64,000 nt of DNA from contig OY970201.1 of NCBI GenBank assembly GCA_963708245.1, positions 3,887,557 to 3,951,556 of the forward strand, written 5' to 3'. A program made the translations under genes and the position numbers. Each line of letters starts with the position of its first letter. The first letter of the stretch is position 1. Source of the stretch: an uncultured Pseudomonadota bacterium (GTDB lineage Bacteria > Pseudomonadota > Alphaproteobacteria > Acetobacterales > Acetobacteraceae). A model generated the notes under the pieces. That model saw only the letters and a program-made list of their open reading frames with translations, did not search any database and was not told where the DNA came from. Of this stretch, positions 1 through 64,000 are shown one piece after another.

Positions 1-1044
1 CCCCCTGCATCTCGACCACCGTCTCGCGCGCCAGCACCTGCGGGTCAGCGAACACCTCCGAAAGCTTGTTGATCGGGCCGCAGCCGATCTTCAGCGCCTC
101 CAGTTTCTCGACCCACCAGGCGGTCGGGTGACGCTGCATCACCGGCGTAAGAGTATCAGTAACGAGCTGACGGTTCCGCACACGCCCCGCGTTGGTGGCG
201 AAGCGAGCATCCTCCAACAAGTGCGTCAGCGCGAAGCTCTCGCAGAAGCGGTGGAATGTCGGGTCGTTTCCGATAGAAAGAACAATATACCCGTCGGCAG
301 TGGGGAAGACCTGGTACGGAGCGATATTCGGATGCTGATTACCAAGTCGTGGCGGATTCTCGCCGGTGGCCAGATAGTTCATGCCCTGATTAGCGAGCCA
401 CGCGACATGCGCATCGAGCATCCCGATATCGATCTGCTGACCTTCGCCGGTCGCGTCGCGATGACGCAAAGCCGCCAGGATGCCGATACAGCCATACAGT
501 CCGGCGAACAGATCGGCCACAGGCACGCCGACTTTCTGCGGCAGCCCCTCGGGCTCGCCGGTCAGGCTCATGACGCCACCCATCGCCTGGATAAGGCTGT
601 CGTAGCCCGGACGTGGAGCATAAGGTCCGGTCTGCCCGAAGCCGGTGATCGAGCAGTAGATCAGGCGTGGGAACGCCGCATGGAGCTGCTCGTAGCCCAG
701 CCCATATTTCGCCAGCGCACCGACCTTGAAATTCTCCGCCAGGATGTCGCACTGCGAGATCAGGCGGCGCGCGATCGCCTGTCCTTCGGGCCGCGCGATA
801 TCGAGCGCGACCGATAACTTGTTGCGGTTGACACCGGTGAAATAGGCGCTCTCCTGCGTCCCGGGCATGTACGGCGGTGCAAAGCCGCGGGTGTCGTCCC
901 CGCTGCCGGGCTTCTCGATCTTGATCACCTCGGCGCCGAGATCGGCAAGCATCTGCGTGCAGGTGGGCCCCGCAAGCACGCGCGTCAGGTCGAACACCCG
1001 AAGGCCCGCGAGCGGGCCGGAAGGAGCCGGGTTGGAGAGGGGCA
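1..1044 (-). CDS. CaiB/BaiF family (class III) CoA-transferase; 3' end runs off the window
   Basis: Absent from the ORF track because there is no stop in the window. Reverse complement from ATG 1044-1042 reads MPLSNPAPSGPLAGLRVFDLTRVLAGPTCTQMLADLGAEVIKIEKPGSGDDTRG...ITGFGQTGPYAPRPGYDSLIQAMGG, a canonical family III CoA-transferase N-terminus. The + ORFs 128..817 and 867..1802 are shadows of it. Confidence 0.8.
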
Positions 1045-1178
1045 TGCGGCGCTCCGGGTTCACGGTGGGTTCACGGCAAGGTACGGGGCAGGATATGCGG
1101 GTGCTCGCGATGAGAGGGACCAGAGGCTGTTGCGAGCCAGCCCCCCTCCGCAAGGCGCTACCGCAACGGGAAGGGGTT

Positions 1179-3035
1179 CTACTCCCACCCCATGCTGCCG
1201 AAGGCGGCTATCAGCTCTTCGATGCGGCGCGGATCGGACTGCTCCATCACCCGCCGGGCAAATCGAGCGCAGGCGTCGATATGCACCGACCGCACGGCCT
1301 GCTTAACCCGCGGCACCGCGGCCGCGTTCATGCTGAAGCTGCGCAGCCCCAGGCCGAGCAGCAGCGGCGTCAGCCTGGGGTCGGCGGCCATCTCGCCACA
1401 TACCGAGACCGGCTTACGCATCCGCAGCGCCGCCTCGGTGGAGAATTGGACCAGCCGCAGCACCGCCGGATGCAACGGGTCATACAGCTCGGCGACCTCG
1501 CTCTCGCCGCGATCCACCGCCAGTGTGTAGGCGGTCAGATCGTTGGTGCCGATCGCAAAGAAATCCGCCTCCAGCGCCAGCGCATCGGCCGACAGCGCCG
1601 CCCCCGGCGTCTCGATCATGATCCCCAGCAGCGGCAGCTTCTCGGGGATGCGATCGCCGCGCCGGCGCAGCCGCCGCACCACGCGTTCGTAAATCTCCCG
1701 TGCTGCCTTCACCTCGGCTACGGTAGTTACCATCGGCAGCATCACCCGCGCCGGCCCAGCCACCGCGGCGCGCAGGATGGCGGCGAGCTGTGTTTCCAAT
1801 AGCTCGGTCCGGCGCAGCAGCAGGCGGATCCCACGCAAACCGAGCGCCGGGTTGGTGTCCGCCGTCTCCGCGACGATACCGGCGCTGACCAGGGCCTCGA
1901 TCTCCTTCTCGCCACCCCAATCGAGCACGCGGATCGTCACCGGCGCGCCACTCATCGCCTCGATGATCGCGCGGTAAATCTCGGTCTGGGTGTCTTCGTC
2001 GGGCACCGTCTCGCGGTTCATGAAGATGAACTCGGTGCGCAGCAGGCCGATGCCGAAGGCGCCCGATTGCTGGATCAGCGGCAATTCGATCAGCAGCTCC
2101 AGATTGGCCTGCAGCTCCACCGCTTCGCCGTCCAACGTCTCGGCCGGCAGGCGCCGCAGCCTGGCGAAGCGTTGGCGCCGCCGAGCGAACGCCGTCACCG
2201 ACCGCCGCGCCGCCGCCAAGGCGACCTCGGACGGGTTGAGCACCACCCGCCCGGCGCTGCCATCCACGATCGCCATGTCCCCCGACCGGATCGCATGAGC
2301 GAGCCCGGGGGCGCCCAACACGGCCGGCACGCCGAGCGCCCGCAGCATCACCGCGGTATGGCCGTCCGCACCACCTTCTTCGGTCGCAACGCCGGCGAGC
2401 CGCGCCGGATCGAGCAATGCGGCGTCGGCCGGACGCAGCGCCTCGCACACCAGGATGGCCCCTTCGGGCAGGCCGGCGAAGCTCTGGAATGGCGCCCGCG
2501 TCAGGTTCCGAATCAGCCGGCGGGCGATCTCATGGATCTCGTCGGCACGCCGCCCCAGGCTCGCCCGGTCCTCGGCTGGCATGCCGGGTTCCGCCTGGGC
2601 CAGGATCGCACCGGCAATCGCCGCCGCCTCTTCCGCGACGGCGCTTTCCGCAGACAACAGCAGATCGCCAATGCGTTGGCGGGCGCCGCGGATCAACCGC
2701 GATGAGCCCAGCATACTAAGATAGGCGTCGATCAGCGGCCTGAACTCGGGCTGGCTGTCCTCGGGCAGCGCTTCCAACCGCGTACGGATCTTGGCGAGCT
2801 GCTTCCGTGATTGGGCGATGGCGGCATCCAGCCGGGCACCTTCGGCGCCGATATCCGCCGCCTGGATCTTGTGGCGAACGATTTTGGCATCGGGCTCCGA
2901 TGCGCCGAACACAGGGCCAATGGCGACGCCGGCTGAAACAGGGATGCCGACGAACACGGCCTCGGTTCGGTCGGCGCGCCTCAACAGGCCGGACAGCCGT
3001 TTGTGTTGTGGCGGCGGCGGTTCAGTCCTGTTCAC
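1179..3035 (-). CDS. ptsI: phosphoenolpyruvate-protein phosphotransferase (PTS enzyme I), no GAF domain
   Basis: 618-aa ORF with EI blocks: GGADGHTAVMLRALGVPAV (phospho-His region), LRTEFIFM, FFAIGTNDLTAYTLAVDR, VSVCGEMAADP. Overlaps the HPr gene by 14 nt. Confidence 0.9.
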   Translation of the reverse strand: MNRTEPPPPQHKRLSGLLRRADRTEAVFVGIPVSAGVAIGPVFGASEPDAKIVRHKIQAADIGAEGARLDAAIAQSRKQLAKIRTRLEALPEDSQPEFRPLIDAYLSMLGSSRLIRGARQRIGDLLLSAESAVAEEAAAIAGAILAQAEPGMPAEDRASLGRRADEIHEIARRLIRNLTRAPFQSFAGLPEGAILVCEALRPADAALLDPARLAGVATEEGGADGHTAVMLRALGVPAVLGAPGLAHAIRSGDMAIVDGSAGRVVLNPSEVALAAARRSVTAFARRRQRFARLRRLPAETLDGEAVELQANLELLIELPLIQQSGAFGIGLLRTEFIFMNRETVPDEDTQTEIYRAIIEAMSGAPVTIRVLDWGGEKEIEALVSAGIVAETADTNPALGLRGIRLLLRRTELLETQLAAILRAAVAGPARVMLPMVTTVAEVKAAREIYERVVRRLRRRGDRIPEKLPLLGIMIETPGAALSADALALEADFFAIGTNDLTAYTLAVDRGESEVAELYDPLHPAVLRLVQFSTEAALRMRKPVSVCGEMAADPRLTPLLLGLGLRSFSMNAAAVPRVKQAVRSVHIDACARFARRVMEQSDPRRIEELIAAFGSMGWE

Positions 3036-3348
3036 TGAAGCCGGACTCGACCAATCCCGCCAGCGCCTCCAGCGCCTCCTTGGCGTCCCATCCCTCAGCC
3101 CGCAACTCGATCTCCGCGCCCGGGCCGGCGCCCAGCATCATCAGACCCATGATGCTGCGCGACGACACACTCTGGCCGTCGCGCACAACATCAACCGAGG
3201 CACCGAAACGTTCGGCCAGGGTGACGAACTTGGCGGCGGCCCGGGCGTGCAATCCGCGCTTGTTCATCACCCGTACAGTGCGAGTAAGGACGGGCGCGCC
3301 GGTCGGGATGTTCTCGCCCGCGGGATCTGCGTCGCCCGACGCAGTCAT
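3022..3348 (-). CDS. ptsH: HPr/NPr phosphocarrier protein
   Basis: 108 aa. VMNKRGLHARAAAKFV is the active-site His motif, and SVSSRSIMGLMMLGAGPG is the regulatory Ser region. Confidence 0.85.
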   Translation of the reverse strand: MTASGDADPAGENIPTGAPVLTRTVRVMNKRGLHARAAAKFVTLAERFGASVDVVRDGQSVSSRSIMGLMMLGAGPGAEIELRAEGWDAKEALEALAGLVESGFSEQD

Positions 3349-3391
3349 GCCAACCCAAGCCTGATGCGGTTACCCCGGCCGCGACGCGGTC

Positions 3392-3826
3392 CTACTCGCA
3401 CGTGCCGTTCGCGCCATTGAGCTTCGGACATCGATGCAGCACATGCGATGCAGCCGCGATGTATTTGCGCCCGGCCGCCTCGGCACAATTGACCGCATCC
3501 GGCAACGGCTGATCAGAGCGTACCTTGGCGAGCTTTACTAACATCGGCAGATTCACCCCGGCGATCACCTCCACGCCCTTCCGCTCCATCATGGAGATGG
3601 CGAGGTTGGAGGGGGTTCCGCCGAACATGTCGGTCAGCAGTACGACACCGTCTCCGGTATCGCACTGCTCGATACATGCCTCGATCTCGGCGCGCCGGTT
3701 CTCGATGTCGTCTTCGGGACCGATGCAGATCGTGCCCACGTGCCGCTGCGTGCCCACAACGTGCTCCATGGCGGAACGCAGCTCCTCCGCCAGCCGGCCG
3801 TGGGTGATCAGGACCATGCCGATCAT
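3392..3826 (-). CDS. PTS EIIA component, mannose/fructose family
   Basis: 144 aa. MIGMVLITHGRLAEEL (His-containing N-terminus) and LLTDMFGGTPSN are typical of EIIA-Man. Confidence 0.85.
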   Translation of the reverse strand: MIGMVLITHGRLAEELRSAMEHVVGTQRHVGTICIGPEDDIENRRAEIEACIEQCDTGDGVVLLTDMFGGTPSNLAISMMERKGVEVIAGVNLPMLVKLAKVRSDQPLPDAVNCAEAAGRKYIAAASHVLHRCPKLNGANGTCE

Positions 3827-3877
3827 GGTGTCTTGTACACACCTCGAATGAAGGCACGGATAATCTCGGTCATCGTC

Positions 3878-4897
3878 TCACCTCAGGCCACCCTGGGCCT
3901 GCATCGGAGGCGGCCGCGCATTTCCGCCCCCCGCCTGCTCAGTCGTGCCGTCCCGACGCGGCTCCGGACGACCTGCCGTCCACACGGCAGACTGCCCCTC
4001 GCGCGCCAGCTCGCGATGAGCGACGTGGACCCCCCAAGCGACTTCGGCGTCACCGGCAGCGAACCGGGACGCCAAGCGGGCGGCGAGCCTCTCAACGATA
4101 TGCACCGAGCGGTGACGCCCCCCGGTGCAGCCGACTGCGATGGTGACGTATTTCTTGCCCTCTTGGACGAACCTCGGCAAGAGCAGCCCCAGTAGGCCGG
4201 CCACCTGGTCGAGGAAAGCCGGGAAGTCCGGATCGGCCTCGACATACGCGGCAACCTCGGGATCAAGCCCGGTTCGCAACCGCAAGATGGTGTCGTAGTG
4301 GGGATTCCGCAAAAACCGCGCATCGAATACCAGATCCGCGTCGCGCGGAAGGCCGAGCGGGTACGCAAACGAGATCAGCGTCACCGCCATGCGCAGTTGG
4401 CCGGCGGCGCTGTCCTCGCCGAAATGCCGCTCGACGAGAGCCCGCATCGCTCCCACCGGTAGTTCCGTGGTGTCGATCAGCAGGTCCGCGGCGTCGCGCA
4501 GCGCAGCAGTCAGCGTCCGCTCCTCGAGTACGCCGTCAATCACGCGTCCTTGCGGGGCAAGGGGATGGCGCCGGCGGCTCTCGGTGTACCGGCGCAGCAG
4601 CACCGTTTCGTCGGCGGTCACGTAGACAAGTTCTGGCTGCAGCGCCGGATTGGTGCGCAGTCGCGCCAGAGCGTCCAGGACACGATCGGCGTCGAATCCC
4701 CGGGTGCGCGCGTCGACCCCGATCGCCAGTCTCCGCTCGCTGCGGGTGACCATCTCCTCGAGCATGGTCAGCGGCGGATTATCGACCGTCTCGTAGCCAA
4801 GATCCTCCAGCACTCGGAGCACCGACAGCTTGCCGGACCCGGACAGGCCGGTCACCAGCACCACCCGCAGGGGCGCAGCGGCGGCAGTCGGGCTCAC
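3878..4897 (-). CDS. rapZ: RNase adapter / nucleotide-binding protein RapZ (YhbJ), with a C-terminal extension
   Basis: 339 aa. Walker A VLVTGLSGSGKLSVLRVLEDLGYETVDNPP, CTGGRHRSV motif, GTG start. The last ~45 aa (G/P/R-rich) extend past the usual family end. Confidence 0.9.
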   Translation of the reverse strand: MSPTAAAAPLRVVLVTGLSGSGKLSVLRVLEDLGYETVDNPPLTMLEEMVTRSERRLAIGVDARTRGFDADRVLDALARLRTNPALQPELVYVTADETVLLRRYTESRRRHPLAPQGRVIDGVLEERTLTAALRDAADLLIDTTELPVGAMRALVERHFGEDSAAGQLRMAVTLISFAYPLGLPRDADLVFDARFLRNPHYDTILRLRTGLDPEVAAYVEADPDFPAFLDQVAGLLGLLLPRFVQEGKKYVTIAVGCTGGRHRSVHIVERLAARLASRFAAGDAEVAWGVHVAHRELAREGQSAVWTAGRPEPRRDGTTEQAGGGNARPPPMQAQGGLR

Positions 4898-5379
4898 GGC
4901 ACAAAAGCTCCGGCGACCTGCGACACGCGGCCGAGCGCGCAGTCGAGCGCCAGCGCCACGCGCTCGGGTGCCGAGGCGGCGAACGCCTCGACCATGACCA
5001 GCGGCAGGTCGAGCCCGGCGTGCCGCCGCGGCTCCGGCAGCCGTGCCGGTGCGCCAAGCTCTACCGCGAGCATCAGCCGGGCTTCCGCAGCGTACGCTAG
5101 CCGCACGATCCCCAGTCCGCGCACCTCCAGCAGGCCGGCCAAGCCGGGCGCCGGTCGCGCCAGCCCGTTCTCGATCACCACGCGATCGTCAGCAACCAGG
5201 ACGAAACCCCGCGATAGCAGCCGCAGCGCCAGATCCGACTTTCCGGAGCCTGGCGGTCCGAGCAGCAACACGCCTGCCCCCTCCCGCGACACACAGCTCG
5301 CGTGGATGTGGCCCTGGCTGCCCATGGCCCACAATTTGAGCCGGTGCGAGGCGGAAAGGAAGTGCCCCGATGCGGGCAT
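4894..5379 (-). CDS. hprK: HPr kinase/phosphorylase, short alphaproteobacterial form
   Basis: 161 aa. P-loop LLLGPPGSGKSDLALRL, LVADDRV, LEVRGLGIV. The stop overlaps the rapZ start. Confidence 0.85.
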   Translation of the reverse strand: MPASGHFLSASHRLKLWAMGSQGHIHASCVSREGAGVLLLGPPGSGKSDLALRLLSRGFVLVADDRVVIENGLARPAPGLAGLLEVRGLGIVRLAYAAEARLMLAVELGAPARLPEPRRHAGLDLPLVMVEAFAASAPERVALALDCALGRVSQVAGAFVP

Positions 5380-5524
5380 CGTCGCAGAAATGATCCCGCG
5401 CGAGCCCTGCTGTCGCCTCCCGCATATCCTGGTATGGCAGAAGGAGACTAGGAGACTGGCCCTCCCGCGACTTTCAGACCCCTCAGGCGAGGGGCCGAAA
5501 CACGGATATTCAAAAGGTTATCGG

Positions 5525-5930
5525 ATGACGCTCGTTCTGCTAGAAATCGACCAGCGCGGCGTGGCGACCGCCACGTTGAACCGGCCGGACATTGGTAACG
5601 CTTATAACGAGGAGTTGCGGGCGAGTTGATTGCCGGGCTGGAGCGGCTGGCGCCGGACCCAACGGTGCGGTGCCTCGCGCTGCGCGGTGCCGGCAAGCAT
5701 TTCCAGGCCGGCGCGGACGCGGTGACTACGGGAACTGCTTTCGGCCCGCTCGCCCTTTCCAGACATCCAGGCACGGCGTCGATGGGCGCGCTTGCTGATC
5801 AACCTCGGCTGCGCGCTGACGGCGAGCCTAGTGTTCGTCTCGTCGATGGTGGCTGCCTCGGAAGGGCTGTGCAGATCCCGGCCGGCCGAGTATTCAAGCG
5901 CGGACGAGGGCGCCTTTTTGACTCAGGATG
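5525..5930 (+). pseudogene. enoyl-CoA hydratase (crotonase family) remnant, frameshifted
   Basis: ATG 5525 gives MTLVLLEIDQRGVATATLNRPDIGNAYNEEL, then a stop. The next frame continues LIAGLERLAPDPTVRCLALRGAGKHFQAGAD. Downstream frames retain only faint crotonase similarity. The 3' limit is uncertain. Confidence 0.5.
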
Positions 5931-5988
5931 GAAAGTGATCGCATGCTGACATTCATGCGCACCACCACAGTGGAGGGAACCGAGGCAT

Positions 5989-6519
5989 ATGACTGAAAAG
6001 CATACACCTACCCGACACGCGGGACAGACGGGAGGGTTGACCGACCTTTCGGCCGACGCCACTCGGGATATTAGCGCGGCACTTTCCGGTCTATTGGCTG
6101 ACGTCTTTGCTCTTTACCTGAAGACGAAGAACTTCCATTGGCATATGAGCGGGCCGCACTTCCGCGACTATCACCTGCTGCTAGACGAGCAGGGTGACCA
6201 GATTTTCGCAATGACCGATCCCATCGCTGAGAGGGCGCGCAAGATCGGCGGCACCACGCTGCGGTCCATCGGGCATATCGCACGAATGCAGCGTATTGCC
6301 GACAATGATGCAGAATACGTTGAGCCACAGGATATGCTCGCCGAGCTAAAGGACGACAATATCCGTCTGACCTCGGCGATGCGCCAGGTGCACAATACCT
6401 GCGACGAGTACGGCGACGTCGCGACAGCGAGCCTGCTTGAGGTCTGGATCGACGAGACTGAGCGGCGCAGTTGGTTCCTCTACGAGGCGGCACGCCGCCC
6501 GGCAGGCTCTAACGGCTGA
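5989..6519 (+). CDS. dps: Dps family DNA starvation/stationary-phase protection protein
   Basis: 176 aa. LLADVFALYLKTKNFHWHMSGPHFRDYHLLLDEQ is the Dps ferroxidase signature. Confidence 0.9.
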   Translation: MTEKHTPTRHAGQTGGLTDLSADATRDISAALSGLLADVFALYLKTKNFHWHMSGPHFRDYHLLLDEQGDQIFAMTDPIAERARKIGGTTLRSIGHIARMQRIADNDAEYVEPQDMLAELKDDNIRLTSAMRQVHNTCDEYGDVATASLLEVWIDETERRSWFLYEAARRPAGSNG

Positions 6520-6591
6520 TTCGCAACGGGCGGAACACGCATCTGAACTGGTGCGCACCGTCGAAGCGGCCTGGCTAGGGAGGAGGTGGGA

Positions 6592-7053
6592 ATGCCGCGT
6601 CATGAGGAGCAGGCGATCCTCGACTATGGTGCCGACGAGCTTTTCGCAGTCGTGGCAGATGTGAAGGATTATCCGCTGTTCGTCCCCTGGTGCAGCGGCG
6701 CGCGCATTCGCCGGGAGGACCAGCGAGAGATCATCGCTGATCTCGTCATCGGATTCGGTCCATTCCAAGAGAGCTTTACAAGCCAGGTCACGCTGGATCG
6801 ACCGCGACAGGTACTGGTTCGCGCCATCGAGGGGCCGCTCGAGCACCTGACAAACACGTGGACGTTCACCCCGGTTAAAGACAGGACCCACGTTGACTTT
6901 GTCATTGACTTTCAGTTCAAGAGCCATCTGCTCGATCATGTTGCGAATGGCATGTTCCACGAGGCCGCGACTCGCATGGTGAGTGCATTCGAGTCTCGGG
7001 TGCACTTGCTCCATCTGATGAAGCGCCATGCGAGTCAGGACCCATCCCTCTGA
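6592..7053 (+). CDS. SRPBCC (START/COQ10/RatA-like) family protein
   Basis: ATG 6592 is preceded by GGGAGGAGG. YGADELFAVVADVKDYPLFVPWC and TNTWTFTP are typical of the RatA/COQ10 family. Confidence 0.75.
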   Translation: MPRHEEQAILDYGADELFAVVADVKDYPLFVPWCSGARIRREDQREIIADLVIGFGPFQESFTSQVTLDRPRQVLVRAIEGPLEHLTNTWTFTPVKDRTHVDFVIDFQFKSHLLDHVANGMFHEAATRMVSAFESRVHLLHLMKRHASQDPSL

Positions 7054-7103
7054 CACGACATCATTGATGCAAAAAAGGCCCAAGGCGCGCGCGGCCCACG
7101 CGG

Positions 7104-7430
7104 TCAGCCAGGCCCTCTTCTCGAACACGGACTGCGCGACACAGACCCCAGCGCGCAGCGTAAAGGAGCTGCGTCCTCGCGCCGTGCTAGCTTGGTCCAG
7201 GCATCCAAGCGCTGGTTGCGAATCTTACAGTAATGGTGGCGCCAGCACGGTTTCGGCAGGCCAACCTCATCACAGTTCGTATTAACCCGCTCAATAAGTG
7301 ACCGAATGCTCGGGGGGTCAGGCTGTGGATAATAGCATCGCAGGTGCCCATCGATGAGCTCATCGGCCCTGGGATCGATCTTGCTCGTCCCGGGGGACGC
7401 TCTCCTCGACGACCTGCCCAGGCCATACAC
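7104..7430 (-). pseudogene. N-terminal fragment of a Mu/TniA-type DDE transposase (mobile-element remnant)
   Basis: 108-aa ORF. DELIDGHLRCYYPQPDPPSIRSLIERVNTNCDEVGLPKP...LARREDAAPL resembles the HTH/N-terminal part of TniA/TnsB-like transposases. No catalytic domain follows. Confidence 0.3.
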
Positions 7431-7436
7431 GCGCCA

Positions 7437-7769
7437 TCAGGCGAGCTGCAGCAGAAAATCTACCGGGTTCCTCGATTTAGGACGGAACTTCGAAACCCGA
7501 ATTTCGCGGCGATGGCGGAAGCGGTCGGCATACGCGGGATCAGGCTGGAGGATCCAGCCGAAGCTAATGATGGGATCACCACCGGGCTGGCCCAGGCCCG
7601 TCCTGATCGACGCGGTTGTCAACCGGACGGAACTTGCAATGCCACCCTCGATCACCATTGAGATGGCAAAGGGCTTCTCGCTCTACTGAAAGCGATCATC
7701 AACGGCCGGGTCGACGAGGTCGTCGATCTCACAAAGACAATCTCTGGCGGCGAGGCGGATCTCGAATAA
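7437..7769 (+). pseudogene. poxB: C-terminal remnant of an E. coli-type pyruvate:quinone oxidoreductase (PoxB), multiply frameshifted
   Basis: Three frames together read ...NPNFAAMAEAVGIRGIRLEDPAE / PVLIDAVVNRTELAMPPSITIEMAKGFSLY / LKAIINGRVDEVVDLTKT..., matching the PoxB C-terminus including the membrane-binding tail. Its TAA (7767-7769) overlaps the cydA ATG. Confidence 0.6.
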
Positions 7770-9181
7770 TGGACACCACGGCACTTCTCCTGTCGCGAGT
7801 GCAGTTCGCATTCACGGTCTCGTTCCACATCATATTCCCATCGTTCACGATCGGCCTGGCGGCATGCCTGACGGTGCTGGAGGCTCTGCATCTCTGGACC
7901 AGGCGTCCGGCGTACCGTCTGGTCTTCGAGTTCTGGCTAAAGATTTTCGGCATCGCATTTGGGCTCGGCGTCGTCTCCGGCATCGTCATGGCGTTCCAAT
8001 TCGGCTCCAACTGGAGCGTGTTGGCGCGTATGTCAGGGCCAATCCAAGGGCCGCTGCTCGCGTATGAGACCTTCACCGCCTTCGCCTTGGAAGCCAGCTT
8101 TTTTGGCATCTTGCTATTCGGCCGCTCGCGTGTTCCGCCGTGGTTCTACCTGTTTTCGACCGCGATGGTAGCGCTTGGCACAACGCTGTCGGCCTTCTGG
8201 ATCCTGGTCAACAACAGTTGGATGCAGGTGCCGGTCGGCTACGTCGTCGAGAATGGTCGCTTCGTTCCGGATGACTGGGCCAAGATCATCTTCAGTCCGG
8301 TGCTATGGGTGCGCTTCCCGCACATGCTGCTTGCGTCATATCTTGTCGGCGCTTTCTGTGTTGCTGCGACCGGGGCCTGGTACCTGCTGCGCCAGGTGTT
8401 CACCGCTGAGGCTCGCATCATGCTGCGCATGGGCCTCGGTCTCGCGGCCGTGTTGGTGCCGATCCAGCTCATCTTCGGACATCTGAACGGTGAATACGTT
8501 GTTCACCACCAGCCGTCGAAGATGGCAGCGATAGAGGCAAGATGGCACAACGAGAAGCCGGCTTCTGAGGTGCTGCTCGCCTGGCCGGACGTCGGGAATC
8601 GGCGAAACCTCTTCGCGATCACGCTGCCTCCGCCATTTGGGAGCCTGATCAACTCAGACAGCCTGTCGGCGGCAGAGGTGGGGCTGGATAGCATCCCGCC
8701 GCAAAATTGGCCACCGGTGCTGATCCCATTCTTCACATTCCGCATCATGGTCGGTTGCGGGCTGGTCATGCTGCTGGTTGCCTGGATTGGTTCCTATCTG
8801 AACCACAAAGGGCGCCTTGAGCAGAACCGGCTGCTGCTGTCGGCCACGTTTCTCAGCTTCCCACTGCCTTACATTGCAATATGGACTGGGTGGTTCACTG
8901 CCGAGGTCGGGCGCCAGCCCTGGACCGTTTACGGAGTTCTCAGGACGGCCGAGGCAATGACGCCATTTTTGACGGCGCAGGCGGCCCTGATTTCGCTGAT
9001 CGTCTTTTGCGCCGTCTACAGCTTCATCTTCATCTTTGGGATCTTCTATATTTACAAACTTCTGCGTGCCGGCCCCGAGGGGCATCTGGTGCTGCCGCCC
9101 GCCGGCGCTGTTCCGAACCGTCCGATGTCGGTTGTCCATAGCGATCTGACCGGTCCTCGTCGGCTCCCCGCGGGAGAATAG
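7769..9181 (+). CDS. cydA: cytochrome bd-type ubiquinol oxidase subunit I (short Q-loop / CIO-like length)
   Basis: Start taken at MDTTALLLSRVQFAFTVSFHIIFPSFTIGLA (ATG 7769), not the track start 7616. GRQPW motif present. 470 aa. Confidence 0.9.
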   Translation: MDTTALLLSRVQFAFTVSFHIIFPSFTIGLAACLTVLEALHLWTRRPAYRLVFEFWLKIFGIAFGLGVVSGIVMAFQFGSNWSVLARMSGPIQGPLLAYETFTAFALEASFFGILLFGRSRVPPWFYLFSTAMVALGTTLSAFWILVNNSWMQVPVGYVVENGRFVPDDWAKIIFSPVLWVRFPHMLLASYLVGAFCVAATGAWYLLRQVFTAEARIMLRMGLGLAAVLVPIQLIFGHLNGEYVVHHQPSKMAAIEARWHNEKPASEVLLAWPDVGNRRNLFAITLPPPFGSLINSDSLSAAEVGLDSIPPQNWPPVLIPFFTFRIMVGCGLVMLLVAWIGSYLNHKGRLEQNRLLLSATFLSFPLPYIAIWTGWFTAEVGRQPWTVYGVLRTAEAMTPFLTAQAALISLIVFCAVYSFIFIFGIFYIYKLLRAGPEGHLVLPPAGAVPNRPMSVVHSDLTGPRRLPAGE

Positions 9182-9183
9182 CA

Positions 9184-10170
9184 ATGATCATGTTCTGGAT
9201 AGCCGTCCTGATCATCAGCACGCTGCTTTACGTGCTGCTCGACGGATTCGATCTCGGCGTCGGCATTCTGTTCGGCCTGACACGCCACGAAACCAGACGG
9301 GCCGCCATGATGAGCGCGGTCTCCCCGATCTGGGACGGCAACGAGACCTGGCTGGTGGTCGCCGGGGTGGTGCTGTGGGGTGCGTTTCCGATCGTTTATG
9401 CGACGCTGTTCTCCGCGTTCTATCTACCGCTGCTACTGATGCTGGCGGGACTGATCCTGCGCGGCGTTGCCTTCGAATATCGCCATAAGACGGAGCGGAT
9501 GCGGTGGGTGTGGGATGCCGCGTTTGCCGGCGGATCGCTCGTCGCCGCGTTCATCCAGGGCCTGATGGTGGGAGCCCTGGTCGAGGGACTGCCCATCACG
9601 AACGGCCAATATACCGGCGGCATGTTCGGCTGGTTCAGCCCCTTTTCCATCCTCTGTGGCATCGGCCTATGCCTGGGCTATTCGCTGCTCGGTGCCTGCT
9701 GGCTTGTCAACAAATGTGAGGGTGAAGTCCGCGACGCTGCTTATCGTCTAATCCCTACCCTGGCGATTGGCCTGCTTGTTTTCCTGATCGTCGTATTTGC
9801 TTACGCCCTCGCGGAAAACCTGCGCGTCATTGCAAGATGGCTCGAGCGTCCGTCCCTATTCGTGTTCCCCGCGATCGGCGTCATTGCCGCGCTTGTCGCC
9901 GTCCGAAGCGTTCGTCTCCGCCGGGACGGGATCCCGTTCATCATGGTCGCGCTGATTTTCGCTGCGGCCTTCGCGACGCTGGCACTCTCGTTCTGGCCGT
10001 ACATGATCCCATTCTCGATCACGATCGAAGAAGCCGCGGCGCCCCATTCCAGTCTGGCCTTCATGTTCTGGTTTGCGGGCATCATCGTTTTCCCGCTGAT
10101 GCTCATCTACACCGCGATCAGCCTCATCGTTTTCCGCGGCAAGGTCACGGCTTCAGAGGTGCATTATTAG
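9184..10170 (+). CDS. cydB: cytochrome bd-type ubiquinol oxidase subunit II
   Basis: 328 aa. LLDGFDLGVGIL, PIWDGNETWLV. Starts immediately after cydA. Confidence 0.9.
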   Translation: MIMFWIAVLIISTLLYVLLDGFDLGVGILFGLTRHETRRAAMMSAVSPIWDGNETWLVVAGVVLWGAFPIVYATLFSAFYLPLLLMLAGLILRGVAFEYRHKTERMRWVWDAAFAGGSLVAAFIQGLMVGALVEGLPITNGQYTGGMFGWFSPFSILCGIGLCLGYSLLGACWLVNKCEGEVRDAAYRLIPTLAIGLLVFLIVVFAYALAENLRVIARWLERPSLFVFPAIGVIAALVAVRSVRLRRDGIPFIMVALIFAAAFATLALSFWPYMIPFSITIEEAAAPHSSLAFMFWFAGIIVFPLMLIYTAISLIVFRGKVTASEVHY

Positions 10171-10215
10171 AACCATCCAGCATCCGGTTCATCCCAAAGC
10201 AAAGGAGTTAGTTCC

Positions 10216-11181
10216 GTGCCATCTTCAAGCAGTGCCACCGCCGAACCTGCGAAACCCGCCGTTGAGCGGCATAGATCGGCTGCGTTTGTCATCAGGAGTA
10301 TCGGTGTCGTCGGTTTGGGCCATATGGGCCGCGCTTTTGCGACCAACCTTATTGAGGACGGATACCAGGTACTGGTTTATGATCGGGATCCGAAGCGGGT
10401 AGCGGATTTGGTGGCGACCGGCGCTCGCGGTGCGGCGCAGCTCAGCGATCTTGCCAACTGCGATGTGGTCCTGACCTCTCTGCCAGACGATGATGCGCTG
10501 GCAGCGGTTGCGCTCGCGCCTGACGGTTTGGCGAGCTTTCTCGCGGTCAATGCGGTGCACATTTCAACCAGCACTGTCAGCCCGGCTTTGTCCCGCCGGG
10601 TCGCCGAAGAGCATGCCAGTCGCGGTCAGGATTACGTCGCCGCTCCTGTACTTGGGAATCCGGACTTCGCCAGGACACGCAAGCTCTTTGTGCTTGCCGC
10701 GGGCGCGCCCTCTGCGCTCGTGAAGGTTCGGCCGTTACTCGAGCGCCTTAGCCAGCGGCTGTTCGTAATCGGCGAAGATGCCGCTTCGGCCAACCTGTTC
10801 AAGCTCGCCGCCAATGTTCTGACCGCGACGACACTGCAGTGCATGGGCGAGGTCCTGGCTTTGTTGCGCAAAGGTGGGATCGATAGCCAGCTTGGGTTCG
10901 AAGTACTGACCAATTCGCTGTTTGACTCGCGCGTCCACAAGAACTATGGCGCGAAGATAGTCGAGGCGCGCTACAGCCCACCGGGAATGGCTGTACCGCT
11001 CGCCATCAAGGATCTGCGCCTCGCTTTGGCCGAAGCCGAGCGAGCTGCTGTGCCGATGCCCGCTGCAAGCCTCGTTCACGACCGGCTTGTGGCAATGGCG
11101 GCGCGCGGCTGGACCGATCTCGACTGGTCGGCGCTCGGCCTGCTCGCTTCTGTTGATGCGGGTATCGACGATCATCGCTGA
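10216..11181 (+). CDS. NAD(P)-dependent oxidoreductase, 3-hydroxyisobutyrate/6-phosphogluconate dehydrogenase family
   Basis: GTG start 8 nt after AGGAG. Rossmann motif IGVVGLGHMGRAFATNL. LFKLAANVL-type helix in the C-terminal domain. Confidence 0.8.
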   Translation: MPSSSSATAEPAKPAVERHRSAAFVIRSIGVVGLGHMGRAFATNLIEDGYQVLVYDRDPKRVADLVATGARGAAQLSDLANCDVVLTSLPDDDALAAVALAPDGLASFLAVNAVHISTSTVSPALSRRVAEEHASRGQDYVAAPVLGNPDFARTRKLFVLAAGAPSALVKVRPLLERLSQRLFVIGEDAASANLFKLAANVLTATTLQCMGEVLALLRKGGIDSQLGFEVLTNSLFDSRVHKNYGAKIVEARYSPPGMAVPLAIKDLRLALAEAERAAVPMPAASLVHDRLVAMAARGWTDLDWSALGLLASVDAGIDDHR

Positions 11182-11189
11182 GGCTACCC

Positions 11190-12431
11190 ACCATCCGCCT
11201 CCACGAGGGGCCGCGCTCGCGCCCCTACCCCACGCCGGCCCAAAAACAGCCCTACGGCCCAGTGGCATGGGCCGAGGCGGCGAAAGAGATGGGGTATCAG
11301 CCATTCCCACAATCGTCCGGCAATCTCTCACAAGCGTACACCAACCCGGACGGCGTCACAATCGGTCCCTGCACTTATTGCGGCTTCTGCGAGCGGTTCG
11401 GCTGTGGCAATTACTCGAAGGCCAGCCCGCAGACCACAATTCTGCCACTGCTAATGCGCCGCGAAAACTTTGAAGCGCGCACCGAGTGCGAGGTCACGCA
11501 AATCAACCTCGACAGCACCGGCAAACGGGCTACCGGAGTTACCTATGTCGATTCGGAAGGCCGCGAGTGGGAACAGCCGGCCGAGATGGTCTTTCTGTGC
11601 GCATTTCAGATGTTCAATGTGCAACTGCTACTGCTCTCCGGCATCGGCCAGCCGTACGATGTCAGCACCGGCAAGGGCGTAATCGGCCGCAACTTCTCCT
11701 ATCAGGTTACGTCCAGCGTGCAGGGGTTCTTCGACAACAAGATTTTCAACACCTTCATCGGCGGCGGCGCCATAGGCATGTGCATCGACGACTACAACGG
11801 CGACAATTTCGACCACGGCCCCTACGGGTTCGTGGGAGGCGGCTACATGGGGATGGTGCAGACGAACGCCCGGCCGATCGAAACAACGCCGACGCCGCCT
11901 GGCACACCGCTATGGGGAGCCATATGGAAGAAGGCGGTCAAGGACAGCTATCTCAGCACCATCCTGCCAGCCACACATGGAAGCTGCTACAGCTACCGCG
12001 ACTGCTATCTCGATCTCGACCCCACCTACACCGACCGCTTCGGCCGCCCGCTGATGCGGCTGACCTTCGACTACCACGAAAACGAACTCAAGATGTCGCA
12101 GTTTCTGACGGATAAGCTTGCCGAGATCGTGCAGCGTATGGGGCCTCGGCAGATCGTCAAGCTGCCGCGCACCGGCCCTTTCAACATAGTGCCCTATCAA
12201 ACAACACATACCTGCGGAGGAGCGGTCATGGGTACCGACCCGACGACCAGCGCGCTTAACCGCTACCTGCAGAGCTGGGATGTGCACAATCTGTTTGTGA
12301 TGGGCGCGACGGCGTTCCCGCAGAACGCAGGCTACAACCCGACCGACACCGTCGCCGCGCTGTGCTTCTGGTCGCTCGACGCGATCCACAAGCAATATCT
12401 GAAGAACCCCGGGCCGTTGATGCACGCGTAA
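11190..12431 (+). pseudogene. gluconate 2-dehydrogenase-type GMC flavoprotein subunit, 5'-truncated (FAD-binding N-terminus missing)
   Basis: Homology (HEGPRSRPYPTPAQKQPYGPVAWAEAAKEMGYQPFP...CTYCGFCERFGCGNYSKASPQ...HTCGGAVMG) starts directly after the stop of the preceding gene. About 170-190 N-terminal residues, and the small TAT subunit gene usual in this operon type, are absent. The only possible start is an internal GTG (11262). Confidence 0.65.
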
Positions 12432-12442
12432 GGAGTGGTGTC

Positions 12443-13678
12443 ATGCGACATGCCCTCCCCGCTCTCGCGCTAGTGCTGATCACCACCACGGCCGCGCGGG
12501 CACAGAACCCGGACAAGCAGTCGTTCGAGGTCATCCAGCATGGCCGTTACATGGCAACCGCCGCCGACTGCACAGCCTGTCACACGGCGAAGGGTGGCAG
12601 GCCCTTCGCCGGAGGAGGCGCCCTTGAAACTCCCTTTGGCATCCTGCTCGCCCCGAACATTACGCCGGATATGCAAACCGGCATCGGTGGCTGGACTGAC
12701 GACGAATTTGTCGACGCAGTGCAGAACGGCATCGGGGGTCACGGCATTCATCTCTACCCCGCCATGCCCTATACGTACTATACGAGAATGACCCGCGCGG
12801 ATGTGCTTGCGATCCGTGCCTATCTCGACACCGTGGAGCCTGTCAACAACAAGGTGATTGCGAACCAGTTACCGTTCCCATTCAATCAGCGCGAGTCCAT
12901 GATCGGGTGGAATGCACTGTATTTTACCCCGGGCGAATTCAAACCTGATACCAGCCAATCGGAAGAGTGGAACCGAGGCGCGTATCTGGTCGAGGGCGCG
13001 GAGCATTGCGGCTTATGTCACACGCCGAAGAACGCCATGGGAGGCGACGAGAGCGGCCGGGCGATGCGGGGTTCGGCGCTGCAGAACTGGTATGCTCCGG
13101 GCCTGACCGGCAATCGCCGCGTCGGTCTCGGCGACTGGACGATCGACGATATCGCGCTCTACCTCAAGACCGGACGTAATCGCTTCGACATTGCCTCTGG
13201 ACCAATGGCGGAGGCAGTTACGCACTCCCTGTCGCACCTGACCGGTGCCGATATACGGGCGATGGCGGTCTATCTTAAGAGCCTGCCCGCAGGCGGCGGC
13301 ACACTACCACAGCCGATCTCTGCGGAGGAGCCCAAGATGCAGCAGGGGGGCGCGATCTACTATAATCAATGCGCCGCCTGCCACGGCGGGGAAGGTCAAG
13401 GAATCGTGGGATTGTTCCCACGCCTGGCTGGAGCTCCGCTCGTGCAGCAGGACCAGGCCACCAGCCTGATCCGCGTGGTGCTGGAGGGCTCGCGTGCTGT
13501 CGGCACAGCAGGAGCTCCCACGAGCCCGGCGATGCCCTCGTTCGCCTGGAAACTTTCCGATGATGAGATAGCCGCTGTCGTCACCTATATCCGCAACGCC
13601 TGGGGCAATGCTGCACCCGGTGTTCAGGCGAGCGATGTCGGCAACATGAGGGATTCGCTGCATCGTGAAGCGCAATGA
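12443..13678 (+). CDS. triheme cytochrome c subunit of a membrane-bound flavoprotein dehydrogenase
   Basis: ATG 12443 follows AGGAG. Signal peptide MRHALPALALVLITTTAARA. Three CxxCH motifs: CTACH, CGLCH, CAACH. Confidence 0.85.
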   Translation: MRHALPALALVLITTTAARAQNPDKQSFEVIQHGRYMATAADCTACHTAKGGRPFAGGGALETPFGILLAPNITPDMQTGIGGWTDDEFVDAVQNGIGGHGIHLYPAMPYTYYTRMTRADVLAIRAYLDTVEPVNNKVIANQLPFPFNQRESMIGWNALYFTPGEFKPDTSQSEEWNRGAYLVEGAEHCGLCHTPKNAMGGDESGRAMRGSALQNWYAPGLTGNRRVGLGDWTIDDIALYLKTGRNRFDIASGPMAEAVTHSLSHLTGADIRAMAVYLKSLPAGGGTLPQPISAEEPKMQQGGAIYYNQCAACHGGEGQGIVGLFPRLAGAPLVQQDQATSLIRVVLEGSRAVGTAGAPTSPAMPSFAWKLSDDEIAAVVTYIRNAWGNAAPGVQASDVGNMRDSLHREAQ

Positions 13679-14019
13679 ATGCCGCAACACGCTTCGCGAT
13701 GCCAGGTTCAGGAGTGCGTTACATGATCAGAGCAATGGGGGTCGTGCAAACGATCCTGATCGCTTCCACCACCATTGTCCTTGCACAAGGCAACAACCCG
13801 TCGCCTGTATCGCAGGGCGCTCAGCCACCGCAGGTGCTCGGCCCGACTGGCACGATGTACGATGGCAATAACGCCAACCCGCAATTGCCAGCCGAACCGA
13901 ACGGATACTGGGTAAATCTTTGGGCCGCGCCGATCTCGGCGGAAAATACCGGCCCCGCCTCGAATGCGGGCGCCGCTCCCGCTTCTGTCAGTGGTTCCCC
14001 GGTTGGAGGTCAACATTGA
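13675..14019 (+). CDS. hypothetical small secreted protein (start uncertain)
   Basis: 114-aa ORF. An internal MIRAMGVVQTILIASTTIVLAQG looks like a signal peptide. Low-complexity P/A/G-rich mature part. No recognisable family. Confidence 0.35.
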   Translation: MNAATRFAMPGSGVRYMIRAMGVVQTILIASTTIVLAQGNNPSPVSQGAQPPQVLGPTGTMYDGNNANPQLPAEPNGYWVNLWAAPISAENTGPASNAGAAPASVSGSPVGGQH

Positions 14020-14033
14020 TCCGCTCTAAACGC

Positions 14034-14504
14034 ATGCTCAGGGAGCGCTGCTTCTGGCTGAGCCTGCTGGGCGGTCTATTCGCGACCGGTTTCGCGCACG
14101 GGCAAACCTCGCAAGTCCAAACCCTAAGCCTGGACGGCGCCCGTGCCGTGCTCCACGCGGCCGAACAAAAGGCGCAGCAACTTTCGGCACCTTCTTCACT
14201 CGCCGTCGTCAATGCCGCCGGCGACTTGATCCTGTTTGAACAGATGCAAGGCGCGCGCCCGATCGGCATCGAGCTCGCCATCGGCAAAGCTCGTTCCGCC
14301 GCGCGCTACCAGGAAGCCACGCAGGCGCTTGAGGCGACGATCAACACCGGCCGGCCAGCCGCAATCACCTCTGAGATGATTCAGATGGATGGCGGCGTGC
14401 CGATCCATGTCGGCGGTACGGTCGTTGGGGCTGTAGGCGTGAGCGGTTTGGAGAAAGGCAATGACATACAGATCGCGGAAACGGCCGCGGCCGTTGTGAA
14501 ATAG
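14034..14504 (+). CDS. GlcG/HbpS-like (DUF336) heme-binding protein
   Basis: Start MLRERCFWLSLLGGLFATGFAHG (signal peptide). LAIGKARSAARY and VGAVGVSGL blocks typical of the GlcG family. Confidence 0.75.
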   Translation: MLRERCFWLSLLGGLFATGFAHGQTSQVQTLSLDGARAVLHAAEQKAQQLSAPSSLAVVNAAGDLILFEQMQGARPIGIELAIGKARSAARYQEATQALEATINTGRPAAITSEMIQMDGGVPIHVGGTVVGAVGVSGLEKGNDIQIAETAAAVVK

Positions 14505-14540
14505 GGCCTTCTTCGACCACAGAACAAGGAAAGGATAGCC

Positions 14541-15025
14541 ATGGAACGCCCGCTATCACCATTCATGTTTCCGACGTGGTACCGCTTTCAGATCACGTCG
14601 GCCTTGTCGATCCTGGACCGGCTCACCGGCATTAGCCTCGCCGTCGGCTCGATCCTGCTCGCCTGGTGGCTCGTTGCTGTGGCGATGGGCGGCCAGGTGT
14701 TCGCGGCGACGCACGCCTTTATCGCCTCACCAATCGGCGTGCCGCTGCTGTTCCTCTGGTCGGTCGCGTTCTCTTACCATCTCTGTAACGGCGTCCGGCA
14801 CCTCGCCTCGGATGCCGGGATGCGCACAAGGAGCCGATTTCGGTGATCCCCACGGTCCATTACGTGATGGGCAGTATCCCGACCACGATCCACGCAGAGG
14901 TTGCCTGCCCGACCGAGGAAGACCCGGACGCAGTCGTGCCGGGGCTTATGGCGATCGGCGAGGCGGCGTCCGTCTCCGTACAGGCGCCAATCGGCTCGAT
15001 GACTTGTGATCGTCGGCGCGTCTAA
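14541..15025 (+). pseudogene. degenerate sdhC'-'sdhA fusion remnant (internally deleted copy of the sdh operon)
   Basis: About 14530-14812 is a diverged copy of 18443-18725 (the first ~88 codons of sdhC, 7 aa differences). 14819-15000 matches sdhA 20300-20481 ([17 protein letters not shown]...[15 protein letters not shown]). Confidence 0.75.
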
Positions 15026-15566
15026 AACCCCCAGGACAGGCGTTGCCATCCCCGCTGATGAGTCACATTCTGGAAAACACCGACGACGGTCTCCTGGCTC
15101 GCTTGGCCGCTGCAATTGGCGTCTGTTGCTCTGCGCGGCGGAGAGCGCCGTGGACGCCACGCCGGCAACATAATTGTGCCCTTCTTCCGTATCCGGGGTC
15201 TACGGCGCCGGTTGGAAACCGGGTTCGCGCGATCCTGGGCCAAGAATCGCTCTCACAAGGCTCTCCTCCGAGACCATTGACCTCGCAGGCAGATGATGTC
15301 GCGGCGGGCGGCTTGTTGCGCGGTCCCCTCTATCTCGGCCACCTACAGCCTGCGGCAGTGACTGCTCTGTTCCGAGCGCGCTCGCGGCGACGTTGTCGAA
15401 GTAAACGGCCTCAATTCGTCGACGAAAAGAGGTCGGTGCTCAGATCGAGAGCCGTTTGGAGTACGTCGATCAAGGATTGAGGCCGTTCGCTAACTAACTC
15501 CTCTGAACCGACCTCAGAATGCCCATGGGCGGGGGGCAGACCTGCCCTGACACAGGAGAAAGCAAA

Positions 15567-15869
15567 ATGCGACATGCCACAGTCGCGGCATCCGTGTTCT
15601 TGGCGCTTGGCCTGACAATGGCCACCGGAGCCTACGCGCAGACCAAGTCCACCAACTGCGGCCACTCGACACCGGCCGAGGCCGGCGGCGGCAATGGCGG
15701 AAAGCAGCCCGAATACGCTCAGGCCGGGGCTGGTAATAGCGGGGCGACTAAGCCCGCCGAAGCCGGCGGCGGCAATGGCGGAAAGCAGCCCGAATACGCC
15801 GAGGCCGGCGGCGGCAACGGCGGACAGAGCGCGCCGTGGAAGACCGCGGCAGCCGGCCCGTGCCCGTAA
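15567..15869 (+). CDS. hypothetical secreted repeat protein (AEAGGGNGGKQPEYA repeats)
   Basis: ATG 15567 follows GGAGAAAG. Signal peptide MRHATVAASVFLALGLTMATGAYA. The mature part is built from tandem Gly/Asn-rich repeats. Confidence 0.5.
   Translation: MRHATVAASVFLALGLTMATGAYAQTKSTNCGHSTPAEAGGGNGGKQPEYAQAGAGNSGATKPAEAGGGNGGKQPEYAEAGGGNGGQSAPWKTAAAGPCP
15681..15824. repeat. in-frame tandem repeat (81-nt period, then a 42-nt partial unit)
   Basis: An identical 38-mer GCCGGCGGCGGCAATGGCGGAAAGCAGCCCGAATACGC occurs at 15681-15718 and 15762-15799. A partial third copy is at 15804-15824. Confidence 0.85.
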
Positions 15870-15938
15870 GGCAGGATCGCAGTCGCGCCCGATATCGTTC
15901 AACCGCCAGCTTCGGTTCCAATCCCGGAAGGACTGTCG

Positions 15939-16170
15939 ATGGCAAAAACGGTTGCAGATCAATTCGCGGAAACGCTCGCAATAGCAGGCGTCAAGCGCAT
16001 CTACGGCGTCGTGGGAGATACCCTGAACGACATCGCTGATGCCATTCGCCGGCACGGCAAGATCGAGTGGGTACACGTCCGGCACGAAGAGGTTGCCGCC
16101 TTCGCGGCGGGCGCCAAGGCCCCATCTGACCGGCCAGCTTGCCGTCTGCGCGGGAAGTTGCGGGCGTTTC
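15939..16170 (+). pseudogene. poxB: N-terminal remnant of an E. coli-type PoxB, frameshifted
   Basis: [59 protein letters not shown], then a frame change to [13 protein letters not shown], then the homology ends. Confidence 0.65.
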
Positions 16171-16295
16171 CAGCCCGCGCCCAAGGACTCGTGCGGTCCA
16201 GACCCCAGTTTCGCCTGTAGTCAATCAGCGGATCACACAAGGATTTGCCGCTACTGGCGGCGACTCCCCCGACCCAGCAAACTCAGGAGGCGCAG

Positions 16296-17990
16296 ATGTC
16301 ACAGACAGTAGCGACTATTTTGGTCGACGCGCTCGAAAAGATCGGCGTCACGCACATATTCGGCCTCATTAGCGACTCGACTAACCACATCGCCGACGCT
16401 GTCCGCCACAGCAAAATTGAATGGATCGGCGTCCGCCACGAAGAAGGGGCGGCGCTCGCGGCCGCGGGCCAGGCTAAACTCACCGGTCGGCTCGGTGTGT
16501 GTTGCGGATCAACCGGGCCCGGCAGCAACCATCTCGTTGCCGGCCTCTATGAAGCAAGTCGTGACCACGCGCCGGTTCTCGCGCTCTCCGGGGACATGCC
16601 GCGCAAGATGCAGGGCACCGACTATTTTCAGGCGACAGATCCCAACATGCTGTTCCGTGACGTCTCGCTCTACACCGAGACCATTTCCTCGCCGGCACAG
16701 GCGCCGGCCGTCATCCATCAGGCCATCGCCGCCGCCTATGCCGGCCGCGGCGTCGCGCATTTGACGCTGCCGCAAGACGTCAGCAGCGCGAGCGCCGAGG
16801 GCAGCGTTTCGAGCCTCGCCACGCTCAAGCCGCGACCCGAAATCGTCGCGAGCGAAGCCGATATTGCCGAGATCGCTCCCCGCATCGACCAAGCCGGCAG
16901 CATCGTGATCATGTGCGGGGCCGGATGTCATGGCGCCGCCGACGAATTGCGCGCGCTCTCCGATCGGCTCAAGGCGCCATTGATCCATTCCGTCAAAGGC
17001 AAAGACATCATGCCTTACGACGACCCGCGCTGGATGGGCGGCATCGGGATGATCGGAACGAAGCCGGACTATCACGCCGCCATGCATTGCGATCTGTTTC
17101 TGATGCTCGGCACCGACTATCCCTATTTGGAATTCTTGCCCCGCGAATGCGTCGTCATCCAGGTGGATGAGCGGGCGCGGGTGATCGGCCGCCGCGCGCC
17201 GACCGACCTCGGTGTCATCGGCTCGGTGCGGCCGACGGTCAAATCGCTGCTCGATCGGGTGAAGCCGAAGAGCGACACCGAATTCTTCGACAAGGTTGCG
17301 GCCCAGCGCAAGGCCTGGGACGAGATGCTGGACAAGCAGTCCGATCCCGCGCGCAGCAAGGACCGCATTCATCCGCAGGCTGTGGCGCGTTCTGTGAGCG
17401 ACCTCGCCGCGCGCGATGCCGTGTTCGTTATCGACACCGGGCTCAACACGCTCTGGTCGGGCAACTGGATCCGTCAGAGCGGCGAGCAGCGGATTATCGG
17501 CTCCTTCAACAATGGCGCCGTCGGCACCGCCCTTGGCCAGGCCAATGGCATCCAGGCGCTCGACCGTTCGCGCCAGGTTATCGCGCTCTGCGGCGACGGT
17601 GGTTTCAACATGCTGATGTGCGAATTCCTCACTGCGGTGCAGCATAAGCTGCCGGTGAAAGCCGTGGTCTATAACAATTCGGCCTTCGGACTGATCACGC
17701 TGGAGGCCGAAGCGCTCGGGTTGCCGGCCTGGAAAAAGGCCATTGACTTCCCCAATCCGGATTATGTGGCGCTGGCGCGCGCCTGCGGCGGGGTAGGCTT
17801 CAAGGCCGAAAAGCCTGGCGAGTTGCGCGGCGCCATCGACGCGGCGCTCAAAGCCGATGGCCCGGCCATTGTCGACTGCGTGGTTCCGGCCGACGAATTG
17901 CCCAACGTTCCGCATCTTGAGCTGGAAACGATGGGTAATTACGCCAGGGCAAAGATCAAGGAAACGATACTTGCGGTTACCGGCGGGTGA
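16296..17990 (+). CDS. poxB: thiamine-diphosphate-dependent pyruvate dehydrogenase (quinone)/pyruvate oxidase family protein
   Basis: ATG 16296 follows CAGGAGG. 564 aa. KIEWIGVRHEEGAALAAAGQAKLTGRLGVCCGSTGPGSNHL. TPP motif CGDGGFNMLMCEF...NN. Confidence 0.8.
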   Translation: MSQTVATILVDALEKIGVTHIFGLISDSTNHIADAVRHSKIEWIGVRHEEGAALAAAGQAKLTGRLGVCCGSTGPGSNHLVAGLYEASRDHAPVLALSGDMPRKMQGTDYFQATDPNMLFRDVSLYTETISSPAQAPAVIHQAIAAAYAGRGVAHLTLPQDVSSASAEGSVSSLATLKPRPEIVASEADIAEIAPRIDQAGSIVIMCGAGCHGAADELRALSDRLKAPLIHSVKGKDIMPYDDPRWMGGIGMIGTKPDYHAAMHCDLFLMLGTDYPYLEFLPRECVVIQVDERARVIGRRAPTDLGVIGSVRPTVKSLLDRVKPKSDTEFFDKVAAQRKAWDEMLDKQSDPARSKDRIHPQAVARSVSDLAARDAVFVIDTGLNTLWSGNWIRQSGEQRIIGSFNNGAVGTALGQANGIQALDRSRQVIALCGDGGFNMLMCEFLTAVQHKLPVKAVVYNNSAFGLITLEAEALGLPAWKKAIDFPNPDYVALARACGGVGFKAEKPGELRGAIDAALKADGPAIVDCVVPADELPNVPHLELETMGNYARAKIKETILAVTGG

Positions 17991-18018
17991 CGGAGCACGG
18001 CGATGGCGCGGTCGTCAG

Positions 18019-18126
18019 GGCGCGATGGAATGGATTCGCCCCCAACACGAGGGGGTGGCGGCGTTCGCCGCCACCGCGGCTCGTCTGGCGGGTCATCTCG
18101 CCGTCCACGATGAAGCAGCGGGCTGA
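18019..18126 (+). pseudogene. second short PoxB N-terminal fragment
   Basis: The frame of ORF 17857..18126 ends GAMEWIRPQHEGVAAFAATAARLAGHLAV. Compare the PoxB block IEW...[20 protein letters not shown]. Confidence 0.4.
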
Positions 18127-18175
18127 TCTCGTTGTCGGGCGAGGGCGGCTTGGGACTAATCGAAGGAGCGCTTCG

Positions 18176-18451
18176 ATGGACGCACTCGAGCCCGATATCC
18201 GCCACAGGTGGTTCCTGTTCCGCTCTTGGCACCGCGGCACACAGGAGGTCGACCTCATTTTCGGCTCGTTCGCCGAGACCTTTCTCACTGGCTTTGATAC
18301 TGCCCAGTTGGATCAATTCGAAGCCTTGCTCGACTGCGCCGATGCCGATTTGCTCGATTGGATCACCGGCCGCAGCACGCCACCACCAGAATACAATCAC
18401 GACGTGATGCACCTGCTGCGCTCTTCACAATATGGAAACACGAAAGGATAG
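18176..18451 (+). CDS. sdhE: FAD assembly factor SdhE (Sdh5/DUF339)
   Basis: ATG 18176 follows AAGGAG. RHRWFLFRSWHRGTQEVDLIFGSF...FEALLDCADADLLDWITG matches the SdhE family pattern. Confidence 0.8.
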   Translation: MDALEPDIRHRWFLFRSWHRGTQEVDLIFGSFAETFLTGFDTAQLDQFEALLDCADADLLDWITGRSTPPPEYNHDVMHLLRSSQYGNTKG

Positions 18452-18453
18452 CC

Positions 18454-18834
18454 ATGGAACGCCCGCTATCACCATTCATGTTTCCGACGTGGTACCGCTT
18501 TCAGATCACGTCGGCCTTGTCGATCCTGCACCGGCTCACCGGCATCGGCCTCGCCGTCGGCTCGATCCTGCTCGCCTGGTGGCTCGTCGCGGTGGCGGCG
18601 GGCGGCAAGGTCTTCGCAGCGACGCACGCCTTTATCGCCTCACCAATCGGCGTGCTGCTGCTGTTCCTCTGGTCGGTCGCGTTCTTCTACCACCTGTGCA
18701 ACGGCATCCGGCACCTCGTGTGGGACACTGGCTACGGCTTCGAGCTCCGGCAAGCCTATCTCGGGGGCTATGCCGTGCTCGCTGCGACGGTCGTGCTGAC
18801 CGTCCTCGCCTGGCTCGCAGTATGGCTGATCTGA
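18454..18834 (+). CDS. sdhC: succinate dehydrogenase cytochrome b556 subunit
   Basis: 126 aa. RPLSPF...ITSALSILHRLTG. Three predicted TM helices with an HLCNGIRHL heme-ligand region. Confidence 0.9.
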   Translation: MERPLSPFMFPTWYRFQITSALSILHRLTGIGLAVGSILLAWWLVAVAAGGKVFAATHAFIASPIGVLLLFLWSVAFFYHLCNGIRHLVWDTGYGFELRQAYLGGYAVLAATVVLTVLAWLAVWLI

Positions 18835-18845
18835 AGGAGGTTGCA

Positions 18846-19262
18846 ATGGCAAAGACCCGCTCCCTGTCGGATGCGACCGCACTGCGTGATGAAAACGTGC
18901 TGCGGCGCGTGCGTCATCTCGGCAGCGCGCGAGACGGCCTACGGGAATGGCAGTTGCAGCGCAAAACAGCGCTCGCGCTCATTCCTTTGGGGCTCTATTT
19001 CGTCGCCTCGATGCTGCGGCTCGCGGTATCGGACCAATTGACCGCAGCACAATGGCTGAGTTCGCCGGTACCGGCGCTGCTGACCATCCTGTTCGTGGTT
19101 TCGTTATTTGTGCACGCGGCCATTGGCCTGCGCTCGGTCCTTCTGGACTACGTGCACACGCGCGCCCGACTGGAAGCCGCCGAGCTGCTGGTGCGCGGTG
19201 CCGCAATCGTGCTTGCCGGCGCAAGCGTGCTCGCTGTCCTCAAGCTGTTTCTTGGAAGGTAG
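18846..19262 (+). CDS. sdhD: succinate dehydrogenase hydrophobic membrane anchor subunit
   Basis: ATG 18846 follows [34 protein letters not shown] is typical SdhD. Confidence 0.85.
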
Positions 19263-19266
19263 AACA

Positions 19267-21061
19267 ATGCCCAACAGCTACGACATCATTGACCATTCCT
19301 TCGACGTTGTCGTCCTCGGCGCCGGCGGCGCCGGATTGCGCGCGACGCTCGGCATGGTCGCGGCGGGGCTGAATACCGCCTGCGTCACCAAGGTGTTCCC
19401 GACCCGCAGCCACACCGTCGCCGCGCAGGGCGGCATCAGCGCGGCTCTCGGCAACATGGAAAAGGACGATTGGCGCTGGCACATGTTCGACACGATCCGG
19501 GGCTCCGATTGGCTCGGTGACCAGGATGCGATCGAATACATGTGCCGCGAGGCGATCCCCGCGGTGATCGAGCTCGAGCATTTCGGCGTGCCATTCAGCC
19601 GTACAGGCCGAAGGCAAGATTTATCAGCGGCAATTCGGCGGTCACACGACCGAGTATGCCAAGGGGGACATGGCGTATCGCGCTTGCGCCGCCGCCGATC
19701 GTACCGGCCATGCAATTCTGCACACTCTCTACCAGCAATGCCTTAGGCATCAGGCGCGTTTCTTCATCGAGTATTTCGCCATCGACTTGCTGATGGATGA
19801 GGATGGTGCGTGCCGAGGGCTGCTGGCCTGGTGCCTGGAAGACGGATCGATCCACCGGTTCCGCGCCAACATGACCGTGATTGCCACCGGCGGGTGCGGA
19901 AGGGTGTATCAATCCTGCACCTCGGCGCACACCTGCACCGGCGATGGCAACGCCATGGTGCTGCGCGCCGGCCTGCCCTTGCAGGACATGGAATTCATTC
20001 AATTCCACCCGACCGGCGTGTATGGCGTGGGCGTTCTGATAACCGAGGGCGCGCGCGGCGAAGGCGGATACCTGACCAACAGCGCGGGCGAGCGGTTCAT
20101 GCCGAAGTATGCCCCGCACGAAAAGGACCTCAGCTCACGCGATGTGGTGAGCCGCGCGGAAGCGATCGAGATCCGTGAGGGCCGCGGTGTCGGCGAGAAG
20201 AAAGACCACATCTACCTGCATCTCGAGCATCTGCAGGCGGAGGTGCTGGATGAGCGCCTGCCCGGCATCGTCGAGACGGCACGCATCTTCGCGGGCGTCG
20301 ATGCGCACAAGGAGCCGATTCCCGTGATCCCAACGGTGCATTACGTCATGGGCGGCATCCCCACCACCATCAGGGCGGAGGTCGTGTCTGCGACCAAGGA
20401 CGATCCCGACGCGGTGGTGCCGGGCCTGATGTCGATCGGTGAGGCGGCGTGCGTTTCCGTGCACGGCGCCAATCGTCTCGGAACCAACAGCCTTCTCGAC
20501 CTCGTTGTGTTCGGCCGCGCGGCGGCGTTGCGGGCAGCGGAGGTTGTAAAGCCGGGATCGAGGGTGCGCGAGGCGAACGGTCACTCGCAGCAGCGCGCGC
20601 TCGACCGGTTCGACAGGATTCGCCACAGCGAAGGCGGCAACAAGCCGGGCGAAGTCCGCCCGCTGATGCAGGAAGCGATGCAATCGCATTTCAGCGTCTT
20701 CCGCCGTGGCGACACCTTGGACGAGGGATTGAAGAAGCTTGAAGCTCTGCGCGACCCGTTGGAACACGTCACCGTCGATGAGCCTTCGCTGATGTGGAAT
20801 GTCGCGCTGGTTTCGGCACTGGAGCTCGCCAATCTGGCGGAGCAAGCGGTGGTCATCGCGCACTCCGCCTGCAACCGCACCGAATCCCGCGGGGCGCACG
20901 CGCGGGAGGATTACAAGAAACGCGACGACGAGAATTGGCTGAAGCACACCTGCGCGTGGAAGGACGAGGACTGGAACGTCCACTTCGCCTACCGCCCGGT
21001 TCATCTGCATGCGCTCTCCAACGACGCGCCGAGCTTCCCTCCCGCAGAACGCACCCACTAG
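19267..21061 (+). CDS. sdhA: succinate dehydrogenase flavoprotein subunit, with an apparent 1-nt frameshift near 19606
   Basis: ORF 19267.. reads [26 protein letters not shown]...[10 protein letters not shown]. Skipping the single G at 19606 gives [44 protein letters not shown], which continues as ORF 19670..21061. Confidence 0.85.
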
Positions 21062-21091
21062 GAGATTTCCGGAATACAAAGAGGGTATCTA

Positions 21092-22738
21092 ATGAACGGC
21101 GCCGAGCTGCTTGTTGCCGCCCTGGAGAACGAGGGTGTGAAGCGAATCTTCGGGGTCCCCGGGGAGGAAAATCTCGACATCCTCGAAGCGCTGCGCCGCT
21201 CGACGATCAAGTTGGTCGTGACGCGCCATGAACAGGCGGCGGCTTTCATGGCAGCCACACAGGGTCGGCTGACCGGTGCGGCGGGAGTGTGCCTTTCGAC
21301 GCTTGGCCCGGGCGCGCTCAATCTGACGACGGGCGCCGCTTATGCCCTGCTGGGTGCCATGCCGATGGTTATGATAACCGGTCAGAAAGGCATTTTGAGC
21401 CGGAGGCAGGCGCGCTTTCAGGTCGTGGACATCGTTTCGACGATGACGCCGCTGACCAAGATGGCACATCAGATCGTCAGCCCGGCGACGATTCCCTCGG
21501 TCGTGCGGGAGGCTTTCCGGGTCGCGCAGCAGGAGAGACCAGGCCCAGTCCATCTCGAGGTGCCCGAGGATATAGCGGCAGAAAAAGCACCCGAGATTTC
21601 GCCAGTTCCGCCCCACCCGATCCCGCAACCGGTCGCCGATCCTGCGGCGCTGGATCGGGCGGCCGAATTGATCCTCGAGGCGAAGCGTCCCTTGGTGATG
21701 CTGGGTGCGGCCGCGAGCCGTCCGCGCCTGGCGGACGCCCTGTCCGATTTCGTGAAGCGCCTGCAAATCCCGTTCTTCAACACGCAGATGGGCAAGGGCG
21801 CCGTCGCCGGCGGATCCGGGCTCTACATGGGCACCGCTGCGTTATCGGAGCGCGACTATGTCCATGATGCGATCGACCGCGCCGACCTGATCGTCACGAT
21901 CGGCCACGATACAGTGGAGAAGCCGCCGTTCCTAATGGGCCCGGGCGGACCAAAGGTCCTGCATATTGGCTATCTTCCTGCCACTGTCGAGGAGGTGTAT
22001 TTCCCGCATGCGGAGCTCATCGGCGATGTCGGTCCGAGTCTCACGCTGCTGGCCGACCGTCTCGAAGGCAAGCTGCCGAGGGCGGGCGCGCTGTTGCTAC
22101 TGCGCGAGCAAATTCTTGCGCACATAAGCGACCGGGCAGAGGAAAGCCGCTACCCGCTGACGCCTCAGCGCATCGTGCACGATGTGCGCCAGGTGATGCC
22201 GGAGGACGGCATCGTCTGCCTTGACAACGGCATGTACAAGATCTGGTTCGCCCGCAACTACCGTACTCGGATCGCGAACACGCTCCTGCTAGACAACGCG
22301 CTGGCGACGATGGGGGCCGGGCTGCCCTCGGCGATCATGGCCGCGATACTTTATCCGACCCGTCGCGTGCTGGCGATATGCGGTGACGGCGGGTTCATGA
22401 TGAACTCGCAGGAACTCGAGACGGCTCGGCGTCTCGAGCTAAACCTCGTCGCGCTGGTCCTGCGGGACGATGCCTATGGGATGATCCGCTGGAAGCAGGC
22501 GGTGGACGGCTTTCCTGATTTTGGTCTGACCTTCGGCAACCCCGACTTCGTCGCCTATGCCAAGGCTTACGGCGTAAGAGGCAGCGAAGTGGAAAGCGCC
22601 GATGGTCTGGCGCTGGCGCTCGAAGCCGCCTTTGTCGGCGGCGGGGTGCATGTCGTCACTGTGCCCATCGATTATTCGGAGAACATGCGGGTACTTGTCG
22701 ACGAGTTGCGCGCCCACGCGTCAAAGGAGTCACGGTAA
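21092..22738 (+). CDS. acetolactate synthase (catabolic AlsS)-like TPP-binding protein
   Basis: 548 aa. MNGAELLVAALENEGVKRIFGVPGEENLDILEAL, RHEQAAAFMA, LSTLGPGALNL. TPP motif CGDGGFMMNSQELET. Confidence 0.8.
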   Translation: MNGAELLVAALENEGVKRIFGVPGEENLDILEALRRSTIKLVVTRHEQAAAFMAATQGRLTGAAGVCLSTLGPGALNLTTGAAYALLGAMPMVMITGQKGILSRRQARFQVVDIVSTMTPLTKMAHQIVSPATIPSVVREAFRVAQQERPGPVHLEVPEDIAAEKAPEISPVPPHPIPQPVADPAALDRAAELILEAKRPLVMLGAAASRPRLADALSDFVKRLQIPFFNTQMGKGAVAGGSGLYMGTAALSERDYVHDAIDRADLIVTIGHDTVEKPPFLMGPGGPKVLHIGYLPATVEEVYFPHAELIGDVGPSLTLLADRLEGKLPRAGALLLLREQILAHISDRAEESRYPLTPQRIVHDVRQVMPEDGIVCLDNGMYKIWFARNYRTRIANTLLLDNALATMGAGLPSAIMAAILYPTRRVLAICGDGGFMMNSQELETARRLELNLVALVLRDDAYGMIRWKQAVDGFPDFGLTFGNPDFVAYAKAYGVRGSEVESADGLALALEAAFVGGGVHVVTVPIDYSENMRVLVDELRAHASKESR

Positions 22739-22740
22739 TG

Positions 22741-22876
22741 GTCAACGACCCACACGGCGTTCCGCACCGACTGGATGCCTTTCGCCGGCCGCCGCCAATC
22801 GGGCTACGGCATTGGTGGCATTCCCTGGACCATGCGAGAGATGACCGAGCAGAAGATGATCGTCTTCAAATCGTGA
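22741..22876 (+). pseudogene. C-terminal remnant of an aldehyde dehydrogenase, frameshifted
   Basis: VNDPH / AFRTDWMPFAGRRQSGYGIGGIPWTMREMTEQKMIVFKS* is the conserved ALDH C-terminus (MPFGG.K.SG.G.EG). Nothing upstream of it belongs to the same gene. Confidence 0.6.
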
Positions 22877-22929
22877 CGGGAGCAGCGGTGTACCCGAGCT
22901 GAGACACCAAAGGCACGAGGAGAGTTCAA

Positions 22930-23709
22930 ATGTCCGAATTTAGTCTTCCCGCAAACTCGAAGGTTGGCGAAGGCAAGCGCTGGCCGCTGTCAAAGCCAGC
23001 CAAGCGGGTCAAGAATTTTCGGATTTACCGCTGGGACCCGGCGAAGAACGCCAATCCGCAGATGGATACGTTCGAAATCGATCGCGATCACTGCGGGCCG
23101 ATGGTCCTCGACGCCCTGAACCAGATCAATGACCACATCGACCCGACACTGGCGTTCCGGCGGTCTTGCCGGGAAGGTGTGTGCGGTTCCTGCGCCATGA
23201 ACATGGACGGGCATAACGGGCTCGCTTGTCTGACCCCCATTGACAGCCTGAAGCAAGGGACGAGCAGGATCACGCCGCTGCCGCATATGCCGGTGTTGAG
23301 GGATCTGGTCCCCGACCTCACCGGATTGTACGCGCAGTACGAGCTGATCGAACCTTGGCTGCAAAGCGACCAACCGCCGCCGGACCGCGAGCGCCGTCAG
23401 TCACCGGAAGAGCGCGCCCAGCTCGATGGCTTGTGGGAGTGCATCTTGTGCTTCTGCTGCTCGACCTCGTGCCCAAGCTACTGGTGGAACCCGGACCGCT
23501 ATCTTGGCCCGTCGATCCTGCTGCAGTCCTACCGCTGGATCGCCGACAGCCGCGATCAGCGTACCGGCGAGCGCCTTGATCGGCTCGAGGACCCGTTCCG
23601 ACTCTATCGCTGCCACACGATCATGAACTGCACCAGGGCCTGTCCGAAAGGGCTTAACCCGGCGCGCGCGATCGCCAATACCAAACGAATGATGGCCGAG
23701 CGCGCGTGA
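22930..23709 (+). CDS. sdhB: succinate dehydrogenase iron-sulfur subunit
   Basis: 259 aa. [36 protein letters not shown] cluster motifs. Confidence 0.9.
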
Positions 23710-23743
23710 ACGGGCTGCAACGGACCAAACAGGGAGGAAACGC

Positions 23744-24487
23744 ATGCGCATCGGGCTCTTCATCCCCTGCTACATCGATGCCTTCTTTCCCGAGGTCGGC
23801 ATCGCGACCCTCGAATTGCTGGAGCGGCTCGGTCACGAGGTCGTGTATCCACGTGACCAGACCTGCTGCGGGCAGCCGATGGCGAATAGCGGGTTCAATG
23901 CCGATTGCGCCGATACGGAGGCGCTGTTCGTGCGCAATTTCCCCGGCTTCGACTATATCGTGGCTCCATCGGGAAGCTGCGTTCATCACGTACGCGATAA
24001 CTTCGACGCGATCGAACAGACCGACGCAGTGAAGGCGGTCCGCGCGCATACCTACGAACTGGTCGAGTTCCTCCATGACATCTTGAAGGTCGAGGCGTTT
24101 CCGTGGGCCAAGTTTCCGCACCGTGTTGGGCTCCACAATAGCTGCGGCACGCTGCGCCGGCTTAAGCATGCGACCCCGTCCGAGCTGCACGAGCCTTTCT
24201 ACTCCAAGCCGATGGATCTGCTTTCGAAGGTTGAGGGAATCGAGTTCGTCACTCCGGCGCGACCCGACGAATGTTGCGGCTTCGGCGGCACCTTTTCGGT
24301 GTTCGAGGAAGTCGTCTCGACCAAGATGGGCTACGACAAAGTCAGCGATCACGCCCACGCTGGCGCCGAATACATCGTTTCGGCCGACAGCTCTTGCCTG
24401 ATGCATCAGCAGGGCTGCGCCGAGCGCATCGGGGTGGCTATCAAGTTTATCCACATCGCCCAGATCCTGAATGGAGCCAGCGCATGA
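23744..24487 (+). CDS. lutA: lactate utilization protein A, (Fe-S)-binding CCG-domain oxidoreductase
   Basis: MRIGLFIPCYIDAFFPEVG...CCGQP...ECCGFGGTF. Confidence 0.85.
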   Translation: MRIGLFIPCYIDAFFPEVGIATLELLERLGHEVVYPRDQTCCGQPMANSGFNADCADTEALFVRNFPGFDYIVAPSGSCVHHVRDNFDAIEQTDAVKAVRAHTYELVEFLHDILKVEAFPWAKFPHRVGLHNSCGTLRRLKHATPSELHEPFYSKPMDLLSKVEGIEFVTPARPDECCGFGGTFSVFEEVVSTKMGYDKVSDHAHAGAEYIVSADSSCLMHQQGCAERIGVAIKFIHIAQILNGASA

Positions 24488-26022
24488 GCGACCCTCACAC
24501 GACACTGCACCCTGAGTTGCTGGCTCCGGACGATCCCGATGCAATCGTCCGCGACGGCCGCCGCCTCGATCATGCGGAGGGAACGTCAAAGCCGCTCCGC
24601 GCGCCCCCCGAACCGCAGCCACGCGGCGCCAAAATCCACGGCAACCGCCCGATTGACCAGGCAGAAGCGGCCGCCCGCTTCATCGCCGCGCCCCAGCATG
24701 AGAAAATGCACGATGAGCGGCTGTGGGATCTGCGACAGAAGCGCGACCGCGAGATGCACGGCATTCCCGAATGGGAGGAACTTCGGTCGCTCGCTTCCGC
24801 CATCAAGGAACACGCACTCACTCATCTTGACGAATATCTTGATCAGTTCGAAGCAAGTGCGCGATCGAACGGCATCCATGTCCATTGGGCGCGCGATGCT
24901 GCGGAGCATAACCGGATCGTGCACGGCATCCTCGAAGATCATGGCGCCAAATCGCTGATCAAAAGCAAGTCGATGCTGACCGAGGAATGCGGCTTTCGGC
25001 ACTACATGGCTTCGGTCGGGATCGAGGTAATCGAGACCGATCTCGGCGAGCGTATCCAGCAGCTCGATAACGAAGATCCGAGCCATGTCGTGGTGCCCGC
25101 CGTGCATAAGCTCAGGACCGATGTTGCGCAAGTATTCGCAAAAACTATCGGCACCGATCCCGATAACAGTGACGTGCACTACCTGGCGGAGGCCCAGCGC
25201 GAGGCAAACCGCCCGATGATCCTGGCCGCTGATGCCGGCATGACCGGCTGCAATTTCGCCGTTGCCGAAACAGGGAGCGTGGTCGTCTGCACGAACGAAG
25301 GCAACGCCGATCTGTCGGCCAATGTGCCGAAGGTACACATCGCCTCGATCGGCATCGAGAAGATCATCCCGCGCCTCGAGCATCTCGCCGTGTTCGTCCG
25401 TCTGCTATCACGCAGTGCGCTGGGCTCGCCAATGACCCAATACACGTCGCATTTCCGCGGACCTAGGAAAGGTGGCGAGATGCACTTCGTGCTGGTCGAC
25501 AACGGCCGCTCGGAGCGTCTCGGTTTGGAGGAGTTCTGGACCTCGCTCAAATGCATCCGCTGTGGCGCCTGCATGAACACCTGCCCGGTTTATCGGCGCA
25601 GCGGAGGGCTGAGCTACGGCGCCACCTATTCCGGGCCGATTGGCCTCATCATCGATCCGACGTTCAACGCGCGGAAATACAGTAACCTGCCCTTCGCTTC
25701 GACACTCAACGGCAGCTGCACCAACGTCTGCCCCGTCAAGATCAACATCCATGAGCAGATCTATGCCTGGCGCCGCGAGCTGGTGAAACAGCACGAGGTC
25801 CCGTTCGCGAAGAGAGCGGCGATGAAGGCGGCCGGTGAGCTGCTTTCGCGGCCTGCCGCCTATCGTGCCGCGATTGCTGCAGCCGATTTCGCACTCGCTC
25901 ATCTGCCGCGTTTCGTGATCTACAACGGCCTCAACGCCTGGGGGAAGCATCGGGAGGTACCGCATCCGCCCAAGCAGACATTTCATAGCTGGTATCAGGC
26001 GAACCGCGGAGGGAAAGAATGA
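24484..26022 (+). CDS. lutB: lactate utilization protein B, 4Fe-4S LUD-domain protein
   Basis: Start ATG 24484 overlaps the lutA stop (ATGA). CIRCGACMNTCPVY and CTNVCPVKINI ferredoxin motifs. Confidence 0.85.
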   Translation: MSDPHTTLHPELLAPDDPDAIVRDGRRLDHAEGTSKPLRAPPEPQPRGAKIHGNRPIDQAEAAARFIAAPQHEKMHDERLWDLRQKRDREMHGIPEWEELRSLASAIKEHALTHLDEYLDQFEASARSNGIHVHWARDAAEHNRIVHGILEDHGAKSLIKSKSMLTEECGFRHYMASVGIEVIETDLGERIQQLDNEDPSHVVVPAVHKLRTDVAQVFAKTIGTDPDNSDVHYLAEAQREANRPMILAADAGMTGCNFAVAETGSVVVCTNEGNADLSANVPKVHIASIGIEKIIPRLEHLAVFVRLLSRSALGSPMTQYTSHFRGPRKGGEMHFVLVDNGRSERLGLEEFWTSLKCIRCGACMNTCPVYRRSGGLSYGATYSGPIGLIIDPTFNARKYSNLPFASTLNGSCTNVCPVKINIHEQIYAWRRELVKQHEVPFAKRAAMKAAGELLSRPAAYRAAIAAADFALAHLPRFVIYNGLNAWGKHREVPHPPKQTFHSWYQANRGGKE

Positions 26023-26615
26023 ACAGCCGCGAACACATTCTGGCTTCGGTCCGCGGAAATCTGCCGCGCGTGGATAGGCCGCTACCCGATGTGCCGCTGT
26101 TCGACGACAGGCCACGGCCGCCGCTGCTGTCCATGTTCAAAGACAGTCTCCAGCGCATGGGCGGAGCATTTCTCGATCCACCGGCTTCCGGCGATCCATT
26201 GATGCCGGTGCGCGAGAAGATCTCGGACGCTAAAATCATCTGCTCGGTAGTGCCGGAGATCGCGGGCAGCCGCGATATCGCCACTGCAGGCGAGCCGCAG
26301 GATCTGGCCGATGTCGATTTTGCAATCGTCCGCGCCTCCTTCGCCGTCGCCGAGACCGGCTCGGTGCTGCTCAGCGACGGGGATCTGCGGGTCAACGCGC
26401 TCGCCTATCTGGCGCAGCACCTGATCGTCCTGCTCGACCCCGCCGACATTGTCGTCAACTTGCATCACGCCTATCGCCGACCGGAATTCCGCAACAGCCA
26501 CTATGCGGCCTTCCACACGGGCCCATCGGCAACCGCGGATATCGAGGGTGTGCTCATCCACGGTGCGCAAGGCGTACGGTCGCTTTCCGTTCTGATTCAT
26601 AGGAGACAACCATGA
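26019..26615 (+). CDS. lutC: lactate utilization protein C (LUD domain)
   Basis: 198 aa. Translationally coupled to lutB. VAETGSVLL motif. Confidence 0.8.
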   Translation: MNSREHILASVRGNLPRVDRPLPDVPLFDDRPRPPLLSMFKDSLQRMGGAFLDPPASGDPLMPVREKISDAKIICSVVPEIAGSRDIATAGEPQDLADVDFAIVRASFAVAETGSVLLSDGDLRVNALAYLAQHLIVLLDPADIVVNLHHAYRRPEFRNSHYAAFHTGPSATADIEGVLIHGAQGVRSLSVLIHRRQP

Positions 26616-28282
26616 CCCATACATCCGATACGCAATCGTTGGAAAATCTGCGCAGCCAGACGCTGCTGAACGACCCGAAATGCAATAAAGGCACAGCCTT
26701 CACCGCGGAAGAGCGCCGCAAATATGGGCTGGAAGGATTGCTGCCGCACGCGGTGGAAAGCCTCAACCGGCAGTTAGAACGGGTGATGGAGCACCTCGAC
26801 GCGAAGCCGACCGATCTCGAGCGCTACATCTACCTGATCGGCCTTTCAGACCGGAACGAGACGCTGTTCTACCGAACCCTGATGTCCGATCCGGCGCGCT
26901 TCGTTCCGATCGTCTACGATCCGACCGTTGCCGATGCCTGCCTCGCCTTCGGCCACCTCTACCGGCGCGCGCGCGGCATGTACATCACGCGCGAGATGAA
27001 GGGTCGCATCGCCGAGGTGCTGCACAATTGGCCGACGCGGGACGTGCGCTTCATCTGCGTCTCGACAGGCGGGCGCATTCTCGGGCTCGGCGACATCGGC
27101 GCAAACGGCATGGGCATCCCGATCGGCAAGCTGCAGCTATATACCGCGTGCGCGGCGGTGCCGCCGGACTGCATGCTGCCGATCTTGTTGGATATCGGCA
27201 CCACCAATGCGCAACTCCGTGCCGATCCACTTTATCTCGGCCTGCGCGAGAAGCCGCCGTCGGATGCGGACCTGGACGCGTTAGCTGACGAGTTCGTCCA
27301 GGCTGTGCAGGAGGTGTTTCCGGGTTGCTGTATCCATTTCGAGGACTGGAAAGGCACCGACGCAATCCGGATGCTAAACCGCTACGCCGACAAGGTGCTC
27401 TGCTACAACGACGACATCCAGGGCACCGCCAGCGTCACGCTCGCGGGTCTGACCACGGCGCTGCAGATCATCGACCAGCCACTGACGGAGCAGCGCATCC
27501 TGTTCTTCGGTGCTGGCTCCGCCGGAATCGGCATTGCTAACCTGATCGTCTCGGCGATGCAAATGAAGGGCTTGTCGCAGTCGGACGCCCGCAGCCGCAT
27601 CTCCTTATTCGACATCTCCGGGCTGCTGGAGGCCTCACGGACCGATCTTTCTGAGGCACAGAAAGCGTATGCGCACAAAGTCGCGCCGTCGAAGGACCTG
27701 GCCGAGACCGTTGAGCGGCTAAAACCTACGGTCTTAATCGGCGTCAGCACCAAGGGCGGCGCATTCAATCAGCGTGTCGTCGAGGCGATGAGCCGACTGA
27801 ATGAGCGGCCGATCATCTTTGCGCTGTCGAACCCGACCGACAAGGCTGAGTGCACGGCCGAGCAGGCGTACACTTGGTCTGGCGGCAAGGCGCTCTATGC
27901 CGCCGGAGTTCAGTTCCCGGATGTCGCCTGGCGCGGCCAGACTTTCCGCCCGGGGCAGGCAAACAACTTTTACATCTTCCCGGCGATTGGCCTCGCCACG
28001 TACGCCGCGCGACCGCGCCGGATCACAGATGCCTGCTTCATTGCAGCGGCCGAGGCCTCCGCCGATCAGGTGGGACCTAACCTGCGCGCCAAGGGCATGC
28101 TGTTCCCGAGCCAGTCCGATATCCTCGAGACCGAGGTGACCACTGCAATCCGCGTCGTGGAGTTCATGTTCGACCAAGGTCTGGCCCAGGTCGAACGCCC
28201 GCGAGACATCCGCACCTGGATCGAGGGGCAGCTTTATCGGCCGCAGGACCAAGGGCCGGTGCCAGCGCGGGCGGCCGGTTGA
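26612..28282 (+). CDS. maeA: NAD-dependent malic enzyme
   Basis: 556 aa. NKGTAFTAEERRKYGLEGLLP, FNDDIQGTA-like YNDDIQGTASV, GAGSAGIGIA. Confidence 0.9.
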   Translation: MTHTSDTQSLENLRSQTLLNDPKCNKGTAFTAEERRKYGLEGLLPHAVESLNRQLERVMEHLDAKPTDLERYIYLIGLSDRNETLFYRTLMSDPARFVPIVYDPTVADACLAFGHLYRRARGMYITREMKGRIAEVLHNWPTRDVRFICVSTGGRILGLGDIGANGMGIPIGKLQLYTACAAVPPDCMLPILLDIGTTNAQLRADPLYLGLREKPPSDADLDALADEFVQAVQEVFPGCCIHFEDWKGTDAIRMLNRYADKVLCYNDDIQGTASVTLAGLTTALQIIDQPLTEQRILFFGAGSAGIGIANLIVSAMQMKGLSQSDARSRISLFDISGLLEASRTDLSEAQKAYAHKVAPSKDLAETVERLKPTVLIGVSTKGGAFNQRVVEAMSRLNERPIIFALSNPTDKAECTAEQAYTWSGGKALYAAGVQFPDVAWRGQTFRPGQANNFYIFPAIGLATYAARPRRITDACFIAAAEASADQVGPNLRAKGMLFPSQSDILETEVTTAIRVVEFMFDQGLAQVERPRDIRTWIEGQLYRPQDQGPVPARAAG

Positions 28283-28408
28283 GTGCGCAGGTGCATGATC
28301 TGATCGCACGCACCTGTGACGAGATCGTCGCCGGTCAGCTGGCCCGCAGGTGAAGCTTCATTTCATTGATCGCGTCGTGTGGAACGTAATGGTCGGCTTG
28401 GTGCTGTC

Positions 28409-30481
28409 ATGACCAGAAGCGCACTACCGTCGTGTGATGTGCGGCGACGATCGACCGCAATCTTTGATTCGAAACGGCTCAGACACGCGTGGCAGGCCGC
28501 TGGGCCACCGCTGCTCTTCGGACTGCGGTCGTGGGCGTCGGTCTGTCTCGCGCTCTATGTCGTGTTCTGGCTCCAGCTCGACAATGCGTACTGGGCCGGC
28601 ACCTCCGCTGCGATCGTCTGCCAGCCGCAGCTTGGCGCATCGCTGCGTAAGGGCTGGTTTCGTATGATTGGCACCGTCGTGGGCGCGGTGGCGATCGTCC
28701 TGCTGGCTTCATGCTTCCCGGAAAATCGTGTGTCATTTCTGAGCGGATTGGCGGTGTGGGGCGGCGCCTGCGCTTTCGTCGCCACGGTGCTGCGTAACTT
28801 TGCGAGCTATGCCGCGGCCCTGTCCGGCTACACCGCTGCAATCATCGCCGGCGATGAGCTCGGCCCCACCGGTGGCGTGAACGGAGACATCTTCCTGCTG
28901 GCGGTGTTCCGTGTCAGCGAGATCGCCATCGGCATCGTCTCCGCCGGGATCGTTCTTGCTGCTACCGACCTCGGCGGGGCGCGGCGCCGGCTGGCGACGT
29001 TGTTTGCGGGCCTTGCGGCCGGGATCACGACTGGTCTCACGCGCACGCTGGCGATGGCCGGACCTGAACTACCCGACACGCAACCGATCCGGCGCGACTT
29101 CATCCGCCGTGTCGTCGCCCTCGATCCGCTTATCGACCAGACCATCGGTAAATCTTCTCAGATCCGCTATCACTCGCCTGTGTTGCAGAGAGCCGTGGAC
29201 GGTTTCTTCACCGCACTCTCAGGGTGGCGCGCAGTGGCAAACCATGTCGTTCGGTTGACTCATAGCCAAGCGCGAGCGGACGCGGCTGCCGTGCTGCAAC
29301 GCGTTCCGCCGGAGCTACTGCTGCCGCTGGAACAGGGTGATCCGGCTCGCTGGATGGCGGATCCGATCAGGTTGCACCGGAATTGCGAGGCGGCATGCCA
29401 GCGACTTGTAGCGTTGCCGGCCGGCACGCCCTCGTTGCGCCTGCTCGCCGACAAGACGGCCGAAGCGCTCATGGGCATGTCGCACGCACTCAATGGCCTG
29501 GCTTTGCTCGTCCGCCATCCCGCTCAGCCTCTGCCGCGTCATCTTGGCATCGTCCGCGTGCGCGTGCCCGATTGGCTGCCCGCGCTAGTTAATGCCGGGC
29601 GCGCTTTCGTCACGATCGGCGCCGCCGCGCTGTTCTGGATTGTCACCGCCTGGCCGAACGGCGTTACCGCCATCACCTTTGCTGCGATAACCGTTATCCT
29701 GCTCTCGCCCCGTGCCGATCAGGCGTATGCCGCCGCGTTGGGTTTCGCCGCCGGCATTGCGGTGGCGGCGGCCGTCACAGCGATCGTTGCATTTGCGGTG
29801 CTTCCTCAGGTACAAACGTTTGCAGGATTCAGCATCGCTGTGGGCGTGTATCTGGTCCCGGTGGGCGCTCTGATGGTGCAACCATGGCAAACGGTGCTGT
29901 TCGTCGCAATGGTTGCCAACTTCGTTCCGCTGCTTGCGCCAGCAAATCAGATGAGCTACGACCCCGGGCAGTATTACAACGCGGCCCTGGGGCTCGTCGG
30001 CGGCAGCATCGCTGGGGTATTGTCCTTTCGCCTGCTACCGCCGCTATCGCCGGCATTTCGGACGCGCCGGCTCTTAGCACTAACCCTGCGCGATTTGCGC
30101 AGCCTGGCAATGGGGCGCACATACGATGATTGGAGCGGCCGTATCCACGGCCAACTCTTGGCAATGCCGGAGCAGGCGACGCCGCTGCAGCACACGCAAC
30201 TGTTGGCGGCGCTGTCGGTGGGCATTGAAATCGTGCGGCTACGCCACATCGCGCGCTGGCTCGGACTAAGCGCTGGTCCCAGCCCCGCCTTCGCGGCAAT
30301 GGCGCAGGGCAACAGCGCGAATGCGGTCGCACATCTCGCCCAATTCGATGCCGAGCTGGCAGCTCGTACCGGCACTGGCCCGCACGCGCAAATCGTGCTG
30401 CAGGCGCGCGGCAGCATTATCGCCATTTCGGAGGTGCTTACCCAGCACGCCGCTTACTTCGACGCTGGAGCGCGCCGATGA
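28409..30481 (+). CDS. FUSC (fusaric acid resistance / AaeB-like) family efflux protein
   Basis: About 690 aa with two multi-helix hydrophobic halves. LRSWASVCLALYVVFWLQLDNAYWAGTSAAIV. The start could also be GTG 28379. Confidence 0.8.
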   Translation: MTRSALPSCDVRRRSTAIFDSKRLRHAWQAAGPPLLFGLRSWASVCLALYVVFWLQLDNAYWAGTSAAIVCQPQLGASLRKGWFRMIGTVVGAVAIVLLASCFPENRVSFLSGLAVWGGACAFVATVLRNFASYAAALSGYTAAIIAGDELGPTGGVNGDIFLLAVFRVSEIAIGIVSAGIVLAATDLGGARRRLATLFAGLAAGITTGLTRTLAMAGPELPDTQPIRRDFIRRVVALDPLIDQTIGKSSQIRYHSPVLQRAVDGFFTALSGWRAVANHVVRLTHSQARADAAAVLQRVPPELLLPLEQGDPARWMADPIRLHRNCEAACQRLVALPAGTPSLRLLADKTAEALMGMSHALNGLALLVRHPAQPLPRHLGIVRVRVPDWLPALVNAGRAFVTIGAAALFWIVTAWPNGVTAITFAAITVILLSPRADQAYAAALGFAAGIAVAAAVTAIVAFAVLPQVQTFAGFSIAVGVYLVPVGALMVQPWQTVLFVAMVANFVPLLAPANQMSYDPGQYYNAALGLVGGSIAGVLSFRLLPPLSPAFRTRRLLALTLRDLRSLAMGRTYDDWSGRIHGQLLAMPEQATPLQHTQLLAALSVGIEIVRLRHIARWLGLSAGPSPAFAAMAQGNSANAVAHLAQFDAELAARTGTGPHAQIVLQARGSIIAISEVLTQHAAYFDAGARR

Positions 30482-30669
30482 GCTTCACCGAGATCGACCT
30501 GTTCGGCGTCTATGTCGTGTCGATCTCGGTGATGCTGCTTGCCTTGATGACGGGGTCGGTCGATTTTGCTGCCATGGATCGGCTCGGCGGCGGCGTCATC
30601 CTGCTTTTCGGTTCTCCGATCCTAATCATAGCGAGCGCCCGCCACGCCGCCAGACCGCACGCTTCTTAG
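30478..30669 (+). CDS. DUF1656-like small membrane protein, diverged after about residue 24 (possibly a remnant)
   Basis: MSFTEIDLFGVYVVSISVMLLALM matches the DUF1656 N-terminus; the rest does not. ATGA overlap with the FUSC stop. Confidence 0.45.
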   Translation: MSFTEIDLFGVYVVSISVMLLALMTGSVDFAAMDRLGGGVILLFGSPILIIASARHAARPHAS

Positions 30670-30679
30670 GGAGGCACCG

Positions 30680-31918
30680 ATGAATGTCTCGCTCGTCACA
30701 GCCCGACGATCCACCGAGGAACATCGGCGGCGTCCGCTGCTGTTCGTCGGTTTTGTGATGATCGCGGTGGTCGCTGGAGTTTATGTGGCCTGGCAACATG
30801 TTGCCCGCGCCCCTCACGTCCCGCCCGAGCCCCCGGCGCTAGTTCCCGTCATCGCTACGACAGTCCAGGCACAAAATTTCCCGATCGTGCTGACCGGGAT
30901 TGGCAATGTCACGGCGCTGAACTCGGCGACGGTCCGCAGCATGGTGACGGAATCGATTGTCAGCATTGAGTTCAATGACGGCCAGTTCGTCAAAAAAGGC
31001 CAGCTCTTGGCCCAGCTCGATCCAAGCACTTATCAGGCCCTGCTCGACCAGGCCGAGGCCAATCTCGCCCGTGACCAGGCGCATCTCGCCAATGCGGAGA
31101 TCAACCTCGGCCGCTACGTGCCGCTCGAAAAGCAGGGCTTTGCCCCAGAGCAGCAGGTAACCACTCAGGAGGCGCAGATTGGCCGGCTCGAGGCCACGAT
31201 AAAAGGCGATCAGGCGGCGGTCGAATACGCCAAGGTCCAGCTAGGCTACACGAAGCTGGTGGCGCCGTTTGACGGAGTCGCTGGAATTCGCCTGCTCGAT
31301 GTCGGCAACATCATTCACTCGAGCACGACCCGGAGTTTTCCGGGCGACCCAAATGCTTTGGTCGTCATCAACCAGGTCCAGCCGATCGGCGTGATGTTCA
31401 CTCTGGCTGCAGCCGATATCCCTGCGGTGCAAGACGCTCTTGCAAAGGGTTCCGTCAGAGCCATCGCGTTGAGCGCGGACGGCAAAACCGAGCTCGATAC
31501 CGGCACGCTCGCCGCGATCGACAACCAAGCGAATACCACCTCCGGCACGGTAAGCCTCAAGGCAATCTTTCCCAACCCAAATCGCCGACTGTGGCCCGGT
31601 ATGTTTATCAACGTTAGGGTCGTGACCCAAGTGCAGGACAATGGTCTAACGATCCCGCTCGATGCCATCCAGCAGGGGCCACAGGGGCAATACGTATTCG
31701 TTGTCGGCTCCGATCACAAAGTAGCAATGCGGCCGGTCTCGGTGCGCGAGACGCTCAACGGCGAGGCGCTGATCGCCAAAGGGTTGAATGTCGGCGAGAC
31801 GGTTGTCGTGCGCGGCCAATACCGGCTGACGCCCGGTACGATGGTGTCGCTCGCCAATCCAGATAATGCGGCCGCGGTGCCAAATCCCACAACCGCAAGC
31901 GCGGGCCTGTTGCCATGA
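30680..31918 (+). CDS. RND efflux periplasmic adaptor (MdtA-like)
   Basis: 412 aa. Barrel-sandwich/hairpin pattern (YQALLDQAEANLARDQAHLANAEINL, LVAPFDGVAGIRLLDVGN). Confidence 0.85.
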   Translation: MNVSLVTARRSTEEHRRRPLLFVGFVMIAVVAGVYVAWQHVARAPHVPPEPPALVPVIATTVQAQNFPIVLTGIGNVTALNSATVRSMVTESIVSIEFNDGQFVKKGQLLAQLDPSTYQALLDQAEANLARDQAHLANAEINLGRYVPLEKQGFAPEQQVTTQEAQIGRLEATIKGDQAAVEYAKVQLGYTKLVAPFDGVAGIRLLDVGNIIHSSTTRSFPGDPNALVVINQVQPIGVMFTLAAADIPAVQDALAKGSVRAIALSADGKTELDTGTLAAIDNQANTTSGTVSLKAIFPNPNRRLWPGMFINVRVVTQVQDNGLTIPLDAIQQGPQGQYVFVVGSDHKVAMRPVSVRETLNGEALIAKGLNVGETVVVRGQYRLTPGTMVSLANPDNAAAVPNPTTASAGLLP

Positions 31919-34900
31919 ACATCTCAGCAGCGTTCATCCGGCGGCCGATCGCTACAACGATGCTAATGGTGGCGATCTTGCTGCTTGGCCTGATCGGGTA
32001 CGAGCTGTTGCCCGTGGCGGCTTTGCCGGATATCAACTCGCCGACGATCCAAGTCACGGCGCAACTGCCCGGCGCCGATGCGCAGACCGTTGCCAGCACC
32101 GTCACGACCCCGCTCGAACGACAGTTCGGCCAGATACCCGGTCTAGCGCAAATGACTTCGAGCAGCGCCACTGAATACGCCGAGATCACATTGCAATTCG
32201 ATCGCAGCCGCAGCGTCAATTCAGCGGCGCAGGACGTGCAGGCGGCGATCAATGCGACGGCTGGCCAGTTGCCGCCGACGATGCCGAATCCGCCGATCTA
32301 TCGAAAGACCAATCCGGCAGATACGCCCGTGCTGATGCTGGCGCTAACCTCTGAAACGCTGCCGCTAACTACGGTCAGTGATTACGCAAACAGCATATTG
32401 GCACAGAAGATTTCGCAAATGCCGGGTGTCGGACTTGTCAGCATCGGTGGACAACAGAGCCCGGCGATCCGGGTGCAGGTCAACCCGGCGCTGCTGGCCG
32501 CAGAGGGCCTCGACCTGGAGGCGGTGCGGACGGCGCTGGCCACCGCCACAGTCGATCAGCCGAAAGGCACATTGTATGGCGCCAATCAAGCCTTCGCACT
32601 ACAGACCAACGATCAGCTGATGACGGCGCAGGGTTTCAACGACTATATCCTCGCTAACCGCAGCGGCCCCTTCGGCAGTAGCGGACCAGCAAGAGTGCGC
32701 AATGTCGGCCGGGCCATCGTGGGGCCGCAAGATATCAATTTGGCCGGCTGGATGAACGCCGAACCGGCAGTCATTATTGCAATCCAGCGCCAGCCGGGCG
32801 CCAACGTCATCGAGACGGTTGCCCGGATTAGGAAGGCATTGCCGCAGCTTGAAGCCTCACTGCCGCCATCGATCAAAATCCATATTGTTTCGGACCGCAC
32901 CCAAACGATCCGGGCCAGCGTCGCCGATGTTCAACACACACTGCTGTTGACGATCGCGCTGGTCGTCATGGTCATCTTCCTTTTCTTGCGCAAGCTGTGG
33001 GCGACAGTGATTCCGGCGATATCGGTGCCGCTGTCCTTGATCGGCACTTTCGCAGTCCTGTATGTGCTCGGCTACAGCCTCGATAATCTGTCGCTGATGG
33101 CGCTGACGATCGCGGTCGGTTTCGTGGTTGACGATGCGATCGTGATGATCGAGAACATTGTGCGGCACATCGAGGGCGGGAAGACACCGATGCAGGCCGC
33201 TGTGCAAGGGGCAGGCGAAATCGGCTTTACGATCCTGTCGATCTCGATTTCACTGATCGCAGTGTTCATTCCGCTGTTCCTGATGAGCGGCATTGTCGGC
33301 CTGTTGTTTCGGGAATTTGCGGTCACCGTCGCGGTTGCGATTGTCGTCTCGGTCGTCGTCTCGCTGACACTGACGCCGATGATGTGCGCCCGCGTCCTCA
33401 CCGCGGAGGACCAAACGCGTCTAAGCCTCCTCTCTCGAGCGCTGGAGCGCTTCTTTGACGGGCTTGCTGCGGTTTACGACCGCGGCCTTGTGGTCGCGCT
33501 GCGCCACCGCTTTGTCACGCTGCTCGTGATGATCTCGACCGTCGCCGCGACTCTCATTCTGTTCGTGGACATCCCCAAGGGCTTTTTCCGCAGCAAGATA
33601 CTGGCATGATCGTCGGCATTGCGGAAAGCGCGCAGAACATCTCCCCGCAGGCGATGAAGGACCGTATGCAGGCGGTTCTCGCGGTCGTGAAACGGGATCC
33701 GGCGGTCGCCGCCGTGAATGCCTATGTTGGGCCCGGTGGGCCGACCGTCACCGAGAATGACGGCCGCATGTTCATCACGTTGAAGCCGCTGAGCCAGAGG
33801 ACGGCCAACGCAGACCAGGTGATTGCTCGGCTCAACAGGGCGCTGCAGCCGGTTTGGGGCATAACCTTGTACATGCAGGCCGCGCAAGACATCACGATTG
33901 GCGCGCGGCTTTCAAAGACGCAGTACCAATACACACTTGTCGATGTCGATAGCGATGAACTCGATCACTGGGCGCCGATCCTCCTAAAGAAGCTCCAAAC
34001 ATTGCCGCAGCTCACAGACGTTGCCAGCGACCAGCAGAGTACCGGCCGGGTCATGAAGATCGAGGTCAACCGCCAACTCGCCTCGCGGCTCGGCATCAAT
34101 CCATCGGTCGTCGATTCGATCCTCTATGATGCGTTCGGCCAGCGAGTCGCAGCGCGCATCTATACGAGGCTCAACCAATACTTCGTGATTCTCGAAGTCC
34201 AGCCCGATTTCCAACTCGGCCCGAACGCGCTTAGTCGCGTTTATGCGACCTCGTCCAGCGGCGCGGAAGCGCCGTTGAGCGAGTTCGCCACGATCACCTC
34301 AACAGTCGCACCGATTGCGGTCAACCACCAGGGCCAATTTCCGTCCGTCACGTTGAGCTTCAACCTTCCGCCCAATATCTCTATCGGCGAGGCGGTAACA
34401 GCGATCCAACACGCCGCGAAAGAGCTGCACCTGCCGGCTTCGATTGCCACGAGTTTCCAGGGCAGCGCGCAGGCGTTTCAGAATTCGCTCAGCAGCACCC
34501 CAATCCTGATAATAGTGGCACTGATCGCGGTCTACATCATCCTCGGAATGCTCTATGAGAGCACGATCCATCCGATCACGATCATCTCGACACTGCCCTC
34601 GGCAGGACTCGGGACGCTACTGACCCTGATGTTGTTCGGCATGCCGCTCGACGTGATCGGCATCATCGGCATTATCCTGCTGATCGGCATTGTGAAGAAG
34701 AACGGCATCATGCTGATCGACTTCGCGCTGGTGGGCCAGCGCGAGCGTGGGCTCAGCGCCGAGGAGGCAATCCACGAAGCGTGCCGCCTGCGGTTTCGCC
34801 CCATCCTGATGACCACGATGTGCGCGCTGCTTGCCGGCATCCCGTTGATGCTCGGCACTGGTATCGGATCGGAGATCCGCCAACCGCTCGGCTATGCCAT

Positions 34901-35048
34901 CGTCGGCGGCCTTCTGGTATCGCAGCTGCTGACATTGTTCACGACGCCGGTCGTCTACATCTACATGGATCGCCTTGGTCATTGGCTGGGGCGCCACCGC
35001 TCTGCTCGTCACGTGCCCTCGGGTTTAGGGTCGCAGGCCCAAGGCTAG
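31915..35048 (+). CDS. RND multidrug efflux permease (MdtB/MdtC-like), with an apparent -1 frameshift at 33588
   Basis: ORFs 31915..33609 (564 aa) and 33606..35048 (480 aa) are the two halves of one ~1040-aa AcrB-family protein. At GGCTTTTTCCGCAG the reading ...IPKGFF must continue PQQDTGMIVGIAE, which means one C is missing. Confidence 0.85.
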
Positions 35049-35067
35049 GCCGCAGCCGGACCAGGGG

Positions 35068-35160
35068 ATGGAAACCATGCTACGGGCAGGCTGGATCCTC
35101 GCATTGTCGGAAGCGCTGACCCAATACGGCGCCTATTTCCACGCCGGAGGGCCCCGATGA
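35068..35160 (+). pseudogene. 3'-terminal remnant of a second FUSC-family gene
   Basis: Reads ...MLRAGWILALSEALTQYGAYFHAGGPR*. Compare the end of the intact FUSC gene, RGSIIAISEVLTQHAAYFDAGARR*. It has the same CGATGA stop/start overlap with the following DUF1656 gene. Confidence 0.5.
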
Positions 35161-35360
35161 GGTTTACCGAGATCAACTTGTTCGGCGTCTATGTCGCGCC
35201 TATGTCCGTGCTGCTGGTTGCCGCCTGGATAGTCACGATTGCGCTGCGCCGGGTTGCTGCCCGGTTCGGGCTGTTGCGCTACGTCTGGCACCCGGCCGTG
35301 TTCGTAACGGCGGTGTACACGATCGTGCTGTCGGCGATGGTGCTCGTCGCCGCGCGCTGA
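35157..35360 (+). CDS. DUF1656 (AaeX-like) small membrane protein
   Basis: 67 aa. MRFTEINLFGVYVAP...YVWHPAVF matches the family along its full length. Confidence 0.7.
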   Translation: MRFTEINLFGVYVAPMSVLLVAAWIVTIALRRVAARFGLLRYVWHPAVFVTAVYTIVLSAMVLVAAR

Positions 35361-35367
35361 GGTCGCC

Positions 35368-36336
35368 ATGTCACAGATCGAAGCCAAGTTTCCATCGGAA
35401 GCCGCCGAAGCCCCTCGCGAGATCCCCTGGTCTCCCGATCCGGCCGCACGGGCCGCGCCGCGGTGGGGTCGGCGCATCCTCGCGCTGTTGATTACCTTCG
35501 CGACGGTGGCCCTTGCTGTCGGGCTCGGCCGGGCCATGTGGAACGCCTATATGGCAGCACCGTGGACGCGTGACGGCACTGTGCGCGCCTATGTTGTGAC
35601 GATGGCGCCGGAAGTGTCGGGGCGTATCGTCGCGCTGCCCGTCGCCGACAACCAGTTCGTGCACAAAGGTAACCTGTTGATGACCATCGACTGGACCAAC
35701 TACGAGATCGCAGTGCGCCTTAATGAGGCGACGGTAGAGCAGGCAAAGGCCAATATGGAGAACGCCGAGCGCGAGGCCAAGCGGCGGGAGGAGCTTCCCA
35801 ACCTCGCAGTCACCGTCGAGGAGCAGCAGACCTATAACACTCAGGCGGTCGCCGCCCAGGCCCAGTACCAACAGGCTCTGGCCAATCTGGATCAGGCGCG
35901 GGTCAACCTGCAGCGCACCGTCATTCGCTCTCCAGTCAACGGCTGGGTCACCAACCTGTTAGCGCAGCGCGGCGATTATGCCACCGAGGGGCAGAATGTG
36001 ATCTCGGTTGTCGATGCCAATTCATTCTGGGTGTATTTCGAGGAAACCAATCTCGACCTGATCCACGTTGGCGCCCCGGCCGAGATCAAGCTGATGGGTT
36101 ATCCTCGGACCTTGCATGGCCATGTCGATAGTATCTCGCGTGCCATCAACGTCGCGAACGCACAGCCTAACGGACAAGGGGTTGCGACGGTCAATCCGAT
36201 CTTCACCTGGGTGCGCCTGGCCCAGCGCATTCCGGTGCGCATTCATGTTGATCACGTGCCGCAGGGCGTTGAGCTGGTGGCCGGGATGACTGCCACCGTA
36301 CAGATCGATCCGCGCCCCAAGCCGTCCGCCAAATGA
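35368..36336 (+). CDS. HlyD/AaeA-family efflux membrane fusion protein
   Basis: 322 aa with an N-terminal TM helix. DGTVRAYVVTMAPEVSGRIVALPVADNQFVHKGNLL, coiled-coil segment, VRSPVNGWVTN. Confidence 0.85.
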   Translation: MSQIEAKFPSEAAEAPREIPWSPDPAARAAPRWGRRILALLITFATVALAVGLGRAMWNAYMAAPWTRDGTVRAYVVTMAPEVSGRIVALPVADNQFVHKGNLLMTIDWTNYEIAVRLNEATVEQAKANMENAEREAKRREELPNLAVTVEEQQTYNTQAVAAQAQYQQALANLDQARVNLQRTVIRSPVNGWVTNLLAQRGDYATEGQNVISVVDANSFWVYFEETNLDLIHVGAPAEIKLMGYPRTLHGHVDSISRAINVANAQPNGQGVATVNPIFTWVRLAQRIPVRIHVDHVPQGVELVAGMTATVQIDPRPKPSAK

Positions 36337-36409
36337 ACACGCACCTCCTCCAACCAGAGATTGTGCGGCGGGCGCGCGTCCTGACAGAACCCCAGTACTG
36401 CGATTGCGA

Positions 36410-37438
36410 TCACGCAGACTTCCCCTCCCCCTTCTCCCGACGCAGCTGGTCGAGTCCGTAGAGCGCAGCGCCCAGCAACGCTGCATTGGTAAGCACCACC
36501 TTGACCGGTATCGCGCTAAGCACGTCCGACAGCCGGCCCTTGGTGACGAAAACTCGCATGAAACGACCATCACACAACTGCGGCATGATACGAGGCGGGA
36601 TGCCGCCGGCGAGATAAACGCCGCCGGTCGCCAGCACGCGCACCGCCAGGTTGCCAGCCTCGGCACCAAGCGCGGTAGTGAACACCTCCAGCGTCTTCAC
36701 GCATAACGGATCAGCGCCTTCTATGCCCGCTTGCATGATCAGCGGTGTGCGATCGTGCTGCTCGGCTAGATGTGCAGCAAACGTCGGTGATTCCGTCGCG
36801 TGGCCGAGCTCGCGCAGGCCATCATAGATGTTGGGGATGCCGCTGCCGGAGCAGACCCGCTCGCAGGAAACATGGCCGTAGCGACGCCGGAGATATCCCC
36901 ACAGCTCACCCTCCAGTGGGTCGCTCGGCGCGAAATCAGCATGGCCGCCTTCCGAGGCACAGGCGATATAGTCGGTTCCGCCCCAGATCAGAAACGCTTC
37001 GCCGAGCCCGGTTCCCGGCGCGACGACGGCGATCGGCCCTTGCGGCGTAGGCCGCCCGGGGTTGATCGTACGCAGCTCGTCCTCCTGCAGCCGTGGTACC
37101 GCGTAAGCGATGGCCTTCAGATCGTTCAGTAGCGCCACCTGCTCAATGCCGAATGCGCGTGCCAGGCGCGCCTCCTCAATGAGCCAGGGAAGGTTCGTCA
37201 GCCGCGCGCGCCCATCGATCACCGGACCGGCCACATCGAAACACGCCGCCGTCGCGGAGTGGCCCTCCGCCGTCAGAAACGTGCGCACGACCTCCTCTAG
37301 CCCGGCATAGTCGCCGCTGCGGAAGTCGCGCTCGATAATGGGCTGCCGCGCATCGCCATCCGGCGGATACAGCGCGAGCCGCGTATTCGTTCCGCCAATA
37401 TCGCCTACGACCAGCACTGTCTCCCCCCTGCGTGGCAT
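36410..37438 (-). CDS. glk: glucokinase
   Basis: 342 aa. LVVGDIGGTNTRLALY, AVVAPGTGLGEA, GGVYLAGGI. Confidence 0.85.
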   Translation of the reverse strand: MPRRGETVLVVGDIGGTNTRLALYPPDGDARQPIIERDFRSGDYAGLEEVVRTFLTAEGHSATAACFDVAGPVIDGRARLTNLPWLIEEARLARAFGIEQVALLNDLKAIAYAVPRLQEDELRTINPGRPTPQGPIAVVAPGTGLGEAFLIWGGTDYIACASEGGHADFAPSDPLEGELWGYLRRRYGHVSCERVCSGSGIPNIYDGLRELGHATESPTFAAHLAEQHDRTPLIMQAGIEGADPLCVKTLEVFTTALGAEAGNLAVRVLATGGVYLAGGIPPRIMPQLCDGRFMRVFVTKGRLSDVLSAIPVKVVLTNAALLGAALYGLDQLRREKGEGKSA

Positions 37439-37679
37439 GGCCGAAGCTTATACACCAGCCCGGCTGGACTGCGAGGGTCTGACCGGCGACGGTCGCGTTA
37501 CATCGCGTGTCGCGATTGGTCGTCTAATTCGCATTGCTAGGCATAGATGCCGGCTGGGGTCGCTGCCCAGGGCGCAGCGTCAATTGTGCGGCCGGAGAGA
37601 AAGCGCGTGCTCGCATGAGCAATGTTGCGACCAGACCGGCAAAGCCATATGCAGCCAGCATCATTGTGACAATGTTCGG

Positions 37680-38153
37680 CCGATCGGACTTCTGGATATT
37701 CTCGATCAGCTTGATGACGGCGCCGTAGAACTGGCATTAAGCACCCTGGTTGAAGGGGGAGATCAATTCAAATGTGTCGGGCTTCTGGAAGACGAGTATG
37801 TGGTGATTCTCTCAAGCGATCATCCCGATGCCACCGTGCCTCGCCTGTCGATCGAGCGGTTCTCTGCACTACCCCATATCAGTATCACTGCAAACGGCAA
37901 CGACGCCCAATTCGTTGACGAAGCACTTGCTGCGCGTGGACTCGCGCGGCGTGTCCATATGAAAGTCGCGCTGCATTCGCTCGTATCTGTTCTAATTGGC
38001 TCGCAAGCTATAGCGGTCGTGCCGCGGCGTATCGCCGCCTATCTCGCTATTCATTGCCCGCTCGCCACACAAGCCCTGCCGTTCCCTTCCCCGCACGTCA
38101 GGCTCTCGATGATTTGGCATCGCCGAGTTGATAGACATCCGGCCCACCGGTAG
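37680..38153 (+). pseudogene. LysR-family regulator, substrate-binding domain only (HTH and about 110 N-terminal residues missing)
   Basis: IGLLDILDQLDDGAVELALSTL...YVVILSSDHP...IAVVPRRIA...MIWHRRVDRHPAHR. No HTH is found in any frame upstream. Confidence 0.55.
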
Positions 38154-38464
38154 CTGCGTGGAACACTACGAGCGACGATGGCGGCGGCTCAAACCGGCGT
38201 TTGACCGCCGCTATGGTTTCACACACATCGGATTCGGCACGCTTTCCAGGCCACAAAGGTAAGCGGGTCCTCCTGCATGACATTGGAAATGTGCCGGAGA
38301 TCAGGGGCGCATTCGCCGAAGTTGATCAGTCGGTGGTCGGCCAGTAGCTCGCGCCGGTGCGGCAATAACCCGGAGATAGCCGAACGCGACGACCCATCTG
38401 GTTCGGCCCGGCCGTCGCGCCAAGCCAGACTTGACCCACACCATCGGTCCGTATTGCTGACGGG

Positions 38465-39754
38465 GTGGACCAGGACACCATCTTCACAGTCGCCTCCGGG
38501 GCCGGGCGTGCCGCTATCGCGGTGATGCGGATCAGCGGCCCGGACAGCCGACGCCTCCTCGCCGGCCTGTGCCGGTCGGTACCGCCGCCGCGCCACACCG
38601 CGCTGCGTCGCCTGCGCGACGTCGCCGGGATGGAGCTCGACCGCGCCATTGTGCTCTGGCTGCCCGGCCCGGGCACCTACACCGGAGAGGATTCGGCCGA
38701 ACTCCACCTCCACGGCGGCCGCGCGGTGCTAGACGGCGTTGCCGAATCACTGGTGGCACTCGGCGCCCGCCCGGCCCAGCCCGGCGAGTTCACCCGCCGC
38801 GCCTTCCTCAACGGCCGCATGGACCTGCTCGAGGCCGAGGCGGTCGGCGACTTGGTTGCCGCCGAAACCGCGGCGCAGCGCCGCCAGGCCCTGCGCCAGC
38901 TCGAGGGCGAGCTGGGCGCGCTCTATCGCGGCTGGGCCGACCGGCTGCTGAAGCTGATGGCCCAGCAGGAGGCGCTGATCGACTTCCCCGACGAGGATCT
39001 GCCACCCAACGTCGAAGCGGCTGTCGTCGCCGAGATCGCGGCACTGCGCAGCGAGATGACCGTCCATCTCGCCGACCGGCGGCGCGGCGAGCGTCTGCGC
39101 GAAGGCCTTGTCTTCGCCGTCACCGGCCCGCCCAATGTCGGCAAGTCGTCGCTCGTCAATGCACTGGCTGAACGGGATGTCGCGATCGTCTCAGCCACCC
39201 CAGGCACCACGCGCGATGCGCTGGAGACGCGGGTTGTGCTCGGTGGCGTTCCGGTCACTCTGGTCGATACGGCCGGGCTGCGGGACGCGGCAGACGAGAT
39301 CGAGGCGGAAGGCGTCCGCCGCGCACTGGCCCGGGCCGCCGAAGCGGACCTGATCATCTCGGTCTTCGAGGCCGGGGTCAGCACCACGCCGACGCGTGAC
39401 GACAACGCAGTTCGCGTCGCCAACAAGATCGATCTCGGCGGCGCGGTGCCGGCGGGCGCGGTCGGCCTCAGCGCGCTGACCGGCGCCGGGTTGAACGTGC
39501 TGCGCGACCGCCTGGCCGAGGAGGCGCGTACTCTGACCGAAAGCGCCGGCCCGCCGCCGCTGACCCGAGCACGCCACCGGGCCGCGTTGCAGGAGGCATC
39601 GACGCGCTTGGCCGACGCGAAAGCAGCCGACCTGCCGGAGTTGCGCGCGGAGGATCTGCGGCTGGCGCTGCGCGCCCTCGGCCGCATCACTGGCGACGTG
39701 GGGGTAGAGGATATATTGGACGCGCTCTTCGCCCGGTTCTGTATCGGGAAGTAG
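38465..39754 (+). CDS. mnmE: tRNA uridine-5-carboxymethylaminomethyl modification GTPase MnmE
   Basis: 429 aa, GTG start. TIFTVASGAGRAAIAVMRISG, GPPNVGKSSLVNAL, C-terminal FCIGK. Confidence 0.9.
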   Translation: MDQDTIFTVASGAGRAAIAVMRISGPDSRRLLAGLCRSVPPPRHTALRRLRDVAGMELDRAIVLWLPGPGTYTGEDSAELHLHGGRAVLDGVAESLVALGARPAQPGEFTRRAFLNGRMDLLEAEAVGDLVAAETAAQRRQALRQLEGELGALYRGWADRLLKLMAQQEALIDFPDEDLPPNVEAAVVAEIAALRSEMTVHLADRRRGERLREGLVFAVTGPPNVGKSSLVNALAERDVAIVSATPGTTRDALETRVVLGGVPVTLVDTAGLRDAADEIEAEGVRRALARAAEADLIISVFEAGVSTTPTRDDNAVRVANKIDLGGAVPAGAVGLSALTGAGLNVLRDRLAEEARTLTESAGPPPLTRARHRAALQEASTRLADAKAADLPELRAEDLRLALRALGRITGDVGVEDILDALFARFCIGK

Positions 39755-39769
39755 TTCCTGCCGCCGGGG

Positions 39770-40558
39770 TCATTGGGTGTCGCCCGGCACCCTCGCCGCC
39801 TGCGCGACCGCGCAGGAATGGTCTTGGAGCTCTTCGGCCTCTCCGCGGTTGCCCGTGGCTAGGTCCGCTCGACCAGCAAGAAGATAAAAGCCAGGTTCGC
39901 CGCCGCTGAACGTGGCACCGACCGCGATAAGTGTCTCGTCGCCCATATCGCCTCGGGCACCCGGCAGCCGATCCGCCAGAAGTTGGAAGGGGGTGGCACC
40001 CGGCTGGGCCAGCGTCTCGACGCGCATGGCCTGGTAAGGATGACCGGACAGAGGGACTGGCAGCGGTGCCCAGGCGTCGCCGATCTCGGCGGCATGCTGG
40101 CGCAGCGCGTCGCGGACATCTACGCGTATGCAGTCGATGTGGATATGGAGTTGGTTCTGCGAGCGTCCGTGGATCGAGTTGATCGCCAGTGACAAGTCCT
40201 CCCGCGGCAAGGCGCGGTTCGCTGCGGCTTGCACCAGGTTGGTGGCGTCCCATGCGGGCTGCCAGTAATTCGGTGCGTTAGGCGCCAGGATTGCCGGATC
40301 CTCGATACCGGTGACGCGGGCGGTCGGGATCAGCAGGAACTGCGTGGCGCCCTTGATGTCCTTGAGGATGGCGTAGCCGCCTTCGCGATTGACGGCGGCG
40401 CAGGGAAGCGGGACTCCAAATTGCGCCTCGTGTGGGACACACTGCCCATGGGCGATCCGCCAGAGCACATTCGGGTCCGACGCTTGGAGTCTCGCCGGAC
40501 CAGCGACAAGGCATGTGGCCACCGCCGTCGCGGCAAGCCAATTGCGGCGTGTGAACAT
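39770..40558 (-). CDS. cdh: CDP-diacylglycerol diphosphatase (Cdh family)
   Basis: Start taken at MFTRRNWLAATAVATCLVAG (signal/anchor). LWRIAHGQCVPH, LAINSIHGRSQNQLHIHIDCIR, AEELQDHSC match E. coli Cdh blocks. Confidence 0.75.
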   Translation of the reverse strand: MFTRRNWLAATAVATCLVAGPARLQASDPNVLWRIAHGQCVPHEAQFGVPLPCAAVNREGGYAILKDIKGATQFLLIPTARVTGIEDPAILAPNAPNYWQPAWDATNLVQAAANRALPREDLSLAINSIHGRSQNQLHIHIDCIRVDVRDALRQHAAEIGDAWAPLPVPLSGHPYQAMRVETLAQPGATPFQLLADRLPGARGDMGDETLIAVGATFSGGEPGFYLLAGRADLATGNRGEAEELQDHSCAVAQAARVPGDTQ

Positions 40559-40632
40559 AGGCCGGACTCTACAACATCGGGCGGTGTTCGCGCGGTGTGG
40601 TAAATTCGTCACGGCGACGAGACGGAAAGGTG

Positions 40633-42477
40633 ATGCGACAGGACTTCGACGTGGTGGTTGTCGGCGGCGGGCATGCCGGTTGCGAGGCGGCAGCTGCCGC
40701 GGCGCGGATGGGTGCGCGCACGCTGCTACTGACACACCGGCTGGACACGATCGGGGAGATGTCCTGCAACCCCTCGATCGGTGGTATCGGCAAGGGTCAC
40801 TTGGTCCGCGAGATCGACGCGCTCGACGGGCTGATGGGCCGGGCGGCTGACATGGCCGGCATCCATTTCAAGCTGCTGAACCGCAGCCGAGGCCCCGCCG
40901 TGCGTGGCCCCCGTGCGCAGGCCGACCGCCGCCTCTACCGGCAGGCGGTCCGCCGTCTTCTGGCCGATACCGATGGGCTGGAACTGCACGCGGCGGCGGT
41001 GGAGGACCTCGACATCGGACCTGACGGGCGGTTGCAGGCAGTCGTCTGCGCCGATGGCCGCCGGATCTCCTGCGCGGCGGCGGTGCTGACCACCGGCACC
41101 TTCCTGCGCGGCATGATCCATATCGGCGAACGCCAAACTCCCGCCGGGCGTGTCGGGGAGGCACCTGCAGTCGGGCTGGCACACACGCTAGGTCGGCTTA
41201 ACTTGCCCCTGGGCCGCCTGAAGACCGGCACCCCTCCCCGGCTGGATCGCCGGACAATCGACTGGGATGGCCTCGCCCCCGATCCCGGCGATGCCGAGCC
41301 CGAGCCCTTCAGCTCTATGACCGTGCGGATCGACAACCCGCAGATCGCCTGCCGACTCACCGCGACCACGGCCGCCACACACGTGGTCATCCGCGCCAAT
41401 CTGCATCGCTCGGCGGTGTATGGTGGACAGATCGCCGGGCGCGGCCCGCGATATTGCCCCTCGATCGAAGACAAGGTGGTGCGGTTCGCCACACGCGAGC
41501 GGCACACGATCTTCCTGGAACCGGAGGGGCTGGATGATGACACCATCTACCCCAACGGCATCTCGACCAGCCTACCGGAGGAGGTCCAGCGCGAGTTGCT
41601 GTCCACGATCCCTGGGCTTGAGAGGGCACAGATGATCCGGCCCGGCTATGCGGTGGAATACGACTACGTTGACCCGCTGGCGTTGCGGCCGTCGTTGGAA
41701 GTCCGGGCTTTGCCGGGCCTGTTCCTGGCGGGGCAGATCAACGGGACCACTGGCTATGAAGAAGCCGCTGCCCAGGGGCTGATTGCCGGGGTCAACGCGG
41801 CCCGCCTCGCTGGCGGCGGTGCTCCGGTCGGGCTTGACCGCTCCGAGGCTTACATTGGCGTTCTGATCGATGACCTGACCACGACGGGCGTAAGCGAGCC
41901 GTATCGGATGTTCACCTCGCGCGCAGAGTTCCGACTGACCTTGCGGGCCGATAATGCGGATTTGCGCCTGACTCGGACGGGGATCGCCTGGGGCTGCGTG
42001 CGGGCGGAGCGGGCGGCGTCGTTCGCGCAATACGAAGCGGAGGTGACGGCGGCACTGGCGCGCGCTCAGCAGGACTGCACGACGGTACGCAGCCAGTCGG
42101 ACGGACGGCGCCGCACTGTCATGGAGCAGCTGGCGCTGGATGACATGACGCAACTTAGTTCGGCGTCGGTGTTCTCCTGGCTTGGTGAGCTTTCACCACG
42201 GGTCTTCAATCAGGTTCAGACGCAGGGACGGTACGCCGGGTACTTGCGCCGGCAGGACGCGGATATCCGCGGCTTCCGGCGACAGGAGTCGGTATCGCTC
42301 GACCAGGTGGCGTTCGAGGCGATCGGGGGCCTGTCCGCCGAATTGCGGGAGACGCTGATCCGGCATCGGCCAGCCTCTCTGGGCGCGGCCGCACGCCTGC
42401 AAGGGATGACGCCGGCCGCGCTGGCGGCGGTTGCCGCGCACGTTCGCCGTCAAGGCCGGGTCCGGGAGCCCGTGTGA
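40633..42477 (+). CDS. mnmG: tRNA uridine 5-carboxymethylaminomethyl modification enzyme MnmG (GidA)
   Basis: Start [20 protein letters not shown] (ATG 40633). [30 protein letters not shown]. Confidence 0.9.
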
Positions 42478-43079
42478 GCGATTGTTCGACATCGAAGCAG
42501 GTTTCACGTGAAACGCGGTTCGACTCCTTCATTGAGCTGCTGCTGCGATGGAATCGGCGGATCAACCTGATCTCGCGGGCGGATGAGGCGTTCATTCGCC
42601 AACGGCACATCGACAACTCGACCCAGCTCGCGGGCCTAATCCCGCCGAACGCGGAACGGGCCGTTGATCTCGGCTCCGGCGCGGGATTTCCGGGGCTGAT
42701 CCTAGCGGCGTTGACCAACATTCCGTTTGACCTGATCGAGGCCGATCAGCGCAAAGCCGCGTTCCTGAGTGAGGCAGGCCGACTTCTCAATGCGCCGATT
42801 CGGGTACACTGCACCCGCATCGAGGCGGTGCGCCTGCCTCCTGCGGGCCTGATCACCGCTCGCGCCCTGGCTCCGCTGCCGCATCTACTCACGCTGGCAG
42901 CGCCCCTGCTGGCGCCAGGGGGGATATGCCTGTTCCCCAAGGGCGGCGGTGTCGAATCCGAATTGACGCTGGCCGCCGCGCAGTGGCACATGCGCGTAGA
43001 TCGCATCCCGAGTCGCACCGGCCCAGGATCCATCATCCTCCGCATCACCGAGCTCCAGCGTGCCCCAACCCCTGCCTGA
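42474..43079 (+). CDS. rsmG: 16S rRNA (guanine527-N7)-methyltransferase RsmG (GidB)
   Basis: 201 aa. [24 protein letters not shown]. Confidence 0.85.
42501..42514. promoter_or_regulatory. parS: parS-like centromere site
   Basis: gGTTTCACGTGAAACg is a perfect 14-bp palindrome matching 14/16 of the TGTTNCACGTGAAACA consensus. It lies at the 5' end of rsmG, just upstream of parAB. Confidence 0.6.
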
Positions 43080-43899
43080 CGCCCCTACCCCGCCCGTCAG
43101 GCCATCGCGGATCCTCGCTGTAGCCAACCAGAAGGGCGGTGTCGGCAAAACCACCACCGCGGTCAACCTCGCCACTGCCCTGGCCGCCGCCGGCGAGTCC
43201 GTGCTGCTGATCGACCTCGACCCGCAGGGAAACGCCTCGACCGGCCTCGGCATCGCGCGCGAGGACCGCACGCTCGGCGCCTATTGCGTGCTGATCTTGC
43301 ACGCGCCGCTTGCAGACGCCGAACGGCCGAGCGGCATTCCCAATCTCAGCGTGATCCCGGCAGAGCCCGATCTGGTCGGTGCCGAGATCGAGCTGGTCGC
43401 GCTTGATCGCCGCGAATATCGTCTGCGAGATGCCCTCGCGGCGTACCGGAACGGAGAGGTACGGCACAGCTTCGTGCTGATCGACTGCCCGCCCAGCCTG
43501 GGCCTGCTGACGGTCAACGCGCTGGTTGCCGCCGACGCCGTCCTAGTGCCGTTACAATGCGAGTTCTATGCGCTGGAAGGGATCAGCGGGCTCATCCGCA
43601 CTATCGACGGCGTCCGCCGCGGCTTCAACCCCGCCCTCCGACTACAAGGAATTGTACTGACCATGTTCGACAAGCGGAACAGCCTGTCCGACCTCGTGGC
43701 CACTGATGCGCGCGGCTTCTTCGGGGGCGCCGTCTATGAGACCGTCATCCCCCGCAACATCCGCGTTACCGAGGCGCCCAGCCACGGCAAGCCGGTGTTG
43801 CTCTACGATTTCCGCTCCCCGGGCGCGCAGGCCTATATCCGCCTTGCCGGTGAGTTGCTGCGGCGCGAACGCCCCGCTCCGGCCGAGTCCACGTCATGA
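43060..43899 (+). CDS. parA: chromosome partitioning ATPase ParA
   Basis: ILAVANQKGGVGKTTTAVNLA deviant Walker A. 279 aa, GTG start. Confidence 0.9.
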   Translation: MPQPLPDAPTPPVRPSRILAVANQKGGVGKTTTAVNLATALAAAGESVLLIDLDPQGNASTGLGIAREDRTLGAYCVLILHAPLADAERPSGIPNLSVIPAEPDLVGAEIELVALDRREYRLRDALAAYRNGEVRHSFVLIDCPPSLGLLTVNALVAADAVLVPLQCEFYALEGISGLIRTIDGVRRGFNPALRLQGIVLTMFDKRNSLSDLVATDARGFFGGAVYETVIPRNIRVTEAPSHGKPVLLYDFRSPGAQAYIRLAGELLRRERPAPAESTS

Positions 43900-44750
43900 G
43901 CCTCCAGGCCAGCCCCCGGCTCGGTCGCGGCCTCGCCGCGCTGCTTGGCGACGCGGCCCTCCCCGCCGAGTTGGGTAGCGCCGGCATCCGCCAGATCCCG
44001 CTCGACCTGCTGGACCCGGGCCCGTTCCAGCCGCGCGGGGCAATGGACCAGACGGCGCTTGCCGAGCTTGCCGACTCCATCCGCGCCCGCGGCATCCTTC
44101 AGCCGCTGCTCGTGCGACCGCACCCCGCCGCCGAGGGCCGGTTCCAGATCATCGCCGGTGAGCGGCGATGGCGGGCCGCCGCGCTGGCCGGCCTGCACGA
44201 GGCGCCGGCATTGGTGCGACGGCTTGCCGACAACGAAGCGATGGCGGCCGCGCTGGTGGAAAACCTCCAGCGCCAGGACCTGAACCAGATTGAGGAGGCG
44301 GAAGGCTACAACCGCCTGCTCGAAGAATTTGGCATGCCGCTGGCGAGCTTGTCGGAGGCTGTGGGGAAGTCGCGCCCGCATGTCAGCAACGTGCTGCGGC
44401 TGCTGAACCTGCCGCGGCCGGTGCAGGACGCCGTGCGATCCGGGGCCATATCGGCCGGACATGCCCGCGCCTTGCTTGCTCATTCGGACCCAGAGGCCGC
44501 GCTGGCGGCGGTGCTGCTGCGCCGCTTGTCGGTGCGGCAGACCGAAGCGTTGGCGACGTCCAAACCGCGCCCCGAGCCTACGCCGACGGAGAAGGACCCG
44601 AATGTCGATGCTCTGGAGAGCGATCTCTCCTCAAGACTAGGGCTGCGAGTCGAGATATCGCCAGCTGGGACAGCCGGCACTGTCCGCATCCACTATCGGG
44701 ATCTGGATCAACTCGAATTTCTTGCCGCCCGGTTGCGGGCGGTCCACTGA
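43896..44750 (+). CDS. parB: chromosome partitioning protein ParB
   Basis: 284 aa. QPRG...L.ELADSIRARGILQPLLVR, IIAGERRWRAA, HTH SEAVGKSRPHVSNVLRLL. Confidence 0.9.
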   Translation: MSLQASPRLGRGLAALLGDAALPAELGSAGIRQIPLDLLDPGPFQPRGAMDQTALAELADSIRARGILQPLLVRPHPAAEGRFQIIAGERRWRAAALAGLHEAPALVRRLADNEAMAAALVENLQRQDLNQIEEAEGYNRLLEEFGMPLASLSEAVGKSRPHVSNVLRLLNLPRPVQDAVRSGAISAGHARALLAHSDPEAALAAVLLRRLSVRQTEALATSKPRPEPTPTEKDPNVDALESDLSSRLGLRVEISPAGTAGTVRIHYRDLDQLEFLAARLRAVH

Positions 44751-44798
44751 TAGACTGGGCGGTAGGCCGATACAAGTTTCGTTGGATACATCAGTAAT

Positions 44799-46460
44799 CC
44801 TAAATCCGGCAGTTGGGTCCGATCGTCGCCGGTCTGAAGTGACGACCCACAACCTGGGGTAATTGCTCAGGCCGGGCTCAGGCGAAGCGGTGGCTGCAGT
44901 TGCCGGCCATGCAAGAAGTAGCGGAGCGCTTCACTGAGGATGCGATACCAGCGTTGCAGCGGATCCAACTGCTCCGCACTTTTTCGCAGCCGGTCAAGAA
45001 AGCCGGCGATGCGCAGGTAAGCTTGCCTCGCCTTGTCGCGCGCGCCATGCGCGCTGCTGATCGTCAGCCTCACCTGGCCGGCGTGTTGGGTGCGCTGCGC
45101 GATCGCCGACAGCAGCAAGGGTCGGGTGGTGATCGCCTCCCGATGGTGCTCCGGATCAGCCAGCCGGACGAACAGGCTCCACCAGTTGTAGATCAGTGCA
45201 ACGATACCGGCCAGCAGCCGACACCGCGTGAGGTCCTGTGTCGTGAAACCGCCCCAACCCCATTGGTTCTTCAGCTCGTCAAAAACGTTCTCGCAATCCG
45301 CCCGATCGCGATACAACTGCCCCAGCGTCAGGATTTCATCGTCCATTGAGGTGACCAGCGCAGCGTAGTCCCACGCCTCCTGATCGGGGCCCACCTCGAC
45401 GAAGCCAAGTCGCCGCTGAGCCGGATCGCCATGATCGACGGCCGGCGGACCAGCCAGTTGGCGGCGCAGCAGAATGACTCTCCGCTGCCGGCTCCAGCCC
45501 TCCAGCCGCAGGCTCGTCTCCTTGCCCTGCCAGCCCTGGCCGGCATCCTTCCAGTCCGATGCCTGCATCGCCCGTTGCAGTGCCCGCGTGACGTTTTTCG
45601 TCATGCGCAGACGGAACAGATACGCCAGCTCCTCCCGCTCGGCCCGCGCCATCACCGGCTCGATGCCCCACGACTTGTCTCCGCGCAGCAGCCACGGCCG
45701 CTGCCCCGCTCCGAGATGATCCAGCAACTCCCACAAGCCGCCCGTCGCGTGTCTGACGTTGTGCTGATCGCCGGGCAATACCTCGACCCGTAGCACCAGC
45801 CGCAGGTTCGACAGCATGTAGCTGTGATAGCAGTGCGACGGCCGACCCGGCTTGTGCGGATTATAGCCCAGCTCGGCGCCTTCCTGGTGCCCATACAAAG
45901 GTTTGATGGTGGTATCGATGTCGAGCACCCACGGCTCGCCGAGCAGCGGAGCGGTGCAATAGTCCAGGTGGTTTTGCAGCCAGGCCGAGCCTTGCGCTTC
46001 GTCGATCTTCTCCAGCCCGCGGCGAACCGAGTCCTCGCTGACCACCTTGCGCATGCCGAGCAACGGCGGGTTCACCGGATCGCAGCGCAGCGCGGTCACA
46101 TGGGCATAGCGCCGGTGACCCGCCAGAACAGACAGCAGCACGGTGCCAAGCAGATCGCGTGTACGCGGTGCATTCGGGCTAGTGAACCGCAGCGGACAGT
46201 CGGCAACCCAATTGTCGAACAACCCGGCCTGCTTCAGGTAGTCGATGAAGAATGGCAGTTGGCCGAACGGCGTCACCGGTGCGGCGGCGTCCCACTCCAC
46301 GTGCACGCGCCCGGCGAAGGTATCGGCAATCGCCGAATGCGGCGCAACTTCCGGTTGCTCACCCGCGGGGTGAACCGCCAGACATCTCTGTTCTGTGCTC
46401 ATGCCGGCCAAATCTGCCGATTCAGCCGCGGCGCGCAATCACTCAACTGCCGGATTTAGG
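44799..46460 (-). mobile_element. complete IS1380-like (IS4-superfamily) insertion sequence, 1662 bp
   Basis: Terminal inverted repeats CCTAAATCCGGCAGTTG (44799-44815) and CAACTGCCGGATTTAGG (46444-46460), flanked by a 5-bp direct repeat GTAAT (44794-44798 and 46461-46465). A single transposase ORF fills the element. Confidence 0.8.
44867..46438 (-). CDS. DDE transposase of the IS1380-like element
   Basis: 523 aa. DIDTTIKPLYGHQEGAELGYNPHKPGRPSH, LLRGDKSWG. YREK signature in YRDRADCENVFDELK. Confidence 0.85.
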   Translation of the reverse strand: MRAAAESADLAGMSTEQRCLAVHPAGEQPEVAPHSAIADTFAGRVHVEWDAAAPVTPFGQLPFFIDYLKQAGLFDNWVADCPLRFTSPNAPRTRDLLGTVLLSVLAGHRRYAHVTALRCDPVNPPLLGMRKVVSEDSVRRGLEKIDEAQGSAWLQNHLDYCTAPLLGEPWVLDIDTTIKPLYGHQEGAELGYNPHKPGRPSHCYHSYMLSNLRLVLRVEVLPGDQHNVRHATGGLWELLDHLGAGQRPWLLRGDKSWGIEPVMARAEREELAYLFRLRMTKNVTRALQRAMQASDWKDAGQGWQGKETSLRLEGWSRQRRVILLRRQLAGPPAVDHGDPAQRRLGFVEVGPDQEAWDYAALVTSMDDEILTLGQLYRDRADCENVFDELKNQWGWGGFTTQDLTRCRLLAGIVALIYNWWSLFVRLADPEHHREAITTRPLLLSAIAQRTQHAGQVRLTISSAHGARDKARQAYLRIAGFLDRLRKSAEQLDPLQRWYRILSEALRYFLHGRQLQPPLRLSPA

Positions 46461-46483
46461 GTAATTGGTGCCGAGCCCTACAC

Positions 46484-46504
46484 CTCTCCCGCCCTGCGGG
46501 AGAG
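46484..46504. repeat. REP-like GC hairpin
   Basis: CTCTCCCG-ccctg-CGGGAGAG (8-bp stem), followed by GGGTGAGGGTG. It belongs to the CCTCCCGCAAGGGGAGG-type hairpin family also seen at 59689 and 61897. Confidence 0.4.
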
Positions 46505-46601
46505 TCGCCGCGTTGCCGCGCGGCGGGTGAGGGTGCCGGGCCGCGGCTGCGCCTTCGGCCCGAAATGACTTGTTGCCGCCCAGCAGCAGCGGGACCCCTA
46601 A

Positions 46602-47375
46602 CTAGGTGGCGTAATCCGGCTCCTCTTTATCAAGAACCCGGCGCCAGGCATCAAGGAACATGCGCGAATCATTGCGAGCCCCACGCGGGCCGGTGTAGCG
46701 CTGCCGATACTGATCCGGAATGTGACGCAGCTTCTTCCCGGTCATCTGCGCCGTCATCTGGTACATGCAGGTCCGCTCCGCGCTGTAAAGCTCGTCGAAG
46801 GCTTCCTCGACGGTGGGGCCTACCACGGTCACGCCATGCCCACCCATGACCATGATGGTCTTGTCGCCGAGCAGCGACGCAATTCTGTCGCCTTCCTCGT
46901 TGTCGTGCACCGGCTGACCGCCCCAGTTGTCCACAACCACCCGGTCATTGAGGAAAAGGTTGTTGCCATGTGCCAGCTCCAATTGCGGGTCCTCGAGCAT
47001 CGAAAGCGCCGTCAGGTATTGCGGGTGGACATGCAGCACGCAGGTGGCGCCAGGGTTCTTCAGGTGGATACGCGTGTGGATATGGAAGGCGACCTTCCGC
47101 AACTCGCCTTTGCCGCGCACCACCCGGCCATCGAGATCGCATACGATCAATGAAGTCGCGGTCAGTTCCTGGAACATGTAGCCGCGCGGGTTGATCAGGA
47201 ATAGTTGCGGCTCGCCCGGCCGACCAGGCGGCAGCATCAGCGAGTTGTGGTTGCCGATCTGCTCGTTCCAGCCAAGCCGGGCGGAGGCGCGGAACACGGC
47301 CGCCATATCGCAGCGCAAGCGCCATTCCTCTTGCTCGGCTTCCGTGTTGGTCAGGGCTTGGACGATCGCGGCCAT
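46602..47375 (-). CDS. class II aldolase/adducin family protein
   Basis: Start taken at MAAIVQALTNTEAEQEEW. HIHTRIH, VLHVHPQYLTALS, MVMGGHGVTVVGPTVEEAF. Confidence 0.8.
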   Translation of the reverse strand: MAAIVQALTNTEAEQEEWRLRCDMAAVFRASARLGWNEQIGNHNSLMLPPGRPGEPQLFLINPRGYMFQELTATSLIVCDLDGRVVRGKGELRKVAFHIHTRIHLKNPGATCVLHVHPQYLTALSMLEDPQLELAHGNNLFLNDRVVVDNWGGQPVHDNEEGDRIASLLGDKTIMVMGGHGVTVVGPTVEEAFDELYSAERTCMYQMTAQMTGKKLRHIPDQYRQRYTGPRGARNDSRMFLDAWRRVLDKEEPDYAT

Positions 47376-47622
47376 CTGTCTCTTCCACTTTCTGTGATAC
47401 GAGCCCGGGTGCGCAGCCATATAGACTGCGCTCCCGCTCTTTAGAGTTATACGGGTCCGAAGGCCGCGCGCCAAGGTTCGGCCACAGCGTTACGGCCGCC
47501 CGACGCCTCTTCAGCATCCTGCCGGACGACCGTACCACGCGCCAGACGGGCGACCGAATCCGGCAGGATCATCGCGCCGGGCTTGTGCGATTAGCGTCGC
47601 GAGGGGCAGCTACTTGCCGGAC

Positions 47623-48081
47623 TCATCCCGGTAAGCCCTCAGAGGCCAACGGAGGCAAGGTAGTCCCGGCTAGGTTCTGCGCGAGTCTCTGATGTCGCAC
47701 TTCCAGAGACAGGATCTCTATCCCATCCAAAAACGGTTGGACAAAGACTGTGCTTCGCTGACCCAAAGGAAATCCAAGTAAAGCAGCGATTTCCTTGGTC
47801 AATCTCAGTCGGCTATCCGAATAGAGAGAAAGCTCCCTGTAGCGGTCAGCGATAATGCTCAGTTGTTCAGCTGCGGCCAATTTGGGAAGTCCGCTGGCAA
47901 CACGTATGAGCTCGTCGATCATGGGTCGGACGACTAGGCCAGCGTAGATTCGGACCACACCGGCTTGGACAAGTTCGGCGGTGACCTTGGTTGTCTCTCG
48001 CTTCCACCATGAAAGGGTCCCCAGAATGGCTCTCCCGAGCTCGCCCAGTCCAGGAGCGAGATGGGCCGCGATCGTTACCAT
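47623..48081 (-). CDS. hypothetical protein, C-terminal AbrB/MraZ-like segment (possible regulator; start uncertain)
   Basis: 152-aa ORF in the low-GC island. SRLRLTKEIAALLGFPLGQRSTVFVQPFLDGIEILSLE resembles a swapped-hairpin repeat. The annotated start lies only 12 nt from the divergent ORF, so the internal Met (MIDELIRV) may be the real start. Confidence 0.35.
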   Translation of the reverse strand: MVTIAAHLAPGLGELGRAILGTLSWWKRETTKVTAELVQAGVVRIYAGLVVRPMIDELIRVASGLPKLAAAEQLSIIADRYRELSLYSDSRLRLTKEIAALLGFPLGQRSTVFVQPFLDGIEILSLEVRHQRLAQNLAGTTLPPLASEGLPG

Positions 48082-48093
48082 GGGAGGGTTATC

Positions 48094-48558
48094 ATGAGCG
48101 AGGTTACGGCGCTATCTGGAAACGGCCGCGACGGCGAAGGGCCAGACATTCAGACCTTTATGAAAGCGTTCGTCGCGGCCCTGATCGCTCGGGGGCAGAA
48201 CGCAGTGAGGCCTCGGGCACTCCCAGATCGCCGCGGCTTCCAGGAAGTAGTCGATCTGCTTGACAAAGAAGCGGAGCGGATCGAAGCCTCAGGTGAGGAC
48301 CACGAGGCGCTAAGGGCTATCGTAGCGGTCGCAAATCAGCTGCGGCCAAGCAACACAGGCGCGTACGACGGGTTCGAGACAGAGCTTCGGGCTCTGCAGC
48401 TAACGTTCACCCGCTGTCCCAATCTCTTCTACAAGGAGATCACCTTTACCGTGCCGGAGCCGTACGCCAGATCGGTGATCGCCGCCCTGCCGCCAAGATT
48501 CCGCCACTTGGCAGAGTACGCAGCAGAACGGTTCCTTGAGGCGCAGTCCAAAGGATAG
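48094..48558 (+). CDS. hypothetical protein (no recognisable family)
   Basis: ATG 48094 follows GGGAGGG. 154 aa. First gene of the island's + strand unit, 8 nt upstream of the HD gene. Confidence 0.4.
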   Translation: MSEVTALSGNGRDGEGPDIQTFMKAFVAALIARGQNAVRPRALPDRRGFQEVVDLLDKEAERIEASGEDHEALRAIVAVANQLRPSNTGAYDGFETELRALQLTFTRCPNLFYKEITFTVPEPYARSVIAALPPRFRHLAEYAAERFLEAQSKG

Positions 48559-49167
48559 AACTCCTGATGGAAGGTCTCCAGCGGCTTCGTGATAGCTGGC
48601 GCTCCTCCACCGAACTCTCCCGCTGGACCGAGCGGGCGTTTGACGCAGTCGGCTTCACCCAGCAATTCGTAGACACATGCGTTGCCGCCGCTACAAACCA
48701 AACCGCTCCTAGAAAGTCGACCGTCATTAAGGATTCCGTATGGGGAATGATAGAATTGGATGTGTCTTCAGTTCGGCTGCTAGATTCGCCGGTTCTTCAG
48801 CGTCTGCGCGGCGTTCGCCAGCTCGGTCTGTCGAGCATAACTTACCCGTCTGCCGAGCATAGCCGTTTCATTCACAGCCTCGGCATGTACTGCGTTGTTT
48901 CCAGATTCCTCGACGAAATCTCCCGACGAGCCGAGATGGATCCGGAAGAGGCCGGCGACTATGACTCAGGTATTCTGACTTTCGTAAAGCCTACCCAACT
49001 CAACAAGAGCCTATCGCGCGATCTACTCCATGCCTCGCTCCTGCACGACGTTGGGCATATGCCGTTCTCGCATGTGACAGAAAGGGTCCTGGATACAAAT
49101 GGAACACAGTTTCGCTGTGGAGGTGTTCTCGTAAGGGACTTGGTTGGCGAGATACACCGAAGGCTTA

Positions 49168-50132
49168 GTGTCCGTCCGGGAACAAATTGAGTCTTTAGAA
49201 TCGCTTAGCGGGTCACCCTTGAAGCCATTGAATCGCCTGTGATTTTCTCTCCCCCGAGCATCGATTCGGAGGACTGGATGTGGACCAAGGAGAACCGGAC
49301 GCGGTACGACCGCACCCGACTGCGCTATGAGAGCGATCTGACTGATGCCGAATGGGCCAGGTGGAACCATTGATCCCCCCGGCCAAGCCGGGCGGCAACA
49401 AGCGGAGCGTTGATATCCGCCAGGTGGTGAACGGCGTGATGTATGTGCTGAGCACCGGCTGCCAATGGCGGGCGATCCCCAAGGACCTGCCGCCGCGGAG
49501 CACAGTGCACGACTATCTGGAACGATGGACCTGGGACGGCACGCTGGAGCGACTGCATCACGCATTGTATGTGAAATGTCGTGAGCAGGCCTCGCGAGAG
49601 GCCAGCCCGACCGCCGCGGTGATTGATGCGCAGAGCGTGAAGAGCGCCGAAAAAGGGGGGCCTCGATCGATCCGCATGGGTATGATGCGGGGAAGAAGAT
49701 CAAGGGCAAGAAGCGGCACGTCCTGGTCGATACCCAGGGTTTGCTGCTACAGGCCATCGTGACGGCGGCGGACATCCAGGATCGCGATGGCGGCGCCATG
49801 CTGCTGGCGACGCTGTTCGGGATGTTTCCGTTCCTGCTGAAGCTTTATGCCGATGGCGGCTATCAGGGGCGGCGATTCCAGGAGGCGTTGAAGCGTGTCG
49901 TGTCGCAGGCCGAGGTGGAGATCGTCAAACGATCTGACCAGGCCAAGGGCTTTGTCGTGCTACCAAAGCGATGGGTGGTCGAACGCACGCTGGCGTGGCT
50001 CAACCGATGTCGTCGACTGGGTAAGGATTGGGAAAATCTCAATGTGAAGGCGCGTGCCTTTCTGTTGCTCGCTTCCATCCGTCTCATGGTCAGACGGCTA
50101 TGCAGGAACTAGCAATGTTCCCGGACAGACTC
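49168..50132 (+). mobile_element. IS5-family insertion sequence (IS1031/IS427-like), 965 bp
   Basis: Imperfect terminal inverted repeats GTGTCCGTCCGGGAACA (49168..) and TGTTCCCGGACAGACTC (..50132), flanked by a 3-bp duplication TTA (49165-49167 and 50133-50135). Confidence 0.8.
49278..50112 (+). CDS. IS5-family DDE transposase read in three frames (two -1 shifts)
   Basis: MWTKENRTRYDRTRLRYESDLTDAEWA / VEPLIPPAKPGGNKRSVDIRQVVNGVMYVLSTGCQWRAIPKDLPPRSTVHDY...SVKSAEK / SIDPHGYDAGKKIKGKKRHVLVDTQGLLL...ADGGYQG...VLPKRWVVERTLAWLNRCRRL. The second shift lies on GAAAAAGGGGGG (a slippery-looking run); the first does not lie on any such run. Confidence 0.75.
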
Positions 50133-51011
50133 TTAGGAAAGCCATCAGCTTCTCCGAATGTCTCTCTCTTATGATCGTCTTGTCGGATCGGTTCGAGAGG
50201 TTCTATAGCAGTTATGTATCGCCTGGTGACGCGAACGCAATTCTTCGGATCTCGTCGCTGATTGCAGGTCTGCCGCCAGATCCAGTGATGAGTGGCGTCG
50301 CTGACCTCATTTCTGCGACCGCGGTGGATGCGGACAAGGTCGATTATATCAACCGAGATTCCGTTGCGTGCGGAATTCCTGTTGGAATTGATGTCTCTCG
50401 CATCTTTCTTCGCAGCGGCTTTGTCCAGGTATCCAGGGAAAGACTACGGGATCTGAAAATTAAGAGCTCAGGCTCAGATCACGAGGTCCTCTTCGTTGTC
50501 AATGCCAGCGGTATGGATACCATTGATGAGCTGGCACAAGCGCGAGCGTCGTTGTACCAGAGGGTGTATCTACATGGCGTGACACGAACTGCGGAACGGC
50601 TACTCGGCCAATCTTTAGAGGCTAATGTCCATGCCGGCTCTGGCCGCGATGCCAGCCTCCTCGATGCCCTGGACCTGTGGGCCATGAGCGACACCAACTT
50701 GCTTGAGCGACTGCGTGCTTCCAAGGAGCTTCGGGTTAGGGTACCGGCGGAGGCGATTTTTTTGAGGCAGCTACCAAAGAAAGCAGCAGTCATTACTACT
50801 CAAGCAGTGGAGACCCATTTCCCTATGAGGGAGATATTCCGTGGCATGGAGGGTAGCGCGATCGACGAAATCACTAAGCAGATTACCGGTGTCGAGCTGG
50901 AGGCACTAACCGAGCGGAATCTGAAAGGCGCTCGAACTCCAGGAACTAGAGCAGGAAATTCGAGTAGAGATTGCTAAGGTCGCTGAGGCAGTCGGAAGGA
51001 TAAGCCCCCAC

Positions 51012-52409
51012 TTGGTCCCGGCCACCGGCCTGGAGATAGTTGTTGTCGTTGGTATGGCTTATCTCGAAACCCCAAAGAAGGACTGCATCATCCTGGAGAA
51101 CGGCGATCTTGTCCACTCTTCAGATGAGACAGCGGTAGATGAGCAAGTAGACGCCAGTGACATTTTTAAGTCAGCAGCCTACGTGATGGTGGACCCATCC
51201 TGGCGGCCCTTCGGAGCGATTGCCACTCGAGCGGTAATCTACAACCATGTTCGTGGTCCAGAACCGGTAGAGCTTTCGCTTCCGACCTTGCCCAGCACGG
51301 CACGGGATCAGATTCCGATTCGGCTGCTAGGACGGCCTATCCTAAGCGCTCGCCAGACGCTACGAAAGTCAGGCATAAACAGGAGGTCCATGCAGGCGGT
51401 CACAGCCGCAGTCGAGGAGGCGGGCTACTTCGACACACACCCGCTGCTGGTGGACTTAACGCCCGACCAAGCGCTGGACTGTGAAGCCGTAGCAACCATC
51501 CTGATGGATTTCGATGGACAAGGTTCGTGGCGCGTCAGCAAGACATCGGTTGCCGCATTCGTCGGCCAGTTTCCACCCGGGCTGAGGAGTGAGATGCTTG
51601 GACATCTCAAGAAGATCCAATTCCTCGGTCGAAGCCACATTTCACGCACCATACTTAAGACATTTGATTTGCATTGGCCCAGTACGGCGATTGACGTCGT
51701 CGCGCTTTCGCCCAGCAGCGGCCAAATGGTGCGGACTTGGCTAAAGCAGGAACTCGGCTCGACTGAGCGAGCAAGCCGCTGCGTTATCTGCAATGATCTG
51801 AGAGAATGCCTCAAAGCAGATAACCATAGCCGACCCCTGGTATTTGTCGATGACAACATAAATTCAGCGATCCAGGCACGGGCACAGTTTTTTGCTTGGG
51901 CAGGAATTGTACGCCATCAAAGGCCGCTAATCCTTCAGGGAGAAGACGGCATCTCTGACGTTAAACTCCCTAGCGAAGAGCTAGAATCGCTTAGAGCTCG
52001 CGAAATCTGGATAGTTACGTGCGCTGGATCCGTTCGGGCCGGTGAGGCACTTAGAGAGGCGCTGAACGACATCCTCTTCACAAGCTTCGGCGGCGTCCGA
52101 TATGATACCGAGATTGAGGGAGCGGACGGATTCTCTTCCGACCTGAAGAGCTTCCTCTGCACCGTCGGACGAGAGCTGATCGCTAGTACCAATCATGGTA
52201 CGAGTTTCAGCGACCTACCCAACGAAAAGCAGGAGGAGTGTGCTGGGAAAGAATTTGGCTATGGCAATGTTGGAAGTCTACTAGCTACAGCAATCAATGT
52301 GCCCACCTCAACCGTAACAGCAATTTGGAGCCCAGGAATCTTCGCCGCGCGAGGCTGGATGCCGCTTATGATCCGGCGGAACAAGCTGCGGCACTTGGTG
52401 GTCAGCTGA
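51012..52409 (+). CDS. uncharacterised protein with a PRTase-like loop (possibly the C-terminal continuation of the HD protein)
   Basis: 465-aa ORF (TTG start in the track). RPLVFVDDNINSAIQARAQF is reminiscent of a PRPP-binding loop. The frame is already open from 50925 and reads on sensibly from the HD ORF if one base is skipped. Confidence 0.45.
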   Translation: MVPATGLEIVVVVGMAYLETPKKDCIILENGDLVHSSDETAVDEQVDASDIFKSAAYVMVDPSWRPFGAIATRAVIYNHVRGPEPVELSLPTLPSTARDQIPIRLLGRPILSARQTLRKSGINRRSMQAVTAAVEEAGYFDTHPLLVDLTPDQALDCEAVATILMDFDGQGSWRVSKTSVAAFVGQFPPGLRSEMLGHLKKIQFLGRSHISRTILKTFDLHWPSTAIDVVALSPSSGQMVRTWLKQELGSTERASRCVICNDLRECLKADNHSRPLVFVDDNINSAIQARAQFFAWAGIVRHQRPLILQGEDGISDVKLPSEELESLRAREIWIVTCAGSVRAGEALREALNDILFTSFGGVRYDTEIEGADGFSSDLKSFLCTVGRELIASTNHGTSFSDLPNEKQEECAGKEFGYGNVGSLLATAINVPTSTVTAIWSPGIFAARGWMPLMIRRNKLRHLVVS

Positions 52410-52532
52410 GGCCCGCGCGGCCTACCCGACCACCGATCAAGTCCGCGCCGCAGGTGCTAGACGGATTGGCGGAGGGAACAGCTCTTGGCGTACTCGCGAA
52501 GCCCTTCCCTCTCGCCAAGCCCGCTCGGGCAT

Positions 52533-53807
52533 TTACGTATTCATCGCGTCGAAGAAGTCGTTATTGGTCTTGCTGTATTTCAGCTTGTCCAGCAGGAACT
52601 CCATCGCATCCACCGTCCCCATCGGGTTCAGGATGCGGCGCAGCACCCACATCTTCGACAGCGTCCCCTTCTCGACCAGCAGCTCTTCCTTGCGCGTCCC
52701 CGACTTCGTGATGTCGATTGCCGGGAAGGTACGCTTGTCGGACAGCTTGCGGTCCAGAATGATTTCCGAGTTACCGGTGCCCTTGAACTCCTCGAAGATG
52801 ACCTCGTCCATCCGGCTGCCGGTATCGATCAGCGCGGTGGCGATAATGGTCAGCGACCCGCCTTCCTCGATGTTGCGGGCGGCGCCAAAGAAGCGCTTCG
52901 GCCGCTGCAGCGCGTTGGCATCGACACCGCCGGTCAGCACCTTCCCGGACGACGGCACCACGGTGTTATAGGCCCGCGCCAGCCGTGTGATGCTGTCGAG
53001 CAGGATCACCACGTCGCGTTTGTGCTCGACCAAGCGCTTGGCTTTCTCCAGCACCATCTCGGTGACCTGCACATGGCGGGTGGCCGGCTCGTCGAAGGTG
53101 GAGCTGATTACCTCGCCCTTCACCGTGCGCGCCATGTCGGTGACTTCTTCCGGGCGCTCGTCGATCAGCAGCACGATCAGGAACACTTCCGGATGATTGG
53201 CAGAGATCGCGGTGGCGATGTTCTGCAGCATGACCGTCTTGCCGGTGCGTGGCGGCGAGACGATCAACGCGCGCTGGCCCTTGCCGATCGGGGTGATCAG
53301 GTCGATCACCCGTGGTGTAAAGTCTTTGCCCGGCCCCTTGGCCACCGACTGAAAGTTTTCGACCTCCATCTTCAGCCGCTCGTCGGGATAGAGCGGGGTC
53401 AGGTTGTCGAAGTTGATGCGATGGCGGACCGCCTCGGGCGGCTCGAAATTGATCGTGTTGACCTTGAGCAGCGCGAAATACCGCTCCCCATCCTTGGGGG
53501 CGCGGATCTGGCCTTCGATCGAGTCGCCGGTACGCAGGCCGAAGCGGCGCACCTGGTTCGGGCTTACGTAGATGTCGTCGGGACCGGGAAGATAGTTGGC
53601 CTCGGGGCTGCGCAGGAACCCGAACCCGTCGGGCAGGATTTCCAGCGTGCCTTCGCCGCTGATCGCCTGGTCGTTCTCGGCCAGGTTCTTCAGGATCGCG
53701 AACATCATGTCCTGCTTGCGCAGCGACGATGCGTTCTCGATCTGCAGCAATTCGGCATAGCTCAGCAGGTCGGCGGGGGACTTTGCCTTGAGTTCGGCGA
53801 GATGCAT
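52533..53807 (-). CDS. rho: transcription termination factor Rho
   Basis: 424 aa. [20 protein letters not shown], Walker [36 protein letters not shown]. Confidence 0.95.
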
Positions 53808-54074
53808 GTGGGACGCCTCGGCGTTCTTCGTTGGAGCGACGGAGTAGGGACAAGCTGAACCCGGGGTGGCGGACCCGCTAATCGGATATACGCCAAGGAC
53901 CGCCAGGGCGGTCTGTTCCGTCTGATGGTGGATAGGGGCGGCAGCGGTTCATCGCTGCCGGAGGAGAGGTCAGCAGACTAGGCGAACCGCCGGACTCCGT
54001 CAACCCGTGAGGTGGCTCGCGGCAGCCCGGAATCAAGGGTGTAGGCCAGAACAAGCGTCCGAAAAGTGATCAAT
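53808..54074 (-). promoter_or_regulatory. long rho leader/promoter region
   Basis: 267 nt between hemJ and the rho ATG. The + strand is visibly G-rich, so the rho-sense transcript would be C-rich. This is compatible with the autoregulatory leaders known for rho. No specific site was identified. Confidence 0.3.
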
Positions 54075-54527
54075 TCAGAACGGTCGGACAATCACCATGA
54101 TGACGATCAGGGCCAAGAGCACGGTCGGGACCTCGTTGGCAACCCGGTAGAACCGCGCCGGACGGCGGTTGCGGTCGTACAGGAAGTCCTTCCGCCACCG
54201 AGCGTATCCCCCATGCAATCCCGACATGGCTAGGACTGAGGCCAGCTTCACGTGCCACCAGCCAGCCGCCCAGTCGAGCGCCCCAGGGGTCAGCACCAGC
54301 AGGACTCCGAAGACCCAGGTGGCGATCATCGCCGGGGTGGTGATTTGCTCTAGCAGCCGGCGCTCCATGACCTTGAACCGCTCACTTTCCGCCGAGCCCG
54401 GCTAAGTCTCGCAATGGTATACATAGAGCCGGGGCAGGTAGAACATACCGGCCATCCAGGCGACCATGGCGATGACGTGAAACGCCTTGGTCCACGGATA
54501 GAACAGCGCCAGTAGGTTGATCGTCAT
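54075..54527 (-). CDS. hemJ: protoporphyrinogen IX oxidase HemJ, interrupted by one in-frame TAG
   Basis: MTINLLALFYPWTKAFHVIAMVAWMAGMFYLPRLYVYHCET*PGSAESERFKVMERRLLEQITTPAMIATW...NEVPTVLLALIVIMVIVRPF. The stop at 54402-54404 is in the same frame as both halves. Confidence 0.75.
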
Positions 54528-55207
54528 GCCGGCCGCCCTAGTGCCGCACGGAAGAACCCTGGCACCTCGTACAGGCTGTGGATGAGGGTGGCGCCCGCAG
54601 CCGCCAGCGTAGCTCCATCGCCGTGTCGGGCAAGGCCGAGACAGGCCATCCCAGCGGCCACGGCGCCAATGACGCCAGGGACTGAGTCCTCGATCACCAG
54701 GCACTCACCCGGCAGCACCCCTTCCGCCGCCGCAGCCGCCAGGAACAGGTCCGGCGCCGGCTTGCCGCGCGCCACGTCGGTGAAGCTGTGCAGCCGCCCT
54801 ACGACTGCCTCGAGCAGTCCGCTGCGGCCGAACTTCGCCAGCATCTCCTCATGCGAGGAATTGGAGGCGACGCGCCACGGTAGCCCGAGCGCCGTTACGG
54901 CTTCCAGCGCCTCACGCGCGCCGGGGACCATCGGGGCGTCGGCCTGCAGCGCGGCGACGATCCACGCCTGCATGACTGACTGCCAGGCCACCGGGAGTGC
55001 CCGACCCAGCGCTGCCTCTATGAGCGGTACCATGGCCTTCAAATCGAAGCCGAGGAACCGAGTGCAACTCTCCTCGGGCGTCATCGGCCAGCCGAGATGG
55101 GTCAGTTCCTCGGCGACCACTCGGTTCACGACCGGCTCGCTATCGATCAGCACCCCGTCACAGTCGAAGATGACCAGACGCAGCGGGATCGCACCCCTAT
55201 CCGCCAT
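54524..55207 (-). CDS. HAD-superfamily hydrolase (subfamily IA)
   Basis: Start MADRGAIPLRLVIFDCDGVLIDSE (DxDG motif). SNSS, GKPAPD, EDSVPG. Its TGA overlaps the hemJ ATG. Confidence 0.75.
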   Translation of the reverse strand: MADRGAIPLRLVIFDCDGVLIDSEPVVNRVVAEELTHLGWPMTPEESCTRFLGFDLKAMVPLIEAALGRALPVAWQSVMQAWIVAALQADAPMVPGAREALEAVTALGLPWRVASNSSHEEMLAKFGRSGLLEAVVGRLHSFTDVARGKPAPDLFLAAAAAEGVLPGECLVIEDSVPGVIGAVAAGMACLGLARHGDGATLAAAGATLIHSLYEVPGFFRAALGRPA

Positions 55208-56255
55208 GGACGAGCGGACAGCCGGCGAACCTGACGGGACAGATCCGCGCACCTGCATGGCTCAGCAGGCCAGGACCGGCCGCTCGACTCGCCCGCACTA
55301 GACCAGCCAACGCACCGATGAAACCCGCATCAGCATTCTGTGTCGGTACCCGCGCATAGAAGGGCACACCCAGCCGCTCTGCGAAAGTGCGGTAGTCAAT
55401 GTCGAGTTCAACCAGCGTCTCGGAATGCTCAGAGACGAAGGCGATCGGGACCACAACAAGCGCCGCGCCGTCGCGGGCGGCTCGCTCGATCTCCTGCTCT
55501 GTGCTCGGCTCCAGCCATTTCTGAGGCGTGGCGCGTGACTGATAGCAAATCGCCCAGTCGATCCCTTCATCACCCCAAGCGCGGAGCACCGCTTCAACTG
55601 TCCGCTCCACCTGCCACTGATAAGGATCGCCGGCCTGCACGATCGCCTCCGGCAAACCATGTGCGGAGAACAACACGCGCAGCGGATGATCCGGGACGCG
55701 CTCGCGCACCTCTGTCCAGACTGCTCGCACTGTAGCTGCGAGTGCTCCGACAAAGAGCGGCATATCCGGATAACAACAGATCGTCGTCACCGGCACTGCC
55801 AGCCCGACCCGGGCGGCACTCTCACGCCACACCGTCAGAGAGCTAGCGGTAGTGGTAGTGGAGAATTGCGGGTAGAGCGGCAGCAGCACAACCTCATCCG
55901 GTCTCCACGCCTTCACCTCACGCACCGTCTCCAAGCTGAATGGATGCCAGTAGCGCATGGCAATGAAGCAGCGTGCATCAAACTCGGGCAAAGCTGCTTC
56001 TAGGGCTTCAGCCTGCGCACGAGTTAGTTCCAGGAGCGGCGACCGGCCACCAAGCTTCGCATAACTTTCAGTCGCGGGAGTCAGCCGTGCGCGAACGAGC
56101 GTCCGTGCCAGAAAAGGGCGGATGAAAAACGGAACACGCAGAATTGCCGGGTCGGTGAACAGGTTCAGCAGGAACGGCCTGATCAACTCCGGCCGATCAG
56201 GACCTCCCAGATTGAACAGCACGATCGCGACACGCGGCTTCGCGTTATGCGGCAC
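55197..56255 (-). CDS. hemH: ferrochelatase
   Basis: 352 aa. VAIVLFNLGGPD, LPLYPQFSTTT, FSAHGLP, AFVSEHSETL. Confidence 0.9.
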   Translation of the reverse strand: MPHNAKPRVAIVLFNLGGPDRPELIRPFLLNLFTDPAILRVPFFIRPFLARTLVRARLTPATESYAKLGGRSPLLELTRAQAEALEAALPEFDARCFIAMRYWHPFSLETVREVKAWRPDEVVLLPLYPQFSTTTTASSLTVWRESAARVGLAVPVTTICCYPDMPLFVGALAATVRAVWTEVRERVPDHPLRVLFSAHGLPEAIVQAGDPYQWQVERTVEAVLRAWGDEGIDWAICYQSRATPQKWLEPSTEQEIERAARDGAALVVVPIAFVSEHSETLVELDIDYRTFAERLGVPFYARVPTQNADAGFIGALAGLVRASRAAGPGLLSHAGARICPVRFAGCPLVHGG

Positions 56256-57285
56256 GTATTAGCCTCACCAACTCGGCGACGTGCTCCGGCGGCGTTTGCG
56301 GCACGATACCGTGGCCAAGATTGAAGATGAACGGAGTGCCCCGCATGGCGGATAACAAGCTGTGGACCTCCTCCCCCAGCGCCGCGCCGCCGGCGACGAG
56401 TGCCATCGGATCGAGATTACCTTGCAGTGCGATCGGCGGCGGCACCGAGGCACGAACCAACGCGGGATCCATCGCGGTATCCATAGCAACTGCATCGACG
56501 CCCGTAGCTGCCGCATACTCACCGATCAGGTGACCAGCCAGGCGAGGGAAACCGATCACCGGAACGCTCGGGAAGCGATGTTTCAATCGCCGCACGATCG
56601 CCTGCGTCGGCCGCACGACGTGCCGGCGGAACTGTAAGGGCGAAAGCAGGCCTGCCCAGCTATCGAACAGCATGACAACTTCGGCACCAGCCTCGATCTG
56701 GGCCTCCAGATAGCTCGCTGTCGCGTCCGCGAGCTGGTCTATCAGTTGCGCGAAAAGGCCCGGATCGCGATAGGTCATCGTCCGCGTAGCGGCGAAATCC
56801 TTGGACCCGCCTCCCTCCACCATGTAGCAGGCGACGGTGAACGGCCCGCCGGCGAACCCGATCAGCGCGGTTTCCGGCCACTCGGCCGCAAGGCGTTCGG
56901 CGACACGCCGGACCGTTTCCAGGATCGGCGCGATCGCCGCTAGAAGACGGGTTCGATCGAGCGCCTCCACCGCCGCTCCTTCTCGCAGGGGGGGCAGAGT
57001 TGGCCCTTCTTTCTCCCTGAACGCGACCTGGTATCCGAGCGCCCAGGGCACCATGAGGATGTCGCTGAACAGAATCGCCCCATCGAGGCCAAAGCGACGC
57101 ACCGGCTGCAAGGTCACCTCGGCGGCTAGGGAAGGTGTCGTGCAGAGCGCGATAAAGTCAGACGTCTGCGCGCGGATGGAACGGTATTCCGGCAGGTAGC
57201 GCCCGGCTTGGCGCATCAGCCAGATCGGTGGCGGCCATACTGCTTCGCCGCGCAGTACGCGCAGCAGAGCCTTGTGGGTTTCCAT
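56245..57285 (-). CDS. hemE: uroporphyrinogen decarboxylase
   Basis: 346 aa. PIWLMRQAGRYLPEYR, FSDILMVP, FNLGHGI. Confidence 0.9.
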   Translation of the reverse strand: METHKALLRVLRGEAVWPPPIWLMRQAGRYLPEYRSIRAQTSDFIALCTTPSLAAEVTLQPVRRFGLDGAILFSDILMVPWALGYQVAFREKEGPTLPPLREGAAVEALDRTRLLAAIAPILETVRRVAERLAAEWPETALIGFAGGPFTVACYMVEGGGSKDFAATRTMTYRDPGLFAQLIDQLADATASYLEAQIEAGAEVVMLFDSWAGLLSPLQFRRHVVRPTQAIVRRLKHRFPSVPVIGFPRLAGHLIGEYAAATGVDAVAMDTAMDPALVRASVPPPIALQGNLDPMALVAGGAALGEEVHSLLSAMRGTPFIFNLGHGIVPQTPPEHVAELVRLIRAA

Positions 57286-57600
57286 AGGTCTCCGCTTAAC
57301 AGATCAAGGAATAAAGGAAAGATAGGGGGTAGGAGTTGATGGATCTGTGGATTCTGGGGTACCCGGCTGCGCCGGGACACTCCATCCTGTAGTCCACAGC
57401 AGGTATGCGAGACAAGTCGTTGGAGTTGGCTGATCCTTCAGGGTTGTCCGCACTAGCCGGTTGTGGTATCCCTATTCGTCCCCAGGATGTGCGCATCTTT
57501 GATATTGCCCTCCCTCTTCCAGCAGAGCTTTAGAGGGCTGCAACTGCTCGACGGATTATCCCCATGATCCCCGACGGATACGCATTATTGGCTGTCCTCA
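57286..57600. other. oriC: candidate chromosomal replication origin core (hemE-proximal)
   Basis: Locally AT-rich stretch TTAACAGATCAAGGAATAAAGGAAAGATA at 57296-57325. DnaA-box-like 9-mers: TGTGGATTC (57346-57354), TAGTCCACA (57390-57398), TTATCCCCA (57556-57564), TGATCCCCG (57565-57573). Position between hemE and the DUF299 gene. Confidence 0.35.
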
Positions 57601-58015
57601 TACAGGAAATCATGCACGATCGCGACGCCAGCTCATCGGTTGAGGTCAGCACACCCAAGTGCCCGTCCTTGGAGATGTGCAATCGTCCGTTAGGAATGAG
57701 ACGCGACATCAGCCATCCGTTTGCTGCCGGGACGATCAGGTCGTCCGTTCCGGAACGAACCAATGTCTCCGGTCGGAGACTCCACAACCAATCGAGGCGG
57801 TCCGGCGCGTGGGTCAGCAGCGTTGCGAGACCGCTCGGCCAGTAGGGAATGGTTGGTAGCGGTGACTCGCCGGTACCAGGTAGGTCGATGCGGATGGTTT
57901 CGATATCCTCCAGCGCCTGCGCAAAGGGTCGAGCAACTCGAGAGGGGCGCCCCGATTCATTGCTTTGGCGGAGTTCAGAGAAGGTCTGGATCGAATGAGA
58001 TGATTGACGCACCAT
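57530..58015 (-). pseudogene. alpha/beta-hydrolase remnant with an internal deletion (nucleophile elbow missing)
   Basis: 161-aa ORF. ...IRIDLPGTGES...(gap)...TLVRSGTDDLIVPAANGWLMSRLIPNGRLHISKDGHLGVL. No G-x-S-x-G region lies between the two blocks. Confidence 0.45.
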
Positions 58016-58110
58016 TCAGGGTTGCAGCCAGCAGTCCTGCTGCCTGTAGCAGTACCTGCTCGGCGTAGAAGCGCGCCGAAAGCTGCTTGGCACCACGGGA
58101 CCGGCCCACG
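57975..58110 (-). pseudogene. acyl-CoA dehydrogenase C-terminal fragment
   Basis: ...AKQLSARFYAEQVLLQAAGLLAATLNGASIISFDPDLL* resembles the last helix of long ACADs (A.FFAE.VLP...). Nothing upstream belongs to it. Confidence 0.35.
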
Positions 58111-58362
58111 CCAGCCCCGCCGTCCTGATTAGGCGCTGGCGTGTACCCCGTTGCGCGACGGGGGCCCCGGCCTGAGTGGATGCCACCCGAGCGGTGGATC
58201 AAGGATGACTGGTGTCAGTTGGCTCTACAGGTGATACGCCGCAGTTTGAGCGACACGGGGCATTAGCTGCGAGGAGATCATCCCGCGGTTTGCCGTCGGG
58301 TCAAGGTTGGCCGGCCATCAGGTCCCAACCGCACCGCCCGCCTGCCTTCCCTATGCCAGTCC

Positions 58363-59262
58363 GTGTCGGACCCTGCTAATCTTAATCTCATGGCACTGGA
58401 CCGGGTGAACCTCCATCTCGTCTCCGATGCGACCGGCGAGACACTTAATACGATCGCTCGCGCGACGACGGTGCAGTTCGAGCATGTTCAGATCCTCTAC
58501 CACCGGTGGAGCCTGATCCGGACCCGCTTCCAGCTTCATCGTGTTTTGGAGGGGGTCGAAGCGGATCCGGGGCCAGTGCTCTCGACGCTGGTGGATAAGG
58601 CATTGCGTATGGACCTGGATGCCGCCTGCCTGCGGCTCGGCGTTCCGGTTGTCCATGTGCTCGACCCGGTGATGAATCTGTTACAGGTAGCGATCGGGCA
58701 GCCGGCTGGCGCGCGGCCCGGGCGCCAATACGTGCTCAACGCCGACTATTTCCAGCGGATCGATGCGATGCACTACGTGCTGGCTCATGATGACGGCCAG
58801 TCGCAGGCCGGGTTGGCCGAATCCGATGTCGTGCTGGTGGGTGTGTCCCGCAGCTCAAAGACACCAACCTGCTTCTATCTCGCCAATCGGGGCATCAAGG
58901 CAGCGAATATCCCCCTGGTTCCCGGGCTACCGGAGCCGGAACACCTGGATCAGCTCAACGTACCGGTCATCGGACTTACCTTGGAGCCGCAGGCACTGAT
59001 CGACATACGCCGGCACCGGCTGCGGCTGATCGCCTCGCAGGACAGTGCCGCGATGGTGCGGCAGAACAGTAGCGAGTACGTGGACGAGGAAGCGGTCAAG
59101 GCCGAGCTGTTATGGGCGCGCCGCCTGTGCAACCGCCGTGGCTGGCCGGTGATCGATGTGACCCGCCGCTCAATCGAGGAGACAGCGGCGACAGTGCTGC
59201 AGCTTATGGATGCGTGGCACGCGCGCCGCGGCAAGGGGCCGGATGCGGCCAGGTCCCACTGA
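58363..59262 (+). CDS. DUF299 bifunctional kinase/pyrophosphorylase (PEP synthetase / PPDK regulatory protein family)
   Basis: [14 protein letters not shown]-loop [21 protein letters not shown]. The start may be the internal Met at 58390. Confidence 0.85.
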
Positions 59263-59376
59263 GCCATTCAGAAGAATTCCGACCGGCGGAGATTTGCCGA
59301 GAACGAACCTCACGGTTTCGTGTTGTCTTGGCTGCGGTTTCGTGGCATGTTCACGAAATCGAGAGGGAGGGCTGTG

Positions 59377-59589
59377 ATGTCTGACTCGGGCCCCGTTATC
59401 GACGTTGACGCCGAAGCTGACCAGCTCGCCATTCAAGCGGTTCCCGGCGCCGTATTCCTGAGATTGCGCCGAGAGCGAGAGGACGGGTCGTTCCGGCGTA
59501 TGTTCGTCGAGATGACAGTGGACGAAGCTATCGCCTTCCGCGGCGAGCTCGACCTGTGCATAGGGGTTGCGGCCGCCGCAATGGCGTAA
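59377..59589 (+). CDS. hypothetical small protein
   Basis: ATG 59377 follows GAGAGGGAGGG. 70 aa, no recognisable family. Confidence 0.35.
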   Translation: MSDSGPVIDVDAEADQLAIQAVPGAVFLRLRREREDGSFRRMFVEMTVDEAIAFRGELDLCIGVAAAAMA

Positions 59590-59688
59590 GGCTAGTTCTC
59601 ACTCGTTTTGGGCTCCCTGCTTCCTCCTGCAAGGACGAAGACCATCCCCTAGGTTGTCCGCAAGGTCCCTAGCGCCCTCGCCCTGCCA

Positions 59689-59705
59689 CCTCCCGCAAGG
59701 GGAGG
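59689..59705. repeat. REP-like hairpin CCTCCC-gcaag-GGGAGG
   Basis: 6-bp GC stem with the same loop and arms as the hairpin at 61897-61919. Confidence 0.45.
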
Positions 59706-59718
59706 GTATCTCCTGGTC

Positions 59719-60147
59719 ATGCTGCAAAACCCCGAGCCGAGGCTGGTTCTCGCCAGTGCGTCCGTCGTCCGGCAGAAGTTGCTGGCCAATGCCGGATTGA
59801 GCTTCGAGGTAGCGGTAGCGGCGATCGATGAGGTAGAGCTCAAACGAGCCGCCAAGGCCAGCGGAGACAATGCGGAGCAGGCTACGGTTGTTTGTCAGCG
59901 CGGGGAGCAGGTTCTGTGGCATCATATCGCCCTGCCGCGGCTGACGATGCGGGCCTTTCCGGACGAATCCATCGATGACTATCTGGCGGCGGAGGGGGAT
60001 CGGGTACCGAGCAGCGTCGGTGCCTATAGGCTAGAGGGGCTGGGTATTCACCTGTTCGATCGCGTGGAGGGCGATTACACGGCAATCCTAGGCTTGCAGT
60101 TGCTGCCGTTGCTCGGTTTCCTGCGCCAGCACGGGGTGGTGCGATAG
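59719..60147 (+). CDS. maf: Maf-like nucleotide pyrophosphatase with an apparent in-frame internal deletion
   Basis: 142 aa, against about 190-200 for the family. LVLASASVVRQKLLANAGLSFEV...AEQATVV|CQRGEQVLWHH...LTMRAF...VGAYRLEGLGIHLFDRVEGDYTAILGLQLLPLL. The central GAD(Q/T)...KP...GR.H block is absent. Confidence 0.65.
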   Translation: MLQNPEPRLVLASASVVRQKLLANAGLSFEVAVAAIDEVELKRAAKASGDNAEQATVVCQRGEQVLWHHIALPRLTMRAFPDESIDDYLAAEGDRVPSSVGAYRLEGLGIHLFDRVEGDYTAILGLQLLPLLGFLRQHGVVR

Positions 60148-60149
60148 TC

Positions 60150-60500
60150 GTGTCCGGGCAGTCCCGACGAGCGTCACGCAAGCGAGCTTGGCGGCTGTTG
60201 CGGCTGCTGATCGTGGTGCCGTTGCTGTTGCTGCTGGTGGTGTTCGTCCTGTCCAACCGCGAGCCGGTGGCAATCGGCTTCTGGCCGACGGATATGCGGT
60301 GGGACGTGCCGTTGTCGCTCGCCATACTGATTGCCGCCGCGGTTGCCTTGGTGTTCGGGGCGGCGATGGTGTGGATATCCGAGCTTGACCGACGCCGGCG
60401 CGCGCGCCGGGCCGAGGCGGCGGTGCGATTGCTGGAGGAGCAGGTGCAAGAGTTGAAGGCCCGGCTGCGCGCGCCTGTGATGCCGCCGCCGGTGGGTTGA
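60150..60500 (+). CDS. LapA-like DUF1049 inner-membrane protein
   Basis: GTG start, 116 aa. Two TM helices (LLIVVPLLLLLVVFVLSN, LSLAILIAAAVALVFGAAMVW), then a basic coiled-coil tail. Confidence 0.6.
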   Translation: MSGQSRRASRKRAWRLLRLLIVVPLLLLLVVFVLSNREPVAIGFWPTDMRWDVPLSLAILIAAAVALVFGAAMVWISELDRRRRARRAEAAVRLLEEQVQELKARLRAPVMPPPVG

Positions 60501-61187
60501 ATGTCAGAGCGGCTGATCGTCGCGCTGGATACCGTCGACCCGGCCCGGGCGAGCGCCTGGGCCTTGGCAGTGGCGCCTTGGTGTGGGCTGGTGAAGCTCG
60601 GGCTGGAGTTCTTCGTGGCAAACGGGCCGAAGGGGGTGCGCGGGGTCGATGGCCGGCCGGTGTTCCTCGATCTGAAGCTGCATGACATTCCGAACACCGT
60701 GGCAGGTGCGGTGGAGGCCGTATTGCCACTTCGGCCGCGCATGCTGACGATCCATGCCGCCGGCGGGCCGGCAATGGTGGCAGCGGCTTGCCGAGCAGCG
60801 GAACGCGCCGGGGCGGATCGGCCGCTGTTGCTGGGCGTTACGGTGCTGACCAGCCTGAACGAGGCGGACCTCGCGGCGATTGGCGTTGCCGGAGGCACAG
60901 TGGAGCAGGCGCTGCGGCTCGGGCGGTTGGCGGTATCCGCCGGTGCGGACGGGCTGGTGTGCAGCGCGCATGAAGTCGCGGCGCTGCGCGCCGAGCTCGG
61001 CGAGGGCGTGAAACTGGTGGTCCCGGGCATTCGGCCGGCGGGGACCGAAGTGGGCGATCAGGCTCGGACGATGACCCCCGAACGGGCGGTCGCCGCCGGA
61101 GCAGACTGGATCGTGGTGGGTCGCCCGATCACCCGGGCGGCCGATCCAGCGGCAGCCGCGGCGGCGATCTCCGGCGCCCTGGCATGA
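60501..61187 (+). CDS. pyrF: orotidine 5'-phosphate decarboxylase
   Basis: 228 aa. LIVALD, VKLGLEFF, FLDLKLHDIPNTV, IVVGRPI. Confidence 0.9.
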   Translation: MSERLIVALDTVDPARASAWALAVAPWCGLVKLGLEFFVANGPKGVRGVDGRPVFLDLKLHDIPNTVAGAVEAVLPLRPRMLTIHAAGGPAMVAAACRAAERAGADRPLLLGVTVLTSLNEADLAAIGVAGGTVEQALRLGRLAVSAGADGLVCSAHEVAALRAELGEGVKLVVPGIRPAGTEVGDQARTMTPERAVAAGADWIVVGRPITRAADPAAAAAAISGALA

Positions 61188-61810
61188 GCGTGCAAGTCAA
61201 GATCTGCGGGATAAACGATCCGGCGGCATTCGATGCTACCGTGGAGGCGGGGGCCGATTGGGTAGGATTCGTCTTCTATCCGCCCTCGCCGCGATACGTC
61301 GCGCCAGAGGCTGCCGCAGCCTTGTCGGCGCGGGTCGCGGGCGGGCCGGGTCGGGTCGGGCTGTTCGTCGATCCGGCGAATGCATTGATGGAGGCCGTGC
61401 TGCGAGTGGTTCGGCTCGACGCGCTGCAGGTCTATGCTGGCCCCGAGCGGGTGGTGGAATTGCAGGCGCGGTTCGGGCTGCCGGTCTGGCATGCGTTGGG
61501 GATCGAAACCGAGACTGATCTGCCGGTGAACGCCGCCAGTGCCGAGCGGCTGGTGCTCGAGGCGAAGCCGCCTCCGGAGGCGACACGGCCCGGGGGGAAT
61601 GCCGCGCGATTCGATTGGTCGGTGCTGCGCGGATGGCGGGCGCCGGTGCCGTGGATTCTCGCGGGGGGACTGACCGCGGAGAACGTGACGGCGGCGATCC
61701 GCGCGACGGGGGCGACGGCCGTGGATGTGTCCTCGGGGGTCGAGCGGCGGCCAGGCGTCAAGAATCCGGGGTTGATTCGCGCTTTTGTGGCGGCTGCTCG
61801 GGCGGGTTGA
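61184..61810 (+). CDS. trpF: phosphoribosylanthranilate isomerase
   Basis: 208 aa. VKICGI, GADWVGFVFYPPSPRYV, LAGGL...NV, VDVSSGVE. Confidence 0.9.
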   Translation: MSVQVKICGINDPAAFDATVEAGADWVGFVFYPPSPRYVAPEAAAALSARVAGGPGRVGLFVDPANALMEAVLRVVRLDALQVYAGPERVVELQARFGLPVWHALGIETETDLPVNAASAERLVLEAKPPPEATRPGGNAARFDWSVLRGWRAPVPWILAGGLTAENVTAAIRATGATAVDVSSGVERRPGVKNPGLIRAFVAAARAG

Positions 61811-62504
61811 GGCGGGCTGGCTTGTGGCCGCTGGCCGCTGTCTCGCTCTTGGCTACTCCGGCGATCCTTTCCGGTCCCGCTGTCCCCTCCCCCTTGCCCC
61901 CTCCCGCAAGGGGAGGGGGGATTTTGCGGACGGCGAGCTGTTGCTTGAGCGCTTCGACCTCGGCGCGGAGGGCGGCAATCTCTTCAGCGTCGGCTGACCG
62001 ATCGGGCGATCCGGGCGGGCGGTAGAACGGGGTGAACAGGCTGAGCGCGCGCTCGATCATCGCCATGTTCTGACGGCCGACTTCTTCGATGTTGCCGAAC
62101 GGGAACAGGGTGCCCATGGTGCGCTGCAAGGCGGTGCGCATCTGTTCCTGCTGCTGGGCGAAGACGGCCATCGATTGTTCCAGATAGCGCGGCACCAGGG
62201 CCTGCATCTGATCGCCGTAGAACCCGATGAGCTGACGGAGGAAGGCGGTCGGCAGCAGGTTGTGGCCCTTGCCCTCTTCCTCGACGATGATCTGGGTCAG
62301 CACGCCGCGCGTGATGTCCTCCCCGGACTTGGCGTCGTAGACGACGAAATCGCGTCCCTGGCGCACCATCTGCGCCAGGCTGTCAAGGGTGATGTAGCTG
62401 GAGCTCTCGGTGTTGTAGAGCCGCCGGTTGGCGTATTTCTTCACCACCACGGGCGGTGTGGCGGCCGGCTTGTTCCCAGGTTCGGTGCGGACGTCCTCGG
62501 CCAT
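61758..62504 (-). CDS. phaR: polyhydroxyalkanoate synthesis repressor PhaR, with a long C-terminal tail
   Basis: Start MAEDVRTEPG...VVKKYANRRLYNTESSSYITLDSLAQMVRQGRDFVVYDAKSGEDITRGVLTQII (ATG 62504-62502). The upstream 248 aa of track ORF 61758..63248 is P/A/R-rich shadow sequence. 248 aa in total. Confidence 0.85.
   Translation of the reverse strand: MAEDVRTEPGNKPAATPPVVVKKYANRRLYNTESSSYITLDSLAQMVRQGRDFVVYDAKSGEDITRGVLTQIIVEEEGKGHNLLPTAFLRQLIGFYGDQMQALVPRYLEQSMAVFAQQQEQMRTALQRTMGTLFPFGNIEEVGRQNMAMIERALSLFTPFYRPPGSPDRSADAEEIAALRAEVEALKQQLAVRKIPPPLAGGGKGEGTAGPERIAGVAKSETAASGHKPARLNPPEQPPQKRESTPDS
61897..61926 (+). terminator. GC hairpin plus T-run (REP-type; possible trpF terminator)
   Basis: CCCCCTCCC-gcaag-GGGAGGGGG (9-bp stem, 61897-61919) followed by gATTTTG. 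It lies inside the 3' extension of the convergent phaR ORF. Confidence 0.45.
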
Positions 62505-62625
62505 GCCTGCTCTCGGTTTGCGATGCGGCGCACCATACAGGCGATCCTCGCAGGTGCGAAATCCGTGTTTCCGAGGCGGCGGCAGCGCATCTAAGATCCG
62601 TCCCTGCAAGTAGGGCGGATGACGC

Positions 62626-63024
62626 ATGAACGACGCCAGGGGTCCAGAGGGGCGAGACGGCACGGGCGTGGACCTGAGGCAGCTTGCGCGCGACTGGATC
62701 ACGATCTGCCGGAGCGAACTCGCAGCCCTGGCGGCGGATCGGGAGGTGCAGGAGACATGGCAGGCACTATTAGCGCTGTGGGCAGGTGCGGCCGAGGCGA
62801 TCCTGGCCGCGCAACAAGGTGCGCATGACCGATCGGGCCGACGCACCGGGACCGCTGATGCGCCGAGGACCTCGGCCGCTGCTGCTGCACCTGACCCTCG
62901 CGATGCTGAGATCGAGCGGCTTTCCGGCCGCGTGGCCGAGCTCGAGCGGCGACTGGGGGAGCTCGAACGGATGGGTCGAGGCGGCGGCAGGGGTCGCCGC
63001 AAGGCTGCACCGCCCGGCGGCTGA
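62626..63024 (+). CDS. hypothetical coiled-coil protein upstream of the PhaC-like gene
   Basis: 132 aa. DLRQLARDWITICRSELAALAADREVQETWQALLALW...AEIERLSGRVAELERRLGELER. No family assigned. Confidence 0.4.
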   Translation: MNDARGPEGRDGTGVDLRQLARDWITICRSELAALAADREVQETWQALLALWAGAAEAILAAQQGAHDRSGRRTGTADAPRTSAAAAAPDPRDAEIERLSGRVAELERRLGELERMGRGGGRGRRKAAPPGG

Positions 63025-64000
63025 GGCGGAGCCGTCGGGTGCGCCGGCGTGGCTGGATGCGGCGCTCGTAACCGGGATTGCGGCGTATCGGCGGCACCCG
63101 TGGCGCCGCAACCTGCCGGACCCGCCTTCGGCGTGGCAGGAGGGCGGCAGCCGGATGCTGGACTATGGCGGCGAGGGGATGCCGGCGCTCTTTGTGCCGA
63201 GCCTGGTGAACCGCGCTCACGTGCTGGACCTGGCGCCCGGGCACTCAATGCTGCGATGGCTTGCCGAACACGGCGTGCGCCCGCTGCTGCTGGACTGGGG
63301 CTGGCCGGAGGAGCTGGAGCGGCGGTTCACGCTGACTGACTACATTGCCGGGCGGCTGGAGCGGGCTCTGGTCGCGGCGGCAGCGCTGGCGGGCGGGTCA
63401 GTGGTGCTGGCGGGGTACTGCATGGGCGGGACTCTCGCGGTGGCGGCGGCGGAGCGGCGTCCAGACTTGGTGCGGGCACTGGCGCTGCTGGCCGCACCCT
63501 GGGATTTCCACGCTGGCGATCCTGGGCGGGCGGTGCTTGCCGCGCGGTGCTTGCCGGTGCTGGAGCCAGCGATGGCACTGGGCGGCGCGTTGCCGGTGGA
63601 TTGGCTGCAGGTGCTGTTCGCGTTGCAGGACCCGGACGGGGTGGCGGAGAAATACCGCGCCTTCGCTCGGCTGGACCCGGCCGGCGACCGGGCGCGGTTG
63701 TTCGTCGCGCTGGAGGACTGGTTGAACGACGGGATTCCGCTGGCTGCCCCGGTGGCCAGGGAGTGCCTGAAGGGGTGGTACGGGGAGAACCGGCCGGCGC
63801 TGGGGACATGGATGGTCGCCGGGCTGGCGGTGGATCCGCGGCGGCTTCGGGTACCGACGCTGGTGGTGGCGCCGGGGCGGGACCGGATCGTGCCGTCAGA
63901 ATCGGCACGAGTGTTGGCCGAGCTAATCGAAGGCGCCGTGCTGCATGAGCCGCGCGCCGGGCATATCGGGATGGCGGCCGGGTCGGGGGCAGAGGCAGCG
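62903..64000 (+). CDS. PhaC-like alpha/beta-fold hydrolase (PHA synthase-related); 3' end runs off the window, start uncertain
   Basis: Absent from the ORF track because there is no stop in the window. Frame 2 reads ...APAWLDAALVTGIAAYRRHPWRRNLPDPPSAWQEGGSRMLDYG...FVPSLVNRAHVLDLAPGHSMLRWLAEHGVRPLLLDWGWP...LAGYCMGGTLAVAAA...PWDFHA...GHIGM. ATG 62903 is the first in-frame ATG I traced, and it overlaps the preceding ORF. Confidence 0.65.
   Translation, partial: MLRSSGFPAAWPSSSGDWGSSNGWVEAAAGVAARLHRPAAEAEPSGAPAWLDAALVTGIAAYRRHPWRRNLPDPPSAWQEGGSRMLDYGGEGMPALFVPSLVNRAHVLDLAPGHSMLRWLAEHGVRPLLLDWGWPEELERRFTLTDYIAGRLERALVAAAALAGGSVVLAGYCMGGTLAVAAAERRPDLVRALALLAAPWDFHAGDPGRAVLAARCLPVLEPAMALGGALPVDWLQVLFALQDPDGVAEKYRAFARLDPAGDRARLFVALEDWLNDGIPLAAPVARECLKGWYGENRPALGTWMVAGLAVDPRRLRVPTLVVAPGRDRIVPSESARVLAELIEGAVLHEPRAGHIGMAAGSGAEAA

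Follow-up and report, generated by a model that had tools for sequence, protein, structure and literature searches.

The low-GC island at 47.6-52.4 kb of the window (the whole 64-kb stretch of DNA analysed here) is a horizontally acquired copy, of foreign composition and now decayed, of a conserved two-gene operon coding for a small helical protein and a large enzyme that fuses an HD domain to a PRTase-CE domain. We put at about 0.55 the probability that it is a nucleotide-depleting conflict module without a named system, dead in this genome. The original prediction, a module of four ORFs, holds for the linkage of the small protein with the HD and PRTase parts and fails for the number of components, since two genes are conserved and not four.

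A conserved operon of two genes, decayed in this copy

The island stands out as the GC minimum of the window (0.555 without its insertion sequence, versus 0.633 overall), and the lowest-GC 4.8-kb segment of the whole 64 kb begins at 47601. On a 500-nt profile, values over ~47.5-52.5 kb lie at 0.52-0.59, to the exception of three windows at 0.61-0.62, one within the small gene (48000-48499) and two within the insertion sequence (49250-49999), and the flanks are at 0.61-0.74. Third-position GC (GC3) is 0.575-0.69 in the island genes versus 0.78-0.87 in the flanking parB, aldolase and rho. This computation confirms the GC dip that had been proposed from three hand counts, which we reproduced exactly (0.517, 0.450 and 0.683). 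The island is bordered, as had been stated, by a class II aldolase gene (NF005068, 3e-67) and rho, and the usual adjacency of rho and mnmE is broken because the mnmE-mnmG-rsmG-parA-parB block lies on the strand opposite rho. Likewise confirmed are the ORF coordinates, the gap of 8 nt and each of the five motifs quoted earlier.

Concerning the large enzyme, once a 965-bp IS5-family element and a surplus base at 50924-50928 are taken out, the gene codes for a protein of 957 aa with more than 100 full-length, intact homologues (930-980 aa, ~100% coverage), built as HD, HD_assoc_2 and PRTase-CE, to which the reconstruction aligns without gaps across both lesions. Because this lesion-free product matches full-length intact homologues, the HD ORF and the 465-aa ORF represent a single gene; the fusion homologues disprove the earlier view of a separate HD gene and PRTase effector gene. 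Treating the two ORFs as distinct genes was rejected, as they are fragments of one gene parted by a 1-nt frameshift at 50924-50928.

All three fragments of this gene are on the forward strand. The first (48567-49167) comprises codons 1-200 plus 1 nt and contains the N-terminal part together with the initial HD motifs, with H103 at 48873-48875 and LLHDVGHMPFSH at 49038-49073, as placed by the reconstruction and an alignment of 24 homologues. It is followed by the IS5-family element (49168-50132, forward strand), delimited by imperfect terminal inverted repeats (49168-49184 and 50116-50132) and a TTA target duplication (49165-49167 and 50133-50135), whose excision is in frame. Its transposase is encoded in two overlapping frames (49352-49762 and 49741-50112) matching Pfam DUF4096 and DDE_Tnp_1/DDE_Tnp_1_2, and the element occurs as a single copy within the window. 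Two independent Logan short-read contigs (L091 and L092) span the left junction, reaching 25-26 nt into the element. The second fragment (50136-50927) carries the remaining HD domain, including the motif VDADKVDY and D267 at 50333-50335, and the HD_assoc_2 region (7e-8). Its frame is lost at an A3G2 run (50924-50928) and meets a premature stop at 50975-50977; in the +1 frame, a stop at 50922-50924 is followed by KALELQELEQEIR, in gap-free alignment to all homologues. The third fragment (50925-52409) corresponds to the 465-aa ORF plus 29 upstream codons, and includes a linker or middle alpha/beta region followed by the PRTase-CE domain (about 51555-52379), where a PRPP-loop-like segment, LVFVDDNINSAIQ, lies at 51837-51875, with its DD at 51849-51854. 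Unless it is an assembly error, the frameshift is thus a second lesion. Knockout of the HD gene by an insertion sequence had been correctly recognized, and the full-length enzyme cannot be made from this copy because the gene is split by the IS5-family element, plus, with the same proviso, the frameshift.

The first gene of the operon codes for a protein of 154 aa (48094-48558, forward strand; about 140-155 aa in the family) and is a genuine partner of the enzyme, as the original prediction had supposed. A homologue is found directly upstream of the enzyme gene and on the same strand in all 17 loci where upstream DNA is present, the intergenic distance being -35 to +70 nt in all but one locus, where it is 210 nt, and partner identity tracks enzyme identity (r = 0.97, n = 12). 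All 71 partner homologues recovered by a profile search lack Pfam domains, and those that are named are 'hypothetical', the one exception being 'recombinational DNA repair ATPase RecF' (jgi). Its AlphaFold2 (AF2) model is helical (pLDDT 88.5), an orphan fold without a match in the PDB (lowest E 0.55) or BFVD (0.70), TM never exceeding 0.43. From gene order alone, our guess is that this protein is an inhibitor or a sensor of the enzyme.

Divergent from the operon lies a regulator-like ORF of 152 aa (47623-48081, reverse strand), a lineage-specific add-on found in the closest relatives only. Homologues in the same divergent position are present only in loci L081 (46% identity) and L082 (41%), with a weak match in L002; across the 17 loci, there are strong matches in three and one weak match. 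We found nothing for this ORF in Pfam, PADLOC, NCBIfam or PDB-sequence searches, and hhalign gave a probability of 22% for an AbrB N-terminus over 24 columns and 1% for MraZ. The C-terminal AbrB/MraZ repeat that had been proposed here gains no support from HMM, PDB-sequence or profile searches, the sole AbrB/MazE-like signal being weak and N-terminal. The window copy is devoid of five residues of a GRLxIPxxL motif, and a possible N-terminal AbrB/MazE-type DNA-binding motif is partly deleted in it. The L081 homologue weakly matches a PHROG annotated as 'antitoxin' (E 0.0036). The divergent start codons are 12 nt apart here (48082-48093) and ~230-300 nt apart in relatives, where the regulator and the small gene start at 2381 and 2612 (L081) or at 7206 and 7511 (L082). 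In L081 the spacer is flanked by GGCGCTATCTGG, which has a single occurrence here, at 48108-48119.

The family has a sporadic distribution in Alpha- and Betaproteobacteria, Verrucomicrobia and Myxococcales. Integrases adjoin three loci, one copy lies within a T4SS (conjugative) element, and some loci have as neighbours a type IIG restriction-modification enzyme, PDC-S28, Peptidase_U49 or a type II restriction enzyme. The mobile or defence setting initially suggested is therefore frequent among relatives, although some loci are ordinary, L081, L082, L094 and L104 having metabolic or housekeeping neighbours. We could not find any full-length copy in phage collections or among 72,556 plasmids.

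The HD and PRTase-CE domains

An HD enzyme of SAMHD1 type and a PRTase-like domain had both been anticipated, and profile matches bear this out. The HD profile matches PDB entries with E-values from 1e-22 to 6e-41, among them 2hek (6e-41), EF1143 (2e-35) and SAMHD1 (about 1e-26). H103 and H160 are invariant among the 24 aligned homologues, and D161, H164, H169 and D267 are kept in at least 90% of them. A Sphingomonas member (P0092) has lost the HD catalytic residues (LLHGVGQMPFSR, DAN) and retained the PRTase DD loop.

The C-terminal domain scores 53.8 bits against Pfam PRTase-CE (gathering cut-off 27). The PRTase-like character assigned to the 465-aa ORF is thus upheld by Pfam, the structural match being weak: in a Foldseek search, 14 of the top 15 matches of the PRTase model are type-I PRTases, at E 0.06-0.3 and TM at most 0.48. 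That model (pLDDT 87.9) has a strand ending in DD, then a loop and a helix, and D772, D773, Q780 and Q784 are invariant among the 24 homologues. PADLOC retron PRTase_III-A profiles match 15 of the 24 family members (best E 2.6e-14; 1e-4 for this copy), and we found no sequence match to solved PRTases or ShosT and none to NCBIfam PRTase models. On these profile comparisons, the domain groups with retron type III-A effectors and not with salvage enzymes. An exhaustive search placed nearly every instance of the subtype at the C-terminal end of an HD fusion of this kind. In the 2023 work of Nicastro, Burroughs, Iyer and Aravind, 'CE' reportedly stands for 'conflict effector', and PRTase-CE is said to have been predicted computationally as a nucleotide-targeting immune effector; as the domain belongs to PRTase-CE, its class would therefore already carry that prediction.

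Possible functions of the module

Before it decayed, the module probably deprived phages, or else its host cell, of nucleotides. In intact relatives, the large protein would be a conflict effector attacking the nucleotide pool, whose HD domain would hydrolyse dNTPs to deoxynucleosides and triphosphate, while its PRTase-CE domain would bind and consume PRPP, or attack nucleotide glycosidic bonds, so that nucleotide resynthesis would be blocked. The translationally coupled small partner may keep the enzyme inactive or sense the trigger, and the enzyme would be released, and replication arrested, when a phage infects or the mobile element is lost. Such a module would be costly to its host, which would account for the knocked-out copy seen here.

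Alternatively, the PRTase-CE domain may be an allosteric sensor of PRPP or nucleotides that switches the HD dNTPase, the HD domain alone doing the damage, which we consider unlikely. PRTase-like domains act as sensors in the repressors PurR and PyrR, and conserved DD/SxSG-type loops serve PRPP binding as much as catalysis. SAMHD1-type enzymes are strongly allosteric, CloA of the Clover system is under nucleotide-ligand control (PMC12265719), and ShosT too is without an acceptor substrate found (PMC11961720). However, type III-A retrons use the same PRTase clade as their only effector (PMC12746101), and the loss of HD catalysis alongside a kept DD loop in the Sphingomonas protein points to a PRTase half with its own output. 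The order of a small gene followed by a large enzyme gene, overlapping or close, is also what is expected of a toxin-antitoxin-like addiction module that stabilises integrative or conjugative elements and has no role in phage defence; the small protein would then be a labile antitoxin, and in loci that have the AbrB/MazE-like gene this would be an autoregulator. Integrases and a T4SS element adjacent in several loci, the weak 'antitoxin' match of the regulator homologue, and the description of ShosTA itself as a toxin-antitoxin (PMC11961720) are consistent with it, but the absence of full-length copies from the plasmids searched and the many copies without recognisable mobile-element genes nearby make it quite doubtful in our view; moreover, toxin-antitoxin and abortive infection are not mutually exclusive, and it partially overlaps with the nucleotide-depleting conflict module that we favour.

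That the fusion is a regular enzyme of nucleotide homeostasis or salvage (dNTP turnover plus base recycling) with an accessory subunit, taking no part in conflict and lost as dispensable, is very improbable. SAMHD1-like HD enzymes and PRTases do have housekeeping relatives, and metabolic or housekeeping genes adjoin the operon in some loci. However, the composition is foreign, the distribution patchy across phyla, and the neighbourhoods are variable and often contain integrases or restriction enzymes; the PRTase domain is nearer to retron effector profiles, leaving NCBIfam PRTase models unmatched, and since a deoxynucleoside is not a PRTase substrate, the two reactions form no salvage path.

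Relation to known systems

As had been noted from the outset, the gene set does not match a named system, PADLOC returning domain-level matches only. In Retron-Eco11, the PRTase depletes PRPP and causes abortive infection (PMC12746101). The PRTase clade is shared with type III-A retrons through the PADLOC profiles, but we found no reverse transcriptase or ncRNA in the island or the examined relatives, and the PRTase is here fused to an HD hydrolase with a small helical partner instead of belonging to an RT-msDNA complex. ShosT is a hydrolase-PRTase fusion whose toxicity needs PRPP binding and the DD motif (PMC11961720, PMC12961424). ShosTA is likewise a two-gene unit with a phosphohydrolase fused N-terminally to a PRTase domain; however, its hydrolase is a HAD-like pyrophosphatase and not of HD/SAMHD1 type, its ShosA is DprA-like, whereas the partner here is upstream and not DprA-like, and neither a PADLOC match to ShosT nor a sequence match to ShosT structures was obtained.

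Clover is a defence system with a dNTPase effector and a regulating partner (PMC12265719). With Clover (the dNTPase CloA and the nucleotidyltransferase CloB) and single-gene anti-phage dGTPases, the family would share an HD-superfamily dNTP triphosphohydrolase effector, as predicted from sequence. CloA is restrained by a dedicated partner, a role presumed for the small protein here, but the latter is small and all-helical in the model, without a nucleotidyltransferase fold, and the NCBIfam anti-phage dGTPase model gives 10.5 bits versus a cut-off of 400. A 2026 survey of dGTPase fusions lists SAM, NLR, TIR, CARD, death and SIR2 domains and no PRTase (PMC13519002). The HD lobe is homologous to those of the dNTP triphosphohydrolases SAMHD1, EF1143 and Aquifex 2hek, with conserved H...HD...D metal ligands and RF.HSLG and DK.DY..RD substrate motifs; unlike these, the family adds a ~480-aa C-terminal extension ending in the PRTase domain, has an obligatory upstream partner gene, and is mobile and patchily distributed. 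Finally, compared with the PRTase-CE conflict effectors (Pfam PF24390), the copy described here differs in being a pseudogene, but its C-terminal domain is above the Pfam threshold and the members of its subtype are almost all HD fusions.

Composition and setting of the island

A block of low G+C had been reported between a class II aldolase gene and rho, and the computed values bear this out. A sliding profile gives G+C of 0.52-0.59 over ~47.5-52.5 kb against 0.61-0.74 in the flanks, with three windows within the dip at 0.61-0.62, one in the 154-aa ORF and two in an insertion sequence (IS). The island without this IS has 55.5% G+C and the whole window 63.3%; the minimum-GC 4.8-kb stretch of all 64 kb begins at 47601, and GC3 is 0.575-0.69 in the island genes and 0.78-0.87 in parB, the aldolase gene and rho. 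Profile, GC3 shift and start of the lowest-GC stretch therefore indicate that the compositional anomaly is real and matches the reported block. The three single-line counts of the original prediction were recomputed as 0.517, 0.450 and 0.683, in exact agreement, and its ORFs, its 8-nt spacing between the 154-aa and HD frames and its quoted peptide motifs were all found in the sequence. The island is of foreign origin.

Gene order and strands also agree with the flanks described and with the proposed break in the rho-mnmE neighbourhood. On the left, mnmE, mnmG, rsmG, parA and parB (38465-44750) lie on the + strand and are followed by an IS1380-family element and the class II aldolase gene, and on the right, rho, hemJ, a HAD hydrolase gene, hemH and hemE (52533-57285) lie on the - strand. 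The adjacency of rho and mnmE is therefore broken and, since the two blocks are on opposite strands, the origin-proximal cluster is inverted relative to rho. Their junction is occupied by two IS elements and the island, and there are hints of an IS-mediated rearrangement between mnmE-parB and rho. The IS1380-family element (44751-46610, between parB and the aldolase gene) is unrelated to the IS5 element of the island and occurs in one copy in the window; its transposase gene (44867-46438, - strand) matches NCBIfam NF033539 (3.5e-41) and Pfam DDE_Tnp_1_4. At the island borders we looked for an integrase, a tRNA, flanking direct repeats and Rfam ncRNAs and found none, with zero Rfam matches across 44-54.5 kb.

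One enzyme gene with an IS insertion and a probable frameshift

The island IS (965 bp, 49168-50132) has imperfect inverted repeats (49164-49184 and 50116-50136) and a TTA target duplication, and can be assigned to the IS5 family from its two-frame transposase with DUF4096 and DDE_Tnp_1 domains. Excising the element together with one TTA copy restores the enzyme frame exactly. The left IS junction is crossed by 25-26 nt in L091 and L092, two independent contigs assembled from short reads of other samples, so that the insertion is not an assembly artefact.

The HD frame stops at 50977, and the +1 frame, open from 50925, reads KALELQELEQEIRVEIAKVAE... into a 465-aa PRTase-like ORF that had been taken for a gene of its own. 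With one base deleted from the A3G2 run (50924-50928), the product is a protein of 957 aa that has at least 135 homologues (best identity 56%); the great majority of the 120 homologues listed are 930-980 aa long, align over 97-100% of the query and combine HD, HD_assoc_2 and PRTase-CE domains. An alignment of 24 sequences of this family is gap-free at the IS site as well as at the frameshift site. Separate, overlapping HD and PRTase genes are ruled out by these end-to-end alignments with homologues, and the two genes of the original prediction are one. Its proposal that an IS had knocked out the HD gene stands as regards the insertion; the frameshift, if genuine, is an additional lesion that it did not include.

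The frameshift is present in two near-identical long assemblies (11 mismatches and zero gaps over 12.5 kb), and the exact truncated enzyme products are seen only in long assemblies. It was not found in the short-read contigs, the one relevant contig beginning downstream of the site. Because it sits in a homopolymer run, a long-read indel error is conceivable. The IS is by itself sufficient to inactivate the gene; the window copy of the enzyme is a relic, inactivated and disrupted by the IS, close to the gene cluster of the replication origin. Over 12.5 kb the window is 99.91% identical to the metagenome-derived contig_10515 (L090, 8.3 Mb) of ENA ERZ25039491, and the same Rho protein is encoded in a second assembly, of 8.31 Mb; the source is alphaproteobacterium-like, with a large genome. 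Two metagenomic enzyme copies (L100, 1-2160 and 2179-2808; L093, 191-1105) are also split, into 2-3 ORFs, and may likewise be pseudogenes or else contain sequencing errors.

When the profile of the enzyme family was compared with the PDB, the HD half matched 2hek (5.6e-41), EF1143 (2o6i, 2e-35) and SAMHD1 entries (1e-22 to 4e-27), and Pfam HD_assoc_2 passes its cut-off (7e-8). Among the 24 homologues H103, H160, R100, K268, Y271 and D275 are invariant, and D161, D267, H164 and H169 are kept in at least 90%; we matched these conserved positions to what we take to be their counterparts in SAMHD1 residue numbering. All conserved HD metal-ligand and substrate-site residues are retained in the window copy. 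Judged by homology and catalytic residues, the HD lobe is a homologue of the SAMHD1-like HD dNTP triphosphohydrolases, with a predicted dNTP triphosphohydrolase activity. An identity as Dgt-type anti-phage dGTPase was rejected, NCBIfam NF041026 reaching 10.5 bits where its cut-off is 400; TIGR01353 is likewise below its cut-off (22.7 against 152 bits), and a PADLOC dGTPase match (E 5e-5) is confined to the HD motif region.

The C-terminal half matches Pfam PRTase-CE (PF24390) with 53.8 bits against a gathering threshold of 27, model positions 2-253 of 253 aligning to residues 673-947, and ~107 of the 120 listed homologues already have this domain in their precomputed Pfam assignments. When the PRTase part served as query in an exhaustive phmmer search, 331 cluster representatives were returned, nearly all of them proteins of 870-1010 aa with the domain at the C-terminal end; among ten more distant representatives, eight carry HD and/or HD_assoc_2 and two PRTase-CE only. 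PADLOC PRTase_III-A models match 15, 12, 12, 4 and 1 of the 24 members (best E 2.6e-14) and the window copy with E 1.1e-4; by profile similarity, the domain falls in the retron type III-A effector clade. In an AlphaFold2 (AF2) model of the C-terminal 494 residues (pLDDT 87.9), strand 305-311 ends in an invariant DD and is followed by helix 316-325, the arrangement of a PRPP loop. Foldseek against the PDB returned type-I PRTases (UPRT, HGPRT, XGPRT, OPRT) as 14 of the top 15 matches, all weak (E 0.06-0.3, TM at most 0.48), and a sequence search of the PRTase half against solved structures in the PDB gave zero matches.

The partner gene and the regulator-like ORF

The 154-aa ORF (48094-48558, + strand) had been linked to the HD and PRTase genes, and we found a homologue directly upstream of the enzyme gene and on the same strand in 17 of 17 distinct loci with upstream DNA, two loci being distant. 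The gap between the two genes is -35 to +70 nt, with a single exception of 210 nt, and identities to the window copy of partner and of enzyme are correlated with r = 0.97 (12 loci). This synteny and this correlation therefore indicate joint inheritance of the two genes. Partner homologues found by profile search number 71, none with a Pfam domain, and among those that are named all are 'hypothetical' except one. The AF2 model of the partner is all-helical (pLDDT 88.5) and had zero significant Foldseek matches in the PDB and BFVD; neither the 154-aa nor the divergent 152-aa ORF (47623-48081, - strand) matched anything in Pfam, PADLOC, NCBIfam or PHROGs.

The 152-aa ORF, counted in the original prediction as one of a set of four, is not a constant companion of the enzyme as the partner is, being confined to the closest relatives: clear homologues occur in the two closest loci only (46% and 41% identity), with a weak one in L002. 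The AbrB/MraZ repeat ascribed to its C-terminal half is unsupported by HMM libraries and PDB sequences, its family giving zero matches against Pfam and PDB sequences even at E 10, and such hints as there are lie at the N-terminus. An hhalign comparison with an approximate AbrB query gave a probability of 22% over the N-terminal 24 columns. An identity as MraZ was rejected, at 1% with an approximate MraZ query sequence. The homologue in L081, a related locus, matches a PHROG annotated "antitoxin" (E 0.0036).

Close to its N-terminus (47990-48040), a GRLxIPxxL-type motif kept in both homologues is shorter by 5 residues in the window regulator, which may be a third lesion of the module. The start codons of regulator and partner are 12 nt apart in the window and ~230-300 nt apart in the loci L081 and L082; the divergent spacer may have been deleted from the window copy as further decay. 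The spacer region of these two loci contains repeats of GGCGCTATCTGG (L081, 2383-2394 and 2626-2637; L082, 7210-7221), one L081 copy lying by the regulator start and the other within the 5'-terminal part of the partner gene, and a single copy is present in the window (48082-48119 region). This element may be an operator.

A candidate nucleotide-depleting pair and the systems closest to it

The module is a two-gene operon encoding a fusion enzyme with conserved catalytic motifs. In intact copies, we infer by analogy, the large protein would attack the nucleotide supply: its HD domain would hydrolyse dNTPs, and its PRTase-CE domain would bind and consume PRPP, or attack nucleotides. We propose this because of two precedents, the Retron-Eco11 PRTase, which depletes PRPP once activated (PMC12746101), and ShosT, whose toxicity requires PRPP binding and the DD motif (PMC11961720, PMC12961424). 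The small protein, coupled to the enzyme gene, would most likely restrain or trigger the enzyme, a role for which antitoxins and CloB, the control partner in Clover (PMC12265719), are the parallels. Set against a type II toxin-antitoxin operon, whose small upstream protein neutralises the toxic downstream enzyme by direct binding, what is seen in this family is the gene order, the coupling and the co-variation of identity of partner and enzyme.

We give a probability of roughly one in three to the full reading, in which the orphan-fold partner and the HD-PRTase-CE fusion form an uncharacterised, widely dispersed anti-phage or abortive-infection pair whose HD domain destroys dNTPs, whose retron-type PRTase removes PRPP and whose partner acts as the gate. 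Such a protein would impose a double blockade in one polypeptide, as dNTPs would be destroyed and, with PRPP removed, the nucleotide pool could not be rebuilt. Neither an RT-msDNA complex nor a signalling nucleotide would then serve as the gate, but a protein inhibitor or sensor of a new kind. In the main rival reading, the PRTase domain acts only as an allosteric sensor. Against this stands the homologue P0092 from Sphingomonas sp. PP-F2F-A104-K0414 (L088, 8001-10820), which has lost the HD catalytic residues (LLHGVGQMPFSR for LLHDVGHMPFSH, DAN for DAD) yet retains the DD loop of its PRTase together with the partner gene upstream, and which suggests, at the level of sequence, that the functional output can come from the PRTase half.

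The enzyme family is scattered over Bradyrhizobium, Mesorhizobium, Rhizobium, Microvirga, Roseibium and Sphingomonas in the Alphaproteobacteria and, outside this class, Prosthecobacter (a verrucomicrobium), Rhodoferax and a myxobacterial MAG. A profile search of genome contigs with generic HD motifs returned mostly ordinary SAMHD1-like genes, with L001 and L002 as useful loci; metagenome copies were retrieved with the PRTase C-terminal alignment, the partner alignments having no sufficiently conserved stretch. The surroundings of one relative (L083, 1-17549) are a densely packed defence or mobile island, which contains two integrases, a type IIG restriction-modification enzyme (7.5e-38), a PDC-S28 helicase (3.6e-262), a Lit-like Peptidase_U49 and DUF3631. 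Others have as neighbours an integrase, a DUF626_VIII-like protein and RepB/ParB (L084), an integrase and an imuB/dnaE2 cassette (L086), Mrr_cat and a large helicase (L088), a type II restriction enzyme (L089) or the VirD4/VirB4/VirB11 genes of a conjugative element (L099); plasmid and phage collections gave generic HD matches only and zero full-length enzyme copies. An addiction module of mobile elements, serving their maintenance and not phage defence, appears less likely to us than the depletion pair. Metabolic or housekeeping genes surround the copies in L081, L082, L094 and L104; a housekeeping role of the pair is likewise the less likely reading.

Nucleotide depletion is an immune strategy common to bacteria and animals, where SAMHD1 is the example, and how dangerous nucleotide-depleting enzymes are restrained is an active question. 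The enzyme family unites a SAMHD1-type dNTPase and a retron/ShosT-type PRTase, chemistries known separately, in one protein, and the pair offers a compact, testable system for dual-target depletion and for a new control protein. For the source genome the finding is more modest, since its copy is a dead relic: the island records how a costly accessory module was lost, and has allowed a mis-split gene model to be corrected.

The "CE" of PRTase-CE stands for "conflict effector", and Nicastro et al. are said to have defined Calcineurin-CE, HD-CE and PRTase-CE in 2023 as predicted nucleotide-degrading immune effectors; the domain class has therefore already been predicted to act as an effector. In the literature searched, we found no experimental study or named system for the HD-PRTase fusion, its obligatory orphan partner or the pair, and no mention of 'PRTase-CE' or 'PF24390'; PRTase is not among the fusion domains listed in a survey of dGTPase fusions from 2026 (PMC13519002). 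PADLOC matches are at the level of domains only, in line with the original prediction, which could not assign the combination to a named system. Retron type III-A has the PRTase effector clade in common with the enzyme family, as seen in the PADLOC PRTase_III-A matches, but comprises a reverse transcriptase (RT) and an msr/msd ncRNA, whereas the island is without an RT ORF and without an Rfam match; nine related loci likewise have no RT ORF among their listed genes. In Clover, CloB is a Pol-beta-type nucleotidyltransferase, whereas the partner described here is an all-helical protein of 154 aa for which neither Pfam nor the fold searches gave a match. PADLOC ShosT and ShosA gave zero matches among the 24 members and the small ORFs. 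ShosTA combines a HAD-like PPase and PRTase with the DprA-like ShosA, whereas the partner here is an orphan helical fold; ShosT itself, like the enzyme described here, is a hydrolase-PRTase fusion.
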